Of a stretch of DNA of 64,000 nucleotides, positions 1 to 64,000 are shown in pieces; position 1 is the first letter of the stretch, and each line of letters opens with the position of its first letter. The translations under genes were made by a program, and so were the position numbers. A model generated the notes under the pieces. That model saw only the letters and a program-made list of their open reading frames with translations. It did not search any database and was not told the DNA's origin. Source of the DNA: Gemmatimonadota bacterium (GTDB lineage Bacteria; Gemmatimonadota; Gemmatimonadetes; Gemmatimonadales; GWC2-71-9); assembly GCA_022710485.1 (NCBI GenBank), contig JAKLGU010000002.1:2682-66681 (forward strand), in the 5' to 3' direction.

Positions 1-2213
1 TCACGGTCTCGGACGCCGCGCAGGGAAGCATCGCGCCGGACATGCTGGGCCGGGTGTTCGAGGGGGTCATGGAACCCGGCGCACGAAAGCAGAGCGGCAC
101 GTATTACACGCCGAGGGCGCTGGTGCGCTCGGCCGTCGATGCCGCGCTCGCCGGATTCGTCGGGGGCCGATTGGGCGTCTCCGATGCGGATGCGCTCCAC
201 CGCCTCTCGGCGGGCGACGAGCGGGCGGCGCGGCTGCTGGACGACATCACGATCCTCGACCCCGCCGCCGGTTCCGGCGCCTTCCTGCTGGGAGCGCTCG
301 AGCGCCTGACCGCGTTCCGGAAGGCCGCGGGGAGGGACGCGACACCCCGGTCGATCGTGGCCCGCAATCTCTATGGCGTGGACCTGAATCCGGCGGCCGT
401 CCGGCTCTGCGAGCTGCGGCTCTGGCTCGCGATCATCAGCGCGGAAGCAGACGGCGCGCCCGACACCGTCCCACCCCTACCCAACCTGGACGCGTTCATG
501 CGCCAGGGCGACAGCCTCGCCGACCCGATGCGGATGATGCTCCGGCATCCGCTGCGCTCGCCCCGGCATGCGGCGGCCCTGACAGCCGCGCGCCGCGCCG
601 CCGTGGAAGCGAGTGGGGGCGCCAAGCGCGAGGCGCTCCGGCGCCTCCGGCAGGTGGAAATGGACACGGCGTCCGAGCGGTTCGAGGCCGCCATCAGGGA
701 GCGCGAGGCCCAGATCAGGGAGATCCTCGCCTCGCGGCACGACGCCACGCTGTTCGGGGAGCGACGCCACCTCGCCCCGAGGGCGGCCAGGGCCCTCGGC
801 GCCGCCCGGACGGGATTGAGGGAACTCAGGCGCCTGCGCCGGGCGCTTCGAGAAGATGGCGCGGCCCCTTCGTTCGATTTCGACATCCAGTTCGGCGACG
901 TAACGGCCGCGGGTGGGTTCGATCTCGTGGTCGGGAATCCGCCCTGGGTGCGCGCGGAGTCGCTCCCGGCGCCCGCACGAGCGCAGCTCAAGGAGCGATT
1001 TCGCTGGTGGCGGACCGGGAGCGGAAGGGGGTACGGGCACCAGCCCGACCTCGCCGTGGCCTTTCTGGAGCGGGCGTGGGAACTCACCCGCCCCGGCGGC
1101 GTCATGGCCATGTTGGTGCCGGCAAAGGTCGCGACGGCTGCCTACGGCACGGCCGCCCGGAGCGCACTGAGCGAGGGCGGGACCGTGCTCGCCGTCGCCG
1201 ATCTCACCAACATGCCGGACGCGTCGTTCGACGCGACCACCTACCCGCTCGCCATCGTCGCCCGGTCGGATCGACCGCCGGCCGACCATCGCCCCCGACT
1301 CGGCCTGGACCCGGCGTCCAGCGTCGCCTTGGGAGAAATGGCGCCAGGCGGCGGACCATGGATCCTGGTGCCCGACACGCTCCAGGCTGCCCTGGCACGC
1401 CTGCGCAGGCATCCCCCGTTGTCCGAGTCCACGCGCATCCAGCTGGGCGTGAAAACGGGGGCAAATCACCTCTTCCTGGCACCCGCGGCGGAGATCGAGG
1501 AAGAGCTCCTCCGACCTGCGGTCCATGGGAAGGATCTCCGTCCGTTTCTCGCCACTCCCTCCGGTCGGATCGTCTGGACCCACGACGCCCGCGGCCAGGT
1601 GCGCCAGTCCCTCCCACCCCAGGCCTCCTGCCACTTCAGGCGTCACGCCGACGCACTCCGAGGGCGCTCCGACGATGCCGGCGCTGTGCCGTGGTCCCTC
1701 TTCCGGGCTTCCGCGGGGCGCCGCGTGCCCCGGGTGATCTGGGCCGACCTCGCCCGCCGACTGGAGGCGGCGTGCCTGGTCGAGCCGCCGTCACTCGAGT
1801 GGGTTCCCATGAACAGTTGCTACGTGGTGCTGGCTGACTCGACGCCCGAGGCACTGGCGCTCTGCGCCTGGCTCAATTCGACATGGATACGTGCGGCCGC
1901 ACGCGCGACAGCCGACCCCGCCAGCGGCGGCTTCGCCCGGTTCAACGCCCGCGCCGTCGGCGCCGTCCCCCTGCCCCGAGCCGCGCTTGGGGACGAGCGA
2001 CTGACCGCGCTGGCACGCCGTGGAGGTGCCGGAGATGACATACAGGGTGAACTCGACGCACTGGTCGGGGCCTGGCTCGACCTTCGACCGCGCGATCGGC
2101 GAGCGCTCGCCGAAGTGGTGGGGGTGGGCGCCGAGCGTCGTCGCCGAGGGCCTGCTGCCGCTCAGGGATCCGCTGGTCGGAATCCTCGATCCCGGCCCGC
2201 CCGCACCTCCTGA
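1..2213 (+). CDS. N6-adenine DNA methyltransferase, Eco57I/PglX-like gamma class; 5' end cut by the window edge
   Basis: The frame of ORF 42..2213 stays open back to nt 3 (TVSDAAQGSIAPDMLGRVFEG). It has a YYTPR motif, AdoMet motif I DPAAGSGAFLL (from nt 258) and catalytic motif IV GNPPW (nt 933-947). The C-terminal region looks like a TaqI/Eco57I-type specificity domain (NSCYVV..AWLNS..VPLP). Confidence 0.85.
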   Translation, partial: TVSDAAQGSIAPDMLGRVFEGVMEPGARKQSGTYYTPRALVRSAVDAALAGFVGGRLGVSDADALHRLSAGDERAARLLDDITILDPAAGSGAFLLGALERLTAFRKAAGRDATPRSIVARNLYGVDLNPAAVRLCELRLWLAIISAEADGAPDTVPPLPNLDAFMRQGDSLADPMRMMLRHPLRSPRHAAALTAARRAAVEASGGAKREALRRLRQVEMDTASERFEAAIREREAQIREILASRHDATLFGERRHLAPRAARALGAARTGLRELRRLRRALREDGAAPSFDFDIQFGDVTAAGGFDLVVGNPPWVRAESLPAPARAQLKERFRWWRTGSGRGYGHQPDLAVAFLERAWELTRPGGVMAMLVPAKVATAAYGTAARSALSEGGTVLAVADLTNMPDASFDATTYPLAIVARSDRPPADHRPRLGLDPASSVALGEMAPGGGPWILVPDTLQAALARLRRHPPLSESTRIQLGVKTGANHLFLAPAAEIEEELLRPAVHGKDLRPFLATPSGRIVWTHDARGQVRQSLPPQASCHFRRHADALRGRSDDAGAVPWSLFRASAGRRVPRVIWADLARRLEAACLVEPPSLEWVPMNSCYVVLADSTPEALALCAWLNSTWIRAAARATADPASGGFARFNARAVGAVPLPRAALGDERLTALARRGGAGDDIQGELDALVGAWLDLRPRDRRALAEVVGVGAERRRRGPAAAQGSAGRNPRSRPARTS

Positions 2214-4320
2214 GGCGGTGGCGAGGGCACTCGCCCAGTCGCTGGCGCCCCCCCGTGCGTCGGATCGCGCACCAGCCTGGCTCGACGCCGCCCAGGCGGA
2301 CGCCTTCCGGATCCTGCTGCACACCGTCCGGTCTCACGGTGCCGCGTTGTGCGCCGACCCCGTCGGCAGCGGCAAGACCTGGCTCGCGCTGGCCGTGGCA
2401 CAGGCGATTTCGCACGAACCGCCCGTCTGCTTCGTGCCGGCTCCACTGGTCCCACAGTGGGAGGCGACTGCCAGGCGACTCGAAGTCCCGATCGTCGCCT
2501 GGTCGCACTCGCGGCTCTCGCTCGGACGCCTGCCGACGGTGAGCCCACCGTTCGTCATCGTGGACGAGAGCCACCACTTCCGCCGCCCCTCGATCCGGCG
2601 CTACCGGACCCTCGCACCCTGGCTGGTCGGGCGCCGGGTCCTCCTGCTCAGTGCCACACCGGTGGTGAACAACTCACAGGACCTGTACCACCAGCTCCAC
2701 CTCGCCTTGCGCGACGACGTCCTGGCCGATGCGGGGCAGGCGTCGATGCGGAACGCCTTCGATCGGGACACCGTTCCCCGTGCGCTGGGCCGATTCGCCA
2801 TCCAGCGTGTCGGCACGTCGGTGGGGCCTCCGCGCCGGGAGCGCGTCGAGATGGTCGACAGCGGGGCTGCCGACCTGCTCCCGGCGATCGACGTCCTGGC
2901 GCTCTCGTCATCGGCCGACATCGCCGCGCTGGTCCGTACGGGCTTGGTCCAGGCGGCGGCGTCGAGCGCCGCTGCGCTCCTTGCCGCGCTTCGCCGATAC
3001 CGTTCGCTGCTGCGGCACGCGCAAGACGCCGCTGCAACCGGGGCGATTCCAAACCGCCGGGAGCTGCGGCGTCTGGTCGGCGACGCGAGTGCACAACTGG
3101 TGCTCTGGTCCCTCCTGGACCTCACGCAGGAGGGGTACGGTGAACTCCGGGTTGACGACCTGCCCGCCGTCGAGGCGCTCATCAGCGAGGCACGGCGCAT
3201 GGCTGATGCGCCGGACGCGAAAGCGGCCCGGCTCGGCGAGATCCTGCGGGACCAGGTCCCGACACTGGTCTTCGTCACCGCAAGGGAAAGCCTCGCCTAC
3301 CTGCGCCACCAGCTTCCCGATCGCTGGCTGGCGTGGTGTTCAGGACAACGTGCGGGGATCGGCGGGACAGCGCTGTCGCGGCGGGATGTGCTGTCCTGGT
3401 TCCGGCCGGCGCCGCCAGTGATGCGCGACCAGCCCGGCGTACCGCGCACCCTTCTGACCACCGACGTCTCGGCCGAGGGCCTGGACTTGCAGGAGGCCGG
3501 GCGGGTCGTGCATTACGACCTCCCGTGGACGGAGGTCAGGCTGGAGCAGCGCAATGGCCGGGCGGTGCGGCTGGGCTCGCACCGGGCGGAAGTCGAGATC
3601 GTCAGGTTCCTACCTGGAGCCGAGTTTGAAAGGCGAATCCACCAGCAGGGGGTGTTGACGCGAAAGGCTGGGCTGCCATCCCGGCACGGTCTCGGTCCGA
3701 TGGTCCGCCACCGATGGCGCTGGCGCCGGGAAGTGGCGGAGGCGATGCCGGGCCCTGCCCTGACCGGACATAGCGCGGTCGAGGCCGACATCGACGGTGC
3801 GCTCGCCGGCATCGCCTTGGAGCGCGATGGAGATCCGGTCGCATCCGAAGTGCTTTGGCGAGAAGGAGCGGACAACTGGACCGACGAGCCAGCGATCGTG
3901 GAGGCCCGCCTCCTCCAGGCGGCCCGCTCCGCGGCGGCCAGTCTCCCGACTTCCGCCGAACTGCGCGAATTGCTCGGATCCCTTTGTGCTCCGGTCAGGG
4001 AGCGCCTGCGCGATGCTTCAGCCCGGCACGTGGGGGACCCATCCCCACGACCGACGGTGCTGCGAGTGACCGGCCGCCTGCGGGCGCTGGCCGCGCGTGC
4101 GGCGCGGCAGCGCGATGGGGCGAGACTCGCGCTGCTGGAGCGGACGCTCGCCTTCTGCACGGCTGGGCACACTGCCGGAGAGGCTCTGCTGCTCGACTCG
4201 CTGATGACGCTCGATGACGAGGCCCTGCTCGACCGTCTTCCGCTTCTGCCCGAACCACCCGCGAGGCTGTCGGCGCTCCGGCCCCGGATGACGGGCTTGA
4301 TCGTCTTTCGCCGTCGGTGA
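2020..4320 (+). CDS. SNF2-family helicase with an uncharacterised ~230-aa C-terminal region
   Basis: Motif I ADPVGSGKT (nt 2365-2379), motif II VIVDESHHF (nt 2563-2577), SNF2-type motif III LLLSATPVVNNSQDLYHQL, and motifs V/VI TTDVSAEGLDLQ and HYDLPWTEVRLEQRNGRAVRLG. Start is GTG 2020 or ATG 2035, overlapping the methyltransferase by about 190 nt. Alternative start GTG 2218 lies 5 nt after the methyltransferase stop. Confidence 0.85.
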   Translation: MEVPEMTYRVNSTHWSGPGSTFDRAIGERSPKWWGWAPSVVAEGLLPLRDPLVGILDPGPPAPPEAVARALAQSLAPPRASDRAPAWLDAAQADAFRILLHTVRSHGAALCADPVGSGKTWLALAVAQAISHEPPVCFVPAPLVPQWEATARRLEVPIVAWSHSRLSLGRLPTVSPPFVIVDESHHFRRPSIRRYRTLAPWLVGRRVLLLSATPVVNNSQDLYHQLHLALRDDVLADAGQASMRNAFDRDTVPRALGRFAIQRVGTSVGPPRRERVEMVDSGAADLLPAIDVLALSSSADIAALVRTGLVQAAASSAAALLAALRRYRSLLRHAQDAAATGAIPNRRELRRLVGDASAQLVLWSLLDLTQEGYGELRVDDLPAVEALISEARRMADAPDAKAARLGEILRDQVPTLVFVTARESLAYLRHQLPDRWLAWCSGQRAGIGGTALSRRDVLSWFRPAPPVMRDQPGVPRTLLTTDVSAEGLDLQEAGRVVHYDLPWTEVRLEQRNGRAVRLGSHRAEVEIVRFLPGAEFERRIHQQGVLTRKAGLPSRHGLGPMVRHRWRWRREVAEAMPGPALTGHSAVEADIDGALAGIALERDGDPVASEVLWREGADNWTDEPAIVEARLLQAARSAAASLPTSAELRELLGSLCAPVRERLRDASARHVGDPSPRPTVLRVTGRLRALAARAARQRDGARLALLERTLAFCTAGHTAGEALLLDSLMTLDDEALLDRLPLLPEPPARLSALRPRMTGLIVFRRR

Positions 4321-4454
4321 CCGCGACACCAGCGGTGCCTTTGCCCGGATGAAGGAAGTCTCACCCGCGTTTCTCCCTCGGTTGCCCCCCGATCCCCCAG
4401 CTTATGGAACCGAGCCGCTTTACGTCGCGACAACGAGGCATCGGGGAGGGAGCC

Positions 4455-5120
4455 ATGCTCACCCAATTTCGTGACCGGCGCGAGGCCGGTCAGCACTTGG
4501 CCGGAGCGCTCCGGGTCCCTGCAGGGGCGCCGGTGCGCGTCTTGGCGCTACCCCGGGGCGGCGTCCCGGTGGGGTACGAAGTTGCGCTGGCCCTCGGCGC
4601 ACCGCTGGATGTCTTCGTGGTGCGCAAGCTGGGGGTGCCTGGCCACGAGGAACTGGCCATGGGGGCCATCGCCCAAGGCGGGGTCCGCGTGCTGAACGAG
4701 GACGTCGTCGGGGGGCTGGGAATCCCGGCCGCGACGATCGAGCGGGTGGCAACCGCAGAGGCCGCGGAACTGGCACGACGCGAGCGCATCTATCGCGGCG
4801 GCGCTCCCGCGCCGGACCTCCGGGGTCACACCGTGATACTGGTGGACGACGGCCTCGCGACCGGGGCGACCATGGCCGCCGCGGTCCGTGGGGCGCGTAT
4901 GCAGGCGCCCGGACGGATCATCGTGGCGGTGCCGGTGGCGTCACGAGAAGCGATGCAGGCGCTGGGGGAATTGGCGGACGAATGTGTGGCCGTCCTCACG
5001 CCGCGGTCCTTCGGGGGCGTCGGACAGTGGTATCAGGATTTCAGGCAGACGAGTGACGACGAAGTGAAGACGCTGCTCGACGCCGCCCGGCGTCGCCCGC
5101 CGGTGGCGCCCATCGCCTAG
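4455..5120 (+). CDS. Phosphoribosyltransferase-family protein
   Basis: PRPP-binding loop VILVDDGLATGATM. The internal ATG at 4455 follows GGGGAGGGAGCC, and the N-terminus MLTQFRDRREAGQHLA is typical of this family, so the start is moved from 4404. Confidence 0.75.
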   Translation: MLTQFRDRREAGQHLAGALRVPAGAPVRVLALPRGGVPVGYEVALALGAPLDVFVVRKLGVPGHEELAMGAIAQGGVRVLNEDVVGGLGIPAATIERVATAEAAELARRERIYRGGAPAPDLRGHTVILVDDGLATGATMAAAVRGARMQAPGRIIVAVPVASREAMQALGELADECVAVLTPRSFGGVGQWYQDFRQTSDDEVKTLLDAARRRPPVAPIA

Positions 5121-5209
5121 CGAGGGTGGCCGAAGAAGGACCCGCGTCGCGTCCGGGCGGCGGCGCCGCAGTAGCCGCACGCACCAGTTCCCCCTTACGT
5201 TATTCCCCC

Positions 5210-5857
5210 ATGCCAGCGCTCACCACGGTCCTCTTCGACCTCGACGGGACCCTCATCGACTCGATCCGGCTCATCATCGACTCCTACCACCACACCCTCG
5301 AGGCGCACGGGCTCCCGCCCCGCACCGACCAGGAGTGGCTCGACGGCATCGGCACACCCCTCCGGGTCCAGTTCGCGGAGTGGGCCCACGACGAGGAGCG
5401 GATGGAGGCGATGATCGCCACCTACCGCGACTACAACATCTTCCACCACGACAGCCGGGTGACGGTCTATCCCGGCGTGGTGGAGATGGTGCAGGCGGTC
5501 CGGGCCGCCGGCTGCCGGACCGGGCTCGTCACGAGCAAGAACCGGGTGGGAGCCTTCCGGGGCCTGCGCCTGGCCGGACTGGAGGACGCCATGGACGTCG
5601 TGATCGGGGCCGACGATGTCACGAACCCGAAGCCGCACCGCGAGCCGGTGGACATGGCCGTGGCCAAGCTCGGGGCCGACCCCATTACCACCGTCTACGT
5701 CGGCGACAGCGTCCACGATATGCACTCCGGCAGAAGTGCCGGCGTACGGACTGCCGCGGTCCTCTGGGGACCGTTCGGACGTCCCGACCTCGAGCCCGCC
5801 GCCCCGGACCACTGGCTCCACCACCCCAGTGAATTGCTAACTCTACTCGGCGCTTAG
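5210..5857 (+). CDS. HAD-superfamily phosphatase (phosphoglycolate phosphatase / PpaX-like)
   Basis: HAD motif I VLFDLDGTLIDS, motif II VTSK, and distal motif VGDSVHDMHSG. The ATG at 5210 places motif I near the N-terminus. Confidence 0.8.
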   Translation: MPALTTVLFDLDGTLIDSIRLIIDSYHHTLEAHGLPPRTDQEWLDGIGTPLRVQFAEWAHDEERMEAMIATYRDYNIFHHDSRVTVYPGVVEMVQAVRAAGCRTGLVTSKNRVGAFRGLRLAGLEDAMDVVIGADDVTNPKPHREPVDMAVAKLGADPITTVYVGDSVHDMHSGRSAGVRTAAVLWGPFGRPDLEPAAPDHWLHHPSELLTLLGA

Positions 5858-5969
5858 CCTTACAGACTTCTCCGCCCGATCCGCCCCGCCGGCTCATCTT
5901 GCGGCGGTGGCCGCCGTCCTTATCTTCCCGCCCAGCAATCCGTTACCAGAACTTTACCGGGACGTTGCA

Positions 5970-6590
5970 ATGCGCCTCCTGCCGCGGGACGAACGCTTCT
6001 TCGATCTCTTCACCAAGGTCGCCACCCTCAACGTCGAAGCCGCCAAGCAGCTGAAGGTGCTCCTCGGCACCGACATGGACCGCCGGCTCCCCATCGTGGA
6101 GTCCATCAAGCGGCTGGAGCACGAGGCGGACATCGTCACCCACGAGGTGGTGACCCGGCTGGACCGCTCCTTCATCACCCCGCTCGACCGCGAAGACATT
6201 CACATGCTGGCCTCGCGTCTCGACGACGTGATGGACCTGATGGACGGCTGCTCCCGGAAGGTCCAGGTGTTCCATGCCGGCGACGCCCCGAAGGGGGCCA
6301 TCCTGCTGGCCGAGACGATCGTCGGCGCCACCGAGCAGCTCCTGGTGGGCGTCAAGCACCTCGACAAGTCCCGCAATGGCGAAGTGCTCGCAGCCTGCGT
6401 CAAGGTGAAGGGGCTCGAGGAGGATGGCGACGCGATCTACCACCAATGGCTCGGCGACCTCTTCAAGGGCGATCCCGACCCGCTCCTGGTCATCCGCTGG
6501 AAGGAGATCTACGACACGCTGGAGAAGACCCTCGACTACGCCGAGGATGTCGCCAACGTGCTCGAGTCCATCTTCATCAAGCACGCCTGA
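5970..6590 (+). CDS. DUF47 / PhoU-like phosphate transport regulator (Pit accessory protein)
   Basis: N-terminus MRLLPRDERFFDLF, helical PhoU-like repeats, and position directly upstream of a PiT transporter. Confidence 0.8.
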   Translation: MRLLPRDERFFDLFTKVATLNVEAAKQLKVLLGTDMDRRLPIVESIKRLEHEADIVTHEVVTRLDRSFITPLDREDIHMLASRLDDVMDLMDGCSRKVQVFHAGDAPKGAILLAETIVGATEQLLVGVKHLDKSRNGEVLAACVKVKGLEEDGDAIYHQWLGDLFKGDPDPLLVIRWKEIYDTLEKTLDYAEDVANVLESIFIKHA

Positions 6591-6592
6591 CC

Positions 6593-7621
6593 GTGACCCC
6601 GTCCGTCGAGTTCGTCCTCGCCGTCATCGTCGTCGCGCTGATCTTCGACTTCATCAACGGCTTCCACGACAGCGCCAACTCCATCGCGACCGTCGTCTCC
6701 ACCCGGGTCCTCTCGCCCGGCGTGGCGGTGTTCTGGGCCGCGTCGTTCAATTTTATCGCCGCGTTCGTGGTGGGCACCGCCGTCGCCAAGACCATCGGCA
6801 AGGGCCTCATCCACCCCTCCGTCGTGGACCCGAACGTGGTCCTGGCCGGGCTCCTCGGCGCCATCGCCTGGAACCTCGTCACCTGGTGGCTCGGGCTTCC
6901 CAGTTCCTCGTCGCACGCCCTCCTCGGCGGGTACGGCGGCGCCGCGGTGGCCAAGGCAGGTGCGGGCGCGCTCATCGCCAGCGGCTGGATCAAGCCGATC
7001 CTCTTCATCGTCATCTCGCCGGTCCTCGGCATGGGGCTCGCGCTCGGACTCACCGTCGCCCTGTCCTGGGGACTCCGGCACAAGAGCCCCGGACCGATGG
7101 ACAAGCTCTTCCGCCGCCTCCAGCTGGTGTCCGCGGCGCTCTATTCCCTCGGCCACGGCGCCAACGACGCCCAGAAGACCATGGGCATCGTCGTCGGCCT
7201 CCTGGTGTCGACGCAGGCGTTGTTCATGGCGGAAACGGGCTGGCTGCACCACCTCTACGTCCCGAACGCCGACACAATCCCCCTCTGGGTCGAGATGGCG
7301 GCCTACTCCGCGATCGCCCTGGGCACGGCGCTCGGTGGGTGGCGCATCGTGAAGACGATGGGCAGCCGCATCACCAAGCTCCGGCCCTTCGGCGGCTTCT
7401 GCGCCGAAACGGCTGGCGCCATCTCCCTCTTCATCGCGTCCGGCCTCGGCGTGCCGGTCAGCACCACCCACACCATCACCGGCGCGATCGTCGGCGTCGG
7501 CGCCGCCAACCGGCTCTCCGCCGTCCGGTGGGGGGTGGCAGGCCGGATCGTCTGGGCCTGGGTCCTCACCATCCCGATGAGCGCCGTGATCGCCGCGCTC
7601 ACCTACCTGGCCATCCGCTAG
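6593..7621 (+). CDS. pit: Inorganic phosphate transporter, PiT family
   Basis: PiT signature FDFINGFHDSANSIATVV plus a second repeat GHGANDAQKTMG. The protein is polytopic and hydrophobic. GTG 6593 lies 2 nt after the DUF47 stop. Confidence 0.9.
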   Translation: MTPSVEFVLAVIVVALIFDFINGFHDSANSIATVVSTRVLSPGVAVFWAASFNFIAAFVVGTAVAKTIGKGLIHPSVVDPNVVLAGLLGAIAWNLVTWWLGLPSSSSHALLGGYGGAAVAKAGAGALIASGWIKPILFIVISPVLGMGLALGLTVALSWGLRHKSPGPMDKLFRRLQLVSAALYSLGHGANDAQKTMGIVVGLLVSTQALFMAETGWLHHLYVPNADTIPLWVEMAAYSAIALGTALGGWRIVKTMGSRITKLRPFGGFCAETAGAISLFIASGLGVPVSTTHTITGAIVGVGAANRLSAVRWGVAGRIVWAWVLTIPMSAVIAALTYLAIR

Positions 7622-7639
7622 CTGCCGCCGGGCGGAATC

Positions 7640-7660
7640 GCCCGACCCCGGGCTATTTTT
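7640..7660 (+). terminator. Putative intrinsic terminator after pit
   Basis: GCCCG (7640-7644) pairs with CGGGC (7649-7653) around a 4-nt loop, followed by TATTTTT. That is the only T5 run in this intergenic region. The stem is only 5 bp. Confidence 0.45.
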
Positions 7661-7666
7661 CGGGCG

Positions 7667-8281
7667 ATGCAGCCGCATGCGCTCCTCCTCGCCGCCGGTA
7701 GCGGATCCCGGTTCGGCAGCAACAAGCTGCTGACCCTCTGGCGCGGCCGCCCCCTGGTAAGCCACCCCATCGCGGCGATCGCCGCCCTCCGTGATCAGGG
7801 CGTCGTGGCCGGCGCCTCCGCCGTCGTCCGGGCGGGCGATCAGCCGGTCATGGACCTCATCCGCCAGGCCGGCCTGCGGGTCGTGGTGAACGCACGGCCC
7901 GAGCTCGGGCTGTCGCACTCACTCCGGCTGGGGCTGGGGTCGCTGGCCGCGCTCACGCCCCAACCGGAAGGCGCCCTCATCTTCCTCGCCGATCAGCCCT
8001 CCGTCCCGCGCGAAGCGGCCGAGGAAGTGATCCGCGCCTGGCAGCTCGGCGGCGGCGCAGTGGTGCGACCACGATACTCCGAGAGTCCGGACGAGCCCGG
8101 ACACCCGGTGCTCCTCGACCGCGACGCCTGGGGGCTCGCCGAGCGGCTGACCGGCGCCCAGGGCCTTGGTCGGGCGCTGTCGAACGCTCCCGAACTCGTG
8201 GTGCATGTGGACGTCGACGGCGCCAATCCCGACGTCGACACCCCCGCCGACCTGTCCCGCCTCGACCCATCGCCTCGATGA
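7667..8281 (+). CDS. MobA/MocA-like molybdenum cofactor nucleotidyltransferase
   Basis: N-terminal LLLAAGSGSRFGSNKLL nucleotidyltransferase loop; about 200 aa. Confidence 0.75.
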   Translation: MQPHALLLAAGSGSRFGSNKLLTLWRGRPLVSHPIAAIAALRDQGVVAGASAVVRAGDQPVMDLIRQAGLRVVVNARPELGLSHSLRLGLGSLAALTPQPEGALIFLADQPSVPREAAEEVIRAWQLGGGAVVRPRYSESPDEPGHPVLLDRDAWGLAERLTGAQGLGRALSNAPELVVHVDVDGANPDVDTPADLSRLDPSPR

Positions 8282-9798
8282 TCTTCGAATTCGGCGGCTC
8301 CCCCGAGCTCGCTTCACCCCGCGAGGCGGTCTGGCGGCACCTGCAGGACGGGGACCTGATGGCGGCCTGCACTCCATCCACGCAGTCGTTCGAGATCCGG
8401 GGACCGGGTCGGTACTCGGTCAAGTGCAGCGTGGGCGCCGGGCTGGTCCGCGCGCACGTGGTCCTGGAGGCCGAGCTCCACGACCTCGTTCATCCAGAGA
8501 GCCTCCGCCTCCGCGCCACCGGAACGGCACCCGGCTCCACCCTCGACGTCGAGACGCTAGTCCGGCTCGAGGCGCTGGGGCCCGAGCGCACGCGCCTCAC
8601 CTGGAGTTCGGTGACCGGCGTGCACGGCATGCTGGCCAAGTTCGGGCGCGGGATGATCGAGGACGTCCTCCGCCAGTTCACCGAACAGTTCTGGACGAAC
8701 GTGGCGGAGCGGGTGGCGGCGGCTCCACGGAGCGGCGCGTATGCACTGACCGCCGCGGAATTGCTCGACCTGCCGCCGGCCACGGTGGACGGGGCGGTGC
8801 TCCTTGCCGGCATCGAGGCAGGCATCCGGTCACTGGCGAAGGGGCACCGCCTGGGCCCGGAGGACGTGGCCGCCGTTCGCGAGGCCGTCGCCTCCGGCGC
8901 GCTCAGCGAGCCGATCCGTCTCGCGTGGGTCGGATCGCATGAGTTGCACGAGGCCGAGGCGGCCGGCATCCTCGCCGCGGCGGCGGCGGGGCCGGGCATC
9001 GCCATCGGCGCCGTGCGTCAGGGGCGCATCGACCTCGTCGCCGCGCGCCGGGGCGTACTGGCGATTTCCCTCGAGGGCATCGAACGGGTCAACGCGATCG
9101 ACCCGCTCGAGCTGTTCACGCGCTGGAATCACCAGCCGGTGGAAGCGGGCGAGGTGGTGGCGAGCGTCAAGGCCGCACCCCACGTTGTGGACCGGGCTGC
9201 CGTCCTGGAGGGCGCCCGGGTGGCTGAGGAGCACACCCCACTGCTCATGGTGCGGCCCTATGCCGGCGTCACGATCGCCGCGGTCGTGGCGGAGCCGCTT
9301 GCGCCCGAGGGCCGGGACCGATTCGCGGGGGCCGCGCGGCTGCGCGCGGAGTCGCTGGATGGGGTGTTCCTCGGAGTGCACGACCTCGACGCCGGCGAGC
9401 CGACCACAGCCGCACGGGACGCGCTCGAGGAACTCGCCCTGCGCCAGCGGGCGGGGGTGCTGCTGATCGGGGGCGTGTCGGCCGGCGACCCTCTGGCGCC
9501 GATCTTCGCGGCGCTCGACGCGCTGGGCGGCGTGGTCTACCGGCGCGGCGTCCCCGCGCATCCAGGGTCCATGCTCTGGCTCGGCCGGCTCGGCGACACC
9601 CAGCTCCTGGGGCTGCCGCGCTGTGGCGCCTTCGGCATGGCCACGGCGGCAGACCTGCTCCTGCCGCGGCTGATGACCGGGGAGACCTTCACGGCGGCAT
9701 CCATCGCCTCCCTCGGCCACGGCGGACTGCTTGGCCGGGAGATGCGGTCCAGGTTTCCGGCGTACGCTCGCGAACTGCCCGATCCGCCCGCCTCTTGA
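8278..9798 (+). CDS. CoxG-like SRPBCC domain fused to a molybdopterin-binding (MoCF_BD-like) domain
   Basis: The N-terminal ~150 aa resemble CoxG (carbon monoxide dehydrogenase subunit G family). The C-terminal part has LLIGGVSAGDPLAP and HPGSMLWLG motifs typical of MoeA/MoCF-binding folds. An ATGA overlap joins it to the upstream gene. Confidence 0.65.
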   Translation: MIFEFGGSPELASPREAVWRHLQDGDLMAACTPSTQSFEIRGPGRYSVKCSVGAGLVRAHVVLEAELHDLVHPESLRLRATGTAPGSTLDVETLVRLEALGPERTRLTWSSVTGVHGMLAKFGRGMIEDVLRQFTEQFWTNVAERVAAAPRSGAYALTAAELLDLPPATVDGAVLLAGIEAGIRSLAKGHRLGPEDVAAVREAVASGALSEPIRLAWVGSHELHEAEAAGILAAAAAGPGIAIGAVRQGRIDLVAARRGVLAISLEGIERVNAIDPLELFTRWNHQPVEAGEVVASVKAAPHVVDRAAVLEGARVAEEHTPLLMVRPYAGVTIAAVVAEPLAPEGRDRFAGAARLRAESLDGVFLGVHDLDAGEPTTAARDALEELALRQRAGVLLIGGVSAGDPLAPIFAALDALGGVVYRRGVPAHPGSMLWLGRLGDTQLLGLPRCGAFGMATAADLLLPRLMTGETFTAASIASLGHGGLLGREMRSRFPAYARELPDPPAS

Positions 9799-9831
9799 CC
9801 TCTCCCTCGTGAAGCGGGTTATTAGAGCCTG

Positions 9832-11514
<1,683 letters not shown>

Positions 11515-11518
11515 CGCG

Positions 11519-12724
11519 ATGCGTCCCCCCGCGCCGCTCCCAACCCACCCGCCGACCGAACCGCCGGAGCCGTGGGAACCGTTCGACCCCGAGTTCAGCC
11601 GGATGATGATGGACGACGTGCTCGGGCCGATGCTCGATCACTACTTCCGCCCGGCGATCTTCGGGATGGACAACCTGCCGGCAGAGGGCCCGGTGGTCCT
11701 CGCCGCCAACCACAGCGGCAACGCCTTTCCGTACGACGCGATCATCCTCGACGCCGCGCTCTGGCGGCAGGACGGTTACGACCCGGCCAAGAAGCTCCGC
11801 GCGGTGTACGAGAAGGAGCTGTCGTACACCTGGTGGATGCGCCCGTTCGGGCTGGACGATTTCTGGCGCCGCGGCGGCGGCGTCGACATGCTCTTCGACA
11901 ACTTTGACCGCCTCATCACGCGGGGCGACCGGATCCTGTACTTCCCGGAGGGGGTCCCAGGCATCGGGAAGGGATTCAACCGCCGGTACCAGCTCCAGCG
12001 TTTCAGCACCAGCTTCGTGCTCCTGGCCGCCCGGCACCGTGCGCCGGTCATACCGGTCTACATGGTCAACGCGGAGTGGATCAACCCCTTCGGCTACGTC
12101 TTCCCTCCACTCGACCGGCTGATGCAGCGGTTCTTTGGGGTGCCGTTCCTGCCGCTGCCCGCCGGCATCCTGGCGATCATCTTCCCCTGGATCTGGTATC
12201 TCGCCTTCCCGGCCCGCACCATCTTCGTGCTCGGCCCCCCGATCGACGTGCGGCAGTACCTGACGCAGGCGGGGATGACGAACTTCGACGAGCCGGACCG
12301 GCCGACGCTTCAGCGGGCCGCGGAGCGGGTTCGCCAGGAAATGCAGCTGCAGCTCGATGCGCTGGTGAAGATCCACGGTCGGCGCCCGTACGACGCGCCG
12401 CACCTGTGGGCGGCGCTCAAGGCGGGATGGGGGAGGCTGCGGTGGGTGCTGCCGACGGGCTGGCCGATTTCGTTCGTGCGGCGGACGCGAGACCAGCACC
12501 GGCCCCCGGCGCGGAACGCGGTGCACCGAATCCTGCGGGACTGGGACCTGATCGGATTCTACCTGCCGTTCGGATGGCCGCTGCTGACGCTCGCCCGGAT
12601 GTTCCGAACGCCGCCGTGCGGGTACCGGGGGGTGCCGCGGGCGGAGCGTGCCGAGCGCCAGGGGGCCTTCATGTGGCGCCTCTCGGACCGGCCGCTACCG
12701 CCGCGCCCCTCGCGTCCGGGGTGA
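11519..12724 (+). CDS. Lysophospholipid/glycerol acyltransferase (PlsC-like)
   Basis: Acyltransferase block I ANHSGNAFPYD (HX4D-type) and block III YFPEG. Hydrophobic segment in the C-terminal half. Confidence 0.7.
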   Translation: MRPPAPLPTHPPTEPPEPWEPFDPEFSRMMMDDVLGPMLDHYFRPAIFGMDNLPAEGPVVLAANHSGNAFPYDAIILDAALWRQDGYDPAKKLRAVYEKELSYTWWMRPFGLDDFWRRGGGVDMLFDNFDRLITRGDRILYFPEGVPGIGKGFNRRYQLQRFSTSFVLLAARHRAPVIPVYMVNAEWINPFGYVFPPLDRLMQRFFGVPFLPLPAGILAIIFPWIWYLAFPARTIFVLGPPIDVRQYLTQAGMTNFDEPDRPTLQRAAERVRQEMQLQLDALVKIHGRRPYDAPHLWAALKAGWGRLRWVLPTGWPISFVRRTRDQHRPPARNAVHRILRDWDLIGFYLPFGWPLLTLARMFRTPPCGYRGVPRAERAERQGAFMWRLSDRPLPPRPSRPG

Positions 12725-13957
12725 CGCTGGCGCCACCGGCATCTCACTGGTGACCGCCACCTCGAACTGGTCGAGTGCCGTCGAGAACTGACTGGTGACC
12801 GGGTCCCGCTCGCTGAACTGATCCAGCCCCACGCTCGTCCAGATATCCCGCGGCGAATCCAAAATGTCCTCCCGCAGCGTGATGCCGTAGGGCGCCAGCA
12901 TCGGGCCGATGGTCTTGCGCCGCGCGCGCAGGTTCCGTCGCGTCGCGTCGTAGGCGAGCTCGCACACGCGGCGGCGGGAGCGGAAGCTGAAGATGTTGCT
13001 GAAGAAGAGGTCGAACTCGTTCCGCTCGGGCTGGAAGAGAAGAACCTCGGAGTCCGGGAAGCGGGTCTGGTATTCCCGCATGCCGACCTCGAGCCGCGAA
13101 TTGATGAGGGTCCGCATCGTCTGGCTCAGGACCGTCGCAAGCCCCTTCTTCAGGATGGCCCCCTCCTTCAGCTGACCGGCACTGACGGCGTCCCGCAGGT
13201 CGGCCGGCACCAGCGGGTTGACGCAGAGGAGCAGGTCGACCCCTTCTTTCAGCGCGACCGACGCGTGCAGCGTCTTCAGCAGGATGCCGTCCACGCAGTA
13301 GCGGCCCTCCACGCGCACGGGCGGGTAGAAGCCGGGCACGGCGGTGCTCGCCTGGACGGCGGTCGAGATGGGGATGTGATCCCACCCCTCGCCGCCGAAG
13401 AGGATGGGCCGGCCGCTCTCGAGATCGGTGGCCACGACGATGAGCCGCTGGCGCAGCTCCCGGAAGTCGTCGCTCCGGCCCTTGATGCTGAAGGTCCGCT
13501 CGAGGTAGCGCCGGATTGGTTCGTTGTCGAAGAGGCCGACCGGCAGCGCCCGCGCCATCTTGGTCAGCGATTCGAAGAGCGTCTGCTCCTCGGGGCCCCG
13601 CCGGAACTCGAGCATGGCGTCGGCGAAGAGCCGCGGGAGCATGAGGCTCCGCTTGGCCCACTCGCGGTAGTTCGGCGTGAAGAAGGTCTGGGGCACGAAC
13701 GGGTGCTCGCCGGCCTCGTGCTTGACCAGGGCGCGGACCATCTGCGTCGTGGTCAGGTCGTTGGCGAGCGACGAGGCGATGAACGCTCCGGCGCTCACGC
13801 CGACGTAGATGTCGAGTTCGTGGAGATTGAGGCCGTCGAGCGCCTCATCGAGGGCCCGGAGCGCGCCGATTTCGTACACGGCGCCCTCCGGGCCGCCGCC
13901 GGCCAGCGCGAGGCCGATCCGGCGGCGTTTGCTGCTGCGCCGTGCCTTGGCGGGCAT
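12695..13957 (-). CDS. Patatin-like phospholipase
   Basis: Oxyanion loop GLALAGGGPEGAVYEIG, nucleophile elbow GVSAGA (GXSXG), and catalytic Asp region VDGIL. Confidence 0.85.
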   Translation of the reverse strand: MPAKARRSSKRRRIGLALAGGGPEGAVYEIGALRALDEALDGLNLHELDIYVGVSAGAFIASSLANDLTTTQMVRALVKHEAGEHPFVPQTFFTPNYREWAKRSLMLPRLFADAMLEFRRGPEEQTLFESLTKMARALPVGLFDNEPIRRYLERTFSIKGRSDDFRELRQRLIVVATDLESGRPILFGGEGWDHIPISTAVQASTAVPGFYPPVRVEGRYCVDGILLKTLHASVALKEGVDLLLCVNPLVPADLRDAVSAGQLKEGAILKKGLATVLSQTMRTLINSRLEVGMREYQTRFPDSEVLLFQPERNEFDLFFSNIFSFRSRRRVCELAYDATRRNLRARRKTIGPMLAPYGITLREDILDSPRDIWTSVGLDQFSERDPVTSQFSTALDQFEVAVTSEMPVAPASPRTRGARR

Positions 13958-13968
13958 GGCGCGACCCT

Positions 13969-14379
13969 TTACTTGGCCGCCCGACGGGCCGCCTTCTTGG
14001 CGGGGCGCCGCTTGGCGGTCTGGACCGTGCGGGTCAACTCTTCCACCCGGCGGGTCAGCGCGAGGATTTCCTTGCGCGTCGGGATGCCGAGCTTGTTGAG
14101 GGCCGTCGCGACCCCATGATCGATCGGGGCCGACACGCGGCCGAGGGCGCCTTCGGCCTCGCCGCGCAAGGTGCGGGCGCGCCCCTGCGCCTTGTGGAGC
14201 ACCTTCTCGAGGCGCGCGCGGCCGGTCTTTTCCAGCTTGGCGCCCTTCTCGACGAGGTCCTCGAACACCTTCCCGCCCTCTTCGCTGGCGGTGGCGAGCG
14301 CGCCGAGCCCGGCGAGCCAGATGTGCTGCGCGTTGTCCTTGACGGTCAGGGCCGTGGTGCTGCGCGTCGTGCGTGCCAT
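13969..14379 (-). CDS. Phasin-family PHA granule-associated protein with a basic AKK/ARR tail
   Basis: MARTTRSTTALTVKDNAQHIWLAGLGALATASEEGGKVFEDLVEKG matches the poly(hydroxyalkanoate) granule-associated protein pattern. ATG 14379 is preceded by GGAGGAAGTT. The ORF-track N-terminal extension was rejected. Confidence 0.7.
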   Translation of the reverse strand: MARTTRSTTALTVKDNAQHIWLAGLGALATASEEGGKVFEDLVEKGAKLEKTGRARLEKVLHKAQGRARTLRGEAEGALGRVSAPIDHGVATALNKLGIPTRKEILALTRRVEELTRTVQTAKRRPAKKAARRAAK

Positions 14380-14446
14380 AACTTCCTCCTGGTGTATAGA
14401 CCGCTCTGGGTCCGTTGTTTTGAGTGCGTTCCTGCCTCGGTGTTCT

Positions 14447-14923
14447 CTATCCTTCAGCCCGGCGGCGCCGGGCGGTTGTGCTTCCCTTGCCCCTTCGTGC
14501 CCTCGGCGCGGGCGCCTCGAGCTCCCGAAGCGCCTGCTCCAGTTCGGCGATGCCCTCCCGCAGGGCCTCCATCTCGTCCCGCGCATCCCGGACCGGCGGG
14601 AGGTGGTCCACTGACGCCTTGACCAGCCGGTCCACGCCCTCCTGCAGCTGCTCCACCCGGGCCTGCAGCGCGGCCTCGCCCCGGCGGATGACGTCGTGGA
14701 AGAGGTCGGCGGAGAGGAGAGACTTGCCCTGCCGCTCGCCTTCGAGGATGATCTGCGCCAACACCTGCCGCGTCACATCCTCACCCGTTCCGCTCTCCAG
14801 CACCTGCACCTCCTGGCCCTCGCGCACCCAGCCGGCCACCTCGTCGAGCGAGACGTAGCGGCTCTCCTCGGTGTCGTAGAGTTTGCGGCTGCCGCCGCCA
14901 TAGCGCTTGACCAGTCGGACCAC
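14447..14923 (-). CDS. phaR: Polyhydroxyalkanoate synthesis repressor PhaR
   Basis: VRLVKRYGGGSRKLYDTEESRYVSLDEVAGWVREGQEVQV..TGEDVTRQVLAQIILE is the PhaR N-terminal DNA-binding signature. GTG 14923 is preceded by GGGAGGG. The promoter lies inside the longer ORF-track version. Confidence 0.85.
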   Translation of the reverse strand: MVRLVKRYGGGSRKLYDTEESRYVSLDEVAGWVREGQEVQVLESGTGEDVTRQVLAQIILEGERQGKSLLSADLFHDVIRRGEAALQARVEQLQEGVDRLVKASVDHLPPVRDARDEMEALREGIAELEQALRELEAPAPRARRGKGSTTARRRRAEG

Positions 14924-14946
14924 GGGCCCCTCCCTGAAGTGCCCGG

Positions 14947-14995
14947 AATATACCGCAGTGCGGCAAAATGTCAACCCCGCTTTGCCGCACTGCGG
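14947..14995 (-). promoter_or_regulatory. phaR promoter (TTGACA-N16-TATATT) embedded in a 15-bp perfect inverted repeat (putative PhaR operator)
   Basis: On the minus strand the -35 TTGACA is at 14974-14969 and the -10 TATATT at 14952-14947. The inverted-repeat arms CCGCAGTGCGGCAAA (14953-14967) and TTTGCCGCACTGCGG (14981-14995) are separated by 13 nt. One arm fills the promoter spacer. Confidence 0.6.
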
Positions 14996-15142
14996 CATCG
15001 CGGGCATTTCCCCCGCCTCCCCGCCGCGCGGCCCGGCCCCCTAGCCCGCCTGCGGTGCTGCTGGCGAAGTCGTTGATTTCGTGATAGATACAAGGCGTTC
15101 ACCGACCCGTACCCGCCCGGCCCCGACCTGGAGACCCGCCGC

Positions 15143-16684
15143 ATGTTCATCCCGACCCTCCTGCTCAAGAAGCTCTACACGCTCGGCAGCCTGACGAACG
15201 TCGAGCAGGGCGTCCGGTTCGGCATCAAGAACCGCCTCAGCAACGTCGACATCACCGCCGTGCTCGCCGTGACCATCGACGGGGTGCCTGTTTCCCTGGA
15301 CCAGGTCGCCATCCACCTTCCCGGCGGACGGATCCTCACCGCGAGCGCCGTGTCCGCCAGCACCCCCATCGAGTTCCCCCTCGGCATGGTCTTCACCCTG
15401 GTGGCCAAGCGCACCCCGATCGAGCCGGGGAAGCACACCATCGCCCTGTCGGTGAAGACCAAGACGTTCGGCAAGCTGAGCTTCGACGTCGAGGACACGA
15501 TCCAGGAGGGGACCCACCAGCTCGTCCGCATTCCTCGGGACGCGGATGACGATTACAGCCCGGCCGCCATCAGGGCCCGGCAGGAGTTCATCCAGAAGCA
15601 GACCGGCGCCACGCTCGAGCACGTCGGCAAACACTCGTTCGACCCGCACCTGACGAAGGGCAACTGCGAGCACTTCATCGGGGTGGCGCAGGTCCCCCTC
15701 GGGATCGCCGGGCCGGTCACGATCAACGGGGAGCACGCCAAGGGCGACTTCCTCATCCCGATGGCGACGTCCGAGGGGACGCTGGTGGCCTCGTACAACC
15801 GCGGCATCAAGGTCATCAACCTCTCCGGCGGCGCGCGGTGTACCGTCGTCGGCGACGCGATGCAGCGCGCACCCGTCTTCGTCTTCGAGGATGCCCGGGC
15901 CGGCCGGGAGTTCGTGCACTGGGTCGGGGAACAGATGCCCAAGATCCGGGAAGAGGCCGAGGCGACCTCGAGCGTGGCCAAGCTCCAGTACATCGACCCC
16001 TACCAGTCGAACAAGTTCGTCTTCCTCCGGTTCAACTACAGCACCGGCGACGCGGCCGGGCAGAACATGGTGGGACGCGCCACCTTCGCCGCCTGCAGCT
16101 GGATCCTCGACAACTACGCCGGGATCGCGCACTTCTACCTGGAGTCGAACTTCGCCACCGACAAGAAGGCGTCGCAGATCAACGTGATGCGCACGCGGGG
16201 CAAGCGGGTGACCGCGGAGGTCACCGTGCCGCGCGACGTGCTCATCCAGCAGATGCGCGTGGAGCCGGAGAGCCTGGTCTATCACCACGGCGTGGCGAAC
16301 GTCGGGGCCTTCATCAGCGGGGCCAACAACAACGGCGCCCACTCCGCCAACGGCATCACGGCGCTCTTCATCGCCACCGGGCAGGACGTGGCCAACGTCG
16401 CGGAGTCCTCGGCCGCGATCCTCTACGCCGAACTCACCCCGAAGCGCGACCTCTACCTCTCGATCACCATTCCGTCGCTGATCATCGCCACCCACGGCGG
16501 CGGCACCGGCCTGCCGACCCAGGCCGAGTGCCTGGCGATGCTGGGCTGCCGCGGCCGCGGGAAGGTCAACCAGCTGGCGGAGATCATCGCGGGCGTCGTC
16601 CTGGCCGGCGAGATCTCGCTGGGCGCGGCGATCTCCTCGTCGGACTGGGTCTCCAGCCACGAGCGATACGGCCGGAACCGGTAG
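15143..16684 (+). CDS. Class I hydroxymethylglutaryl-CoA reductase with an extra ~125-aa N-terminal domain
   Basis: CEHFIGVAQVPLGIAGP, PMATSEGTLVASYNRG, GDAAGQNMV and ATHGGGTGLPTQ are class I HMGR catalytic motifs. The N-terminal 1-125 are non-hydrophobic and look beta-rich. Confidence 0.85.
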   Translation: MFIPTLLLKKLYTLGSLTNVEQGVRFGIKNRLSNVDITAVLAVTIDGVPVSLDQVAIHLPGGRILTASAVSASTPIEFPLGMVFTLVAKRTPIEPGKHTIALSVKTKTFGKLSFDVEDTIQEGTHQLVRIPRDADDDYSPAAIRARQEFIQKQTGATLEHVGKHSFDPHLTKGNCEHFIGVAQVPLGIAGPVTINGEHAKGDFLIPMATSEGTLVASYNRGIKVINLSGGARCTVVGDAMQRAPVFVFEDARAGREFVHWVGEQMPKIREEAEATSSVAKLQYIDPYQSNKFVFLRFNYSTGDAAGQNMVGRATFAACSWILDNYAGIAHFYLESNFATDKKASQINVMRTRGKRVTAEVTVPRDVLIQQMRVEPESLVYHHGVANVGAFISGANNNGAHSANGITALFIATGQDVANVAESSAAILYAELTPKRDLYLSITIPSLIIATHGGGTGLPTQAECLAMLGCRGRGKVNQLAEIIAGVVLAGEISLGAAISSSDWVSSHERYGRNR

Positions 16685-16691
16685 CCGCGAC

Positions 16692-17708
16692 GTGCGAGCG
16701 CTCCTTGCCGACTACGCCCGGCTGCGGGCGTCGGAGCCTGTCGGGCGCGCGGTGGTCACGTCCGTCTGGGGCTCCGCCCCGCAGGCGGAAGGCGCCACGA
16801 TGCTGGTGTCCGCCAGCGGGAAGATGGCAGGCTCGGTGTCCGGGGGCTGCGTCGAAGCGGCGGTGGCGGAGGAGGTCCGCGCCGCGATGGCGCGCGGAGC
16901 CGCCAAGCTCGTGCGCTACGGCATCTCCGACGAGCGTGCCTGGGAAGTCGGTCTGGCGTGCGGCGGGTCGCTCGAGGTGCTGGTGGAGCCGGCCGTCTCC
17001 GGGCCGGTCCTCGCCGCGGCCGAGGGTCCCGGCGGGGTGGTCATCGCCACCTTTCTCGACGGTGCGGAGCCTGGGCGGAGCGTGTCGATCGACGACTCGA
17101 GCCCGGTCGAGGTGACCGACCTGGTCCGCGCCGCCAGGGAGGCGCTGCGGTCCGGCCGTTCACGGACGGTGCGGCTTCCGGTAGGTGGCACCGATGCCGG
17201 CGCCTTCCTCGAGGTGTTCCCCCGACCCCGGAAGCTGGTGATCTTCGGGGGCGTGCACGTGGCCGCCGCACTGGTCACGCTGGCCCACGCCCTCGACTAC
17301 CGAACCGTCGTAGCCGATGGCCGCGCCAGCTTCCTCACCCGGGAACGATTCCCCGACGCCGACCAGCTGATCCTGGGCTGGCCCGACGAGGCGTTTGCCC
17401 AGGCAGGGATCGATTCGGCGACCGCGGTGGCGGTGCTGACCCACGACCCGAAATTCGACGACCCGGCGCTGATGATCGCGCTCCGCTCCCCGGCGATGTA
17501 CGTGGGCGCCATTGGCTCGAAGAAGACACAGGCGGCCCGGCGCGAGCGGTTGCGCGCCGCGGGGCTGACCGACGATCAGGTGGGGAGGTTGTTCGGGCCG
17601 ATCGGGCTCGACCTCGGCGGACGAACTCCCGCGGAGACGGCCCTGGCCATCATGGCGGAAATCGTGGCGGTGCGCCACGGCGCTGCCGTGGCTCGAACGG
17701 CGGGATGA
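16692..17708 (+). CDS. XdhC/CoxI-family molybdoenzyme maturation protein
   Basis: WGSAPQAEGATMLVSASGKMAGSVSGGCVEAAV (XdhC N-domain) plus a Rossmann-like VIFGGVHVAAAL domain. Confidence 0.75.
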   Translation: MRALLADYARLRASEPVGRAVVTSVWGSAPQAEGATMLVSASGKMAGSVSGGCVEAAVAEEVRAAMARGAAKLVRYGISDERAWEVGLACGGSLEVLVEPAVSGPVLAAAEGPGGVVIATFLDGAEPGRSVSIDDSSPVEVTDLVRAAREALRSGRSRTVRLPVGGTDAGAFLEVFPRPRKLVIFGGVHVAAALVTLAHALDYRTVVADGRASFLTRERFPDADQLILGWPDEAFAQAGIDSATAVAVLTHDPKFDDPALMIALRSPAMYVGAIGSKKTQAARRERLRAAGLTDDQVGRLFGPIGLDLGGRTPAETALAIMAEIVAVRHGAAVARTAG

Positions 17709-17711
17709 GCC

Positions 17712-18077
17712 TCAGACCTGCGCGATGAGCCAGTCCTTGGCCGCTTCGATGTCGTCGAACGCGGGAATGTTGCGCTTGGAGAACCGCATTACGGTCGTGT
17801 AGACCACCTTCTGCAGTCCGGACAGCCCGACCACGGCGCCCGCAATCACGTACGGCCGGTTGTTGACGGCCAACCGCTTCACCGCCTCCAGGACCTCGCC
17901 GTTGAACCGGCTCCCCGTCACGTGGGTGAGGGTGCGGACGCTCCGGAACGGGGCGGCCTGCACGATCCGCCCTGCCTCCTCGATGGCCGCCACCGCCTCC
18001 GCCGTGCCCTCGACGTGGGCGAAGTCCAGGAAGGCGATCCGGACACCCTTGTGCTCGATGAACGTCGTTCGGGCCAT
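17712..18077 (-). CDS. Hypothetical 121-aa protein, possibly SpoIIAA/STAS-like fold
   Basis: Only the last 121 codons of ORF 17712..18842 read like protein (MARTTFIEHKGVRIAFLDF...AFDDIEAAKDWLIAQV). It is the last gene of the arg operon. The fold assignment is a guess. Confidence 0.5.
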   Translation of the reverse strand: MARTTFIEHKGVRIAFLDFAHVEGTAEAVAAIEEAGRIVQAAPFRSVRTLTHVTGSRFNGEVLEAVKRLAVNNRPYVIAGAVVGLSGLQKVVYTTVMRFSKRNIPAFDDIEAAKDWLIAQV

Positions 18078-18106
18078 TCGGTCCTCGGGGAGGGAGTCGA
18101 GTGGGG

Positions 18107-18559
18107 TCAGCGAAGCGCGGCGATCTTGCGGAGCTCGCGAAGCATGGCACGCTGGGCGGCGGCATCCCGCACGGCCACGAAGATGGTGTCGTCGCCGGCG
18201 ATCGTCCCGACCACACCGGCCCACGACAGGCGGTCGAGCGCGGCACCGACCGGGCTCGCTTCGCCGGGAGGAGTCCGGAGCACCACGAGGGCGTCGCCGG
18301 CTGTCTCGACGCCGATGAGGGCCTCCGCAATCCGCCGCAGGTCGGGATCGTCGGCAGGGCGGGCCACCATCACCGGTCGTCGGTACGTCCCGTTCACCTT
18401 GACGAGGCGCAGGGCCGCGATGTCCCGGCTGACGGAGGATTGGGTCACCTTCCATCCCTCCTCGGCCAGCGCCGCAGCGACCTCCTCCTGCGTGTGCAGC
18501 GCGCGGGTGCTGATCAGCTCGAGGATCTTCAGGTGCCGCTGCCGACGATCGGTGCTCAC
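18107..18559 (-). CDS. argR: Arginine repressor ArgR
   Basis: Winged-helix N-domain RHLKILELISTRALHTQEEVAAALAEEGWKVTQSSVSRDI and C-terminal oligomerisation/arginine-binding motif GTIAGDDTIFV. Confidence 0.85.
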   Translation of the reverse strand: MSTDRRQRHLKILELISTRALHTQEEVAAALAEEGWKVTQSSVSRDIAALRLVKVNGTYRRPVMVARPADDPDLRRIAEALIGVETAGDALVVLRTPPGEASPVGAALDRLSWAGVVGTIAGDDTIFVAVRDAAAQRAMLRELRKIAALR

Positions 18560-19953
18560 AGTTTCCTCTCCGGGCCGCGGCCGGCGAGCCGCCGGAGCGC
18601 CCCCTCGAATCGCCGACGCTCACGCTGCCCCCACGACCGTCGCGCGCGCAGGCGCGCCCGTGCCTCGGCCAGGCCGAGATTGCCGAGTCCGCCGGTGGAC
18701 CGCCGGCGCGCAAGGATCTGCCGGTAGGTCGGCGCCGGGAACCGCGCGCCGGCCTTGAGTTCGGACGCGACGTCGCGGTAGGCGCGACGGAACGGCACTC
18801 CGGACTCGACCCGGCGCATGACCTCGTCCGTCGCCAGCGCATCTCCGGCGAGGGCCGCGCCGCACCTGGCCGCGGCGACGCCGAGCGACGGGATGGCCAC
18901 CGTCAGCATCGAGAGCATCTCGCGGGTGCGCTGCAGCCCCCGGAAGAGCGGCTCCTTCAGCAGCTGGAAGTCGCGGTGGTAGCCGCCGGTCAGTCGTGAC
19001 CCGACTTGCACCACCGCGGCGTGATCGCCGTGGAGAGCGGCGGCGCGCGCCCTGGTGAGTTCGAAGAGATCGGGATTCCGCTTGTGCGGCATGATGCTGG
19101 ACCCGGTGGCCAGGCGGCCGGGGAGCACGAGGTACCCGTACTCGTCCGCACTGAAGAGAATCACGTCGGCGCTGAACCGCGCCATGTCATGCCCCAGCTC
19201 CCCGCACCACGCCAGGACGGCCGCCTCCAGCTTGCCCCGGCCGAGCTGCACCGCGGCCACGTTGTGCTCGACGGCGGCGAAGCCGAGCGCCCTGGCGGCC
19301 GCTTCACGGTCGAGCGGCAGCGGCACGCCATACCCGGCGGCGCTCCCGAGTGGTGAACGGTCCACGCGCCCCCAGAGCGCGGGCAGCGACTCGAGCGTGT
19401 CGAGGATCCCCTCGGCATAGGCCGCCGCCCACAGCCCGACTGACGAGGGCATCGCTTTTCGGGAGTGCGTGTAGCCGGGCCAGAGCTGGTCGCGATGGCG
19501 CGACGCGAAGTCGAGGAGGGCCTCGGCCACGTCTTCGGCCGCCTCCTCCAGTTCGAGCAGCTGGTTCTTGAGATACAACCGGAGGTCGCAGGCCACCTGA
19601 TCGTTGCGTGACCGGCCAGTGTGCAGCCGCTCCCCCGCGACGCCGTCCCGTCTCGTTAGCCAGTCCTCGACGGCGCTGTGCGCGTCTTCGTGCACGAGAT
19701 CCACCACCAGCGCCCCGTCCTCCACCTCGCGCAGCGCGCGCCGCAGGGCTGCCCGGAGCTTCCCGTGCGCGCCGGCGGTCAGCAGGCCGGAGGCGCGAAG
19801 TCCTTCCGCGTGGCCGAGGCTCCCGTACACGTCCCACGGCAGGAGCCGCATGTCCCAGTGGCGGTCCTCGCCGACGGTGTAGTCGAGCATAAGACGATCG
19901 GGATCGTCCGACGGTGACCAGAGCGTGTGCGGCGTGGCGCGGCGACGGGTCAT
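18556..19953 (-). CDS. argH: Argininosuccinate lyase
   Basis: Fumarate-lyase family signature GSSIMPHKRNPD and TGRSRNDQV. ATG 19953 forms an ATGA overlap with the upstream stop. The ORF-track N-terminal 105 aa were rejected. Confidence 0.9.
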   Translation of the reverse strand: MTRRRATPHTLWSPSDDPDRLMLDYTVGEDRHWDMRLLPWDVYGSLGHAEGLRASGLLTAGAHGKLRAALRRALREVEDGALVVDLVHEDAHSAVEDWLTRRDGVAGERLHTGRSRNDQVACDLRLYLKNQLLELEEAAEDVAEALLDFASRHRDQLWPGYTHSRKAMPSSVGLWAAAYAEGILDTLESLPALWGRVDRSPLGSAAGYGVPLPLDREAAARALGFAAVEHNVAAVQLGRGKLEAAVLAWCGELGHDMARFSADVILFSADEYGYLVLPGRLATGSSIMPHKRNPDLFELTRARAAALHGDHAAVVQVGSRLTGGYHRDFQLLKEPLFRGLQRTREMLSMLTVAIPSLGVAAARCGAALAGDALATDEVMRRVESGVPFRRAYRDVASELKAGARFPAPTYRQILARRRSTGGLGNLGLAEARARLRARRSWGQRERRRFEGALRRLAGRGPERKL

Positions 19954-20981
19954 GCCAGGTACTCCCCTGCGAGGTCGGCGTAGAACCGACGGGCGGCGGT
20001 CACCTGCCCCAAATCTACGCACTCGTCGGGCGTGTGCGACCGCCGGCTCGTGCCGGGCCCGCACTTGACCGCGTCCACGTGGCGGAGGAATACCCAGTCG
20101 CTGCAGGTCGGGCTGCCGTACCGCTTGGCCGCGGGCCGGAGCGCCGCGCACACCGGCAGGAGCGAGGAGTCGGCCGGCGTTTCGCATGGGACAAGGCGGT
20201 CGGACGTGACGACGACTTCGCTCTCGAGCGCTGCCCTGAGCCCGTCCGCAAGCTCGGCGTGACTCCATGCCGGCGTGCTCCGGACGTCGAGCACCGCCGT
20301 GGCCGACGGGGGCGTCACGTTCCGGCTCACGCCGGCCGTGACCATGGTCGGCGTCACGGTGGGGTGCCCGAGGATCGGGTGGGGGCGGTTCCTGAAAAGC
20401 GCGTCGAGCCGGACGAGATCGCGTGCGAGCGCCGTCAGCGCGTTCGTGAAGGGGCCGTCGTCGGTCACCCGGCCCGCGTGCCGCTGGTCGCCCCGGGCGA
20501 CGAGGTCGATCATCATGAGGCCCCGTTGCGCGATGGCGAAGTCCAGGTCGGTCGGCTCGCCTACGACGGCGGCGTCGATCGGACCGGCCCGCGCTACCAG
20601 GTCCGGCATCGATGTATTTCGCGTTTCCTCACCGAAACCGAAGAGCACGAGCAGGTCCCCCCGGCGGGGGCCTCCCCGCGCGGCGACGTCGTGCGCCGCC
20701 GTCAGCATCGCGGCCACCGAGGCCTTGGCGTCGCCCGAGCCGCGCCCGAAGAGCTGATTTTCCAGTATGACCGGCGTGAAGGGATCGCGCGTCCAGCCGT
20801 AGCCGGGCGGAACTACGTCGAGGTGCGAGACGAGGGCGAGGGTCCGTCCCGGCGCCTTGCCGGCGATACGCACCGAGACGCCAGTCGCGTCCCGGACGAC
20901 GGGCAGGTCCCAGCCGCGCGCCCGCTCCTCGACGAGCGCCGCCACCGCCTCCTCCTCGCCACTGACGGAGGGGACGGCCAC
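19950..20981 (-). CDS. M20-family deacylase (acetylornithine/acetylcitrulline deacetylase, ArgE-like)
   Basis: VPSVSGEEEAVAALV N-terminus, HLDVVP, GRGSGDAKASV and FGFGEE metal-ligand motifs; located inside the arg operon. The start may lie slightly upstream (EVELLRELV is in frame). Confidence 0.75.
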   Translation of the reverse strand: MAVPSVSGEEEAVAALVEERARGWDLPVVRDATGVSVRIAGKAPGRTLALVSHLDVVPPGYGWTRDPFTPVILENQLFGRGSGDAKASVAAMLTAAHDVAARGGPRRGDLLVLFGFGEETRNTSMPDLVARAGPIDAAVVGEPTDLDFAIAQRGLMMIDLVARGDQRHAGRVTDDGPFTNALTALARDLVRLDALFRNRPHPILGHPTVTPTMVTAGVSRNVTPPSATAVLDVRSTPAWSHAELADGLRAALESEVVVTSDRLVPCETPADSSLLPVCAALRPAAKRYGSPTCSDWVFLRHVDAVKCGPGTSRRSHTPDECVDLGQVTAARRFYADLAGEYLA

Positions 20982-21003
20982 GAGCTCGCGAAGCAGCTCG
21001 ACT

Positions 21004-21939
21004 TCAGTCGGCCAGGTCGACGCCGAGATAGGTCGCCTTCTCCTTTCGTCCGACGATCATGGTGCCGCAGCCGGCGCCCGTGAACACCTCCAGGAGGAGC
21101 GCGTCGGCCACGCGACCGTCGATGATGTGCGTCCGCTCGACGCCGCCGGTGGCCGCGCGGATGCAGGCCTCGACCTTGGGGCGCATCCCGCCCGCGACCG
21201 CGCCGCTGGCCAGGAGGCTCGCCAGGTCGTCCGGGTCTGCGAACGCGACGAGGCTGGAGGGATCTTCCCGGTCCCGCAGCACGCCCGGGGCGCCGGTCAG
21301 AAAGATGAGCTTCTGCGCGCGGAGCGCGACGGCCAGCGATTCGGCCACGGTATCCGCGTTGACGTTGAACACGTTGCCGTCGCCGTCGCCGGCCAGGCTG
21401 GCGACCACCGGCACGAACCTGGCCTCGAGCAGCGTCAGCAGCACCCGCGGGTCCACGCGATCAAGGTCGCCGACGTGGCCGTAGTCCACCGTCTGGGTCT
21501 TCCCGGCGTCGTCCACCACCTTGACGGGGGCGCGGCGGTGGGCGGTGATGAGGTCGGCGTCCACTCCGCTCAGCCCCACCGCCTGCGCCTCGTGCGCGCG
21601 CAGCGAGGCCAGCAGGTCCACGTTTAGCTGCCCGGCGTAGACCATCTTCGCGACGGACAGGGCGTCGTCGTCGGTGACGCGTCGCCCGGCGACGATCCGC
21701 GGCTCGTGGCCCATCCGGCGGCTGAGCGCCGTGGCCTGCGGGCCGCCGCCATGCACCACCACGAGGCGGATGCCGAGGCTGGACAGGAGCGACACCTGGG
21801 CGGCGATATCGTCCACCGCCCGTGGGTCCGCCAGCACCTCGCCGCCGAGCTTGACCACGAAGATCTGGTCACGATAGGCGCGGACATAGCGCAAGGCGCC
21901 CTTCAGTCCGGCAATTCCCTTTGACGTGTCAATGCTCAC
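21004..21939 (-). CDS. argB: Acetylglutamate kinase
   Basis: IFVVKLGGEVL and VVHGGGPQ amino-acid-kinase motifs. GTG 21939 (preceded by GGGAG) overlaps the upstream stop as GTGA. Confidence 0.9.
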   Translation of the reverse strand: MSIDTSKGIAGLKGALRYVRAYRDQIFVVKLGGEVLADPRAVDDIAAQVSLLSSLGIRLVVVHGGGPQATALSRRMGHEPRIVAGRRVTDDDALSVAKMVYAGQLNVDLLASLRAHEAQAVGLSGVDADLITAHRRAPVKVVDDAGKTQTVDYGHVGDLDRVDPRVLLTLLEARFVPVVASLAGDGDGNVFNVNADTVAESLAVALRAQKLIFLTGAPGVLRDREDPSSLVAFADPDDLASLLASGAVAGGMRPKVEACIRAATGGVERTHIIDGRVADALLLEVFTGAGCGTMIVGRKEKATYLGVDLAD

Positions 21940-22955
21940 CGTACACTCCCGATCATCGAGAGGAGGAGCGCCCGCTGCACATGCAGCCGGTTCTCCGCCT
22001 CGTCCACTACCACTGACTGCGGCCCGTCGAGCACCGCGTCGTCGATCTCGACGTTGCGGCGCACCGGCAGGCAGTGCATGGCGATGCCCTTGCCGCCCCG
22101 CGTGGTGCGCATGTGCTCCGCCGTCAGGCGCCAACCCCGGCTCCGGTCGAACCAGGCCCGCTGGGCCTCGGGCTGGCCGTAGAGTGACACGGGCCCCCAC
22201 GACTTGGCGTACACGGCGTCGGCGCTGGCGATGGCATCAGCCTGGTCGTGCACGACGCTCACCCGGCCGCCACCCGCCTCCCGGGCCAGCGACTGGATCC
22301 GGGCGACGTCCTCCGGGTCCAGGTCGCACCCTTCCGGGGCGGCGATGGTGATGTCCATGCCCATGCGCGCCGCCGCCAGGGCGGCGCTCACCGGCACGGC
22401 GGTCGGGAGGGCCTTCGGGTGCCACGCCCAGGTGAGCACGAACTTCCTGCCCCGGGTCTCCCCGAGCTTTTCACGAAGCGTGAAGGCGTCCGCCAGCTCC
22501 TGGCATGGATGACGGCGGGACGACTCGAGGTTGATGACCGGCTTCTCGCAGTGGCGGGCGAACTGCCGGAGCACGGCGTCCTCGCGCGCGGTCGGCCAGT
22601 CGCCGCCGCGCGGAAACGCGCGAACGGCGAGAGCGTCGGCGTAGCGGCCGAGCACACGCGCGGCCTCGGTGACGTGCTCGACGGTGTCGCGGTCCATCAC
22701 GACGCCGTCCTCGGTCTCGAGCGCCCAGCTCCCCTTTCCCGGCTCGAGGACCACGGCGTGCCCGCCGTGCAGGAACATCCCGGCTTCGAAGCTGGTCCGC
22801 GTGCGAAGGCTTGGGTCGAGGAAAACCATCGCCAGCACCTTCCGCTCCAGGCCGCCGACGACCTCGCCTCGCTTGACCCGCGTGGCGAGCGCCAGCAGCG
22901 CCTCCACCTCCTCGTACGACCAGTCCTCCACGGCGAGGAAATCACGCTTGGTCAT
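21936..22955 (-). CDS. argF: N-acyl(acetyl/succinyl)-L-ornithine carbamoyltransferase (ArgF'-type)
   Basis: It has SLRTRTSFE, HPCQELAD and HCLPVRRNVEI. The canonical OTCase DxxxSMG ornithine motif is absent and YAKSWG takes its place, the pattern I associate with the AOTCase/SOTCase branch. Confidence 0.75.
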   Translation of the reverse strand: MTKRDFLAVEDWSYEEVEALLALATRVKRGEVVGGLERKVLAMVFLDPSLRTRTSFEAGMFLHGGHAVVLEPGKGSWALETEDGVVMDRDTVEHVTEAARVLGRYADALAVRAFPRGGDWPTAREDAVLRQFARHCEKPVINLESSRRHPCQELADAFTLREKLGETRGRKFVLTWAWHPKALPTAVPVSAALAAARMGMDITIAAPEGCDLDPEDVARIQSLAREAGGGRVSVVHDQADAIASADAVYAKSWGPVSLYGQPEAQRAWFDRSRGWRLTAEHMRTTRGGKGIAMHCLPVRRNVEIDDAVLDGPQSVVVDEAENRLHVQRALLLSMIGSVR

Positions 22956-24100
22956 GCCAGCACCTCGCGAAGCCCAGCGAGCAGCAGATCGGCCTCGTGG
23001 ACGGTCAGCGTGAGGGGCGGCATGATCCGCAGGACGTTGGGGTCCGCGGACGTCCCCGTGAGGATGCGGTGAGCGAAGAGTGCCTGCTGCAGCTCCTTGG
23101 CCGGTCGGCCGAAGTCCAGCCCGAGCAGGAGCCCACGGCCCCACACCTTTCGGGCTCCCAGTGCCCGGGCCCCCGCAGCGATGTGCGCGCCGACGCGCGC
23201 CGCGTTGCCGGTGAGATCCTCGTCGGCAATCACCGACAGGGTGGCGAGTGCCGCGGCGCACGCCACGGGTCCGCCGCCGAAGGTGCTGCCGAGGTCCCCG
23301 ACGCCGATCCCCATGGCCAGCATTGGCCCGGCCACCACCGCGCCGATCGGGTAGCCCGACCCAAGGCCCTTCGCGAGGGTGAGCCCGTCGGGCACCACGC
23401 CGTACAACTCGGCGGCGGTGAAGGCGCCGCTCCGCCCGACGCCGCACTGCACCTCGTCGAAGAGGAGCGCGATGCCGCGCTCGGTGCATAGGCGGCGGGC
23501 GGCCGCCAGGAACTCCACGCTGCAGTCTCGGGCGCCGGCCATCCCTTGTACCGGCTCCACGATGAGCGCAGCCATGGTGTCATCGAGCACCGAGTCGAGC
23601 GAGGCGACGTCGTCGAACGCGACGCGCGCCGACAGCGCCATGCCGGCGCGGACCGCGCCCGCTTCGTACGACCGCCCGTCGCAGCAGGCCAGGGTCGCGA
23701 CAGTGCGCCCGTGCCATCCACCGGTGACCGAGGCCACGGCCTTCCGTCCGGTGGCCTTCCGGGCCAGGTGCAGTGCGTTTTCGTTGGCCTCCGCCCCGGA
23801 GTTGCAGAAGAAGACCCTGCCGAGGGGACCGGGGCACCGTTCGGCGAGTGCAGCGGCGAGCTGCTCGCGAAGGGGGTGCGGGACCGCCGTGGAGTAGAAG
23901 AAGAGCCGGCCCGCCTGTTCGGCGATCGCCGACACCACGCGCGGATGGCTGTGACCGGTGGAGGCCACGGCGTGACCGCCGTAGGCGTCGAGCCACTCCG
24001 CCCCGCTTTCGTCGACCAGCCAGGCGCCCCGCCCAGACACCGGCCGGACCGGCATCTGGGCGTAGACCGGCAGGAGGGCCTGCTCGCCCGCCCTCAGCAT
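22952..24100 (-). CDS. argD: Acetylornithine aminotransferase
   Basis: Class III aminotransferase: FFCNSGAEANE, LLFDEVQCGVGRSG and LTLAKGLGSGYPIG (PLP lysine). ATG 24100 overlaps the argC stop by 7 nt. Confidence 0.9.
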   Translation of the reverse strand: MLRAGEQALLPVYAQMPVRPVSGRGAWLVDESGAEWLDAYGGHAVASTGHSHPRVVSAIAEQAGRLFFYSTAVPHPLREQLAAALAERCPGPLGRVFFCNSGAEANENALHLARKATGRKAVASVTGGWHGRTVATLACCDGRSYEAGAVRAGMALSARVAFDDVASLDSVLDDTMAALIVEPVQGMAGARDCSVEFLAAARRLCTERGIALLFDEVQCGVGRSGAFTAAELYGVVPDGLTLAKGLGSGYPIGAVVAGPMLAMGIGVGDLGSTFGGGPVACAAALATLSVIADEDLTGNAARVGAHIAAGARALGARKVWGRGLLLGLDFGRPAKELQQALFAHRILTGTSADPNVLRIMPPLTLTVHEADLLLAGLREVLA

Positions 24101-25122
24101 GGGAACGGCGCCGCCAGCCGGAGGCCGGCCGACTCGTCGAGGCCGAGCGCGAGGTTCATCGCCTGCACGGCCTGCCCCCCGGCGCCCTTGATCAGGTTGT
24201 CGAGCACCACCATCACCTGCACCTCGCCGGTCGCGGCGTCGCCCGCGGCGTGAATGAGCGCGGTATTGGTGCCGACCGCGTGGGTCAGCTCGGGAGGGCC
24301 GGCCGTGACGTGCACGAAGGGCCGGCCCGCATAGGCCGCCGCGTACCGCGCGCCGACGTCGCCCGCGACATCGGCCGGGACGGTGGCGTGCAGCGTCAGG
24401 TGAATGCCCCGCACAAAGGGACCGGAGTGGGTCATGAGCCGGGCGGTGGCCATGGGGGTCTCGGTCCAGCCGCGCCACGCGTGCAGCACCTCGGCGTCGT
24501 GCCGGTGCTGCAGCACGGAGTAGGCGAAGAGGTTGTTGGCGCGCGCCGGGTGGTGGGTTGTCGGTTTCGGATGGACGCCGGCACCGCTCGACCCGGTCAC
24601 ACCGAACAGCGCCGGGATGCCGGTGACGCCGGCGCCCTTGAGGGGGAAGAGCGCCAGCTGCGCCGCCGTGGCGAAGCAGCCGGGCGCCGCGAGCGCCGTG
24701 GCGCCGCGCAGCTCAGCGCCGAGAATGTCCGCGAGCGCGTAGGTGAAGCGCGTGACCAGGTCCGGCGCGGCGTGCACCCCGTAGTACCGCTCGTACAGCC
24801 GGAGGTCGCGCACACGAAAATCGGCGGCCAGGTCCACGACGAGACCGGGACCGGCGTCGAACACCTCGCCCGCCACCTTCGAGGACTCCCCGTGCTCGAG
24901 CGAGAGAAAGACGACGTCCTGACCGCGGGCCGCTTCGCCTGCGGAGAGTCCCGCGAAACGCGCCTCGGTCAGCTGGGCGAGGGCCGGATGCACGTCGGCG
25001 ATGGGGCGACCGGCCTGGCTCCGGCTGGTCGCCACGACTTCCGTGATGTCCGGGTGCTGCAGCACCAGCCGGAGCAACTCGCCGCCCACGTACCCGGCCG
25101 CCCCGACGACGGCGACCTTCAC
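24094..25122 (-). CDS. argC: N-acetyl-gamma-glutamyl-phosphate reductase
   Basis: MKVAVVGAAGYVGGELLRLV Rossmann N-terminus, active-site APGCFATAA, and C-terminal DNLIKGAGGQAVQAMN. Confidence 0.9.
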   Translation of the reverse strand: MKVAVVGAAGYVGGELLRLVLQHPDITEVVATSRSQAGRPIADVHPALAQLTEARFAGLSAGEAARGQDVVFLSLEHGESSKVAGEVFDAGPGLVVDLAADFRVRDLRLYERYYGVHAAPDLVTRFTYALADILGAELRGATALAAPGCFATAAQLALFPLKGAGVTGIPALFGVTGSSGAGVHPKPTTHHPARANNLFAYSVLQHRHDAEVLHAWRGWTETPMATARLMTHSGPFVRGIHLTLHATVPADVAGDVGARYAAAYAGRPFVHVTAGPPELTHAVGTNTALIHAAGDAATGEVQVMVVLDNLIKGAGGQAVQAMNLALGLDESAGLRLAAPFPC

Positions 25123-26177
25123 CTCGACTCCAAGGCGGCGGTGACGGTGGCGAGCAGGCCGGCGGCGTCGCGCAACGCGTTGTGCGCCGGGATGCCGAGG
25201 GCCGCGCTGATGTAGTCACGGCCCACCTGGTTGTCGGTGGCCGGTCCGGTGAGGACGGTGATGGGGAGCCCGTAGGTGTTCCGCATGAGCTGGTCGGCGC
25301 CCCAGCAGCCGACCGGGTCGGGCGCGGCCATGACCCAGGCCTGGCCCGCAGCCGAAAGCTCGCGATCCCGCAGGATGTCCTGGACGCCGTACTCGCCGAG
25401 GATGCCGTCGCCCAGTTCGGCAACGATCACGTCGGGGCGCACCGTGCGCTGGAGGTGGTTGAAGAGCCCCTTGGCGACCGGGACGGTCATGCCGGCATGC
25501 GTGCTCGCGGCACCCGCGTCGTTGAAGGTCACCGCGGCGACGGCGCCGGCGTCCTGCATGGCCAAGGTGTCACGCATTAGCGATACGCCGGTGAGCTTGG
25601 CCGCCGCCACGCGGAGCCCGCTGCGCGAGAGCCCCCGGACCAGTTCCGTGGCCGCCACCGTCTTGCCGGCGTTCATGCAGGTGCCGGCGATGTACACGAC
25701 GGGCGCCTCGATCTCGAGGACTTCGCTCGAGGGGATGGCGCCATCCCGAATGTGCGCCGGACGGCCGATGCGGTCGCCCAGCGCCGGAAACGCGAGCACC
25801 GCGCCGAGGACCTCGGCCGCGAACGGCGGGCCGATGTCGGGATTGGCAGAAGTGCAGCGGCCGAGCACCCCGCCGAGGTTGAGGACGTCGATGGTGTCGC
25901 CGACGGCGATATGCGGCGGTACCTCGCCGGCATAACCCCGGAGCGCACGACGGCTGCCCAGCGTCCCGGCAAGGACGTCGCCCTTGCGGAGGGACACGAG
26001 CCGACCGGCGAGATCCTCCACGGTGTTGTACGTCGACTTGTCGGTCAGCAGCCGGATGGCCAGCACGTACCCCTCGGCCGCGATGATATCCTGGCCCACG
26101 ATCACCTCCGGGGCCAAGTGGGCGTTCCGGGTCGAGGAGCTGATCCGGTCGAGCCGGACCCGCGTCGTGGTGACCAT
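25119..26177 (-). CDS. Uncharacterised 352-aa protein with a central P-loop-like motif, embedded in the arg operon
   Basis: Coding-like sequence, translationally coupled on both sides (TGATG with argG, GTGA with argC). It has a central GTCMNAGKT motif. No motif matches a canonical arginine-biosynthesis enzyme. Confidence 0.7.
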   Translation of the reverse strand: MVTTTRVRLDRISSSTRNAHLAPEVIVGQDIIAAEGYVLAIRLLTDKSTYNTVEDLAGRLVSLRKGDVLAGTLGSRRALRGYAGEVPPHIAVGDTIDVLNLGGVLGRCTSANPDIGPPFAAEVLGAVLAFPALGDRIGRPAHIRDGAIPSSEVLEIEAPVVYIAGTCMNAGKTVAATELVRGLSRSGLRVAAAKLTGVSLMRDTLAMQDAGAVAAVTFNDAGAASTHAGMTVPVAKGLFNHLQRTVRPDVIVAELGDGILGEYGVQDILRDRELSAAGQAWVMAAPDPVGCWGADQLMRNTYGLPITVLTGPATDNQVGRDYISAALGIPAHNALRDAAGLLATVTAALESR

Positions 26178-27373
26178 CAGCCCTCCCCGGCGGCGCGGGC
26201 GGCGAGCAGGGCCGGAATGGCGGCCACGCGTGCGAACGCGCGCGCCTCGTCGCCGGTCCAGAGGAGGTTTTGCTCGCCGTACGTCGCCACGCGCGGATCC
26301 ATCATCGAGTGCGGGCTCCGCGCGGCCACCACCTGGAACCGGCCCGGCGCCAGCCGGACACGCGTCTCGCCGACCACCCGCTCCTGCGAGTGGGCGAGCA
26401 ACGCCTCGATGTCGCGGAGCGCGGGATCGAAGTATTGACCCTCATGCAACCGATCGCCGTAGAAGGTGGACAGCTGGTCCTTCCAGAAGGCCTGCCACTT
26501 GGTGAGGACGAGCTTCTCGAGCTCGCGGTGCGCCGCCACGAGCAGTACCGCTGCGCCGGCCTCGAAACCGATGCGGCCCTTGATGCCGAGCGCCGTCTCC
26601 CCGACGTGAATGCCGCGCCCGAAGCCGTAGGCGGCGGCGAGCTCGTTCAGCGTCTGGATCACGTCCACGCCCGCCAGACGATTTCCGTCGAGCGACACCG
26701 GCAGCCCGGCCTCCCAGCCGATGACGATCTCCCGGGCGGGCGGTGCATCGGCCGGCGGGTCGAGGAGTTCCGCTGGCGGGCCTGCCCAGGTGTCGTGAGT
26801 CCAGCCGCCGCCCCACGTGGTGCCCCAGAGGCCGGCGTTGATGGAGTAGGCCCCAGCCTTGGCCGGCACCGGAAGGCGCCGGGCCTCGAGGTAGGCGATG
26901 GCCTGGCTGCGGGAGAGGCCTTCGTCCCGGATGGGGGTGAGGATGGTGAGATCCGCGGCGAGTACACGCAGGGTGACGTCGAAGCGGACCTGGTCGTTGC
27001 CCGCGCCCGTGGATCCGTGCGCCACGGCGGTCGCGCCGATGGCACGTGCCACCTCGAGCACCGAGATGGCCTGCTGGGTCCGCTCCGCGGCCACGCTCAG
27101 CGGGTAGACCCCGCCTCGGAGCACGTTCCCCTGGATCAGGAAGCGGACGAACCGATCGAACACCAGGGCGCGCGCATCCACCTCATGGTGCGAGACCGAC
27201 CCGACCGCCTCCGCCTGGCGCCGGATGGCGGCTCGCTCGTCCGGTGTGGCACCGCCCGTGTTGACGTACACGGTGTGAACCGCCCAGCCCTGCTCGGCGA
27301 GACGGGGAACGCAGTAGGAAGTGTCGAGTCCGCCTGAAAAGGCCAGGGCGACGATGCCGGATGAAGTATGCAT
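26177..27373 (-). CDS. argG: Argininosuccinate synthase
   Basis: ALAFSGGLDTS ATP-binding motif and GSTGAGNDQVRF. The start is ATG 27373 (MHTSSGIVALAFSGG), or alternatively ATG 27397. Confidence 0.9.
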   Translation of the reverse strand: MHTSSGIVALAFSGGLDTSYCVPRLAEQGWAVHTVYVNTGGATPDERAAIRRQAEAVGSVSHHEVDARALVFDRFVRFLIQGNVLRGGVYPLSVAAERTQQAISVLEVARAIGATAVAHGSTGAGNDQVRFDVTLRVLAADLTILTPIRDEGLSRSQAIAYLEARRLPVPAKAGAYSINAGLWGTTWGGGWTHDTWAGPPAELLDPPADAPPAREIVIGWEAGLPVSLDGNRLAGVDVIQTLNELAAAYGFGRGIHVGETALGIKGRIGFEAGAAVLLVAAHRELEKLVLTKWQAFWKDQLSTFYGDRLHEGQYFDPALRDIEALLAHSQERVVGETRVRLAPGRFQVVAARSPHSMMDPRVATYGEQNLLWTGDEARAFARVAAIPALLAARAAGEG

Positions 27374-27412
27374 AATGGGTAAATATGCACTTGCCATCCG
27401 CCTGGGCGCAAG
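27367..27412 (-). promoter_or_regulatory. Putative arg operon promoter/operator (AT-rich TATGCA repeats)
   Basis: An 8-bp palindrome TATGCATA sits at 27367-27374 and a second TATGCA at 27384-27389. On the minus strand there is a possible TTGCGC-N18-CATATT promoter, which would place the transcription start at or next to ATG 27373. Confidence 0.35.
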
Positions 27413-27433
27413 CCGCCTCCCGGTGCCCGCCCT

Positions 27434-28552
27434 TCAGGGCCCCGTCGTGCCCGACGCCCAGTCCAGGATTCCGGTGAGCAGCGGGACGTACCCGCGCCAG
27501 AAGAACGATTCCTGCGGGGGAAGCCACCAACCCGGCACTACGCGGTGGAGCGATGCCCCCCAGCGGAGGTGTGTCCAGGCGGGGACGCGCGAGAGATTGG
27601 AGAAGTCGCCGGCCAGATAGTAGGTGCGAGCCGCGCCCACCTGGTGGGCGAGCACGGCTGCCGAGCGGGGCGGGAGTCCAGCGGCCTCGAACAGCGAATC
27701 GCCGCGGGGACTGAGGTGCCAGGCGTAGTCGGCAAGGACCTTTGCAGCAGTCGGCTCGACAAGGTCAAACCATCCCAACGGTGACGGCGCCTCGCGCAGC
27801 CCGAGCGAGTCACCGGCCGGGGTCGGGACGATGTCGAGGCCCCACCCCCGGACATCTCGCCCGGTCAGGACCACCAGCCGCCCGTCACGATGGACGAGCA
27901 GGAACCCCTCCCCCTCGAAGGCCCACGGCCGCCCCGACTGGCGCTCCCAGGCGGCCGCGGCCCAGGGGGGAAGGTCGCGTCGGAGGTCACTGGAGCGGCG
28001 TCCGGTCCATCCGGTCCACCGAAAGCCGAAGATCCCCTCAGCGCGGGCGCGCACGGAATCGACAGTCGGTTCGGCCGCCGTGTTGAACTCGCCGATGAGG
28101 GTTGCGCCGGAGCGCACGGCTGCTTCCAGCGCGTCGAGGTCCGAGGCGGTGAGCCCGCCGTAGAGCATCCGTCCTGAGTCGGCCGGGGCGTGCGCTCCGA
28201 GGTCGGACGCGGTGACCCCATACGTGTCGGCGATGTAGACCACCCGGTTCCCGCCGAGCGGCTTCGGGAAGGGTCGCACCGACCACGCCCGGTTGGTGAG
28301 GGGTACGAACCCGACGTAATCCCCGGCAACATCGTACGGGGCGTGGGAGCCGGGATGCACGAACTTGAGGTGATTGAGGAGCCACACGACGGCGCGATGC
28401 CCGCGATAGGTGGTATCGGGCACAGTCTTGTCCAGGATGACCACGCCGAGCGGTCGGGGAACGGCCAGCCGCCAGGCGACCCCGGGGGCCAGCGCAGCCA
28501 CCAAGAGGAGCACGCAGAGAATCAGGAGTGCGATCGCCGAGCCGCGCTTCAC
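27434..28552 (-). CDS. Hypothetical N-terminally membrane-anchored protein (372 aa)
   Basis: GTG 28552 overlaps the HDAC gene stop as GTGA. One N-terminal TM helix (AIALLILCVLLLVAALAPGVAW) is followed by a ~340-aa soluble domain with no recognised motif. Confidence 0.65.
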   Translation of the reverse strand: MKRGSAIALLILCVLLLVAALAPGVAWRLAVPRPLGVVILDKTVPDTTYRGHRAVVWLLNHLKFVHPGSHAPYDVAGDYVGFVPLTNRAWSVRPFPKPLGGNRVVYIADTYGVTASDLGAHAPADSGRMLYGGLTASDLDALEAAVRSGATLIGEFNTAAEPTVDSVRARAEGIFGFRWTGWTGRRSSDLRRDLPPWAAAAWERQSGRPWAFEGEGFLLVHRDGRLVVLTGRDVRGWGLDIVPTPAGDSLGLREAPSPLGWFDLVEPTAAKVLADYAWHLSPRGDSLFEAAGLPPRSAAVLAHQVGAARTYYLAGDFSNLSRVPAWTHLRWGASLHRVVPGWWLPPQESFFWRGYVPLLTGILDWASGTTGP

Positions 28553-30456
28553 GGGACTGGGTCGGCTGCACGGCCCGAAGACGAAGCACGATCCATCTCG
28601 CCGGGATGCCGAAGCCGGTACGAGAGCCTGGCAAGTTCCGCCTCGAGGGCCGCCTCGTACTCCGCGCCTTCCACCCGGTCGCGCAGCCGAGGCGACACAG
28701 GAATCACCATCGGCGAGGGCTCCCACGGTACGACCGCTCCGGTGCCGGCGTTGACGACCCGTCCCTCCTCCACGGCCCGGGTGGCCTCGACCAGCCGCAG
28801 GCTGGAGAGCGCCCTCCGCATCGCCTCGAGCCGCGCCTGGCGGAGGGGATCGAGGAAGCGGCTACCAAAGGTGGCCACGAAGTACCCCGCGGGCCTAAAC
28901 ATCAGTCCGTCGAGGCCGAGCTCGCCGCAGAGCACCACCAGCCACGCCATCACGTCCCGGAGCAAGCCGAGCCCGGGGTGCTTCTGCCCCGGGATGGAGT
29001 GCTTGCCGGACGAAAACTCCCGCCGCGGGTTCTGGAGCAGGACCCATTCGAGGAAGAGGACCTCCAGCCCGGGAAGGCTGGTCGAGTCGCGGCGGAACCG
29101 GATCTCCATGAGGAGTTCGGTGCGCGCCCCGTCGCCGAAGAGGCGCACGGTGTCGGAATCCTCGAGGTGGAAGTCGAGCTCGAGGGCCGGCTGCGCGAAG
29201 CCGAGGGCCCGCACCTGCGAGAGCACGCCGAGCCGCTCGAGCAGGAGTTCGACGCCCTGCGGCGTGTACCGGCCGAGCAGCCGGCGCGGCGGCGTGGCGC
29301 CACCGGGGTGAAAGGCGGCCACGTCCTCCGCGGTGAGGGCCCAATCCGCCGCGGGGGGAAGCCGCCGCGCACCGTCGCGCAGAAGCTGATTCAGTTCCCT
29401 GGCCCGCCGGATGAGCATGTCGGTGTTGCTAGGTGGCTCCACGATGCGGCCCGCCGCGACCCATCCAAGGAACCGTGCGGTGTACCGCCAGGCGTTCCCG
29501 CCGTAGCCGCCGCCCAGGACGATCGCCAGCGGAATCTCCGCACCTTCGGGTCGCACCTGCCCGAAGACGAACTGATCCCGGGCCAGCATCCCGTCGGCCG
29601 TGATGTTCCAGTCGCCGATCATGTCGTCCGACGCAGGGTCGACCCCCGCGACGTAGAGGACCAGCCCAGGGCGCACCTGCTGGACCACCGGGGGCAGCGC
29701 CTCACGGAGCGTCTTGAGGTAGGTCGCGTCGTTGACGGCGGTCCCGAGCGCGATGACGGTCGCGGCGACGGCGTCGCGCGGCGACCAGTCCTGGTTGTGG
29801 ATGGTGAAGGTGTGGACGGTGGGGTCGTCCTCGAAGAGGAGGCGGGTGCCGTTGCCGTCGTGGATGTCGAGGTCCACGACCAGGATCGGCGCCTCGAACC
29901 CGCGGGCGCGAAGGCGTGCGATCGCGATGCCCAGGTCGTTGAAGGCGCAGAACCCCATGCCCCGGTTGGAGGCGGCGTGGTGAAACCCACCCCCGAGATT
30001 GACGGTCACCAGGCCGGTCCGCAGGGCGGCGGCGGTGGCGAGCACCGTGCCCCCCGCCGCCAGTCGCTGGAACTCGACGAGGCCCTGCGCCTCGGCGTCG
30101 GTGAGCTGGGCGCCGACGACCTGTTCCACGACCTCCGTGTGCTGCAGGGACTCGAGGTACTTGTCGGTGTGCACCCGGCGGAGGTTCTTCATCGAGGCGG
30201 CCTGCGGGCGGAGCAACTCCCGGCGGCGGATCAGCCCCTCGTCGGTGAGGAAGGCGAGGACCATCTCCGCGCGGAGCGGGTCCATCGGGATCGAGCCGAC
30301 CTGGACGACGTACCGGGGGTCATACACCAGGAGGAGCCCCGAGGGGCGGAGGCTGCGCCGGATCGCACCCCACACCCATCGGCCCATCCGCCTGCCCACG
30401 GAGATCATGCCCGGCCCGCTCACCCGATATCCCTCCTGGTCGACCTGGAATCCCAT
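28549..30456 (-). CDS. Histone-deacetylase-family (zinc amidohydrolase) domain fused to an unknown ~300-aa C-terminal domain
   Basis: The HDAC catalytic set is intact: GGGFHHA, DLDIHDGNGT and LGGGYGG. The C-terminal half (LEWVLLQNPRREF..GQKHPGLGLLRDV..GLDGLMFRPAGYFVA) is unassigned. Confidence 0.8.
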   Translation of the reverse strand: MGFQVDQEGYRVSGPGMISVGRRMGRWVWGAIRRSLRPSGLLLVYDPRYVVQVGSIPMDPLRAEMVLAFLTDEGLIRRRELLRPQAASMKNLRRVHTDKYLESLQHTEVVEQVVGAQLTDAEAQGLVEFQRLAAGGTVLATAAALRTGLVTVNLGGGFHHAASNRGMGFCAFNDLGIAIARLRARGFEAPILVVDLDIHDGNGTRLLFEDDPTVHTFTIHNQDWSPRDAVAATVIALGTAVNDATYLKTLREALPPVVQQVRPGLVLYVAGVDPASDDMIGDWNITADGMLARDQFVFGQVRPEGAEIPLAIVLGGGYGGNAWRYTARFLGWVAAGRIVEPPSNTDMLIRRARELNQLLRDGARRLPPAADWALTAEDVAAFHPGGATPPRRLLGRYTPQGVELLLERLGVLSQVRALGFAQPALELDFHLEDSDTVRLFGDGARTELLMEIRFRRDSTSLPGLEVLFLEWVLLQNPRREFSSGKHSIPGQKHPGLGLLRDVMAWLVVLCGELGLDGLMFRPAGYFVATFGSRFLDPLRQARLEAMRRALSSLRLVEATRAVEEGRVVNAGTGAVVPWEPSPMVIPVSPRLRDRVEGAEYEAALEAELARLSYRLRHPGEMDRASSSGRAADPVP

Positions 30457-30509
30457 CGCCCGCCCGGCTTCTGCGCCGCCGACTCGCCGGGCACGACCGG
30501 AGTATACTA

Positions 30510-31250
30510 TTGAGACCGCCCATGACCTCAGCCCCTCCCCCCGGCCTGCCAGAGCGACGGCGCCCCTCCCTCACGGCGCGCTGGAGCAACCTCATCCTCC
30601 TCACGCACGAGGTGGACCCCTCCCTGATCGCGCCGTGGCTCCCCGACGACGTCGAGCCTGACCTGGTGGACGGCAGGGCGCAGGTGTCGCTGATCGCGTT
30701 CGACTTCGTGGATACCCGGGTGCGGGGGCGGCGGATTCCGGGCTTCGTGGACTTTCCGGAAATCAACTTCCGCACCTACGTGCGACAGGGAGACCGAAGA
30801 GGAGTCGTCGCGATCCGCGAACTGGTGCCCAGCCCCCTCGCGGCCGCCATCGGACGGCTCCGCTTCAATGAGCCCTTCCGGGCGACGCCAATCGAGAGCC
30901 GGACGGCCAGCATGGGCGACGAGTTGCTGGTGGAACACCGGTGGCGGTGGAAGGAACGGCACTACTTCCTGCGGATGACCGCCGACCAGAGCTCGGCCAC
31001 GGCGACCGAGGGACCGGCCCGCGACCTCTTCGGGCGGCGCTGGGCGTATGGCCGCAGCCGGCGCGGCGAGCCGATCGTGCTGCGCGTCGAGCACCCGGAC
31101 TGGGCGCTCCGGCGGGTCCGGACCCTCGACTTCGAGGTGGACTACGGTGCGCTGTACGGCCCCGAATGGGCCGTGCTCAACGACCGGCAACCGAGCTCCG
31201 CGTACCTCGCCGTCGGCTCGGCGGTCTCGATCTTCCCTCCCGGACGGTAG
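30510..31250 (+). CDS. Conserved hypothetical protein, DUF2071-like
   Basis: WSNLILLTHEVDPSLIAPWLP..VSLIAFDFVDTRV..FPEINFRTYV resembles DUF2071 (COG3361). The start is TTG 30510 or ATG 30522. Confidence 0.55.
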   Translation: MRPPMTSAPPPGLPERRRPSLTARWSNLILLTHEVDPSLIAPWLPDDVEPDLVDGRAQVSLIAFDFVDTRVRGRRIPGFVDFPEINFRTYVRQGDRRGVVAIRELVPSPLAAAIGRLRFNEPFRATPIESRTASMGDELLVEHRWRWKERHYFLRMTADQSSATATEGPARDLFGRRWAYGRSRRGEPIVLRVEHPDWALRRVRTLDFEVDYGALYGPEWAVLNDRQPSSAYLAVGSAVSIFPPGR

Positions 31251-31262
31251 GCGAGAGCCCCC

Positions 31263-32267
31263 TCAGGGCCGGCGCGGCCCCTCCCCCGCGCCGGTGCGCT
31301 CGATCAGGACGGCGATTTCATCGAGGTCCGCCGGCGACAATCGCACTTCGGCCGCGCCGATCCACCCGTCCACCTGCGCCGCCGACCTCGCGCCGACGAT
31401 GGCGCCCGTGACCGCAGGCCACGCCAGCACCCAGGCGATGGCGATCTCCCCGATCGAGCATCCGTGTCGCCTGGCGACGGGGGCGAGCCCGTCGCGGAGC
31501 GCGAGATTGGGGGCGAAGCGGGGCGGCGTGAACTCCGAGCCGCGGTGGCGGTAGTCATCGGGCGGAAGCGCGGCGAGGCGCGCTGCCGAGAAACCTTCAG
31601 TCAGGAGGCCCGACTGCATCGGGCTGTATGCGATCACCCCGACGCGGTGGGCACCGCACCAGGGAAGTTCCGCCCCGGCCACCTTCCGGCGGATCAGTGA
31701 GAAGGGGGGCTGGAGCGACTGCAGCCCTCCCCGCGCCGCGCACCGGCCGAGCAGGCCGACGTCGAAGTTGCAGACCCCACCCCAGCGCACCTTTCCCTCC
31801 TCCACCAGCCGGAGCATCGTGTCCCACGAGTCCTCCACCGCGGTCCCGGTCTCGTCGGGCCAGTGGAACTGGTACAGGTCTATGCGCTCCACGCCGAGGC
31901 GCGTGAGCGAGGCCTCGCACTCCCGACGGATCGAGGCGGGTTGCAGGACGCGCCGCGGCTCGGCAGTCCGGTCCTTCTCGTCCCACACCAGCCCGCACTT
32001 GGTGAAGATGAAGGGCCGCTCCGCCGCGGGCAGTGCCGCGACGGCCTTGCCGACGATCGCCTCCGAATGCCCCAGCCCGTACACGGCCGCGGTATCGAGC
32101 CAGTTGATCCCCAGCGCGACGGCCCGGTGTATGGCCTCGACCGAGGCGGCGTCGTCCTGCGGGCCCCAGCCGAAGGCCCACGGACCGCCGATCGCCCAGG
32201 TCCCGAGGCCCAGGCGGGTGATGTCGAGATCAGTCCCGCCGAGTCGGCGGCGCGGCAACTGGCGCAT
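31263..32267 (-). CDS. Aldo/keto reductase
   Basis: LGLGTWAIGG, INWLDTAAVYGLGHSE and DLYQFHWPD are AKR motifs. Confidence 0.9.
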   Translation of the reverse strand: MRQLPRRRLGGTDLDITRLGLGTWAIGGPWAFGWGPQDDAASVEAIHRAVALGINWLDTAAVYGLGHSEAIVGKAVAALPAAERPFIFTKCGLVWDEKDRTAEPRRVLQPASIRRECEASLTRLGVERIDLYQFHWPDETGTAVEDSWDTMLRLVEEGKVRWGGVCNFDVGLLGRCAARGGLQSLQPPFSLIRRKVAGAELPWCGAHRVGVIAYSPMQSGLLTEGFSAARLAALPPDDYRHRGSEFTPPRFAPNLALRDGLAPVARRHGCSIGEIAIAWVLAWPAVTGAIVGARSAAQVDGWIGAAEVRLSPADLDEIAVLIERTGAGEGPRRP

Positions 32268-32830
32268 CAGTAGATCACTCCCCCCGCGGCCCGGTACTCG
32301 GTGAACAGGGTCCGCGCCTGGTCGCGCAGCACTTGGCGGACCACGGCGACGCCTCTCTGCTCGAGATAGGCGTACGACTCGGGAAAGACGGGCCCTTCGT
32401 CGTAGCCGATGGCCTCCGCATCAGCCTTCGTCGCGCCGGTAACCAGGCGCGCGACGCCGCTCCACAGGGTGGCCCCGAGGCACATCGCGCAGGGCTCGCA
32501 CGATGACACCAGCTCATGCGCCGGCATCCCCTCGACGCCGAGCGAGTGACTGTGCAGCCTGGCACCGGCCATCATCAGCGCCACGGCCTCCGCGTGGAGC
32601 ACGCAGTTGTGGGCGGGGACCGCCATGTTCACACCCACCGCCACGAGGACGCCGCTGTCGCGCTCGAAGACCGCCGCCGTGAAGGGTCCGCCGGTGGCCC
32701 GCCGCACCTGCTCGTGTCCCAGTTCGACGACGAGCGCCATGCGGTCCTCAAGACGTGGATAGTGCCGCTGCCAGTCGACGAAGCCGTCGACCCACGGGGG
32801 GAGCTCGACTTGGAGCCGGGGAGATGGCAT
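32267..32830 (-). CDS. CMP/dCMP-type zinc deaminase (guanine/nucleoside deaminase-like)
   Basis: HAEAVAL and PCAMCLGA zinc motifs, with a C-terminal GGVIY. ATG 32830 is preceded by AGGAGAGG and is preferred over GTG 32875. Confidence 0.8.
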   Translation of the reverse strand: MPSPRLQVELPPWVDGFVDWQRHYPRLEDRMALVVELGHEQVRRATGGPFTAAVFERDSGVLVAVGVNMAVPAHNCVLHAEAVALMMAGARLHSHSLGVEGMPAHELVSSCEPCAMCLGATLWSGVARLVTGATKADAEAIGYDEGPVFPESYAYLEQRGVAVVRQVLRDQARTLFTEYRAAGGVIY

Positions 32831-32914
32831 GACGCCGTCCTCTCCTGAGGGACCGGGCGGCGGAAGCGCCGCCACCCGAAGGGTGCACCGGATCCGCCGC
32901 CGCGCAAGCGGCGG

Positions 32915-33832
32915 TCAGGCCCGCTGTCGCATGCGCGTCGTGCTGATGAGCGCGACGGCGACGAGAATGACCGCCGCGGCGAGCAGGGTCCGGACGCTGA
33001 GCGACTCGCCCGCCAGCGCCCAGCCGAGGATGACGGCCACCAGCGGGTTGACGTAGGAGATGGTGGCGAGCCGGTCGGGGGTGGTGTGGCGGATCAGCCA
33101 GAAGTAGGCCGAGTAGGATACGAGCGACCCGAAGAAGGCAAGATAGAGATAGGCCGCGGCCGAGGCCGCCGAGAGGTGTTCCCAGGCGAAGGCGCGCGCC
33201 TCACCGGTGAGCGTCGAGGTCGTAAGGAGGACGACGCCGGCGGCGATCATCTGCTGCGCCACGAAGCGCGTCGGATGCGCGGGGCGTGAGAGCTTGATGG
33301 CGTAGATCGACCCGACCGACCAGCTGAGGGCGGCGCCGGTCAGGACGAGGGCGCCGATCGGGTCGACGTGCTGGCTTCCGCCGAAATTCCCCGGCACCAC
33401 CAGCAGCGCCACACCACCGAAGCCTGCCACGATCCCGGCGACCGTGCGAGCGCCCGGGCGCGCCGCGCCCAGCCAGAGCCAGTTGAGGAGCACCAGCCAG
33501 AGCGCGGAGGTGCACACGATCAGCGCCGTGAGCCCGCTCGGCACCAGCTGCTCGGCCCAGGTCGTGGCGCCGTTCGCGGTGACGAGCATGAGTACGCCGA
33601 GGCCGGTGGCCCGGATCCAGTCTTGCCGGGTCGGGGCCGGCGCCGCCTGCCGGAGCCGGCTCCAGGCGTAGAGCACGAGACCGGCGAGCAGGTGACGCGA
33701 GCCGGCCATGAGAAAAGGGGGGATGGACTCGATCGCGACGCGGATGCCGAGGTAGGTCGAGCCCCAGATCAGGTAGACAGCCGCCCACGCCAGGATCAGG
33801 TGGAGGGTCGGCGGGCGTTCCGGTTCGGTCAA
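32915..33832 (-). CDS. EamA/DMT-family transporter
   Basis: Ten hydrophobic segments in two EamA repeats (AAVYLIWGSTYLGIRVAIESIPPF). TTG 33832 overlaps the upstream stop as TTGA. The ORF-track N-terminal 266 aa were rejected. Confidence 0.8.
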   Translation of the reverse strand: MTEPERPPTLHLILAWAAVYLIWGSTYLGIRVAIESIPPFLMAGSRHLLAGLVLYAWSRLRQAAPAPTRQDWIRATGLGVLMLVTANGATTWAEQLVPSGLTALIVCTSALWLVLLNWLWLGAARPGARTVAGIVAGFGGVALLVVPGNFGGSQHVDPIGALVLTGAALSWSVGSIYAIKLSRPAHPTRFVAQQMIAAGVVLLTTSTLTGEARAFAWEHLSAASAAAYLYLAFFGSLVSYSAYFWLIRHTTPDRLATISYVNPLVAVILGWALAGESLSVRTLLAAAVILVAVALISTTRMRQRA

Positions 33833-34875
33833 GCGGAGCGGGACTGCACAGGGTTGTCCTCGCCACCCAGGTCGACATACTCGTCGTTGTACATCCGGAC
33901 CAGTTCGAAGAAGTAGGACAGCGCGAGCGGGCCGATCAGGAGTCCGAGGAGCCCGAGGTACCGCACCCCTGCGAACGCACCGAGCACGGTGATGAGCGGG
34001 TGGGTCTGAGCCCAGCGGCGGAAGACGATCGGACGGATCACGTTGTCGATGTTGCCGACCACGAGCGCGCCGAACGCCGCCATGCCGATCGCGGAGGTGG
34101 TGGAGCCCTGCAGGTACAGCACCAGGGCCGCGGGAATCCAGATGAGGCCGCTCCCCACCACCGGGAGGATGGCGAAGACCATGGTCACCACGCCCCAGAA
34201 GACGGCGTTCGGCAGCCCCGTGAACACGAACGCGCCGCCGACCATCAGCCCCTGGATGGTGGCCGTGAGGCCGGTGCCGATGACCGTCGAGATGGTGACC
34301 GCCCGGAAGCGCTCCCGAAGCCGCTCGGCGCTGGCAGCGCTGAAGGGGATGTAGGGCCTGATGGCGAGCCAGGCGCTCCCCTCGGTCACGAGCATGAAGT
34401 AGAGCACGAAGAAGGCGATGGCCAGGTTGAAGCCGATCAGGGTGACGGTTCCGACCGCGGCGAATGCGCCGCGCCCGATACCGCCGACGACCGTCTGGCC
34501 GAACTTGACGAGTTCCGGCCCGACCGCGTACCCGGCGATCGTGAGCGTCTGCAACCTGGTGAGGAGGGGATTCTGCACCAGGTTGGCGATCACGTTTTGC
34601 GCCTGGCCCACGATGAGCGCGAGCAGCCATGACCCTGGCACGAGGATCAGGAGGATGCCCGCGGTGACCGTGAGGCCGGCGGCCACCGACGGACGAAGCT
34701 TCCGCGCCAGGCGCGCGTAGATCGGCCCGAACACCACGTAGAGGACCGGCGCGGCCAGGAGTCCCGAGGCGAAGGGGGCCAGCGACATCAACAGGCCGAG
34801 CCCGAGAAGGAGGATCAGGACGGCGGCACGCCCCTGGCGGGTGTTCACGTTGATCATGTCTGCGCTCCCGGACAT
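33829..34875 (-). CDS. AI-2E (PerM/UPF0118) family transporter
   Basis: Polytopic protein with the characteristic C-terminal ILPVVGSGLIWIPAALVLY..GNIDNVIRPIVF. The start is ATG 34875 or 34857. The rest of ORF 33829..36225 is a shadow of the OmpA gene. Confidence 0.8.
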   Translation of the reverse strand: MSGSADMINVNTRQGRAAVLILLLGLGLLMSLAPFASGLLAAPVLYVVFGPIYARLARKLRPSVAAGLTVTAGILLILVPGSWLLALIVGQAQNVIANLVQNPLLTRLQTLTIAGYAVGPELVKFGQTVVGGIGRGAFAAVGTVTLIGFNLAIAFFVLYFMLVTEGSAWLAIRPYIPFSAASAERLRERFRAVTISTVIGTGLTATIQGLMVGGAFVFTGLPNAVFWGVVTMVFAILPVVGSGLIWIPAALVLYLQGSTTSAIGMAAFGALVVGNIDNVIRPIVFRRWAQTHPLITVLGAFAGVRYLGLLGLLIGPLALSYFFELVRMYNDEYVDLGGEDNPVQSRSA

Positions 34876-34947
34876 TGGCGACTGAAGGCGGTAATCTAGC
34901 GGGCCATCGCGTAGACCGCCCGGCCGGTGGGTCGGTATCTTTCCCGA

Positions 34948-36237
34948 ATGACCCAGGCCGCGGTGCGCCCGCTTCTCACCATCCTCCTGCTGGGGACGAT
35001 CGCCGTCGCACCACTCGCCGCTCAGCGCGGCGGGACGGTCGAGATCGTGCCGGTCGGGCGCTACGCCTTCTATCCCGACTCGCTCCAGCTCGAGAATGGA
35101 TTCGGGGTCGGGGGCGAGCTCGGGCTCTTCGTGACCCGGAAGCTCAGCCTCGAGGCGGGTGGGAGCTATGCGCTCACCAGCCTGCCCGATTCGGCCTCGG
35201 TCAGCGTGAGCCGGCTGACCGGCCGCTTCCTGGTCCACCTGCCCTTGCGCGGGCGCTCGACAGCGCTGTTCGGGATTGGATATACGAGCGTTCGTTACGG
35301 GCAGGCACTCGAAGTGGACCAGTCGGGGCCGGGCGGCCTCGTCGGACTGCGCTTCGGGTTCGGCCCCCGCCTGGGTCTCCGCCTGGAGGCGACGGCGGAC
35401 TATGTGGCCCGGACCGGGAGTGGCACCGATCCGGAGTGGGACGTCGGCGCGCAGGTCGGGCTCTCCATATATGCCGGACCGCTCGGCCCGAGGGATAGCG
35501 ATCGCGACGGGGTGCCGAACCGGGAGGACCGGTGCCCGGACACGCCCGCCGGACTGCCGGTCGACCCGACCGGGTGCAACCTCCCCCGCGACTCGGACAA
35601 CGATGGCGTGCTCGACGGCGGTGACCGGTGCCCCGGTACCCCGACCGGGCAGCGGGTGGACATCTCGGGCTGCAACGCCGACCTCGACGGCGACGGCGTG
35701 CCGAACACGCTGGACCGGTGTCCCGGTTCCCCACCCGGAGCGGAAGTCGATCCCTTCGGCTGCCCGCCCCCGCGCCAACCCTCCGACTCCGATGATGATG
35801 GGGTGCCAGACGACCGGGATCGCTGCCCGAGCACCCCCGCCGCCGCTCCGGTGGACGCACTCGGTTGCCCGCAGCCCGTCCAGATGCCGCCGAGTCCTCC
35901 GCGGCTGATCCTTCGCGATGTCACGTTCGCCAACGGGAGTGCGACGCTGACGACGGAGGCGCAGACATCGCTGCGGGGCACCGCGGCCACGCTGCTCACG
36001 GAGCCCGCGGTCCGGCTCGAAGTGGCCGGCTACACCGACTCCACCGGCCCACGCCAGGTGAACGAGCGGCTGTCGCTCCGGCGTGCGGAATCGGTTCGTG
36101 CGTTTCTGGTCTCCGCGGGCATACCGGGCGACCTCCTGACCGCACGTGGCTACGGGCCGGCGGACCCAGTCGCCAGCAACGCCACCTCCGCGGGCCGCGA
36201 ACTCAACAGGCGGGTCGAACTCCACCGCCTCGACTGA
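34948..36237 (+). CDS. OmpA-family outer-membrane protein with thrombospondin type-3 repeats
   Basis: Signal peptide MTQAAVRPLLTILLLGTIAVAPLAAQ, an N-terminal beta-strand region, four DxDxDGVxDxxDxCP repeats, and a C-terminal OmpA domain (VAGYTDSTGPRQVNERLSLRRAESV..NRRVEL). Confidence 0.85.
   Translation: MTQAAVRPLLTILLLGTIAVAPLAAQRGGTVEIVPVGRYAFYPDSLQLENGFGVGGELGLFVTRKLSLEAGGSYALTSLPDSASVSVSRLTGRFLVHLPLRGRSTALFGIGYTSVRYGQALEVDQSGPGGLVGLRFGFGPRLGLRLEATADYVARTGSGTDPEWDVGAQVGLSIYAGPLGPRDSDRDGVPNREDRCPDTPAGLPVDPTGCNLPRDSDNDGVLDGGDRCPGTPTGQRVDISGCNADLDGDGVPNTLDRCPGSPPGAEVDPFGCPPPRQPSDSDDDGVPDDRDRCPSTPAAAPVDALGCPQPVQMPPSPPRLILRDVTFANGSATLTTEAQTSLRGTAATLLTEPAVRLEVAGYTDSTGPRQVNERLSLRRAESVRAFLVSAGIPGDLLTARGYGPADPVASNATSAGRELNRRVELHRLD
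35491..35850 (+). repeat. Four tandem coding repeats (TSP3 calcium-binding motif) inside the OmpA gene
   Basis: DSDRDGVPNREDRCPDTPAG, DSDNDGVLDGGDRCPGTPTG, DLDGDGVPNTLDRCPGSPPG and DSDDDGVPDDRDRCPSTPAA. Confidence 0.75.
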
Positions 36238-36366
36238 ACCGCTTCCCCACCAGGCCTCCTCGACAATTCTTCAACGCCCCTTCGGCATTTCTTCATTGTG
36301 GTCCGGCCATGATTCCCGGCAACCGGGGCGCGATCGTCGGCCCCGCGAACACCTTGGGGAGGATCG

Positions 36367-37572
36367 ATGTCGTTCCTACGACTGGCAGGTGGCGCCCTCG
36401 TCGCATCGACGCTCATGATTTCGCTTCCGACCGACGCCGCGGCCATCCCCGCCTTCGCGCGGAAATACCGGGTCAGCTGCAACCTCTGCCACAACCCCTT
36501 CCCCGCGCTCACCGCGTTCGGTGAGCAGTTTGCCGGCAACGGGTTCCGGATGGCCATCGATGAGGAGCCGCGGGACACGATCGCCACCGGCGACGACCTC
36601 CTGACCCTCCCGGCGAGCGTGCCGCTGGCGCTCCGGCTCGACGCCTACGCGCAACTCTATTCCGACGGCAAGGCGGCCACCGACTTCCAGCTGCCGTTCA
36701 ACCTCAAGCTCCTTTCCGGCGGGACGCTGGGGAAGAAGCTGTCGTACTACATCTACTTCCTGCTGGCGGAGCGGGGCGAGGTGGCGGGCATCGAGGATGC
36801 GTTCGTCTACTGGAACGACATCGCCGGCGCCCCGGTGGACCTGGCGGTCGGGCAGTTCCAGGTGTCGGATCCGATGTTCAAGCGGGAGCTGCGGCTCGAG
36901 GTGCTCGACTACGCGATCTACAAGGTCCTGGTCGGCCTGCAGCCCGCCAACCTGACCTACGACCGCGGCCTCATGGCCTCGGCCGACCTCGCCGGCTTCA
37001 CAATCACCGGGACGCTGGTGAACGGCGACGGGATCCCGGCGGCGAATGAACTGTTCCGCTACGACAACGATGCGAACAAGAACCTGTTCGGCCACATCAC
37101 CCGGGATCTCGGCGACCATGCGCGGCTGGGCCTGATGGGATACACCGGCAGGCAGAACGGCGAGGTGTACGGGTTCCCCGGACAGGACAACGCCATCACG
37201 ATGTGGGGGGCGGACGCCACCTTTGGGGCCGGGCCGGTCCAGCTCAACCTGCAGTACGTCGGCCGGACGGACACCGAGGCGGATTTTGTTCCCGGTCAGC
37301 CGACGGTGGAGACCGACGGCGGGTTCGCGGAAGTGCTCTTCCGGCCCGCCGGCAAGCGGTGGTACGGGTACGGATTGTACAACTATATCGAGGCGAGCGA
37401 GCCGGTGCTCAACGTCAAGATGGGGGTACCGGTCGGGGTGGACGAGTACGAGTCGATCGCCGTCGGTGGCGGGTACCTGGTGTATCGAAACTTTCGGCTG
37501 TACGGCGAGTATGGCTATGACTTCCGCAACGAACTGAACCGGCTCACCGCCGGGTTCACTACGGCATTCTGA
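36367..37572 (+). CDS. Putative fused monoheme cytochrome c / outer-membrane beta-barrel porin (Cyc2/Cyt572-like)
   Basis: Signal peptide, then a single CxxCH (CNLCH, nt 36478-36492) within FARKYRVSCNLCHNPFPALTAFG. About 350 aa with alternating beta-strand character follow, ending in the aromatic OMP terminus ...GFTTAF. A GGGGAGG RBS precedes the ATG. Confidence 0.6.
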   Translation: MSFLRLAGGALVASTLMISLPTDAAAIPAFARKYRVSCNLCHNPFPALTAFGEQFAGNGFRMAIDEEPRDTIATGDDLLTLPASVPLALRLDAYAQLYSDGKAATDFQLPFNLKLLSGGTLGKKLSYYIYFLLAERGEVAGIEDAFVYWNDIAGAPVDLAVGQFQVSDPMFKRELRLEVLDYAIYKVLVGLQPANLTYDRGLMASADLAGFTITGTLVNGDGIPAANELFRYDNDANKNLFGHITRDLGDHARLGLMGYTGRQNGEVYGFPGQDNAITMWGADATFGAGPVQLNLQYVGRTDTEADFVPGQPTVETDGGFAEVLFRPAGKRWYGYGLYNYIEASEPVLNVKMGVPVGVDEYESIAVGGGYLVYRNFRLYGEYGYDFRNELNRLTAGFTTAF

Positions 37573-37583
37573 GGGGAGCGATC

Positions 37584-37979
37584 ATGTCGGCCCAGCGTGG
37601 ATACAGCGCAGCGTTGGCGCTACTCCTGTGCGGCGCCGCAGGCAGCGTCCAGGCACAGGCGAACGCCGCCCTCCCGGAGGGGGTGACTCCCGCCATGGTT
37701 AGTGCGGGCGGCTCGATCTTCAAGGGGCCGGGGATGTGCACCGTCTGCCACGGCATCGACGGCAAGGGCGGCGTCGGACCGAACCTGACCGACGGCACCT
37801 GGATCCACTCCAAGGGCAGCTATCAGGAAATCGTCCAGCAGATCACTACGGGCGTTCCCACCAAGCAGTCCAAGAGCGGCATCCCGATGCCGCCGAAGGG
37901 CGGGAGCGGGATCAGCGAGGCGCAAGTCAAGGACGTTGCGGCGTACGTCTGGACGCTGAGCCACCCGGGGGCGAAGTAG
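37584..37979 (+). CDS. Periplasmic monoheme class I cytochrome c
   Basis: Signal peptide, CTVCH (nt 37737-37751), a distal Met ligand region GIPMPP, and 131 aa in total. It starts 11 nt after the Cyc2-like gene. Confidence 0.85.
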   Translation: MSAQRGYSAALALLLCGAAGSVQAQANAALPEGVTPAMVSAGGSIFKGPGMCTVCHGIDGKGGVGPNLTDGTWIHSKGSYQEIVQQITTGVPTKQSKSGIPMPPKGGSGISEAQVKDVAAYVWTLSHPGAK

Positions 37980-37981
37980 GC

Positions 37982-39145
37982 CTATCTCACCTGCCGGCGC
38001 GTCGCGTGCCAGAGCGAGGCGCCGAGCGCCAGGGCCAGGATGCCGAGGGCAGACGGCCAGTAGGGGGCGCGCCGAGGATCAGGGTACCCCGCATCCTTCA
38101 ATTGCCTGCGCAGTTCCAGTCCATACCACTCACCCAGTGACATTCCGGCGGTGGCGGCAAATGCCTCGGCGACTGGAGCAGTGCTCGTCCAGAATTCGGC
38201 GAAGCGGGTTGGGCCGAGGTCGTCCACCATCAAGGCGAGCAACGCCCCCGTGACATAGCGCGGCATCTCGAACATCCAGGCGCCGTTTCCCTGCCCAGCA
38301 TACCCGAGGAAACGCCACCCCCCCACCACACCCGCCGGAAACTGGCCCGGAGGATACGGCGTCTGGAGGAAGCCAGCCTCACAGAGTTCCGGGCGACGAT
38401 CCGCGCACGCCGCGAGCGCTACTGACTCCCTGTAGAAGAGCCCCCGCAGGTCACCGAATACCCGGTTGAGGACCCCACCGCGCTCCGGGTCATCTTCTCG
38501 CGACGCGAAGAACCGTCGATAGGGCGGAATGCCGCCCGCGACGTCCCAGTACCGGGAATCGAGCCATGCCCGAATCCCGGGGCCCGGCATCCCAAACTCC
38601 GACAGGTACCAACAAGCGCCAACAGCGCCATTCCAGGGCAGCCGTCGCCAGTCCTCAGCCCAGAACCGATTCAAGACGGTGTCGCCGGGAGAAGGGGTGT
38701 GGACCACCGTGCACCACCCCCCTGCCTCGGCGCCGGGCAACACCGTGAACGAAGTGAGCGTCCCGCGAGGAAGCCATTCCCCTGGCGGCCATTCCAACAG
38801 GACCAACCGCGTCGGAACTGCCGGATCCGTCCGCCGCGGAACCGACACGAAGAGGCTCTCAGCCACTCTCATCGCAGCGGTTTGGGTGCCAAGGGTGATC
38901 ACGGCCTGGTCCGCACCGGCCGGTTGACTCTTCACCGCAGAATCCACCCGATCGAGCACCGCCGCGGTGCCAACATGACGTCCCAGACGGATCACCGAGT
39001 CTCTCAGCGCCTGCTCGGCTGCCAGCTCAGGACTCGAAGGCCGCGGCGTTCGATCGAGGCCCGGGGTTGGACCGAGAAGGGACCACAAGGCGAGACAGGC
39101 GACCGCCGCCGTAAGAAAGCCAAGGACCCGATTGCTCACCGCCAT
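37982..39145 (-). CDS. Hypothetical bitopic protein (N- and C-terminal TM helices, ~330-aa exported domain)
   Basis: ATG 39145 overlaps the upstream stop by 10 nt. It has an N-terminal helix VLGFLTAAVACLALWSLL and a C-terminal helix ALGILALALGASLW followed by a basic tail. It is Trp/Cys-rich with no recognised motif. Confidence 0.6.
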   Translation of the reverse strand: MAVSNRVLGFLTAAVACLALWSLLGPTPGLDRTPRPSSPELAAEQALRDSVIRLGRHVGTAAVLDRVDSAVKSQPAGADQAVITLGTQTAAMRVAESLFVSVPRRTDPAVPTRLVLLEWPPGEWLPRGTLTSFTVLPGAEAGGWCTVVHTPSPGDTVLNRFWAEDWRRLPWNGAVGACWYLSEFGMPGPGIRAWLDSRYWDVAGGIPPYRRFFASREDDPERGGVLNRVFGDLRGLFYRESVALAACADRRPELCEAGFLQTPYPPGQFPAGVVGGWRFLGYAGQGNGAWMFEMPRYVTGALLALMVDDLGPTRFAEFWTSTAPVAEAFAATAGMSLGEWYGLELRRQLKDAGYPDPRRAPYWPSALGILALALGASLWHATRRQVR

Positions 39146-40161
39146 CGCGAACCTCGCAGTGCCATCGTAAGCAGGAGCCCGGACCATGCGAGTCCGAGCA
39201 ACAGTTCCTGCGGAGGCGCGGCCGGACCGCGTGGGACAGCCCGAAGGCTCGCACCCCAACGATTGAGCAGTGTGTCAATGGGGACGCCGGCGGCCGCGGC
39301 GAGACGATGCTCGAGGGTGACGCCGGTGTCCGCAGCGAGCCGCTCGAACGCCGAGGCGCCACCTGACTCGAACGCCAGCTGCACCAGGTACTGCCGACCT
39401 ACAACACCAACAGGCGGAAGGACGCGCGCCGGGGTCAAGATCGACCGGCATGCCGACAGGTCGCCCGCGTTCATGCAGCGCTCGCGCGCGACCCGCTCGA
39501 GCCCGTTCAATTCCCCGGACACCATGCCGGCGAGGCGCGGCCAGGTATCTGGCTCGAACCACGCATCGAGCGTATCCGCCCCAACGTGAATGCCCAGCGC
39601 TGCCGCGCATGCCATCGTCTCGCCCGAATAGCATGCCCGGTTCGGCCGCGCCGGTGTTCGCAGGAGTTCCTCCGCGATGTCACCTACGTCGGAATGCGAG
39701 ATGGTCCCGGTGGGCACGGTGCCTCCCATCCAACGAAGCACGGCGGCACCCTGCGTGCTCCAGATCCACAGAGCGGCGCTCCGCTCGAGCCCGCGCGCAA
39801 GGTCCCCAGCCTTGGCCAGCTTCGGGACGGTACTCCTGGTGGATCCGAAGGTGGTGACCGGGAAGGCCCCGTGCGCCGTCACCGACGGACCGAATCGAGC
39901 CACCAGGCTCTGCCACGCTTCCTCACCGGCGGCCAGGGCAAACGGTCGGAGCCGTGCAGAGGTGGCGATCCGGAGTCCGCCCGCCACCACGGTGTCAGAG
40001 TACTTGGCCCGGAGCGCCAGGCTGTCCCGCAGCGCCCTGGCCAGTTGCATCGAGTCGAGTCGTTCCTCCATCCGCTGCAGCACCGCCGCCGGTTCCTGCG
40101 CGTGAAGCGACCCGCCCCAGGGGGCGAGCAGGGCGAGCAAGGCGAGACGCCGCCTACACAT
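39136..40161 (-). CDS. Hypothetical secreted protein with a C-terminal TM anchor
   Basis: Signal peptide MCRRRLALLALLAPWGGSLHAQ and a C-terminal LLLGLAWSGLLLTMALRGSRWR. ATG 40161 overlaps the upstream stop by 8 nt. Confidence 0.6.
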   Translation of the reverse strand: MCRRRLALLALLAPWGGSLHAQEPAAVLQRMEERLDSMQLARALRDSLALRAKYSDTVVAGGLRIATSARLRPFALAAGEEAWQSLVARFGPSVTAHGAFPVTTFGSTRSTVPKLAKAGDLARGLERSAALWIWSTQGAAVLRWMGGTVPTGTISHSDVGDIAEELLRTPARPNRACYSGETMACAAALGIHVGADTLDAWFEPDTWPRLAGMVSGELNGLERVARERCMNAGDLSACRSILTPARVLPPVGVVGRQYLVQLAFESGGASAFERLAADTGVTLEHRLAAAAGVPIDTLLNRWGASLRAVPRGPAAPPQELLLGLAWSGLLLTMALRGSRWR

Positions 40162-40807
40162 CGATGAGCATCCAGCGCGCCCGAAAGATGGCCAGCGGGC
40201 TGTAGGGGCCGAGCAGCGCATCCACAACTGAGCCGAGCGGATTCCACCCCAGTGAGGCGAGGTCGGCGACGAGTGCGGCGAGGACCACCAGCAGGAACAC
40301 CGCCGCGACCAGCCGCGCCATGCGCGGCGTGAGTCCCATCAACCCGAACAGGATGGTGTACGCCGAGAGCCCGGCGAGAAGGAAGCGGACAGTGATCCCC
40401 CCCGGATAGGCGTGGAGCAGGGTGGGGAGAGGCACTCGGATCGTGGCGACGACCGTGCTCACGGCAAGGACAGCCGCGATGACAAACAGCAGCGTCAGGC
40501 CGGCGCCGTACCGGAGCAGCAGGTAACGGACCCGTGAAACGGGAAGCGTAAGCGCATAAACATGCTTGGTCCGGTGATCCGGCCACCAGGCCCCCGCAGC
40601 CAGCGCCAGCGCGGCCGCCAAGGCGAGAACTGGATAGGCGGCGCCCCATCGCGCCGTGGCGCGAAGCAGGTCCCAGGAGGCCCAAGGATCGGTGACTGCG
40701 CCGGCGCCGCGGAGAGACAAGAGGGGCACAGCCACCGCCATTCCGGCCAGCACTACCATTGCAAGGCGACTCTCGCGCCACTGACTCCAGAGGATGGCCC
40801 GAAACAT
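40154..40807 (-). CDS. ABC-2-type membrane protein (permease partner of the adjacent ATPase)
   Basis: About 6 hydrophobic segments. ATG 40807 shares 1 nt with the ATPase stop (TGATG). The gene order is typical of GntR(YtrA)-ABC operons. Confidence 0.6.
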   Translation of the reverse strand: MFRAILWSQWRESRLAMVVLAGMAVAVPLLSLRGAGAVTDPWASWDLLRATARWGAAYPVLALAAALALAAGAWWPDHRTKHVYALTLPVSRVRYLLLRYGAGLTLLFVIAAVLAVSTVVATIRVPLPTLLHAYPGGITVRFLLAGLSAYTILFGLMGLTPRMARLVAAVFLLVVLAALVADLASLGWNPLGSVVDALLGPYSPLAIFRARWMLIDV

Positions 40808-41703
40808 CACGCCTCCCGTCCGCTGGGGTGACGCGCGCTGCGCAGGAGCTCCACGAACGCCTCCTCGAGGTCGAGATCCACGACTTCCCTGAGCGGATGC
40901 GCCTCGCCGAACCAGGACGCCATGTCCGGCTGCCAGCCACGCACCGTCCACACCTCCCCTCCGATGCCCGCCGCGCCGCGCGCCAGCAGCGCGAAGGGCG
41001 CGCCGGCCGAGGGCGCACCGGCGCCCACCCGAAGGCGCTTCAGGCCCGACTTGAACTCCTGCATCGGCAACTGGGCCACGATGGTGCCCTGGTCGAGCAC
41101 GCCGATCCAGTCGCAGAACCGCTCGAGTTCGTGAACCAGGTGGCTCGAGATGAGCACGGTGGCGCCGGACTCGGTCACATAATCGAGGATGGCGTGGAGG
41201 GCCTCGCGCCGGACCACCGGATCGAGTCCGTCGGTCGGCTCGTCGAGCACCAGGAGATCGGGCCGCTGAGCCAGCGCCAGCAGGATCATGACCTTGCCCA
41301 TCTCGCCCTTGGACAGCCGGGCAAGGGCACGCTTCATCGGCAACTCGAAGCGGGCCGCGAGGTCCCTGGAGGCCGCCTGGTCATACCGGGGATGGAACGC
41401 GGCATGGAACCGGATCGCTTCGTCGATCGAAAGGTTCGGGTAGAGCTGCGGCCGCTCGGGGACATATCCGACCCGGCCGAGGATCGAGACGATGTCCTTC
41501 GGCACGTCCTCGCCGAAGACTTTCATCGACCCGCCGGCGGGGCGCAGCAGCCCGAGAAGCAGCCGGATCGTGGTGGTCTTCCCCGCCCCGTTGGGGCCGA
41601 GGAAGCCGTACACCGCGCCGCTGGGTACGGAGAGGTTCACGTCGCGAAGCGCGAATCCACCCACCTGGTAGGACAGCCCGCGGATCTGGATCGCATCGGT
41701 CAT
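40807..41703 (-). CDS. ABC transporter ATP-binding protein
   Basis: Walker A GPNGAGKTT, signature LSKGEMGKV, Walker B LLVLDEPTDGLD, and H-loop SSH. Confidence 0.9.
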   Translation of the reverse strand: MTDAIQIRGLSYQVGGFALRDVNLSVPSGAVYGFLGPNGAGKTTTIRLLLGLLRPAGGSMKVFGEDVPKDIVSILGRVGYVPERPQLYPNLSIDEAIRFHAAFHPRYDQAASRDLAARFELPMKRALARLSKGEMGKVMILLALAQRPDLLVLDEPTDGLDPVVRREALHAILDYVTESGATVLISSHLVHELERFCDWIGVLDQGTIVAQLPMQEFKSGLKRLRVGAGAPSAGAPFALLARGAAGIGGEVWTVRGWQPDMASWFGEAHPLREVVDLDLEEAFVELLRSARHPSGREA

Positions 41704-42080
41704 CGCCGTTTCTCCCCCAGCGCTGTTCGAAGCGCGTTGAGCAGGTCCTCTCCAGACAATCCCAGCCCGACGGCCCGCGCCAGCATTTCGTTGGCCAGGC
41801 GGCTGCTGACCGCCGACTGCTCCGCCGCGCGCCGGCTCGGCGTCAGCTCGCGCACGTAGGTTCCGGAGCCCTGCCGCAGTTCGACGAGCCCTGCCGTCTC
41901 GAGGTCCCGGTACGCCTGCACCACGGTGCCCGGGTTCAGCCGGAGGCGGACCGCCAGCTGCCGCACCGACGGGAGCAACTCGCCGGGCGCGAGGTCACCC
42001 GCCGCGATGGCGGCGCGGAGCCGCTCCGCGAGCTGGGCGTACAGGGGTGTCGGCGACGCAGGATCGAGGTGTTCGAACAT
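41700..42080 (-). CDS. GntR-family (YtrA-like, short) transcriptional regulator
   Basis: PLYAQLAERLRAAIAAGDLAPGELLPSVRQLAVRLRLNPGTVVQAYRDLE winged-helix domain with a short C-terminal extension. ATG 42080 is preferred over TTG 42104. Confidence 0.85.
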   Translation of the reverse strand: MFEHLDPASPTPLYAQLAERLRAAIAAGDLAPGELLPSVRQLAVRLRLNPGTVVQAYRDLETAGLVELRQGSGTYVRELTPSRRAAEQSAVSSRLANEMLARAVGLGLSGEDLLNALRTALGEKRR

Positions 42081-42085
42081 GGCCC

Positions 42086-42111
42086 TAGTGTGTTGGTGTT
42101 GCAATACACTA
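42086..42111. promoter_or_regulatory. Inverted repeat TAGTGT-N14-ACACTA immediately upstream of the gntR start (putative operator)
   Basis: TAGTGT is at 42086-42091 and ACACTA at 42106-42111. This is the most AT-rich stretch of the divergent gntR/sigma intergenic region and sits 5 nt from ATG 42080. Confidence 0.4.
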
Positions 42112-42123
42112 AGTCTTTAGCCT

Positions 42124-42151
42124 CCGGCTGTCAATAGTGGTCGACAGCCGG
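42124..42151. promoter_or_regulatory. Perfect 9-bp stem / 10-nt loop hairpin or palindrome in the divergent promoter region
   Basis: CCGGCTGTC (42124-42132) and GACAGCCGG (42143-42151). It lies 66 nt upstream of the ECF sigma start. Confidence 0.4.
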
Positions 42152-42216
42152 GCCCCTGGAGGCCACCTTAGAGCCGCATCCAAACCCTCGGCACTCGAGC
42201 GGCATCTGATCCTCCA

Positions 42217-42732
42217 GTGAGCGACCCGATTCAGCGCGCCCGTGAGGGCGACCCCGACGCCTTCCGCGTCCTGTACGAGGAGCATGTCGGGCGCATCTAC
42301 GCGCTCTGCCTCCGGCTTGCCCGGGACGCGGCGCACGCGGAGGAGCTGGTGCAGGACACCTTCGTGAAGGCGTGGGAGAAGCTGCCGGGATTTCGCGGGG
42401 AGAGCGCCTTCGGCACCTGGCTGTTCCGGATCGCGGTCAACGTGACGCTGGCCGAGCGGCGCGCCACCGGCAGGCGCGAATCCCGGGTCGGTCTCACGGC
42501 CGAACCGGAAGCGCTCCCAGCCGCCCATCGCACGCCTGACCCGGGAGCCCAGCTGGACATGGAGCAGGCCATCGCCGGGCTGCCACCGCATGCCCGGGCG
42601 GTCTTCCTCCTCTATGACGTCGAGGGCTACCAGCATGCCGAAATTGCCCAGATGACCGGGATCGCCGAGGGAACCTCCAAGGCCCAACTCTTCCGCGCCC
42701 GGCGACTCCTCCGGGAGGCACTCAACCGATGA
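42217..42732 (+). CDS. ECF-type RNA polymerase sigma factor
   Basis: Region 2 (FRVLYEEHVGRIYALCLRLARDAAHAEELVQDTFVKAW) and region 4 (YQHAEIAQMTGIAEGTSKAQLFRARRLL). Confidence 0.9.
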   Translation: MSDPIQRAREGDPDAFRVLYEEHVGRIYALCLRLARDAAHAEELVQDTFVKAWEKLPGFRGESAFGTWLFRIAVNVTLAERRATGRRESRVGLTAEPEALPAAHRTPDPGAQLDMEQAIAGLPPHARAVFLLYDVEGYQHAEIAQMTGIAEGTSKAQLFRARRLLREALNR

Positions 42733-43370
42733 CCTGCGCCGAATTCGACCAGCTGCTCGATCGCTACCTCGATGAGTCCCTCGATGCGACCCGTCGCGCA
42801 GAGCTCGACTCCCACCTCCGCGGCTGCGAATCGTGCCGAATCCTCACCGCACAAATGCGCGAAGTGCTGGCTTCGGCGGCGACCCTTCCACGGAGCATCA
42901 GGCCGCCGCGTGACCTCTGGCCGGACATCGCGGAGCGGCTGGCCAGCCGCGCCACGCAACCGCCCGTCCGGTCCATTCCGTGGCGCCGCTGGGCGCCGCT
43001 CGTGGCGGCCGCCGTACTGCTCATCGCCGTCACCGCGATCGTGACGGTCCGGCTCTCCCGGCGGGAGCCGCCGGTCGCCGTCACGGCACCGCGCGAGCAA
43101 CCGCACATCGAGGGATTCGCGGCCGATCGGGAATACGTGCTCGCCGCCGAGGACCTGGAACGAGTGCTGACGGAGGGGCGGGGCCGCCTCGCTCCCGCCA
43201 CCGTGGCCGTACTCGAGCGGAACCTGGCCCTGATCGACGCCGCGATCGTCGAGGCCCGCGCCGCCCTGGAAGCCGACCCCGCCAACGCCGACCTGCGCGC
43301 CCTGCTCTGGGGCGCCCACCGACAGAAACTCGACCTGCTGGACCGGGCCACGCGCCTGACACGGAGCTGA
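42729..43370 (+). CDS. Anti-sigma factor (zf-HC2 type) with one TM helix
   Basis: N-terminal C..H..C..C pattern MTCAEFDQLLDRYLDESL..HLRGCESC, and a TM helix WAPLVAAAVLLIAVTAIV. An ATGA overlap joins it to the sigma gene. Confidence 0.75.
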   Translation: MTCAEFDQLLDRYLDESLDATRRAELDSHLRGCESCRILTAQMREVLASAATLPRSIRPPRDLWPDIAERLASRATQPPVRSIPWRRWAPLVAAAVLLIAVTAIVTVRLSRREPPVAVTAPREQPHIEGFAADREYVLAAEDLERVLTEGRGRLAPATVAVLERNLALIDAAIVEARAALEADPANADLRALLWGAHRQKLDLLDRATRLTRS

Positions 43371-43373
43371 ACG

Positions 43374-44264
43374 ATGCGACGCCAGATGTATATCCTCGCC
43401 TTCCTCGCCGTCGCCGCCACTGGCACCGCGGCGGCGCAGGCCCCGATCCACCGCGGGCGGCTGATCGCCCCGGACGCCGCGGTCCGGATCTTCAACATCG
43501 CGGGCACCGTGCGCGTCACCGGATGGGACCGCGACAGCGTGGACGTGACCGCCGTCGTCCCGAAGGGAGCGGGCGAGTTCATGTTCGGCGGCGGGAGCGG
43601 TGGCGTGAAGATGGGGATCAACCCCCCGGTGGGCGAGGCGGTCTACCCCGGCTCGCTCTTCGAGGTGCGCGTGCCCACGCGGGCCCGGGTCTGGATCAAG
43701 ACCGAGAGCGCGGAGATCCTGGTGTCGGGACTCACCTCCTCCGCGGACCTGTCGAGCGTCAGCGGCCGGATCGTGGTGACGGGAGACGTCGCCCAGCTCT
43801 CGGCGGAATCGATGGATGGCGGGATCGACGTGTACGTCAACGCATCACTGGTCCGGCTCAAGAGCGCGGGCGGGACGATCGTGCTCCGCGGGAACGTCAC
43901 CGATGCCTCGCTCAGCACGGTCAGCGGGGCGGCGACGGCGCAGCTTGCCGGCCTCGATCGCGGCCGGATGGAGACGGTCGGCGGGCACCTCACCTTCGAG
44001 GCGGGCCTGCGGCCGGGCGGCAACTACACCCTCGAGAGTCACTCGGGGGACATCAGCATTCGCCTCCCGTCCAATTTCGACGGGGCGCTCGACCTCACGG
44101 CGCTCGAGGGCCGGGTCGTCAACCGGCTGACCAAGAGCCCCGTCAATCCGACCAACCAACGCCGGGGGGAATTCCTCGCAACGTCCGGGGGCAAGGCCAC
44201 GGCGGAGCTGGTCGGCCGGACCTTCAAGGGGACGATCACGCTGGAGGTTCAAACCAAACCGTAG
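43374..44264 (+). CDS. DUF4097-like beta-helical putative adhesin (secreted)
   Basis: Signal peptide, then repeated short segments of the type SGRIVVTG / GGTIVLRG / SGDISIRLP. Confidence 0.6.
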   Translation: MRRQMYILAFLAVAATGTAAAQAPIHRGRLIAPDAAVRIFNIAGTVRVTGWDRDSVDVTAVVPKGAGEFMFGGGSGGVKMGINPPVGEAVYPGSLFEVRVPTRARVWIKTESAEILVSGLTSSADLSSVSGRIVVTGDVAQLSAESMDGGIDVYVNASLVRLKSAGGTIVLRGNVTDASLSTVSGAATAQLAGLDRGRMETVGGHLTFEAGLRPGGNYTLESHSGDISIRLPSNFDGALDLTALEGRVVNRLTKSPVNPTNQRRGEFLATSGGKATAELVGRTFKGTITLEVQTKP

Positions 44265-44324
44265 GGGCCGGCATCGAAGGTGGCACGAGCTTCACAACCG
44301 CCCCACCATTCCGGAGGAACGACC

Positions 44325-44903
44325 ATGCCGACCCCACGACTCCTTGCCGTCCTAGCCCTGACCGCCGGCGCCCTTGCCGGCGCCGCCACGCCCGCCCATG
44401 CCGGCCCGCCGTGGATTTCCATCGAGCTTCCGGCCAACCCGCTCGACCCCACCACCCGCGGCGCATTCCTCCTGATCCACACCTTCCACCACGACGCCGC
44501 GATGAGTGAGGCGCTCTCCGGGCGGGCGGAAGGGATGGTGAACGGCCGCCGCCAGACGATCACCCTCACCTTCGAGAACACCTCGCGGACCGGCGTGCGC
44601 GCCCTCCGGAAGTCCTGGCCCGACGGCGGCACCTGGGTGCTGGTCCTCAAGACCGGCCAGCACGGGGACGCCACGGCCCTGGTCGGTATCGGGGCCGACG
44701 GGACTGTCCGCACGATCAACGTGCCGACCGAAAAGCGTGGAAGTCACATCGTGCCGAGCGCGGTGTCGGCGGCGGATGTTGACGCGATGCTGGCGCGTAT
44801 GGCGTCCGGCAAGGGCGCACCGGGCGGGGAGCAGAAACTGGCGCTGGCGCTGGCCGGTCTCCTCGCGCTCCCAGCCGGGGTGCTGGCACTCCGCCGCCGC
44901 TGA
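44325..44903 (+). CDS. Hypothetical secreted protein with a C-terminal Gly-Gly / TM / RRR tail
   Basis: ATG 44325 is preceded by GGAGGA. It has a signal peptide MPTPRLLAVLALTAGALAGAATPAHA and ends in GKGAPGGEQKLALALAGLLALPAGVLALRRR. Confidence 0.55.
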   Translation: MPTPRLLAVLALTAGALAGAATPAHAGPPWISIELPANPLDPTTRGAFLLIHTFHHDAAMSEALSGRAEGMVNGRRQTITLTFENTSRTGVRALRKSWPDGGTWVLVLKTGQHGDATALVGIGADGTVRTINVPTEKRGSHIVPSAVSAADVDAMLARMASGKGAPGGEQKLALALAGLLALPAGVLALRRR

Positions 44904-44926
44904 TCCCCCCACGACCTCGGACCACG

Positions 44927-44960
44927 CCACTCCCGAGCAGGGGGTGGCGTTCCTGTATCC
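44927..44960 (+). terminator. Possible intrinsic terminator after the sigma operon
   Basis: GCCACTCCC (44927-44935) pairs with GGGGGTGGC (44941-44949) with one G-U pair and a 5-nt loop, followed by GTTCCTGTATC. The U-tract is weak. Confidence 0.35.
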
Positions 44961-45048
44961 GCCGCTTGACGCGGACCCCCACGGACTGAACATTATGCCA
45001 GCCCCCTGACAATTTGCTCGTCAGCACTCCGCACACCACCGAGGCGTC

Positions 45049-47886
45049 TTGGACGACCCACTGCTCGAACGTCTGCGGCGGGCGCTGGCACCGGAGTTTG
45101 AAGTGGACCGCCGGCTCGCCGCCGGGGGCATGGGCATCGTCTACCGCGCCCGCGAGGTGGCGCTCGACCGCCCCGTCGCGGTCAAGGTGTTGCGCCCGGA
45201 ACTCGCCACCGCGGTGGCACGCGAACGCTTCCTGCGCGAAGCTCGGCTCCTCGCCCGCCTGCAGCACCCAAACGTCGTGCCGGTCCACCGGGCTGACGAG
45301 CGCGACGGCCTCCCTTTCTACGTGATGGACCTCATCGAGGGGCGGACGCTCGCCGACCGGCTTTCGGGCGGCCCCCTTCCCGCCGACGATCTCATCCGAC
45401 TTTCCCGCGACCTGCTGGAGGCGCTCGCCGCCTCCCACGCGGCCGGCGTCATCCACCGCGACGTGAAGCCGCACAACATCTTCCTCGTGGACAGCCGCGC
45501 ACTTCTCGGCGATTTCGGAATCTCGCACGACGCCGCGAGCGAGGACTCCAGCTTCACGGCGGAAGGGGCGTTACTGGGCACCAGGGAGTACATGGCGCCC
45601 GAGCAGCTGCGCGGCGAGCCGGCCACCCAGCACGCCGATCAGTATTCCGCCGCGGCGGTGCTGTTCGAGGCCGCGTGCGGACGTCAGTGGAAGGCGCTCG
45701 ACGCGCCCGCCAGGGCGAACTGGCGCGGCGTGCCCGACGCGCTGGCGCGGGTGCTCCGTCAAGCGCTGGCGGTGCGGCCCGAGGAGCGCTGGCCATCGAT
45801 GCGGGCCATGCGGGTGGCGCTCGAGAAGCAGCGGCACCGCCGACGGCGGCAGGCGGTGAACGCTGCCCTGGCAGTCGGTGCGCTCCTCCTGGCCCTCAAG
45901 GGTTGGACCACGGTCTTTCCCCCTCCGCCCCCGGCCAATCACCGGGCGCTGGCGATCATCCCGTTCACCACCAATGGAGCGACCGAAGACTCCCTCGGGT
46001 ACCTGGTGGCAGAGGCCACCTACGCGAACCTCTACAACTTTCCAGCTCTCACGAGGGTAGCCCTCGACTCCTCATCCAGCTGGCGACGGACCCACCCGGC
46101 CGCAGATGAGGCGAGCGCCCGGCAGGCGCTGGACGTCGAGCGCGTAATCACGGGGGAGGTGGAGCGCCGCGGGACCGGCATGACCCTCCGCCTCCGCGTG
46201 ACCGACTCCACCGGCACGATGCCGCTGCCGACCATCGAGGTGTCAGGCGAAAACGCGAACTTCTGGGCCTTGGGTGATTCGGCCGCCGTGGCGATCGGAC
46301 TCAACCTCGGCCGCCGACTCGGCACCGACGACCGCAACCTCGCGAGCCGGAGCTCCGAGGCGATCGGGCAGTTCGGACAGGGCGAGGCCCGCTTCGAGGA
46401 GGATGCGTGGCGCGCGGCGGCGGATCGCTACGCGGCCGCCGTGGAGGCAGACTCCACCTTCGTGCTCGCGCGCTGGCGCCAGCTCGTCGCGCGGATCTGG
46501 TCGAGGGATTTCTCCTGGGACTCGGCGACCGCCCTCGGCGACTGCTGTGCCGATCAACTCCCCGCCCTGGAGGCAGGCCTGGTCCGCGCGCTGAGCACCA
46601 CGGACCTGCCCCGCCGTTTCGATGCGTTCGACTCGCTGCACCACCGCTACTCCGACGACGGCATGCTCTCGCTGCTCTACGCAAGCGACCTCTTCCACCG
46701 GGGCCCCTTGATCGGGAGGGGGCTGCCCGAGTCGCTGCGGATGTTTCAGGCGGCGATCGAGAGCAGCCCTGGAGGCACCCCCGCCCCGGCGTACGACCAC
46801 ATGGTCTGGGGAAAGACGCGCCTCGGGGAACGCGCCGAGGCGCGCCGGTGGCTCAAGGCGCGGAAGCGACTCACCACCGACGCCGAAGGGAGGGAGATCG
46901 CGCAGTTCCTCCAGTTGGGATACGACCTCAGGTGGGTCTACTGGCGTGCCAAGTTGAAGCTCTGGTTGCTGGGTCGGTTCGAGTCCGACGCCACGGTCAA
47001 GAAGCTCGGAAATTTCTACCGATTCAGCGCCACGTGGGACATCCCCCGCGGTCAGGACGCGGTGGGCGCGGTCATCGCATCACGCCTGCTCGACACCGAC
47101 CGGGCCAGCGGCCTCGAGGCGCAGGCGCTCGCGCGCCTCACCTGGGGGCGCCTGCCCGAAGGGTTGCGCCTGATCGATTCCGCGGCACTGTATTTCAAGT
47201 CCGACGAGGCGGAGCTCCAGCGCCATCAGTGGCGGCTGTTGCTCCCGGTGCTCGGCGCCGGCAGTTTCGGCGCCGAGGAAGAGGCGTCCGCGCGGCGCTG
47301 GTTGACGGGGCAGGCGGCCGAAGAGCGGAATGGCACGCGGGCCCGGTGGACTCTGGCGCTCGACGCGCTGCAGCGTGGCGATACCGTCGCCGTCCTCGGA
47401 TGGACTGATGCACTCTCGCGGATCGGGGCCTCGGACAGCGCGTCGGCGAGGATGGCCGTGCTCGTGCGGGCCATGCTCGACGGCGGGCGGGACCCGCGCG
47501 GCGCCCTTGCGGCCACCGAGCCGTTGCGCCGGTTCGACTCCCCCAGGCCGGGGCAGGACATCTTCACGCGGAGCCTCCTCCACCTGTCCAGGGCCCGGTG
47601 GTTCGAGGCCGCAGGCGACCTCGAGGGAGCGCGTCGCGAGATCCTCTGGTACGAGAACTCGGACACATACAAGTTCCCGGTCCAGGAGGCGCAGAAGATG
47701 GAGGTCGACGCGGTGGCGAGCGTGGCGGCGCGCGTGACCCGGGCGCGGCTGCTCCTCGATGCGGGAGAATCCGCTGTCGCCTGCCGAATGCTTTCGCGCG
47801 TGCGAGAACTGTGGGGGAAGGCGGACTCCTCGCTCGATGCCGCGCGCGCCCGGGCCGACTCGCTGTTCCGGGAGGGCTGCCGGTGA
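45049..47886 (+). CDS. Ser/Thr protein kinase with one TM helix and a ~600-aa extracytoplasmic/TPR-like domain
   Basis: GGMGIVYRA, VAVKVL, HRDVKPHNIFL, DFGIS and the APE motif. A TM helix AVNAALAVGALLLAL follows. The start codon is TTG. Confidence 0.85.
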   Translation: MDDPLLERLRRALAPEFEVDRRLAAGGMGIVYRAREVALDRPVAVKVLRPELATAVARERFLREARLLARLQHPNVVPVHRADERDGLPFYVMDLIEGRTLADRLSGGPLPADDLIRLSRDLLEALAASHAAGVIHRDVKPHNIFLVDSRALLGDFGISHDAASEDSSFTAEGALLGTREYMAPEQLRGEPATQHADQYSAAAVLFEAACGRQWKALDAPARANWRGVPDALARVLRQALAVRPEERWPSMRAMRVALEKQRHRRRRQAVNAALAVGALLLALKGWTTVFPPPPPANHRALAIIPFTTNGATEDSLGYLVAEATYANLYNFPALTRVALDSSSSWRRTHPAADEASARQALDVERVITGEVERRGTGMTLRLRVTDSTGTMPLPTIEVSGENANFWALGDSAAVAIGLNLGRRLGTDDRNLASRSSEAIGQFGQGEARFEEDAWRAAADRYAAAVEADSTFVLARWRQLVARIWSRDFSWDSATALGDCCADQLPALEAGLVRALSTTDLPRRFDAFDSLHHRYSDDGMLSLLYASDLFHRGPLIGRGLPESLRMFQAAIESSPGGTPAPAYDHMVWGKTRLGERAEARRWLKARKRLTTDAEGREIAQFLQLGYDLRWVYWRAKLKLWLLGRFESDATVKKLGNFYRFSATWDIPRGQDAVGAVIASRLLDTDRASGLEAQALARLTWGRLPEGLRLIDSAALYFKSDEAELQRHQWRLLLPVLGAGSFGAEEEASARRWLTGQAAEERNGTRARWTLALDALQRGDTVAVLGWTDALSRIGASDSASARMAVLVRAMLDGGRDPRGALAATEPLRRFDSPRPGQDIFTRSLLHLSRARWFEAAGDLEGARREILWYENSDTYKFPVQEAQKMEVDAVASVAARVTRARLLLDAGESAVACRMLSRVRELWGKADSSLDAARARADSLFREGCR

Positions 47887-49769
47887 TTTCGCTTCGACTG
47901 CTTGGCCCGGTGGAACTGACGGTGGACGGCGGGGCGCCGCCGGCCGAGTTGCTTTGGAAGAAGAACCTGGCGCTGCTGGTGTACCTGGCGCTCTCGCCAC
48001 GGCAGACCCGTACGCGGGAACACCTCACCGGCCTCCTCTGGGGCGACAAGCCGGAGTCGGCGGCTCGTCACTCGCTGAACGAGGCGCTGCGGGTGCTCCG
48101 AAAGGCAGTGGGCGACGCCGCACTCGTCACCGACGCCACGTCGGTCAAGCTCGAGGCGGGCACGGTGTCGATGGACCTCAACGATTTTGCCCGGCACGAA
48201 GTCGCCCACGAATGGAGGCAGGCCGGCGCGCTCGTGGGAGGAGCGCCCCTCGAGGGGTTCGCCGTGCCGGGCGAGTCGGCCTTTGAGGACTGGCTGACCG
48301 CCGAACGCAGCCAATGGGAGCGCCGCTCCGTGGCGGCGCTGGCGCAGGCGGCGGAACAGTCGCTGTCCAAGGGAAACACCACCGATGGCGTGGCGCTGGC
48401 AGAGCGTGCCATGAGCATGGCGCCGACGTCGAACCAGGCGGCGGCGGTCCTGCTCAAGGCGCTGGCGCTCTCGGGCAGCCGTGCGGCGGCGCTGGCCAGG
48501 TACGAAGATTACGCCCAGGCGCTTCGGGAGCGGCTCGGTGTCGAGCCCGAGGCCGCGCTCTCCGCCCTCGCCGACCGGATCCGCAAGGACCGACTCGGCC
48601 CCGCCCCGGAGAGCGAGGCGGCCAAGGTGGCGCAGACCCGGCGGCTTCCCCTGTTCGGCCGGGAGGAGGCGCTGGCTGCCCTCACGGGAGCCTGGCGCAG
48701 GGCGGTATCCGGAAAGCAGACCGCGGTGGCCGTGGTCCTGGCCGACGCCGGGCTGGGCAAGACTCGGCTGGTCGAGGAACTGATGGCCCGCGTCGGGCTC
48801 GAGGGTGGCGTGACGCTTCGGGTGCGCTGTGTCGAGACGGATAAGTCGTCGCCCTGGAGCGGGCTCCTCGGCGCGGCGCGGGGAGGACTCCTTGAGGCGC
48901 GCGGGATCGCATCGGCGCCCGCGTCGGCCCACGCCGCCTTTGCCGCCCAGATCACCGAATGGGGAGACCGCTACCGCGGCGCCGGAGGGACGGAGCCCGC
49001 CCCGCTGCCGAGAGCGTTCACCGAACTTGTTAGGGCAGCGGCGGACGAACAGCCGGTGCTCGTGGTGACCGACGACTGCCACTACCTGGATGTCGAGTCG
49101 TTCCAGAGCCTCGCGGCGCTCCCGCGCGACGTGCCCGCGGCGCCGATCATGCTGCTGCTGACCGCGGAACCGGCCGTCCCCTCGGACACGCTCGACGCGC
49201 TGCGCAGCCGGTTTGGGCGCGACCTCCCCGGCGAGGTGGTGGAGCTTGGTCCGCTGACCAACGACGCGCTTATGGCGATGGCACGGGCGGTGTTCCCGAA
49301 CTATGCCGCGAGCCAGCTCGACCGCCTCACACGCCGGGTCGCCGCGGATTCCGCCGGTGTCCCGCTCCTGGCCATCGAGATCCTGCATGGCGTCTCGTCA
49401 GGGCTCGACTGGGAGCGGGAGTCAGGCGCCTGGCCCGCGCCATACCACACCCTCACGCAGACGTCGCCCGGCGACCTGCCCGACAGCATCATCGCCGCGG
49501 TGCGTATCGGCTACCGCCGGCTCTCCGACGCGGCCCAGCGGACGCTGGCCGCGGCCGCGGCGCTCGGCGGGCGGGTCACCGCGGCCCGGCTCGCGCGTGC
49601 GACCGGAATTCCCGCCGCCCAAGTCGACGCGGCGCTCGACGAGCTGGAATGGCAGCGCTGGCTCGTGGCCGACGGGCGGGGCTACGCGTTCGTGGCGGGC
49701 ATCGTGGAGCGGATCATCGAGCGCGACATGCTCACCACCGGACAGCGCCGGCGCATGAAGGACGCATAG
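47883..49769 (+). CDS. SARP/BTAD-family transcriptional regulator fused to a P-loop ATPase (AfsR-like)
   Basis: GTG 47883 overlaps the kinase stop as GTGA. It has an OmpR/SARP winged helix (LRLLGPVELTVDG..LLVYLAL..REHLTGLLWGD), a BTAD helical domain, and Walker A ADAGLGKTRL. The ORF-track N-terminal 95 aa were rejected. Confidence 0.8.
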   Translation: MISLRLLGPVELTVDGGAPPAELLWKKNLALLVYLALSPRQTRTREHLTGLLWGDKPESAARHSLNEALRVLRKAVGDAALVTDATSVKLEAGTVSMDLNDFARHEVAHEWRQAGALVGGAPLEGFAVPGESAFEDWLTAERSQWERRSVAALAQAAEQSLSKGNTTDGVALAERAMSMAPTSNQAAAVLLKALALSGSRAAALARYEDYAQALRERLGVEPEAALSALADRIRKDRLGPAPESEAAKVAQTRRLPLFGREEALAALTGAWRRAVSGKQTAVAVVLADAGLGKTRLVEELMARVGLEGGVTLRVRCVETDKSSPWSGLLGAARGGLLEARGIASAPASAHAAFAAQITEWGDRYRGAGGTEPAPLPRAFTELVRAAADEQPVLVVTDDCHYLDVESFQSLAALPRDVPAAPIMLLLTAEPAVPSDTLDALRSRFGRDLPGEVVELGPLTNDALMAMARAVFPNYAASQLDRLTRRVAADSAGVPLLAIEILHGVSSGLDWERESGAWPAPYHTLTQTSPGDLPDSIIAAVRIGYRRLSDAAQRTLAAAAALGGRVTAARLARATGIPAAQVDAALDELEWQRWLVADGRGYAFVAGIVERIIERDMLTTGQRRRMKDA

Positions 49770-50731
49770 TGGACAACCTCTGCCACACGCTGGTGGGAGC
49801 TGCGCTGGCCCAGTCCGGGCTGAAGCGCCGAACTCCCCTTGCCACCGCCACCCTACTCGTCGCCGCCAACCTCCCCGACGTCGACGTGATCAGCCTGGCG
49901 TGGGGCAGCACCGCCGGGCTCGGCTTCCGCCGCGGCTGGACCCACGGCGTGCTGGCGCTCTCGCTGTGGCCCTTCCTGCTCGCAGCCGCCATCGCCTTGT
50001 TCGACCGATATGGCGCCCGGCGCGGCGCTCGATTCTGGCCGCTGGTGCTCCTCTCCGCCATCGGCGTGGCGAGCCACCCCCTGCTCGACCTCCTCAATAC
50101 CTACGGCGTCCGGTTGATGATGCCGTTCTCGAACCGGTGGTACTACGGCGACACACTGTTCATCGTGGACGTGTGGGTCTGGCTGGTGCTGGCGGCAGGT
50201 GTGCTGGTCAGCATGCGGGCCGAGCGCCGCCACCTCAGCAACTGGCGCGCGCCGGCGCGCGCGGCGCTCGGGATCGCGGTCGTCTATGCGGCAGGGATGT
50301 TCACGCTGGGCCGGCTGGCCAAGTCCCAGGTTCGCTTCGAGGTCGGCGCCACCGGCGTCCCGGCACTTCGCGTGCTGGCCTCACCGGTTCCGCTCTCCCC
50401 AATCGTGCGGGACGTGGTTGTGGACGAGGGAGACAGCTACCTGGTGGGAAGGATCCGGGTCGGCGGCCATTTCGAGGAGGGAGGGCATTGGCCGAAGCGG
50501 AATCCGGATGACGAGGAGGCGGATCCCGCGCTGTCGATGGCGGCCTCGACGCCCGCCGCCGTCACCTTTCTCGGGTGGGCCCGCTACCCCACGTATGTCG
50601 TGGACCGGCGGGGCGGCAACACCATCGTGCATTTCGTGGACCTGCGATACGCGCGGAGCCCCGACGACGTGTTCGGCACCCTGGCCGTCCCGGTATCGAG
50701 CGGGCAATTGGCGCTTTCACCACCTCCGTGA
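49769..50731 (+). CDS. Membrane-bound metal-dependent hydrolase (YdjM/DUF457-like) with a C-terminal extension
   Basis: VDNLCHTLVGAALAQSGL..ANLPDVDV..GWTHG, with several TM helices. GTG 49769 shares 1 nt with the upstream TAG. Confidence 0.65.
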   Translation: MDNLCHTLVGAALAQSGLKRRTPLATATLLVAANLPDVDVISLAWGSTAGLGFRRGWTHGVLALSLWPFLLAAAIALFDRYGARRGARFWPLVLLSAIGVASHPLLDLLNTYGVRLMMPFSNRWYYGDTLFIVDVWVWLVLAAGVLVSMRAERRHLSNWRAPARAALGIAVVYAAGMFTLGRLAKSQVRFEVGATGVPALRVLASPVPLSPIVRDVVVDEGDSYLVGRIRVGGHFEEGGHWPKRNPDDEEADPALSMAASTPAAVTFLGWARYPTYVVDRRGGNTIVHFVDLRYARSPDDVFGTLAVPVSSGQLALSPPP

Positions 50732-50749
50732 GCCCGGCGGCCGCCCCCA

Positions 50750-51421
50750 CTACCTCCTGCCCGACCGTCGCAATAGCGGCTCCAGGGCCTCCCATACCAA
50801 TGCCGCCACCTGCCGCTGTCCCGCCGCCGTCGGGTGGATGCCGTCCGCCTGGTTGAGGGAATCGACTCCGCCGACACCGGCCAGCAGGAACGGCACCAGG
50901 GGCACGCCCAGCTCTCGCGACGCATCCTGATAGGCGGCGCGAAACCGCGCGGTATACTCGCTCCCGAGATTCGGCGGCGCCTCCATGCCGAGGAGGAGGA
51001 TGGCCGGCGGCGGCGATTGCCGGCGTGCCCGCGTCACGATGGCGTCGATGTTGGCGCGGAGCGAGTCGGGATCGAGCCCGCGCAGTCCGTCGTTGGCGCC
51101 AGTCTCAAGAATCAGGACCGCCACCGGTTGTCGCATCAGCCAGTCCACCCGCTGCAACGCGCCCGCCGACGTTTCCCCGCTGACCCCGCGGTTCACGACC
51201 CGATACGCCAGCCCCGCCGAGTCGATCTTCTGTTGGAGTACGGCGGGATACGCCTCTGAGGGGTCGAGGCCGAGCCCCGCCGTCAGGCTCGTTCCCACGA
51301 CCAGGATCAACGGGGCGGAAGCGGCGGTGGCGGAGGAACTGTCGGCCGCCTGTGGCGTATCAGGGCCACGGCACCCCGCCAGCGCGGCGAGGGCGGCGGA
51401 GTACAGTATCATTCGGGGCAT
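50750..51421 (-). CDS. SGNH/GDSL-family arylesterase/lysophospholipase (TesA-like lipoprotein)
   Basis: Lipobox LAALAGC, block I VVGTSLTAG, block III ETGANDG and block V DGIHPT. Confidence 0.8.
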   Translation of the reverse strand: MPRMILYSAALAALAGCRGPDTPQAADSSSATAASAPLILVVGTSLTAGLGLDPSEAYPAVLQQKIDSAGLAYRVVNRGVSGETSAGALQRVDWLMRQPVAVLILETGANDGLRGLDPDSLRANIDAIVTRARRQSPPPAILLLGMEAPPNLGSEYTARFRAAYQDASRELGVPLVPFLLAGVGGVDSLNQADGIHPTAAGQRQVAALVWEALEPLLRRSGRR

Positions 51422-51443
51422 GGAACACGTCATGGGAGTCCAG

Positions 51444-52112
51444 ATGCTGCGCTGTGAAAACCTCACCCAGGCCTACCGCTCGGGCGCGGGCACGTTGACG
51501 GTGTTGCAAGATATCAGCTTCGGGGTGTCGCCCGGCGAATTTCTCGCGATCGTCGGCCCGTCCGGCAGCGGCAAGACGACCCTGCTGGGACTCCTGGCCG
51601 GCCTGGACCGGCCCGCCTCCGGCGAAGTCTGGCTCGACGGCAACCCCCTGAGCACAATGAACGAGGACGAGCGCGCCGCGCTCCGCGGCGCCAGGGTGGG
51701 CTTCGTCTTCCAATCCTACCAGCTGATCCCGACGCTCACGGCGCTCGAGAACGTGCAGGTCCCGCTGGAACTCCGTGGCGAGTCCGACCCGGCGCGCGCG
51801 CACGCGCTGCTCGAGCGAGTGGGACTCGGCGACCGCACCGGCCACTATCCTGCCCAGCTCTCCGGTGGCGAGCAGCAACGCGTGGCGCTCGCACGGGCGT
51901 TCAGCACCCAGCCGAAAGTTCTCTTTGCCGATGAGCCGACGGGCAACCTCGACCAGCGCACCGGCGCTGGCATCATCGAACTGATGACCGACCTCAACCG
52001 GGAGGCGGGCACCACGCTCGTGCTGGTGACCCACGACCCGGAGCTGGCCGGCCGGGCCCGCCGCATCCTGCGACTGGCCGATGGCCGCCTCGTGTCGGAT
52101 ACCGCGGCGTGA
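51444..52112 (+). CDS. ABC transporter ATP-binding protein (YbbA/LolD-like)
   Basis: Walker A GPSGSGKTT, signature LSGGEQQRVALAR and Walker B LFADEPTGNLD. ATG 51444 is preceded by GGGAG. In-frame alternatives exist at 51420 and 51432. Confidence 0.9.
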   Translation: MLRCENLTQAYRSGAGTLTVLQDISFGVSPGEFLAIVGPSGSGKTTLLGLLAGLDRPASGEVWLDGNPLSTMNEDERAALRGARVGFVFQSYQLIPTLTALENVQVPLELRGESDPARAHALLERVGLGDRTGHYPAQLSGGEQQRVALARAFSTQPKVLFADEPTGNLDQRTGAGIIELMTDLNREAGTTLVLVTHDPELAGRARRILRLADGRLVSDTAA

Positions 52113-54670
52113 CCCTCCGCGCGCTCCTGCGACTGGCGTGGCGCGAGGGACGCGCCTCCCGGCGCCGCCTCCTCCTGCTCGTCGCCGCCATCGCGACGGG
52201 CACCGCCGCGCTCGTGGCGATCAACACCTTTACCGCCAACCTCCGGACGGCGGTGTCGGGCGAGGCACGCAGCCTCCTCGGCGCCGATCTCGCGTTCGCC
52301 TCGCGCACGGCGCCCACCGATGCCCTGCGCCGGCTGGCGGATTCCCTCGCCTGCGCCGGCGCCGCCCCGTGCGATGCCCGCGCCACCGTCACCACTTTCG
52401 GCGCCATGGGGTACGTCCCCTCCCGCGCCGGCGTGCGCCTCGTCCGCGTGACGGCGGTCGAGGGGAGCTGGCCCTTCTTCGGGAAGATCAGCACCTCGCC
52501 GGCCGGCGTCTGGCCGCAGCTGCAGTCGGCCCGCGTGGCGCTGGTGGATCCCGCCTTTCTGACCGCGCTCGGCGCCTCCGTCGGCGATACCCTGGCGCTC
52601 GGCGCCCTGCGCGTGCCGATCGCCGGCACGGTGGACCACGTCCCCGGCGACGTGGGCATCGCGACCGCGTTCGGCCCGCGCGTGTTCATCCCTGGCGCGC
52701 TGGTGCCGGAAACGGGGCTGCTCGGCTTCGGCGCCCGCGCGGAGTACGACACCTATCTCCGCCTGCCGGCCGGCGCCGAGGTCGAGGCCATTGCCGACAC
52801 CCTCAGGCCGACCCTCCGGCCCGAGCGGGTGCGAGTGCGCACGGTCGAGGACGAGCAGCGGAACCTGGGCAACGCGCTCGAACGACTCGGGCGCTTCCTC
52901 GGGCTCGTGGCCCTGGTGGCGCTCCTCCTCGGCGGGCTCGGGGTCGGCAGCGCCATCCACGTCCTCATCCGCCAGAAGATGGACACCGTGGCAGTACTCC
53001 GCTGCCTCGGCGGGAGCAGCCGGCAGGTGTTCACGCTCTTCCTCGTCCAGGCGGCCGGCATCGGCCTCCTCGGGAGCGGCATCGGCGCCGCCATCGGGCT
53101 CGGCATCCAGCAGCTGCTGCCCCGCGTCCTGGGCGAGTTCCTGCCGGTGACGGTACCGACGACGGTCTCCTGGCCCGCGCTCGCCACCGGGCTGGGCCTC
53201 GGGCTCTGGACCGCCATCGCCTTCGCCCTGATCCCGCTGCTTGGGGTCAGGAAGATCTCGCCGCTTGCCACGCTTCGCCGCCCGTACGAGGCGGAGACCC
53301 GGCCGCCACGCGACCGGTGGACGGTCCTCGCGACCCTCGCGCTGGCACTGAGCGTCCTGCTCATGGCCGTCGTGCAGGCGGGAAACGCGATGCGCGGAGC
53401 CGCCTTTGCGGCGGGCATCGGCCTGGCGATCGCCGGCCTCTGGCTCTCGGCGTTCGCGCTGGTGCGCGGGCTTCGGAAGTGGTTTCCCCACCGACTGTCC
53501 TATGTATGGCGCCAGGGGCTCGCCAACCTCTACCGCCCGGCCAACCAGACAGTCTCCGTGGTGCTCTCGCTCGGATTCGGCAGCTTCCTGCTGGCAACCC
53601 TTCTGCTCGTACAGCACAACCTATTGCGGTCGCTGCGGGTGGACGGCAGTTCGCGCCGCCCAAACCTGATCCTCTTCGACATCCAGCCCGACCAGGCAGC
53701 GGGCGTGGATTCCCTGCTCCGGGCGCGTACGCTCGACCCCACACCCGCCGTCCCCATCGTCCCGATGCGCATCCAGTCGATCGGCGGACGCTCGGTCCAG
53801 GATTACTCGCGCGACACGACCGAGGTCGAAGGGCGGCCCGCGGGGTGGGCGCTGCGGCGCGAGTACCGCTCGACCTATCGCGACTCGGCGGTGGCGAGCG
53901 AGCGGGTCATCACCGGCTCATGGTGGGGTGCCGGCCCCGATTCCGCCGGGGCACCGGTGTCCATCTCGGTGGAGGTGGGGCTGGCGGAGGAACTCGGCGT
54001 CAGCATCGGCGACGAGATCACGTGGGACGTCCAGGGTGTGCCGGTCCCGAGCCGGGTGACCAGCCTGCGCGAGGTGGACTGGGCGCGGTTCGAGACCAAC
54101 TTCTTCGTCGTGTTCCGGCCGGGGGCGCTGGAGGCCGCGCCGCAAACGCTTGTGACGCTGGTGCGGGTGGACAGCGCCGCGGAGCGCGGCCTCATCCAGC
54201 GCGCCGTCGTCGAGCGATTCGCCAACATCTCGGCGCTCGACCTTTCCACCGTGCAGCGTGCACTAGACGACATCCTCGGCAAGGTGGGCGCCGCCATCCG
54301 GTTCATGGCGTTCTTCACCCTGGCGGCGGGGCTGGTGGTACTGCTCGGCTCACTCGCCACGAGCCGGGCCCAGCGGCTGCGTGAGACGGTGCTCCTCAAG
54401 ACCCTCGGTGCGAGCCGGGCCCAGGTGGTCCGTGTGGCGGTGGCCGAGTACTTGGCGCTGGGGACACTTGCTGCGCTGGCAGGGCTGGTGCTGGCGGTCG
54501 GCAGCGGGTGGGCGCTGGCCCAGTGGCTGTTCGAGACGAAGTTCGCGCTCCCGGTGGCGCCGATGCTGGTCCTGGCCGCCGGCGTCGTGACACTCACCGT
54601 CGGCGTCGGACTCTGGAGCTCGGTGGACCTCTTCCGGAGGACGCCGCTGGACGCCCTGCGGAACGAATAG
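52109..54670 (+). CDS. FtsX-family ABC transporter permease (YbbP-like, duplicated)
   Basis: 853 aa with two FtsX-type 4-helix modules separated by large loops. It overlaps the ATPase stop by 4 nt. Confidence 0.9.
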   Translation: MTLRALLRLAWREGRASRRRLLLLVAAIATGTAALVAINTFTANLRTAVSGEARSLLGADLAFASRTAPTDALRRLADSLACAGAAPCDARATVTTFGAMGYVPSRAGVRLVRVTAVEGSWPFFGKISTSPAGVWPQLQSARVALVDPAFLTALGASVGDTLALGALRVPIAGTVDHVPGDVGIATAFGPRVFIPGALVPETGLLGFGARAEYDTYLRLPAGAEVEAIADTLRPTLRPERVRVRTVEDEQRNLGNALERLGRFLGLVALVALLLGGLGVGSAIHVLIRQKMDTVAVLRCLGGSSRQVFTLFLVQAAGIGLLGSGIGAAIGLGIQQLLPRVLGEFLPVTVPTTVSWPALATGLGLGLWTAIAFALIPLLGVRKISPLATLRRPYEAETRPPRDRWTVLATLALALSVLLMAVVQAGNAMRGAAFAAGIGLAIAGLWLSAFALVRGLRKWFPHRLSYVWRQGLANLYRPANQTVSVVLSLGFGSFLLATLLLVQHNLLRSLRVDGSSRRPNLILFDIQPDQAAGVDSLLRARTLDPTPAVPIVPMRIQSIGGRSVQDYSRDTTEVEGRPAGWALRREYRSTYRDSAVASERVITGSWWGAGPDSAGAPVSISVEVGLAEELGVSIGDEITWDVQGVPVPSRVTSLREVDWARFETNFFVVFRPGALEAAPQTLVTLVRVDSAAERGLIQRAVVERFANISALDLSTVQRALDDILGKVGAAIRFMAFFTLAAGLVVLLGSLATSRAQRLRETVLLKTLGASRAQVVRVAVAEYLALGTLAALAGLVLAVGSGWALAQWLFETKFALPVAPMLVLAAGVVTLTVGVGLWSSVDLFRRTPLDALRNE

Positions 54671-54738
54671 CCCGCTTCTTACCTCCCCTCCGGGGCGGCA
54701 GTATCTTCCCTCCATCCTCAACAGGTGAGACTCCCCGG

Positions 54739-55653
54739 ATGCTCCCGATTGACCTTCGCGGCAAGCGCGCCTTCGTGGCCGGTGTCTCCGACGACGGCGG
54801 CTTCGGCTTTTCGATCGCCAAGTCGCTCGCCGAGGCCGGCGCCTCGGTCTGCCTCGGCTCGTGGCCACCGGCCCTCGGCATCTTCCAGAAGCTGCTCGAG
54901 CGCGGCAAGATGGACGCCTCGATGGCCCTCTCCGACGGCCGCAGGCTCGAATTCGAGAAGATCTACCCGCTCGACGCCGCCTACGACTCGATGACCGACG
55001 TCCCCGCCGACATCCGCGAGAACAAGCGCTACAAGGACCAGGGCGACTTCACCATCCAGGGCGTCGTGGAGCAGTTCAAGAAGGACTTCGGCGACAAGCC
55101 GCTCGACATCGTGGTGCACTCGCTGGCCAACGGCCCCGAGGTCAAGAACGAGCTGCTGGACACTTCCCGCAGCGGCTACCTGACCGCCATCAGCGTGAGC
55201 GCGTACAGCAACGTCTCCTTCGTCCGGAACTTCGGCCCGCTGATGCGAGAGGGCGGCTCGTTCCTGTCGCTCACCTACATGGCCGGCGAGCGGGTCATCC
55301 CCGGCTACGGCGGCGGCATGAGCACCGCCAAGGCCGCCCTCGAGGCCGACACCCGCACCCTTTCCTACGAGGCGGGCCGGCGGTTCGGCATCCGGATCAA
55401 CACCATCTCCGCCGGTCCGTGGGCCTCGCGCGCCGCGTCGGCCATCGGATTCATCGACATGATGATCGAGTACTGCGCGAAGAACTCCCCCCTGCCCCGC
55501 AAGATGGAACCGACCGACGTGGGGAACGCCGCGGCCTTCCTCGCGAGCCCCATGGCGGCGGCCATAACCGGCAGCGTGGTGTACGTGGACAACGGGTACC
55601 ACGCCATGGGCATGGCGGTGTCGCCCGAGGCGCTCAACACGCCGATGGGTTGA
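54739..55653 (+). CDS. fabI: Enoyl-[acyl-carrier-protein] reductase (NADH), long plant/cyanobacterial-type FabI
   Basis: GKRAFVAGVSDDGGFGFSIAK and PGYGGGMSTAKAALE (Tyr/Lys catalytic pair), plus an insertion after the first beta-alpha unit. Confidence 0.9.
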   Translation: MLPIDLRGKRAFVAGVSDDGGFGFSIAKSLAEAGASVCLGSWPPALGIFQKLLERGKMDASMALSDGRRLEFEKIYPLDAAYDSMTDVPADIRENKRYKDQGDFTIQGVVEQFKKDFGDKPLDIVVHSLANGPEVKNELLDTSRSGYLTAISVSAYSNVSFVRNFGPLMREGGSFLSLTYMAGERVIPGYGGGMSTAKAALEADTRTLSYEAGRRFGIRINTISAGPWASRAASAIGFIDMMIEYCAKNSPLPRKMEPTDVGNAAAFLASPMAAAITGSVVYVDNGYHAMGMAVSPEALNTPMG

Positions 55654-55657
55654 CCCC

Positions 55658-56335
55658 GTGTTCATCGGCCACTACGGGATGGCGCTGGCTCTCAAGCGCG
55701 CGGAACCGAAACTGTCCCTCGGCACCCTGTTCATCGCGGTGCAGCTGGTGGACATCGCCTGGGGTGCCACGATCCTGCTCGGCCTCGAGCGGGTCCAGAT
55801 CCACCCCGGCTGGACCGCCGCCACACCGCTGCAGTTCGTGTACTACCCGATCACGCACAGCCTGCTGGCGGCCGGCCTCTGGGCCGCCGCCGCCTCCATC
55901 GCCTGGTACACCTGGCCCACCAAGGACACCAGCGGGCACGGCCGGGCGGCGCTGATCGTGGCACTCGCCGTCGCGTCGCACTGGTTCCTCGACCTGGTGG
56001 TGCACGTGCCCGACCTCCCGCTAGCCGGCAACGACAGCGCCAAGTTCGGCTTCGGGCTCTGGAACAGCATTCCCCTCACCTTCACCGTCGAACTGGCGCT
56101 CCTCGGGATCGGCCTCGCACTGTACCTCCGGGGCGGCAGCCGAAATCACCCCGTGCGCCGCGGCTGGGCCGTCGGCTTCGCCGCGGTCCTGGCCGCGGCG
56201 TACATCGCCACGACCCTGGGCCCGCCCCCACCGAGCGTGCGCGCCATCGGCATCAGCGCAATCGCCATGCTCCTGACGCTCGCCGCAGTTGGCGGGTGGA
56301 TCGACCGCGGTCGGTCCACCCGCGCCACCCGATAG
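55658..56335 (+). CDS. Hypothetical polytopic membrane protein
   Basis: Six to seven hydrophobic helices with conserved-looking His residues (MFIGHYG, ITHSLL, ASHWFLDLVVH). GTG 55658 lies 4 nt after the fabI stop. Confidence 0.6.
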   Translation: MFIGHYGMALALKRAEPKLSLGTLFIAVQLVDIAWGATILLGLERVQIHPGWTAATPLQFVYYPITHSLLAAGLWAAAASIAWYTWPTKDTSGHGRAALIVALAVASHWFLDLVVHVPDLPLAGNDSAKFGFGLWNSIPLTFTVELALLGIGLALYLRGGSRNHPVRRGWAVGFAAVLAAAYIATTLGPPPPSVRAIGISAIAMLLTLAAVGGWIDRGRSTRATR

Positions 56336-56345
56336 CGGCCGCGCC

Positions 56346-56717
56346 ATGGACCAGCGGTTCTTCCGGCTGGGCGCCCTCTCGGCGTTTATTGCGGTGGCGG
56401 CCGGCGCCTTCGGCGCGCATGCGCTGCGCGCCCGGCTCGACCTCGGCATGCTGGCCGTCTTCGAGACGGGGGCACGGTACCAGATGTACCATGCGCTCGC
56501 TCTCCTGGCGGTCGCGTGGGCTTCTGGCCGCTGGCCGGGCAGGCTCACCTCGATGGCCGGGTGGTGCTTCGTGGCGGGGACGGTGCTCTTTTCGGGGAGC
56601 CTCTACGCCATGGCCCTGACGGGGCACCGCGCCCTCGGGGCCATCACGCCGCTGGGCGGCGCGGCCTTCCTTGCCGGCTGGCTCTGCCTGGCACTCGGCG
56701 CTCGACGCGGCGCATGA
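56346..56717 (+). CDS. DUF423 (YgdD-like) small membrane protein
   Basis: AFIAVAAGAFGAHAL..GARYQMYHALALL..GTVLFSGSLY is the pattern of DUF423. Confidence 0.75.
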   Translation: MDQRFFRLGALSAFIAVAAGAFGAHALRARLDLGMLAVFETGARYQMYHALALLAVAWASGRWPGRLTSMAGWCFVAGTVLFSGSLYAMALTGHRALGAITPLGGAAFLAGWLCLALGARRGA

Positions 56718-57340
56718 CGCCCGAGGCCGAGCGCTACCGCATCCTCCTCGAATCGCTGGATGCCTGGCACGCGGCTGCAAAGCTGCGCCACCCGGGCGCC
56801 ATTCCCTGCCGGGTCGGTTGCACCGCCTGCTGCCATGGCCCCTTCGACATCTCGGTCGCCGACGTCCTCCTCCTTCGTGACACCGTCAACGAATTGCCTG
56901 CAGCTCGGCGCGAGGCCATCATGGCGCGAGCGAGTGCGGCGGCGGCGCGCCAGCGGGCGCTGGCCCCGGACTGGGAAGCGCCGCACGACGTCCGCGCCCT
57001 GGGCGAAGGTCGATTCGACGCGCTCTGTAACGCGCTCGGTGCAGAACCATGCCCATGCCTGGAGGAGGGGGCGTGCGCGGTGTATGAAGGGCGGCCCACT
57101 GTCTGCCGGCTCATGGGGCTCGGGCTGGAGTCGCCCGACGGCCGTGTGCTCCCGAACGGCTGCCCGATCCAGTCGGAATTCCCCGCATACAGGGCGCTCC
57201 CGGCGCAGCCTTTCGACCTCGCGGCGTTCGAGGAAACAGAAGAGGCCTGCCTCGTGGAGGCAGGCCTCGTACTGTTCGGCTCGGCGGAGGCGGCGGGGTA
57301 CGAGACCACCATCGCCCTGGCGCTGGGGGAGCCGACCTAG
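56714..57340 (+). CDS. YkgJ/UPF0153-family Cys-rich (zinc/iron-chelating) protein
   Basis: CRVGCTACCHGPF cysteine cluster plus distal CPCLEEGACAVYEGRPTVCR. An ATGA overlap joins it to the DUF423 gene. Confidence 0.65.
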   Translation: MTPEAERYRILLESLDAWHAAAKLRHPGAIPCRVGCTACCHGPFDISVADVLLLRDTVNELPAARREAIMARASAAAARQRALAPDWEAPHDVRALGEGRFDALCNALGAEPCPCLEEGACAVYEGRPTVCRLMGLGLESPDGRVLPNGCPIQSEFPAYRALPAQPFDLAAFEETEEACLVEAGLVLFGSAEAAGYETTIALALGEPT

Positions 57341-57663
57341 ATACCCCGGTCGTGGAAGCCCGCCAACCTGCCTCGCAAATCCTTCGGCTCCACTTGAACC
57401 ACTTTCCCCATCAAATCGATCCAGATCGTGACCGACCTGGCCCCGGGGATCATCGTGGGCCCGAAGGAAAATCTCCAGACGCGCGGACGCCCCGGCAGGT
57501 CAGGATCGCCCTTCCAGAGCAGTTCCTGCGACCGTTTCCCCATCTTGGGTGGAGGCGCGCCCAGCATCGTGCCGACGGCCGAGTAGGCCGCGACGTAAGA
57601 CGCCCCGATCAGCAGCGCGCCGATGAAGGCAGCGATGGCCAGGTACCACAGGAGCCGTGCCAT
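57337..57663 (-). CDS. Hypothetical small membrane-anchored protein (108 aa)
   Basis: N-terminal TM helix LLWYLAIAAFIGALLIGASYVAAY. It starts 38 nt downstream of the M20 peptidase gene. No motif was recognised. Confidence 0.45.
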   Translation of the reverse strand: MARLLWYLAIAAFIGALLIGASYVAAYSAVGTMLGAPPPKMGKRSQELLWKGDPDLPGRPRVWRFSFGPTMIPGARSVTIWIDLMGKVVQVEPKDLRGRLAGFHDRGI

Positions 57664-57701
57664 GTAACCCTCCGGGCGGGGGTTGTTCGGCCGCCGCCCG
57701 C

Positions 57702-59096
57702 TCAGCGAGCCAGCTGCTCCACGATGCGATAGTAGAACTCCACCCCGAACCTAACCTCCGGGACCGGTACCCGCTCGTTGTTGCCGTGGACGGTGGCCGA
57801 GATCTCGTCGGTGGTCCGCCACGACTCGATCCCGTAGGCGTCAATACCGAGGGCGCGATAGTCGTACGAGTCGGTGTAGCCGGTCAGCATCTTCGGCAGG
57901 ATCAGGGTCCCGGGGTCCATGGCGGCCACGGCGTCGGTGAGCGCGTCGAGGACGGGTCCCTGCACCGGGGACGACCGCGCCGCGCGCAGCTTGGACAGCG
58001 GCGTGATCTCGACCGTGGTGTCGCGGATAACGGCGCGGAGTTGCGCCAGGAAATCCTCCGGGCGCTGCCCCGGCAGGAGGCGCACGTCGAGCTCGGCGGA
58101 GGCCTCGGCCGGAATCACGTTGGTGTTGGTGGATCCGCTGAGGACTGTGATGGTCACCGTGTTCCGGAGGATGGCGTTCTGGTAGCGGTCAGCGGTGAGC
58201 CACGCGACGGCCGCCGAGTCCTTGAGTGCCGCCGCCGGGGCCGCGAGCCAGGCGCGATAGGTCGGATTCGCCTCCCGCGTGGCCAGGGCCTTGAGGTACG
58301 CCTCGGCGGGTGGGGTCAGCACCAGCGGAGTCTGCCAGTCGGCGATGCGCCCCAGGACACGGGAGAGGCGGAGCGCGGCGTTGCCCGGAGTGGGCTGGCT
58401 GCCGTGGCCGGGCTGACCCCTTACAGTGAGACGCACCCAGTACGGCACCTTCTCGGTGGCGTCGAGGCCGTAGTACTCGGTCCGGCCGTCCGCGCCCATC
58501 CGGTTCTCGCCCCCTTCGTTCAGCAGGAACTCCGCGTTCCGGAGCAGGTCGGCGTGATGGGTGGTGAACCAGACCGAGCCGGTGGAGCCCTTCTCCTCGT
58601 CCGCGTTGGCGACCAGGATGAGGTCGCGCGAGAGCGCCACGCCGCGCCGCTTGAGCGCCACCATCGTGGCCAGTTCGATGATACCGAGCCCCTTGGTGTC
58701 CTGCGCTCCCCGCCCCCAGACCGCCCCCTCCGCAATCACGCCGCTGAAGGGCGGGTAGCGCCACCGCGCCGAATCCGCCGGCACGACGTCGATGTGGCTG
58801 AGGAGCACCAGGGGACGCCGTGCGCCGGTGCCCGGCAGCCGGGCCACCAGGTTCCCGCGACCCGGCTCCGACTCGAGGATCTCCGACGTAATACCCTCCC
58901 GCGCGAGGACCGCCTGCAGGAATTTCGCGCCCTCTGTTTCGTTGCCGGGCGGGTTGACGGTCCGGATGCGGAGGTACTCCTGCAGCCAGGTCGTCGCCTC
59001 GGCGGCCAGCGCGTCGAAGTTGGGCGGTTTGCTTCCCTGCGCCCGGGCGGGGACGTTGGAGAGCAGGAGCAGGAGACACGCGAGGAGAGCGCGCAT
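57702..59096 (-). CDS. Secreted M20-family metallopeptidase
   Basis: Signal peptide MRALLACLLLLLSNVPARAQ, HIDVVP, GRGAQDTKG, ADEEKGS and a C-terminal VHGNNERV. Confidence 0.85.
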   Translation of the reverse strand: MRALLACLLLLLSNVPARAQGSKPPNFDALAAEATTWLQEYLRIRTVNPPGNETEGAKFLQAVLAREGITSEILESEPGRGNLVARLPGTGARRPLVLLSHIDVVPADSARWRYPPFSGVIAEGAVWGRGAQDTKGLGIIELATMVALKRRGVALSRDLILVANADEEKGSTGSVWFTTHHADLLRNAEFLLNEGGENRMGADGRTEYYGLDATEKVPYWVRLTVRGQPGHGSQPTPGNAALRLSRVLGRIADWQTPLVLTPPAEAYLKALATREANPTYRAWLAAPAAALKDSAAVAWLTADRYQNAILRNTVTITVLSGSTNTNVIPAEASAELDVRLLPGQRPEDFLAQLRAVIRDTTVEITPLSKLRAARSSPVQGPVLDALTDAVAAMDPGTLILPKMLTGYTDSYDYRALGIDAYGIESWRTTDEISATVHGNNERVPVPEVRFGVEFYYRIVEQLAR

Positions 59097-59120
59097 GAGG
59101 CCTCTGGGGCGGATGACGAA

Positions 59121-59144
59121 GCGGCCCCGCCGAAGCGGGGCCGC
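59121..59144 (-). terminator. Strong GC hairpin downstream of the cytochrome oxidase operon
   Basis: Perfect 10-bp stem GCGGCCCCGC / GCGGGGCCGC with a 4-nt loop that reads UUCG on the minus strand. It lies 24 nt after the subunit IV stop. The trailing U-tract is weak (TTCGTCATCC). Confidence 0.5.
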
Positions 59145-59167
59145 GGGGCCTGCGCGGAGGCGGCGGT

Positions 59168-59515
59168 TCAGGCCGCCGGGTGTAGCAGGCGCAGGTACGA
59201 GAAGAGCAGCAGCAGCGCCACGATGAGGACGGCGGCGATGATGAGCGGGAAGACGAACAGCCCGCTGAAGATCTTGCTGTCCTGCTTCAGGTGCATGTAG
59301 AACATGGCGACGAGCGCGAACTTGGCGGCCGAGAGGATGATCAGGATCTCATTGAGCAGCGGTTGCACGAGTTCATGCAGCGGCATGCTGGGCCGGTGGG
59401 AGACCTCGAACGCCAGCACCTCGAGTGCGGTCATCACGAAGAGGATGACGGCGACCCGCAGGTAGAGCGCGGGCCCTGGATGGGCGTGTTCGTGCGTGGC
59501 GACTTGGGCGTCCAT
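59168..59515 (-). CDS. Cytochrome c oxidase subunit IV (caa3-type small subunit)
   Basis: 115 aa with three hydrophobic helices and the motif ILSAAKFALVAMFYMHLK. It lies directly downstream of subunit III. Confidence 0.7.
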   Translation of the reverse strand: MDAQVATHEHAHPGPALYLRVAVILFVMTALEVLAFEVSHRPSMPLHELVQPLLNEILIILSAAKFALVAMFYMHLKQDSKIFSGLFVFPLIIAAVLIVALLLLFSYLRLLHPAA

Positions 59516-59520
59516 GCCGA

Positions 59521-60207
59521 TCACCTCATCAGGTAGACGACGGGGAAGATCACGATCCAGACGACGTCCACGAAGTGCCAGTAGAGCGCGGCGATCTCGA
59601 GGTTGAGCGACTTCTCCGGCGGCACCTTGCCCCGGATGGCGAGGACGAGCATCGTCGCGAGCCAGATGACGCCGAGCGTGACGTGGGTGCCGTGGAAGCC
59701 CGTCAGGGTGTAGAACGACGACCCGAAGAGGTTCGTGGTGTAGCCGAGCCCCTTGTGGTAGAAGTGGTAGAACTCGTACACCTGCATGCCGATGAAGAAG
59801 AGGCCGCAGACGACCGTGGCCGAGAGCCAGCCGATCAGCTTCTTGCGGTTGCCCTGCTGGGCGCCGTTGAGTGCCAGCACGACGAAGAAGGAGCTGAAGA
59901 GGAGCACCGCGGTGCCGAAGGTGACCAGCGGGATCTCGAAGATCGGCTCGCAGGTGGTCATCTGGCCGTGCAGCATGCACTGCGAGGTCTCGTGCGGGAG
60001 CGGCCCGACGAGGCTCTCCCCCTTGTAGACGAGGTAGTTCGAGATCAGCGTCGCGAAAAACAGGCATTCCGACCCGATGAAGGTCCAGATGGCCAGCTTC
60101 CGGGTGTCGAGCCCGGTGGCCGTCGGGGGATGCAACGCGTGTGCGGTGTCGTGCGCCAAGGGACCGTCCGTCTCAGTCGTGAGTGGTCTAGTGGTCCGCG
60201 GGCTCAA
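59521..60207 (-). CDS. ctaE: Cytochrome c oxidase subunit III
   Basis: WTFIGSECLFFATLIS..FYTLTGFHGTHVTLGVIWL..ALYWHFVDVVWI. The start is uncertain: TTG 60207 overlaps the ctaD end by 20 nt. Confidence 0.85.
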   Translation of the reverse strand: MSPRTTRPLTTETDGPLAHDTAHALHPPTATGLDTRKLAIWTFIGSECLFFATLISNYLVYKGESLVGPLPHETSQCMLHGQMTTCEPIFEIPLVTFGTAVLLFSSFFVVLALNGAQQGNRKKLIGWLSATVVCGLFFIGMQVYEFYHFYHKGLGYTTNLFGSSFYTLTGFHGTHVTLGVIWLATMLVLAIRGKVPPEKSLNLEIAALYWHFVDVVWIVIFPVVYLMR

Positions 60208-62020
60208 ACGCCCACGAGAAGATGCCGAGCATGGTGATCGCGACGCCGAGCAGGATGACCCAGAGCGTGACGTGCATCAGGAAGCCGACCAGCGTCAGGG
60301 CGGTCCCGAAGGCGGTCACGATCGGCCAGTAGGAGGGGCTGGGAAGGTGGATCCCCTTGCCGCTCACCCGGGCCGGTTCCGGCAGGGTCCCGCCGCGCGC
60401 GCGTCGGAGCTCCCAGAGAGGATCCCGGCCGTCCACAGTCGGCTCCACCGCGAAGTTCCACTCCTGCGGCGGCGAGGGGATGGACCACTCCAGCGTGGCG
60501 CCGTGCCACGGGTCCGCCGTGGCCACCTCGCCGCTCTTGAGCGACTTCAGGATGTTCCAGATGAAGATGAGGAACGAGAAGCCGAGGATCAGGGAGCCGG
60601 CGGTCTCGACGGCGTTCCAGAACTCGAAGCCCATGCCGGCGGAGTAGGTGTACACGCGGCGCGGCATCCCGTTGAGGCCGAGGATGTGCATCGGGGCGAA
60701 CGTCAGGTTGAAGCCCAGGAACATGAGCCAGAAGTGCACCTTGCCGAGCGACTCGCTCAGCATCCGGCCGGTCATCTTGGGGAACCAGTAGTAGGCGCCG
60801 GCCGTCAGCGCGAAGATGCTGCCGCCGAAGAGCACGTAATGGAAGTGCGCCACGATGAAATAGCTGTCGGTCTGCTGCAGGTCGGCCGGCGGCGAGGCGT
60901 GCATGACGCCGGAGAGGCCGCCGATGATGAACATCGCCACGAACCCGAGGGCGAAGTACATCGGGGTCTTGTACTGGATGGACCCGCCCCAGACGGTGCC
61001 GATCCAGTTGAAGATCTTCACGCCGGTCGGGATGGCGATCAGCATGGTGCCGAGCGAGAACACCGTGTCCGCCATCGGGCCCATGCCGGTGGAGAACATG
61101 TGGTGGCTCCACACCCCGAAGCCGAGGAAGGCGATGAAGCACCCCGAGAAGACCATGGCGGCGTAGCCGAAGAGCGGCTTCCGCGAGAACACCGGCAGGA
61201 TCTCGGAGACGACGCCGAAGGCCGGGAGGATCAGGATGTACACCTCGGGATGGCCGAACAGCCAGAAGAGGTGCTGCCAGAGGACCGGGTCGCCGCCGCC
61301 GGACGGGACGAAGAAGTGGGTGCCGAAGCTCCGATCGAGCATGAGCAGCACCAGCGCGACGGTGATGATCGGGAAGGCCAGCAACAGCAGCACCTGGGTG
61401 ATCAGGCTCATCCAGACGAACATCGGCATGCGCATCATCTTCATGCCGGGCGCGCGCAAGTTGATGATCGTCACGAAGAAGTTCACCGCCGCGGCCAGCG
61501 AGGCGATGCCCAGGATCTGGAGGCCGATGATCCAGAAGTCGACGTTGAGCCCGGGGCTGAACTGCTTCGAGGTGAGGTTGGCGTAGGCGAACCAGCCCAT
61601 GTCCGGCGCGGCGTTGAACAGGAAGCTGGAATTGAGCACCAGCCCGCCGAAGAGGAACACCCAGTAGCTGTAGGCGTTGAGCCGCGGGAAGGCGACGTCC
61701 CGCGCGCCGATGAGCAGCGGGATGAAGTAGTTGAAGAACATCGCCGAGAGCGGCATCACCCCGAGGAAGATCATCGTGGTGCCGTGCATCGTGAACAGCT
61801 GGTTGTACGCCTCGGGAGAGAGGAAGGTCTTGTCCGGCGCCCCGAGCTGCCAGCGGATCAGCAGCGCCTCGAGTCCGCCAAGGAGGAAGAACAGGAAGGC
61901 GGTGACGCCGTAGAGGATCCCGATCCGCTTGTGGTCTACGGTCGTGATCCAGCTCCAGAGCCCCTTCTTCTCGGCGGGAGCCGCCTCTGCCCCGGCGTGC
62001 CCCATCGCAATCGTGGACAT
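60188..62020 (-). CDS. ctaD: Cytochrome c oxidase subunit I
   Basis: Heme-copper oxidase motifs WFFGHPEVYILILP-like (LFWLFGHPEVYILILPAFG), HHMF and VAHFHYVL. Confidence 0.95.
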   Translation of the reverse strand: MSTIAMGHAGAEAAPAEKKGLWSWITTVDHKRIGILYGVTAFLFFLLGGLEALLIRWQLGAPDKTFLSPEAYNQLFTMHGTTMIFLGVMPLSAMFFNYFIPLLIGARDVAFPRLNAYSYWVFLFGGLVLNSSFLFNAAPDMGWFAYANLTSKQFSPGLNVDFWIIGLQILGIASLAAAVNFFVTIINLRAPGMKMMRMPMFVWMSLITQVLLLLAFPIITVALVLLMLDRSFGTHFFVPSGGGDPVLWQHLFWLFGHPEVYILILPAFGVVSEILPVFSRKPLFGYAAMVFSGCFIAFLGFGVWSHHMFSTGMGPMADTVFSLGTMLIAIPTGVKIFNWIGTVWGGSIQYKTPMYFALGFVAMFIIGGLSGVMHASPPADLQQTDSYFIVAHFHYVLFGGSIFALTAGAYYWFPKMTGRMLSESLGKVHFWLMFLGFNLTFAPMHILGLNGMPRRVYTYSAGMGFEFWNAVETAGSLILGFSFLIFIWNILKSLKSGEVATADPWHGATLEWSIPSPPQEWNFAVEPTVDGRDPLWELRRARGGTLPEPARVSGKGIHLPSPSYWPIVTAFGTALTLVGFLMHVTLWVILLGVAITMLGIFSWAFEPADH

Positions 62021-62034
62021 CGGGTACCCTCTCG

Positions 62035-63150
62035 TCAGTTGCCGGCGGCGGTCATGGCGACCGCCCCCGGCGCAGGCACGACGCTGAGCGACCGGAGGTA
62101 CGCTACCAGCGCGGTGGTTTCTTCATCGGTGAGCCCGAGGTTCGGCATGAGCACCCCCACCTTCACCGCCTGGGGGTTCTTCAGCCACCGCGTCAGGTTC
62201 TCGTCGGTGTTGGGCAGCCACCCGGAGGCGATGGTGGTGCGGCTGCCCACCCCGGCCAGGTTGGGCCCGACCATCGTCGGGGCCCCCACCGCGGTGACGG
62301 CGTGGCACCCCACGCACGCCTTCGCGGCAAAGAGCTGCTGGCCCTGCGCCACGAGCGGATCCACCGCCGTGGCGGCCGCCGAGTCGGCGGGCGCCGGCGC
62401 AGCCACCGGCGCGCTGACCGCCGCGAGCCCCTCCCGCCAGGCCACGAACGCGGCGGAGTCCTGCGCCACCACCTGGAACGCCATCCGGGCGTGCTGCGTG
62501 CCGCAGAACTCGGCGCACTGCCCCGGATAGACCCCGGCAGTCTCGGTCCTGAACCAGAGCCGGTTGTCCCGGCCGGGGAAGACGTCCCGCTTGCCGGCGA
62601 GCTGCGGGGTCCAGAAGCTGTGCACCACGTCGCCGGTGGTCATGCGAAGGTCCACCGTCCTGCCGGTGGGCACGTGCATGTCTCCCGCCGTGACGAGGTT
62701 GTACTCGGGGTACCGGAACTCCCACCACCACTGGTGCCCGGTCACCTCGATCACGAGGGGATTGTCGGTCGGCACCTCGGCCGTCTTGAAGATCGTTTGG
62801 ATGGTGGGGATGGCGATGAAGACGAGAATCACGGCCGGGATGACGGTCCAGACCACCTCGAGCATCGCGTTCCCGTGGGTCTGCGCCGGCTCGGCGTCTC
62901 CCGGCTTGCCGCGGTAGCGGAAGAGCGCCCAGATGAGCACCCCTTCCACCAGGAAGAAGACGATAGTGGCCAGCTGGAAGGACCGGCGGAACACCTGGTC
63001 GAGCAGTTCCGCGAAATCCGCCTTGGGAGCCAGCGTGGTCTGCGGATACCCGTCCGGAGCGCACCCGGCCAGGGCGAGCACGGCCAGGGTGAAGCACAGC
63101 GCGGGCACCCACCGGACGACACGCCGGAGGGAGGGGAGCCTGAGGGCCAT
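62035..63150 (-). CDS. ctaC: Cytochrome c oxidase subunit II with a fused C-terminal cytochrome c domain (caa3 type)
   Basis: Lipoprotein-like signal LAVLALAGC, CuA site HSFW..CAEFCGTQHARM, and C-terminal heme motif CVGCH. ATG 63150 is preferred over TTG 63195. Confidence 0.9.
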   Translation of the reverse strand: MALRLPSLRRVVRWVPALCFTLAVLALAGCAPDGYPQTTLAPKADFAELLDQVFRRSFQLATIVFFLVEGVLIWALFRYRGKPGDAEPAQTHGNAMLEVVWTVIPAVILVFIAIPTIQTIFKTAEVPTDNPLVIEVTGHQWWWEFRYPEYNLVTAGDMHVPTGRTVDLRMTTGDVVHSFWTPQLAGKRDVFPGRDNRLWFRTETAGVYPGQCAEFCGTQHARMAFQVVAQDSAAFVAWREGLAAVSAPVAAPAPADSAAATAVDPLVAQGQQLFAAKACVGCHAVTAVGAPTMVGPNLAGVGSRTTIASGWLPNTDENLTRWLKNPQAVKVGVLMPNLGLTDEETTALVAYLRSLSVVPAPGAVAMTAAGN

Positions 63151-63172
63151 TCCGTTCGTCCTGTTCAGCGAT

Positions 63173-63233
63173 AAATGCGGGAGAAGAGCGGCCAAGCAGC
63201 CCGCATTTTACCGTCCAGAAGCCCCCGCGTCAA
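63173..63233 (-). promoter_or_regulatory. Near-consensus promoter TTGACG-N17-TAAAAT for the cta operon, overlapping a 9-bp inverted repeat
   Basis: On the minus strand the -35 is at 63233-63228 and the -10 at 63210-63205. The inverted repeat is AAATGCGGG (63173-63181) and CCCGCATTT (63200-63208) with an 18-nt spacer. The -10 overlaps the upstream arm. Confidence 0.55.
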
Positions 63234-63345
63234 TGAATCAGGCCCCCGAATCCCGGCCCGGGAGGTCGCCCATCCCGGCCTGCAGGCATATTCTTTCAGT
63301 CGCGACCCCGTCGCCGCCACTCCATCACCGGGCAAGGAGCGATCC

Positions 63346-63828
63346 GTGACACCCGCCGAACGGGAAGACTGCATCCGCCGCTACGCCGAGGGCCCCGAAC
63401 TCCTCGCGAAGGCCCTCGCTTCGGTCCCTGGGGAGGCGCTCCAGTGGCGCCCCGCGCCGGGCAAGTGGTCGGCGCACGAGGTCATCATCCACTGCGCCGA
63501 CAGCGAAACCAACAGCCACATGCGGATCCGGTACCTGGTGGGCGAGACGGACCCGACCATCGTGGGCTACGACCAGGACCGTTGGGCCACCACGATGGAC
63601 TACCACGCCCACCCGATCGCCCCGGCGCTGGCGACGGTCGCGGCGGTCCGGGCCAACACGGTGCCACTGCTCCGGCGGATGACCGCCGAGCAGTGGGGCC
63701 GCCGGGGCCGGCACACCGAATCGGGAAGTTACGGGGCGGAGGAATGGCTGAAGATTTACGCCGAGCACCTCGAGATCCACGTACGGCAAATCGAGCGGAA
63801 CCTCGAGGCATGGCGCAAGAGGAAATAG
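63346..63828 (+). CDS. DinB-family (DinB_2) metal-dependent protein
   Basis: WSAHEVIIHCADSETNSHMRIRY..YAEHLEIHVRQI four-helix His pattern. GTG 63346 is preceded by AAGGAG. Confidence 0.8.
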   Translation: MTPAEREDCIRRYAEGPELLAKALASVPGEALQWRPAPGKWSAHEVIIHCADSETNSHMRIRYLVGETDPTIVGYDQDRWATTMDYHAHPIAPALATVAAVRANTVPLLRRMTAEQWGRRGRHTESGSYGAEEWLKIYAEHLEIHVRQIERNLEAWRKRK

Positions 63829-63840
63829 GGCTGCGGACGC

Positions 63841-64000
63841 TACTTCTTCTTCATCACCTTCTCGATGTCCGCCGCGGTGCGTGGAGCCCCGCCGGAGAGG
63901 AGTTCGTACCCGGTCGCTGTCACGACCACGTCGTCCTCGATGCGGACCCCGAGCTTCTCGGCGGGGATGTAGATGCCCGGCTCCACGGTGAGGACCATGT
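63841..64000 (-). CDS. M24-family Xaa-Pro aminopeptidase, C-terminal fragment (gene continues beyond the window)
   Basis: My own translation of the minus strand gives [52 protein letters not shown]-stop. The VEPGIY...GVRIED signature marks it as M24. It is not in the ORF track. Confidence 0.75.

Follow-up and report, generated by a model that had tools for sequence, protein, structure and literature searches.

No genetic marker for microbial Fe(II) oxidation is more widely used than Cyc2, which is routinely called in metagenome-assembled genomes (MAGs) of phyla without demonstrated iron oxidation. A two-gene locus in a Gemmatimonadales MAG, proposed in an initial annotation to encode a Cyc2-like cytochrome-porin and a dedicated periplasmic cytochrome c, raises the question of what such a call means. 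Does the pair belong to the Cyc2 superfamily, and is Fe(II) oxidation feeding respiration its likely physiological role?

The ORF1-ORF2 gene pair

The locus lies in a 64-kb stretch of DNA with 70% GC, hereafter the window. ORF1 (36367..37572, plus strand, 401 aa) and ORF2 (37584..37979, plus strand, 131 aa) are real, co-oriented genes separated by an 11-nt gap, exactly where the initial annotation had placed the porin gene and its cytochrome neighbor, and their host is a soil or sludge Gemmatimonadales bacterium. The coding signature is strong for both genes (GC3 of 0.89 for ORF1 and 0.88 for ORF2). Each is preceded by a ribosome-binding site of the GGAGG or GGGGAG type, so that ORF2 has a Shine-Dalgarno sequence of its own despite the short gap. 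A scan for promoters and terminators around the pair found nothing useful. ORF1 is 100% identical to an NCBI entry named "hypothetical protein [Gemmatimonadales bacterium]" and had no match among the Pfam and NCBIfam models. Long spurious ORFs are numerous in high-GC windows, but a chance motif or a spurious ORF1 is extremely improbable given its GC3 together with a GC2 of 0.43, the conserved motif and the confident barrel model described below, and the homologue set refutes it: at E<=1e-3 the scored candidates include 4111 homologues, which form 1925 clusters at 50% identity.

Cyc2 homologues have repeatedly been described from heterotrophic phyla, Gemmatimonadota among them (PMC9769843, PMC11316326, PMC13055281); for Gemmatimonadota, the reports come from FeGenie-based surveys. 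Since Cyc2 genes are already reported in the phylum, the ORF1-ORF2 pair adds no new kind of system.

The haem domain of ORF1

The N-terminus of ORF1 reads MSFLRLAGGALVASTLMISLPTDAAA up to the putative cleavage point and IPAFARKYRVSCNLCHNPFPAL beyond it. The first 26 residues (36367..36444, plus strand) form a predicted Sec signal peptide with one arginine, a hydrophobic core (KD 1.91 over residues 9-20) and an AAA cleavage-type site, cleavage being predicted between AAA and IPAF. Sequence reading, hydropathy and the alignment of this junction with that of Acidithiobacillus Cyc2, between AWA and LPSFARQ, all bear out the signal peptide claimed previously.

The haem c domain follows at residues 27-65 (36445..36561, plus strand) and runs through AIPAFARKY, RVS, CNLCH, NPF and PAL into TAFGEQFAGNGF. 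It contains the sole CXXCH of ORF1, C38-N-L-C41-H42 (36478..36492, plus strand), located 11 residues past the putative cleavage site, where about 12 had been estimated. Residues C38, C41 and H42 are invariant across 152 aligned haem-bearing homologues, and P28, F30, R32 and P46 are, like them, 99-100% conserved in the alignment. The CXXCH lies within the first 90 residues in 154 of the 155 full-length homologues. This conservation, which the initial annotation had named as a check, shows that the motif is not a chance occurrence. No second conserved Met or His that could provide a distal haem ligand was found in the alignment. ORF1 would carry one haem c attached at C38 and C41, with H42 as the proximal ligand, on a short N-terminal domain.

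Relation of ORF1 to the Cyc2 family

Keffer et al. (2021) recognized Cyc2 by a signal peptide, a single CXXCH, the motif AXPXFAR[Q/K][T/Y], a PXL at +4, a length of >=365 aa and a 16-strand porin, and described the motif upstream of CXXCH as unique to Cyc2 (PMC8406198). The regular expression for this motif matches AIPAFARKY of ORF1, which is followed by RVS and CNLCH; the PXL is found four residues after the haem site (H42-N-P-F-P46-A-L48; P46 is 100% and L48 97% conserved); and the 401 residues exceed the length threshold. The predicted structure is a 16-strand porin with OprP and OprO among its five best Foldseek matches, the likeness that was reported for Cyc2 PV-1 (PMC8406198). While ORF1 itself reads FARKY, most of its clade reads FARRY, and 94 of the 155 full-length homologues, with FARRY or a similar sequence, fail the strict motif filter.

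A homology search seeded with a distant member and aimed at named iron oxidizers yielded almost no organism names. We compared the ORF1 family with three reference sets: six Cyc2 proteins from Acidithiobacillus rus operons, which were located with a rusticyanin sequence that agreed with PDB 1CUR; a Cluster-1-like set retrieved with a degenerate DNA pattern for FARQTG..C..CH; and a Cluster-2-like set. The family profile aligned with the six Acidithiobacillus Cyc2 by hhalign at 98.5% (E 2.5e-14) in global mode and 97.9% in local mode over columns 7-140, and the N-terminal part on its own reached 98.7% (E 2.8e-16) against Cyc2 of A. ferrooxidans. The ORF1 family HMM matched all 93 FARQTG-type Cyc2 at 30-88 bits, including those of Sideroxydans, Gallionella, Zetaproteobacteria and Chlorobiota. 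Conversely, proxy HMMs built from 20 Cluster-1-like and 75 Cluster-2-like sequences scored ORF1 at 48.7 bits (HMM positions 6-128, that is, haem domain and first strands) and 43.2 bits, respectively; ORF1 was their sole match among the 346 six-frame ORF segments of the window. The Cyc2-like architecture proposed for ORF1 is thus upheld by the published sequence and fold rules and by profile homology to rus-operon, Zetaproteobacteria, Gallionella and Sideroxydans Cyc2, and we regard it as very likely that ORF1 is a Cyc2-superfamily cytochrome-porin with a partner cytochrome.

The profile signal to Acidithiobacillus Cyc2 is confined to the haem domain of about 55 residues and the first strands, and the HMM alignments to the FARQTG-type proteins end at about position 150. 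Barrel-only hhalign gave 1% against the six Acidithiobacillus Cyc2, 22.5% (E 9e-4) against the Cluster-1-like set and 42% against the Cluster-2-like set. Full-length relatedness to Cluster 1 or Cluster 2 with the barrel included was therefore not found; because the larger reference sets raise the match only to 22-42%, barrel homology to either cluster is unproven, and the ORF1 barrel appears at best marginally similar to theirs in sequence. Since the barrel places ORF1 in neither of the better-validated clusters, the label "iron oxidase" is one that we infer for this protein.

The Cyc2 of the A. ferrooxidans rus operon (Cluster 2) and ORF1 share the signal peptide, the single CXXCH about 11 residues into the mature protein with PxFAR[Q/K][T/Y] before and PxL after it, the fused porin barrel, and a cytochrome c gene directly downstream. 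Their haem domains are 41-44% identical and match at 98% in the profile comparison, whereas the barrel likeness is undetectable or marginal (1-42%). ORF1 is shorter (401 aa versus 484-516 aa), it is paired with a monohaem cytochrome of 131 aa where the rus operon encodes the dihaem c4 Cyc1, its operon lacks the rusticyanin and oxidase of the rus operon, and its host is a neutrophilic soil or sludge Gemmatimonadales and not an acidophile. The Cluster 1 proteins of Mariprofundus (Cyc2 PV-1), Gallionellaceae, Sideroxydans and Chlorobium have the architecture and motif of ORF1, a similar size (379-460 aa) and, likewise, a predicted 16-strand porin resembling OprO and OprP. They differ from ORF1 in the motif, FARKY (mostly FARRY in its clade) against FARQTG in a Cluster-1-like set that was itself retrieved by the FARQTG pattern, and in their hosts, those of the ORF1 clade not being known iron oxidizers. 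Cyt572 of Leptospirillum (Cluster 3) is, by its literature description, another fused cytochrome-porin of this family. Its haem is unusual and its branch long, and the function of Cluster 3 is described as the most uncertain.

The porin barrel

The remainder of ORF1, described in the initial annotation as amphipathic, beta-rich and ending in Phe, was modeled by AlphaFold2 as a porin barrel (pLDDT 77, pTM 0.76). The barrel spans residues 88-401 (36628..37569, plus strand) and comprises about 16 strands by DSSP, the count being 16 when segments 104-108 and 111-120 are taken as one strand. The C-terminus reads GFTTAF, and the terminal Phe is retained in 93% of homologues. Foldseek matched the model to OmpT (1.3e-13), OprP (2o4v, 1.5e-12, ranked second) and OprO (4rjx, 1.5e-11, ranked fifth), and the remaining top matches were 16-strand porins. 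Neither ORF1 nor Acidithiobacillus Cyc2 had a match in PDB sequence searches, and therefore no solved Cyc2 structure is reachable by sequence. Of the structure that had been anticipated, a 16-stranded barrel with the haem domain plugged inside, the barrel was recovered; the haem domain was placed at low confidence (pLDDT 33-65). The mature ORF1 would be an outer-membrane protein in which the roughly 315 residues after the haem domain form a 16-strand barrel that may hold this domain in or at the pore.

The most conserved segment of the clade is a long L3-like loop between strands 5 and 6 (residues 162-197; 36850..36957, plus strand; GQFQVSDPMFKRELRL...DYAIY), positioned from the model. Its sliding-window conservation of 0.89 is above that of the haem motif, and the most conserved patterns chosen for the genome scan were SDP[MLI]FKREL and RLE.xDYA[IV]Y. 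A long loop at the L3 position is common to ORF1 and general 16-strand porins, and OprP/OprO, OmpT, OmpU and OmpC share the barrel fold with ORF1 (Foldseek E 1e-13 to 1e-11, TM 0.5-0.7), while being only 12-15% identical to it and lacking an N-terminal haem domain.

These likenesses bear on whether ORF1 might primarily be a solute porin, either OprP/OprO-like or a general diffusion channel, with the haem/Cys motif serving as an accessory plug or stabilizer that has no electron-transfer role and with ORF2 as a mere neighboring respiratory cytochrome. Ordinary 16-strand diffusion porins are its best structural matches, the loop and not the haem motif is its most conserved segment, Pfam Porin_4 or Porin_O_P matches are recorded for some homologues, and one homologue is labeled "predicted porin" by JGI. 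A porin of this kind would, however, leave the invariance or near-invariance of CXXCH and its flanking Cyc2-specific motif, as well as the directional and recurrent pairing with a cytochrome c gene (see below), hard to explain, and we consider this possibility improbable.

The partner cytochrome and its neighborhood

ORF2 encodes a secreted monohaem class-I cytochrome c, putatively a periplasmic electron acceptor or shuttle. Pfam models PF13442 (Cytochrome_CBB3) and PF00034 (Cytochrom_C) matched it above cutoff, its CXXCH is C52-T-V-C55-H56 (37737..37751, plus strand), and its nearest solved relatives are CcoP haem domains. Within the ORF1 clade, a small monohaem cytochrome c is the most recurrent neighbor: 31 of 65 loci have it as the next gene downstream, 0 of 61 have it upstream, and all 31 downstream partners are monohaem. 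Close relatives keep an ORF2 homologue downstream of the ORF1 homologue, and the cytochrome c partner is present even at two loci with unrelated flanks (L014 and L015). The claim that the cytochrome is dedicated to the porin, and with it the suggested check of gene-pair conservation in relatives, is supported by these counts; about half of the clade loci are without an adjacent cytochrome c. An analogous cyc2-cyc1 arrangement was found in 38 of 87 proteobacterial-type loci, with a dihaem partner in 31 of the 38. In one relative, the gene pair adjoins Rieske and cytochrome b genes, and a histidine kinase with a response regulator recurs near the gene in 17-20 of about 70 clade loci.

Two known cytochromes were considered for ORF2 and rejected. 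It is not Cyc1, a dihaem cytochrome c4, since it has one CXXCH in 131 aa and the clade partners are all monohaem; nor is it cytochrome 579 of Leptospirillum, the NCBIfam model for which (NF033864) gave 26.9 bits against a cutoff of 280. MtoAB, PioAB and MtrCAB do in outline the job proposed for ORF1, in that a haem protein housed in a barrel carries electrons across the outer membrane. In those systems a separate decahaem cytochrome sits in a barrel of about 26 strands, whereas ORF1 has one haem motif fused to a 16-strand barrel. No multihaem gene was found adjacent to the pair, and assignment of ORF1-ORF2 to an MtoAB/PioAB/MtrAB complex was rejected on these grounds.

The caa3 oxidase and the remainder of the window

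The window also carries the genes of a caa3-type cytochrome c oxidase (59521..63195, minus strand), identified by Pfam as a COX2 with COX2_TM and a fused Cytochrom_C domain (CoxB, 62035-63195), COX1 (CoxA, 60188-62020) and COX3 (CoxC, 59521-60207), all on the minus strand. The operon had been reported at 59168-63150, which is approximately right, and had been read as completing a Cyc2-cytochrome c-oxidase chain. The oxidase lies 21 kb from the pair, and the genes scanned in between (a GntR regulator, ABC transporters, a protein kinase, a dehydrogenase and a peptidase) are unrelated to it. As the two loci are not connected by anything, finding caa3 here does not count as evidence for a dedicated chain; the enzyme is the aerobic oxidase that the organism ordinarily uses, genetically unlinked to ORF1-ORF2. 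No iron-specific genes were found elsewhere in the 64 kb, which otherwise hold ordinary heterotroph housekeeping genes.

Distribution and proposed function

At least 593 species genomes encode a member of the clade of ORF1-like proteins of about 400 aa, the best 80 of them all belonging to Gemmatimonadota. A search for cultured carriers with a Gemmatimonas-affiliated homologue returned only MAG or metagenome proteins called "hypothetical". As the gene is present in hundreds of Gemmatimonadota species genomes regarded as heterotrophs, it does not resemble a specialized lithotrophic trait.

On balance, we think it probable that ORF1 is an outer-membrane Cyc2-type haem porin which, together with ORF2, passes electrons from Fe(II) to respiration. 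In the proposed scheme, ORF2 would be co-transcribed with ORF1, probably with translational coupling, and would act as a soluble periplasmic cytochrome that accepts electrons from the haem of ORF1 and delivers them to the respiratory chain, most plausibly to the caa3 oxidase through its cytochrome c domain. Dissolved Fe(II), oxidized at the cell surface, would be the most likely substrate, by analogy with the three members of the family that have been tested biochemically, A. ferrooxidans Cyc2, Cyt572 and Cyc2 PV-1, every one of which oxidizes Fe(II) (PMC8406198). The same paper also notes that a small dissolved donor such as Fe2+ is well matched to a narrow porin with a single haem (PMC8406198). 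That Fe(II) oxidation feeding respiration is the actual physiological job of the pair, a point that depends on this analogy, falls a little short of probable.

It is also quite possible, though with a smaller chance of being right, that the same cytochrome-porin and partner serve an aerobic heterotroph as a general trans-outer-membrane electron conduit, and not in energy-conserving Fe(II) oxidation. Possible roles would include detoxification or pre-oxidation of Fe(II) at the surface; electron exchange with Mn, humics or flavins; an outward electron exit; or reporting of the external redox state. The breadth of the clade among Gemmatimonadota, the heterotrophic housekeeping content of the window, the recurrent histidine kinase and response regulator, and a barrel outside Clusters 1 and 2 are all consistent with such a conduit. 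Keffer et al. regarded Cyc2 function as uncertain outside Cluster 1 and allowed for additional functions (PMC8406198), and a study of marine Gemmatimonadota noted that annotation cannot distinguish oxidation from reduction. Against this, the tested members uniformly oxidize Fe(II), the single haem in a narrow porin fits a small dissolved donor, and the high-potential class-I cytochrome c partner, along with the bc-type complexes nearby in one relative, fits inward flow to respiration.

We further suggest, as a speculative possibility, that the FAR(R/K)Y proteins of about 400 aa are a lineage of their own within the Cyc2 superfamily, extending across Gemmatimonadota. Such a lineage would be marked by a monohaem cytochrome c partner that is sometimes a lipoprotein, by an L3-like loop of exceptional conservation and by a barrel with no demonstrable homology to those of Clusters 1 and 2. 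It would be under-sampled in published trees because the PXFAR[Q/K][T/Y] filter rejects FARRY, and it may have a housekeeping role in aerobic soil heterotrophs, conducting electrons across the outer membrane, and not be a lithotrophic iron oxidase.

Implications for Cyc2 as a marker

The ORF1 locus is a clean example of the marker problem: it passes the recognition rules for Cyc2, its barrel falls outside the validated clusters, and the hosts of its clade are abundant soil and sludge heterotrophs. If Fe(II) is oxidized by the Gemmatimonadota clade, a very common soil phylum would take part in iron cycling; otherwise, inventories of "iron oxidizers" based on the marker would be inflated. Either way, the conserved unit of two genes, haem porin and monohaem cytochrome c, is compact enough to be tested heterologously.

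Organization and predicted structure of the ORF1-ORF2 unit

ORF1 (36367-37572, + strand, 401 aa) and ORF2 (37584-37979, + strand, 131 aa) are both present as the closely spaced pair described in the initial annotation, each preceded by a GGAGG-like ribosome-binding site and each with a strong third-position GC bias (0.89 and 0.88, respectively; the window overall is 70% GC). Since only 11 nt separate the two genes, a 129-nt gap divides ORF1 from the preceding OmpA-family gene, and a convergent gene ends 2 nt past ORF2, they form a compact two-gene unit. The whole 64 kb contains only three genuine in-frame CXXCH motifs, one in each gene of the pair and one in the CoxB cytochrome c domain. The ORF1 sequence matches an NCBI "hypothetical protein [Gemmatimonadales bacterium]" at 100% identity and a protein from a Microflora Danica Gemmatimonadales MAG at 97%, and the window proteins match Gemmatimonadales metagenome-assembled genomes.

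The N-terminus of ORF1 carries one Arg, a hydrophobic core, and a junction between AAA and IPAF, in agreement with the signal peptide predicted initially; the predicted mature protein would start with IPAFARKYRVSCNLCHNPFPALTAFGEQFAGNGF. The AlphaFold2 model, obtained with a 52-sequence alignment (pLDDT 77, pTM 0.76), has a low-confidence haem region and a barrel of 16 strands when residues 104-108 and 111-120 are taken as one kinked strand. A Foldseek search of the PDB with this model returned 16-strand porins, including OprP (2o4v, rank 2) and OprO (4rjx, rank 5), which are the templates reported for Cyc2 PV-1 (Keffer et al., 2021; PMC8406198). Structure prediction thus recovers the proposed outer-membrane barrel, and its C-terminal Phe is present in ORF1 and in 93% of homologues. 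Among 152 homologues, the most conserved segment, ahead of the haem motif, is GQFQVSDPMFKRELRL (residues 162-177). The model places it in a long loop that joins barrel strands 5 and 6 (36850-36957, + strand; residues 162-197, GQFQVSDPMFKRELRL…DYAIY), where classical porins have their constriction loop L3; contact with the haem domain or lining of the pore are possible roles of this loop. Across the 152 aligned homologues, neither a second Met nor a second His is conserved universally, so no distal haem ligand is evident.

Assignment of ORF1 to the Cyc2 family

No Pfam or NCBIfam model matches ORF1, and the published recognition rules for Cyc2 were therefore applied. Cyc2 proteins have a signal peptide, one CXXCH with PXL four residues downstream, a length of at least 365 aa, and a 16-strand porin, and the motif AXPXFAR[Q/K][T/Y] just upstream of CXXCH is stated to be unique to them (Keffer et al., 2021; PMC8406198). 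ORF1 shows all of these features by motif test and predicted fold, with the signal peptide read from the sequence. For reference, six Acidithiobacillus Cyc2 orthologues were taken from rus operons fetched with a rusticyanin query identical to PDB 1CUR. BLASTP aligned ORF1 with them in the haem domain only (41-44% identity over ~43 residues), and a 152-sequence family profile matched them with 98.5% probability globally (E 2.5e-14), 97.9% locally (columns 7-140), and 98.7% for the N-terminal domain alone. The recognition rules and this haem-domain homology bear out the Cyc2-like architecture first proposed for ORF1. A degenerate DNA pattern for FARQTG..C..CH retrieved at least 120 further loci, including those of Zetaproteobacteria, Mariprofundaceae, Sideroxydans, Gallionella, and Chlorobiota, and the window-family HMM matched all 93 complete proteins from the pattern loci listed (30-88 bits). 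Proxy HMMs were built from two barrel-similarity groups, one of Zetaproteobacteria, Gallionella, and Sideroxydans representing Cluster 1 and one containing Acidithiobacillus representing Cluster 2; of the 346 ORF segments in a six-frame translation of the window, they picked ORF1 alone.

All these matches between ORF1 and Cyc2 draw on the haem domain and the first two to three barrel strands. After removal of the haem domain, the barrel of the window family gave 1% against the six Acidithiobacillus proteins, 42% against a 75-member Cluster-2-like set (E 2.7e-4, 296 colinear columns), and 22.5% against a 20-member Cluster-1-like set (E 9e-4, 287 columns). This weak barrel similarity is compatible with Cyc2 membership because the porin part of Cyc2 is poorly conserved (Keffer et al., 2021; PMC8406198). 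On this evidence, ORF1 is not placeable in Cluster 1 or Cluster 2, the clusters with the best-supported function.

A Gemmatimonadota clade and its partner cytochrome

An exhaustive representative search with ORF1 yielded 1925 clusters at 50% identity (E<=1e-3), 101 of them at E<=1e-30, and at least 593 species-level genomes carry a relative according to a genome scan with the family alignment. The best 80 of these genomes are all from Gemmatimonadota (51-97% identity, about 385-410 aa); Kapaibacteria and KSB1 MAGs are among the remoter relatives that match over the full length at 28-48% identity. A search seeded with a Gemmatimonas-affiliated homologue turned up no named cultured carrier of the clade, its matches being MAG and metagenome proteins called "hypothetical". 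Most clade members read FARRY instead of FAR[Q/K][T/Y], and for this reason 94 of the 155 full-length homologues (P0033-P0120 and others, with FARRY or similar) fail the strict motif filter. The same filter underlies the published Cyc2 tree (Keffer et al., 2021), in which the Gemmatimonadota clade is thus probably under-represented. A second, longer Cyc2 of the FARQTG type (453 and 461 aa) occurs in two Gemmatimonadales/Gemmatimonadota MAG loci, L050 (about 3015-4905, - strand) and L078 (about 1830-3200, + strand), so Gemmatimonadota have at least two different Cyc2 lineages.

ORF2 has a predicted signal peptide cleaved between VQA and Q, one CXXCH, and matches to Pfam Cytochrome_CBB3 and Cytochrom_C; its nearest solved relatives are CcoP haem domains. 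ORF2 is not cytochrome 579, for which it scored 26.9 bits where the cutoff is 280, nor, with its single CXXCH, a dihaem Cyc1. The OmpA-ORF1-ORF2 order is syntenic in close relatives, which is uninformative at such distance. Among 51-60%-identical clade members, a small monohaem cytochrome c ORF lies less than 400 nt downstream on the same strand in 31 of 65 loci vs none of 61 upstream, and clustering gave cytochrome c as the commonest neighbour (26 loci), followed by histidine kinase (20) and response regulator (17). The downstream gene is kept despite wholly different flanks in two clade loci, L014 and L015, a pattern that upholds the dedicated partner suggested initially. In L014 (6001-13190, from a relative at 57% identity), two small cytochrome c genes follow the cyc2-like gene, which is convergent with genes for a Rieske protein, a cytochrome b that carries a c domain, and a multihaem-like protein, an arrangement suggestive of a connection to a bc-type complex. 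Downstream cytochrome c is absent at loci L016 (6001-13191) and L017; these have a rhodanese gene on the opposite strand and, ~4 kb downstream, large multi-cupredoxin (Copper-bind) proteins that may be an alternative periplasmic acceptor. Unlike ORF2 with its ordinary signal-peptidase I site, some homologues have a lipobox (…VFAACGGG…, L192 6891-7343) and would be predicted membrane-anchored lipoprotein cytochromes. Proteobacterial-type Cyc2 loci listed have a downstream small cytochrome in 38 of 87 cases, mostly dihaem, as in the cyc2-cyc1 arrangement known from the literature, whereas the clade partner is monohaem. Cyc2 followed by a periplasmic cytochrome c is therefore a family habit, monohaem in this clade.

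Genomic context

The immediate neighbours of the pair encode AI-2E and EamA transporters, an OmpA/thrombospondin-repeat protein, and a GntR-ABC operon with two conserved hypothetical proteins. The outer-membrane protein (34927-36237, + strand) has a small beta-barrel (OMP_b-brl) at its N-terminus, then four calcium-binding repeats of thrombospondin type 3, and at its C-terminus an OmpA domain that binds peptidoglycan; its place directly before ORF1 is conserved in close relatives only. Downstream of the GntR/ABC ATPase/membrane-protein set (40154-42104, - strand), the hypothetical proteins (37982-39259 and 39136-40227, - strand; called at 425 and 363 aa) are hydrophobic at their termini, gave no match in Pfam or NCBIfam, and are syntenic in relatives at 40-58% identity; their 124-nt overlap indicates that the first start is probably over-called. 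The remaining window encodes arginine biosynthesis, PHB proteins, HMG-CoA reductase, phosphate transport, and restriction-modification, with no other iron-specific genes in the 64 kb. At the window edge (42-4320, + strand), an Eco57I/MmeI-type N6 DNA methylase ORF overlaps an SNF2/helicase-C ORF, and the two together resemble a restriction-modification or defence module of the type IIG/ISP-like kind. MobA-like, CoxG, and XdhC/CoxI genes (7667-9798 and 16692-17708, + strand) are accessory genes for a molybdenum hydroxylase similar in type to CO dehydrogenase or xanthine dehydrogenase. Its catalytic subunits were not seen in the window.

Of the complete Cyc2-cytochrome c-caa3 chain proposed initially, the caa3-type oxidase is real and comprises CoxA, CoxC, and a CoxB to which a cytochrome c domain is fused. 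It lies 21 kb from ORF1-ORF2, the scanned intervening genes are unrelated to it, and an aerobic oxidase of this kind is expected in the host; it was rejected as evidence of a dedicated chain. At 24.8 bits, slightly under the cutoff, the C-terminal tail of CoxA (60188-62020, - strand, 610 aa) weakly resembles subunit IV of cytochrome c oxidase and may be a fused subunit.

Proposed function

The best-supported model for ORF1-ORF2 is a trans-outer-membrane electron conduit. The analysis shows the gene pair, its motifs, the modelled fold, the homology of the haem domain, and the recurrence of the partner, and from these the attachment of haem, the cellular location, the direction of electron flow, the substrate, and the sink are inferred. 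The electron donor would be dissolved and extracellular, by analogy with three tested family members most likely Fe(II), and would reduce the single haem presumably attached to ORF1 and held in or at its pore. Electrons would then flow inward to the putatively periplasmic monohaem ORF2 and on to the respiratory chain, with the cytochrome c domain of the caa3 oxidase as a plausible sink. The main rival explanation assigns the same haem porin and cytochrome a non-energy-conserving or bidirectional role in a heterotroph, and is favoured by the breadth of the clade across Gemmatimonadota and its position outside Clusters 1 and 2. The function of Cyc2 is least certain outside Cluster 1, and the protein may serve further functions (Keffer et al., 2021; PMC8406198).

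Cyc2 homologues have repeatedly been reported in Gemmatimonadota and other heterotrophic phyla by FeGenie-type screens (PMC9769843, PMC11316326, PMC13055281), and several MAGs of the naming series of the marine Gemmatimonadota study (M3-44_Bin_129, M8-32_Bin_184, and others) are among the clade loci listed. The proposed ORF1-ORF2 conduit is a well-formed example of this already reported kind of Cyc2, and the points of modest interest are the distinct barrel of the clade, a FARRY motif that escapes strict filters, the very conserved L3-like loop, and the monohaem partner.
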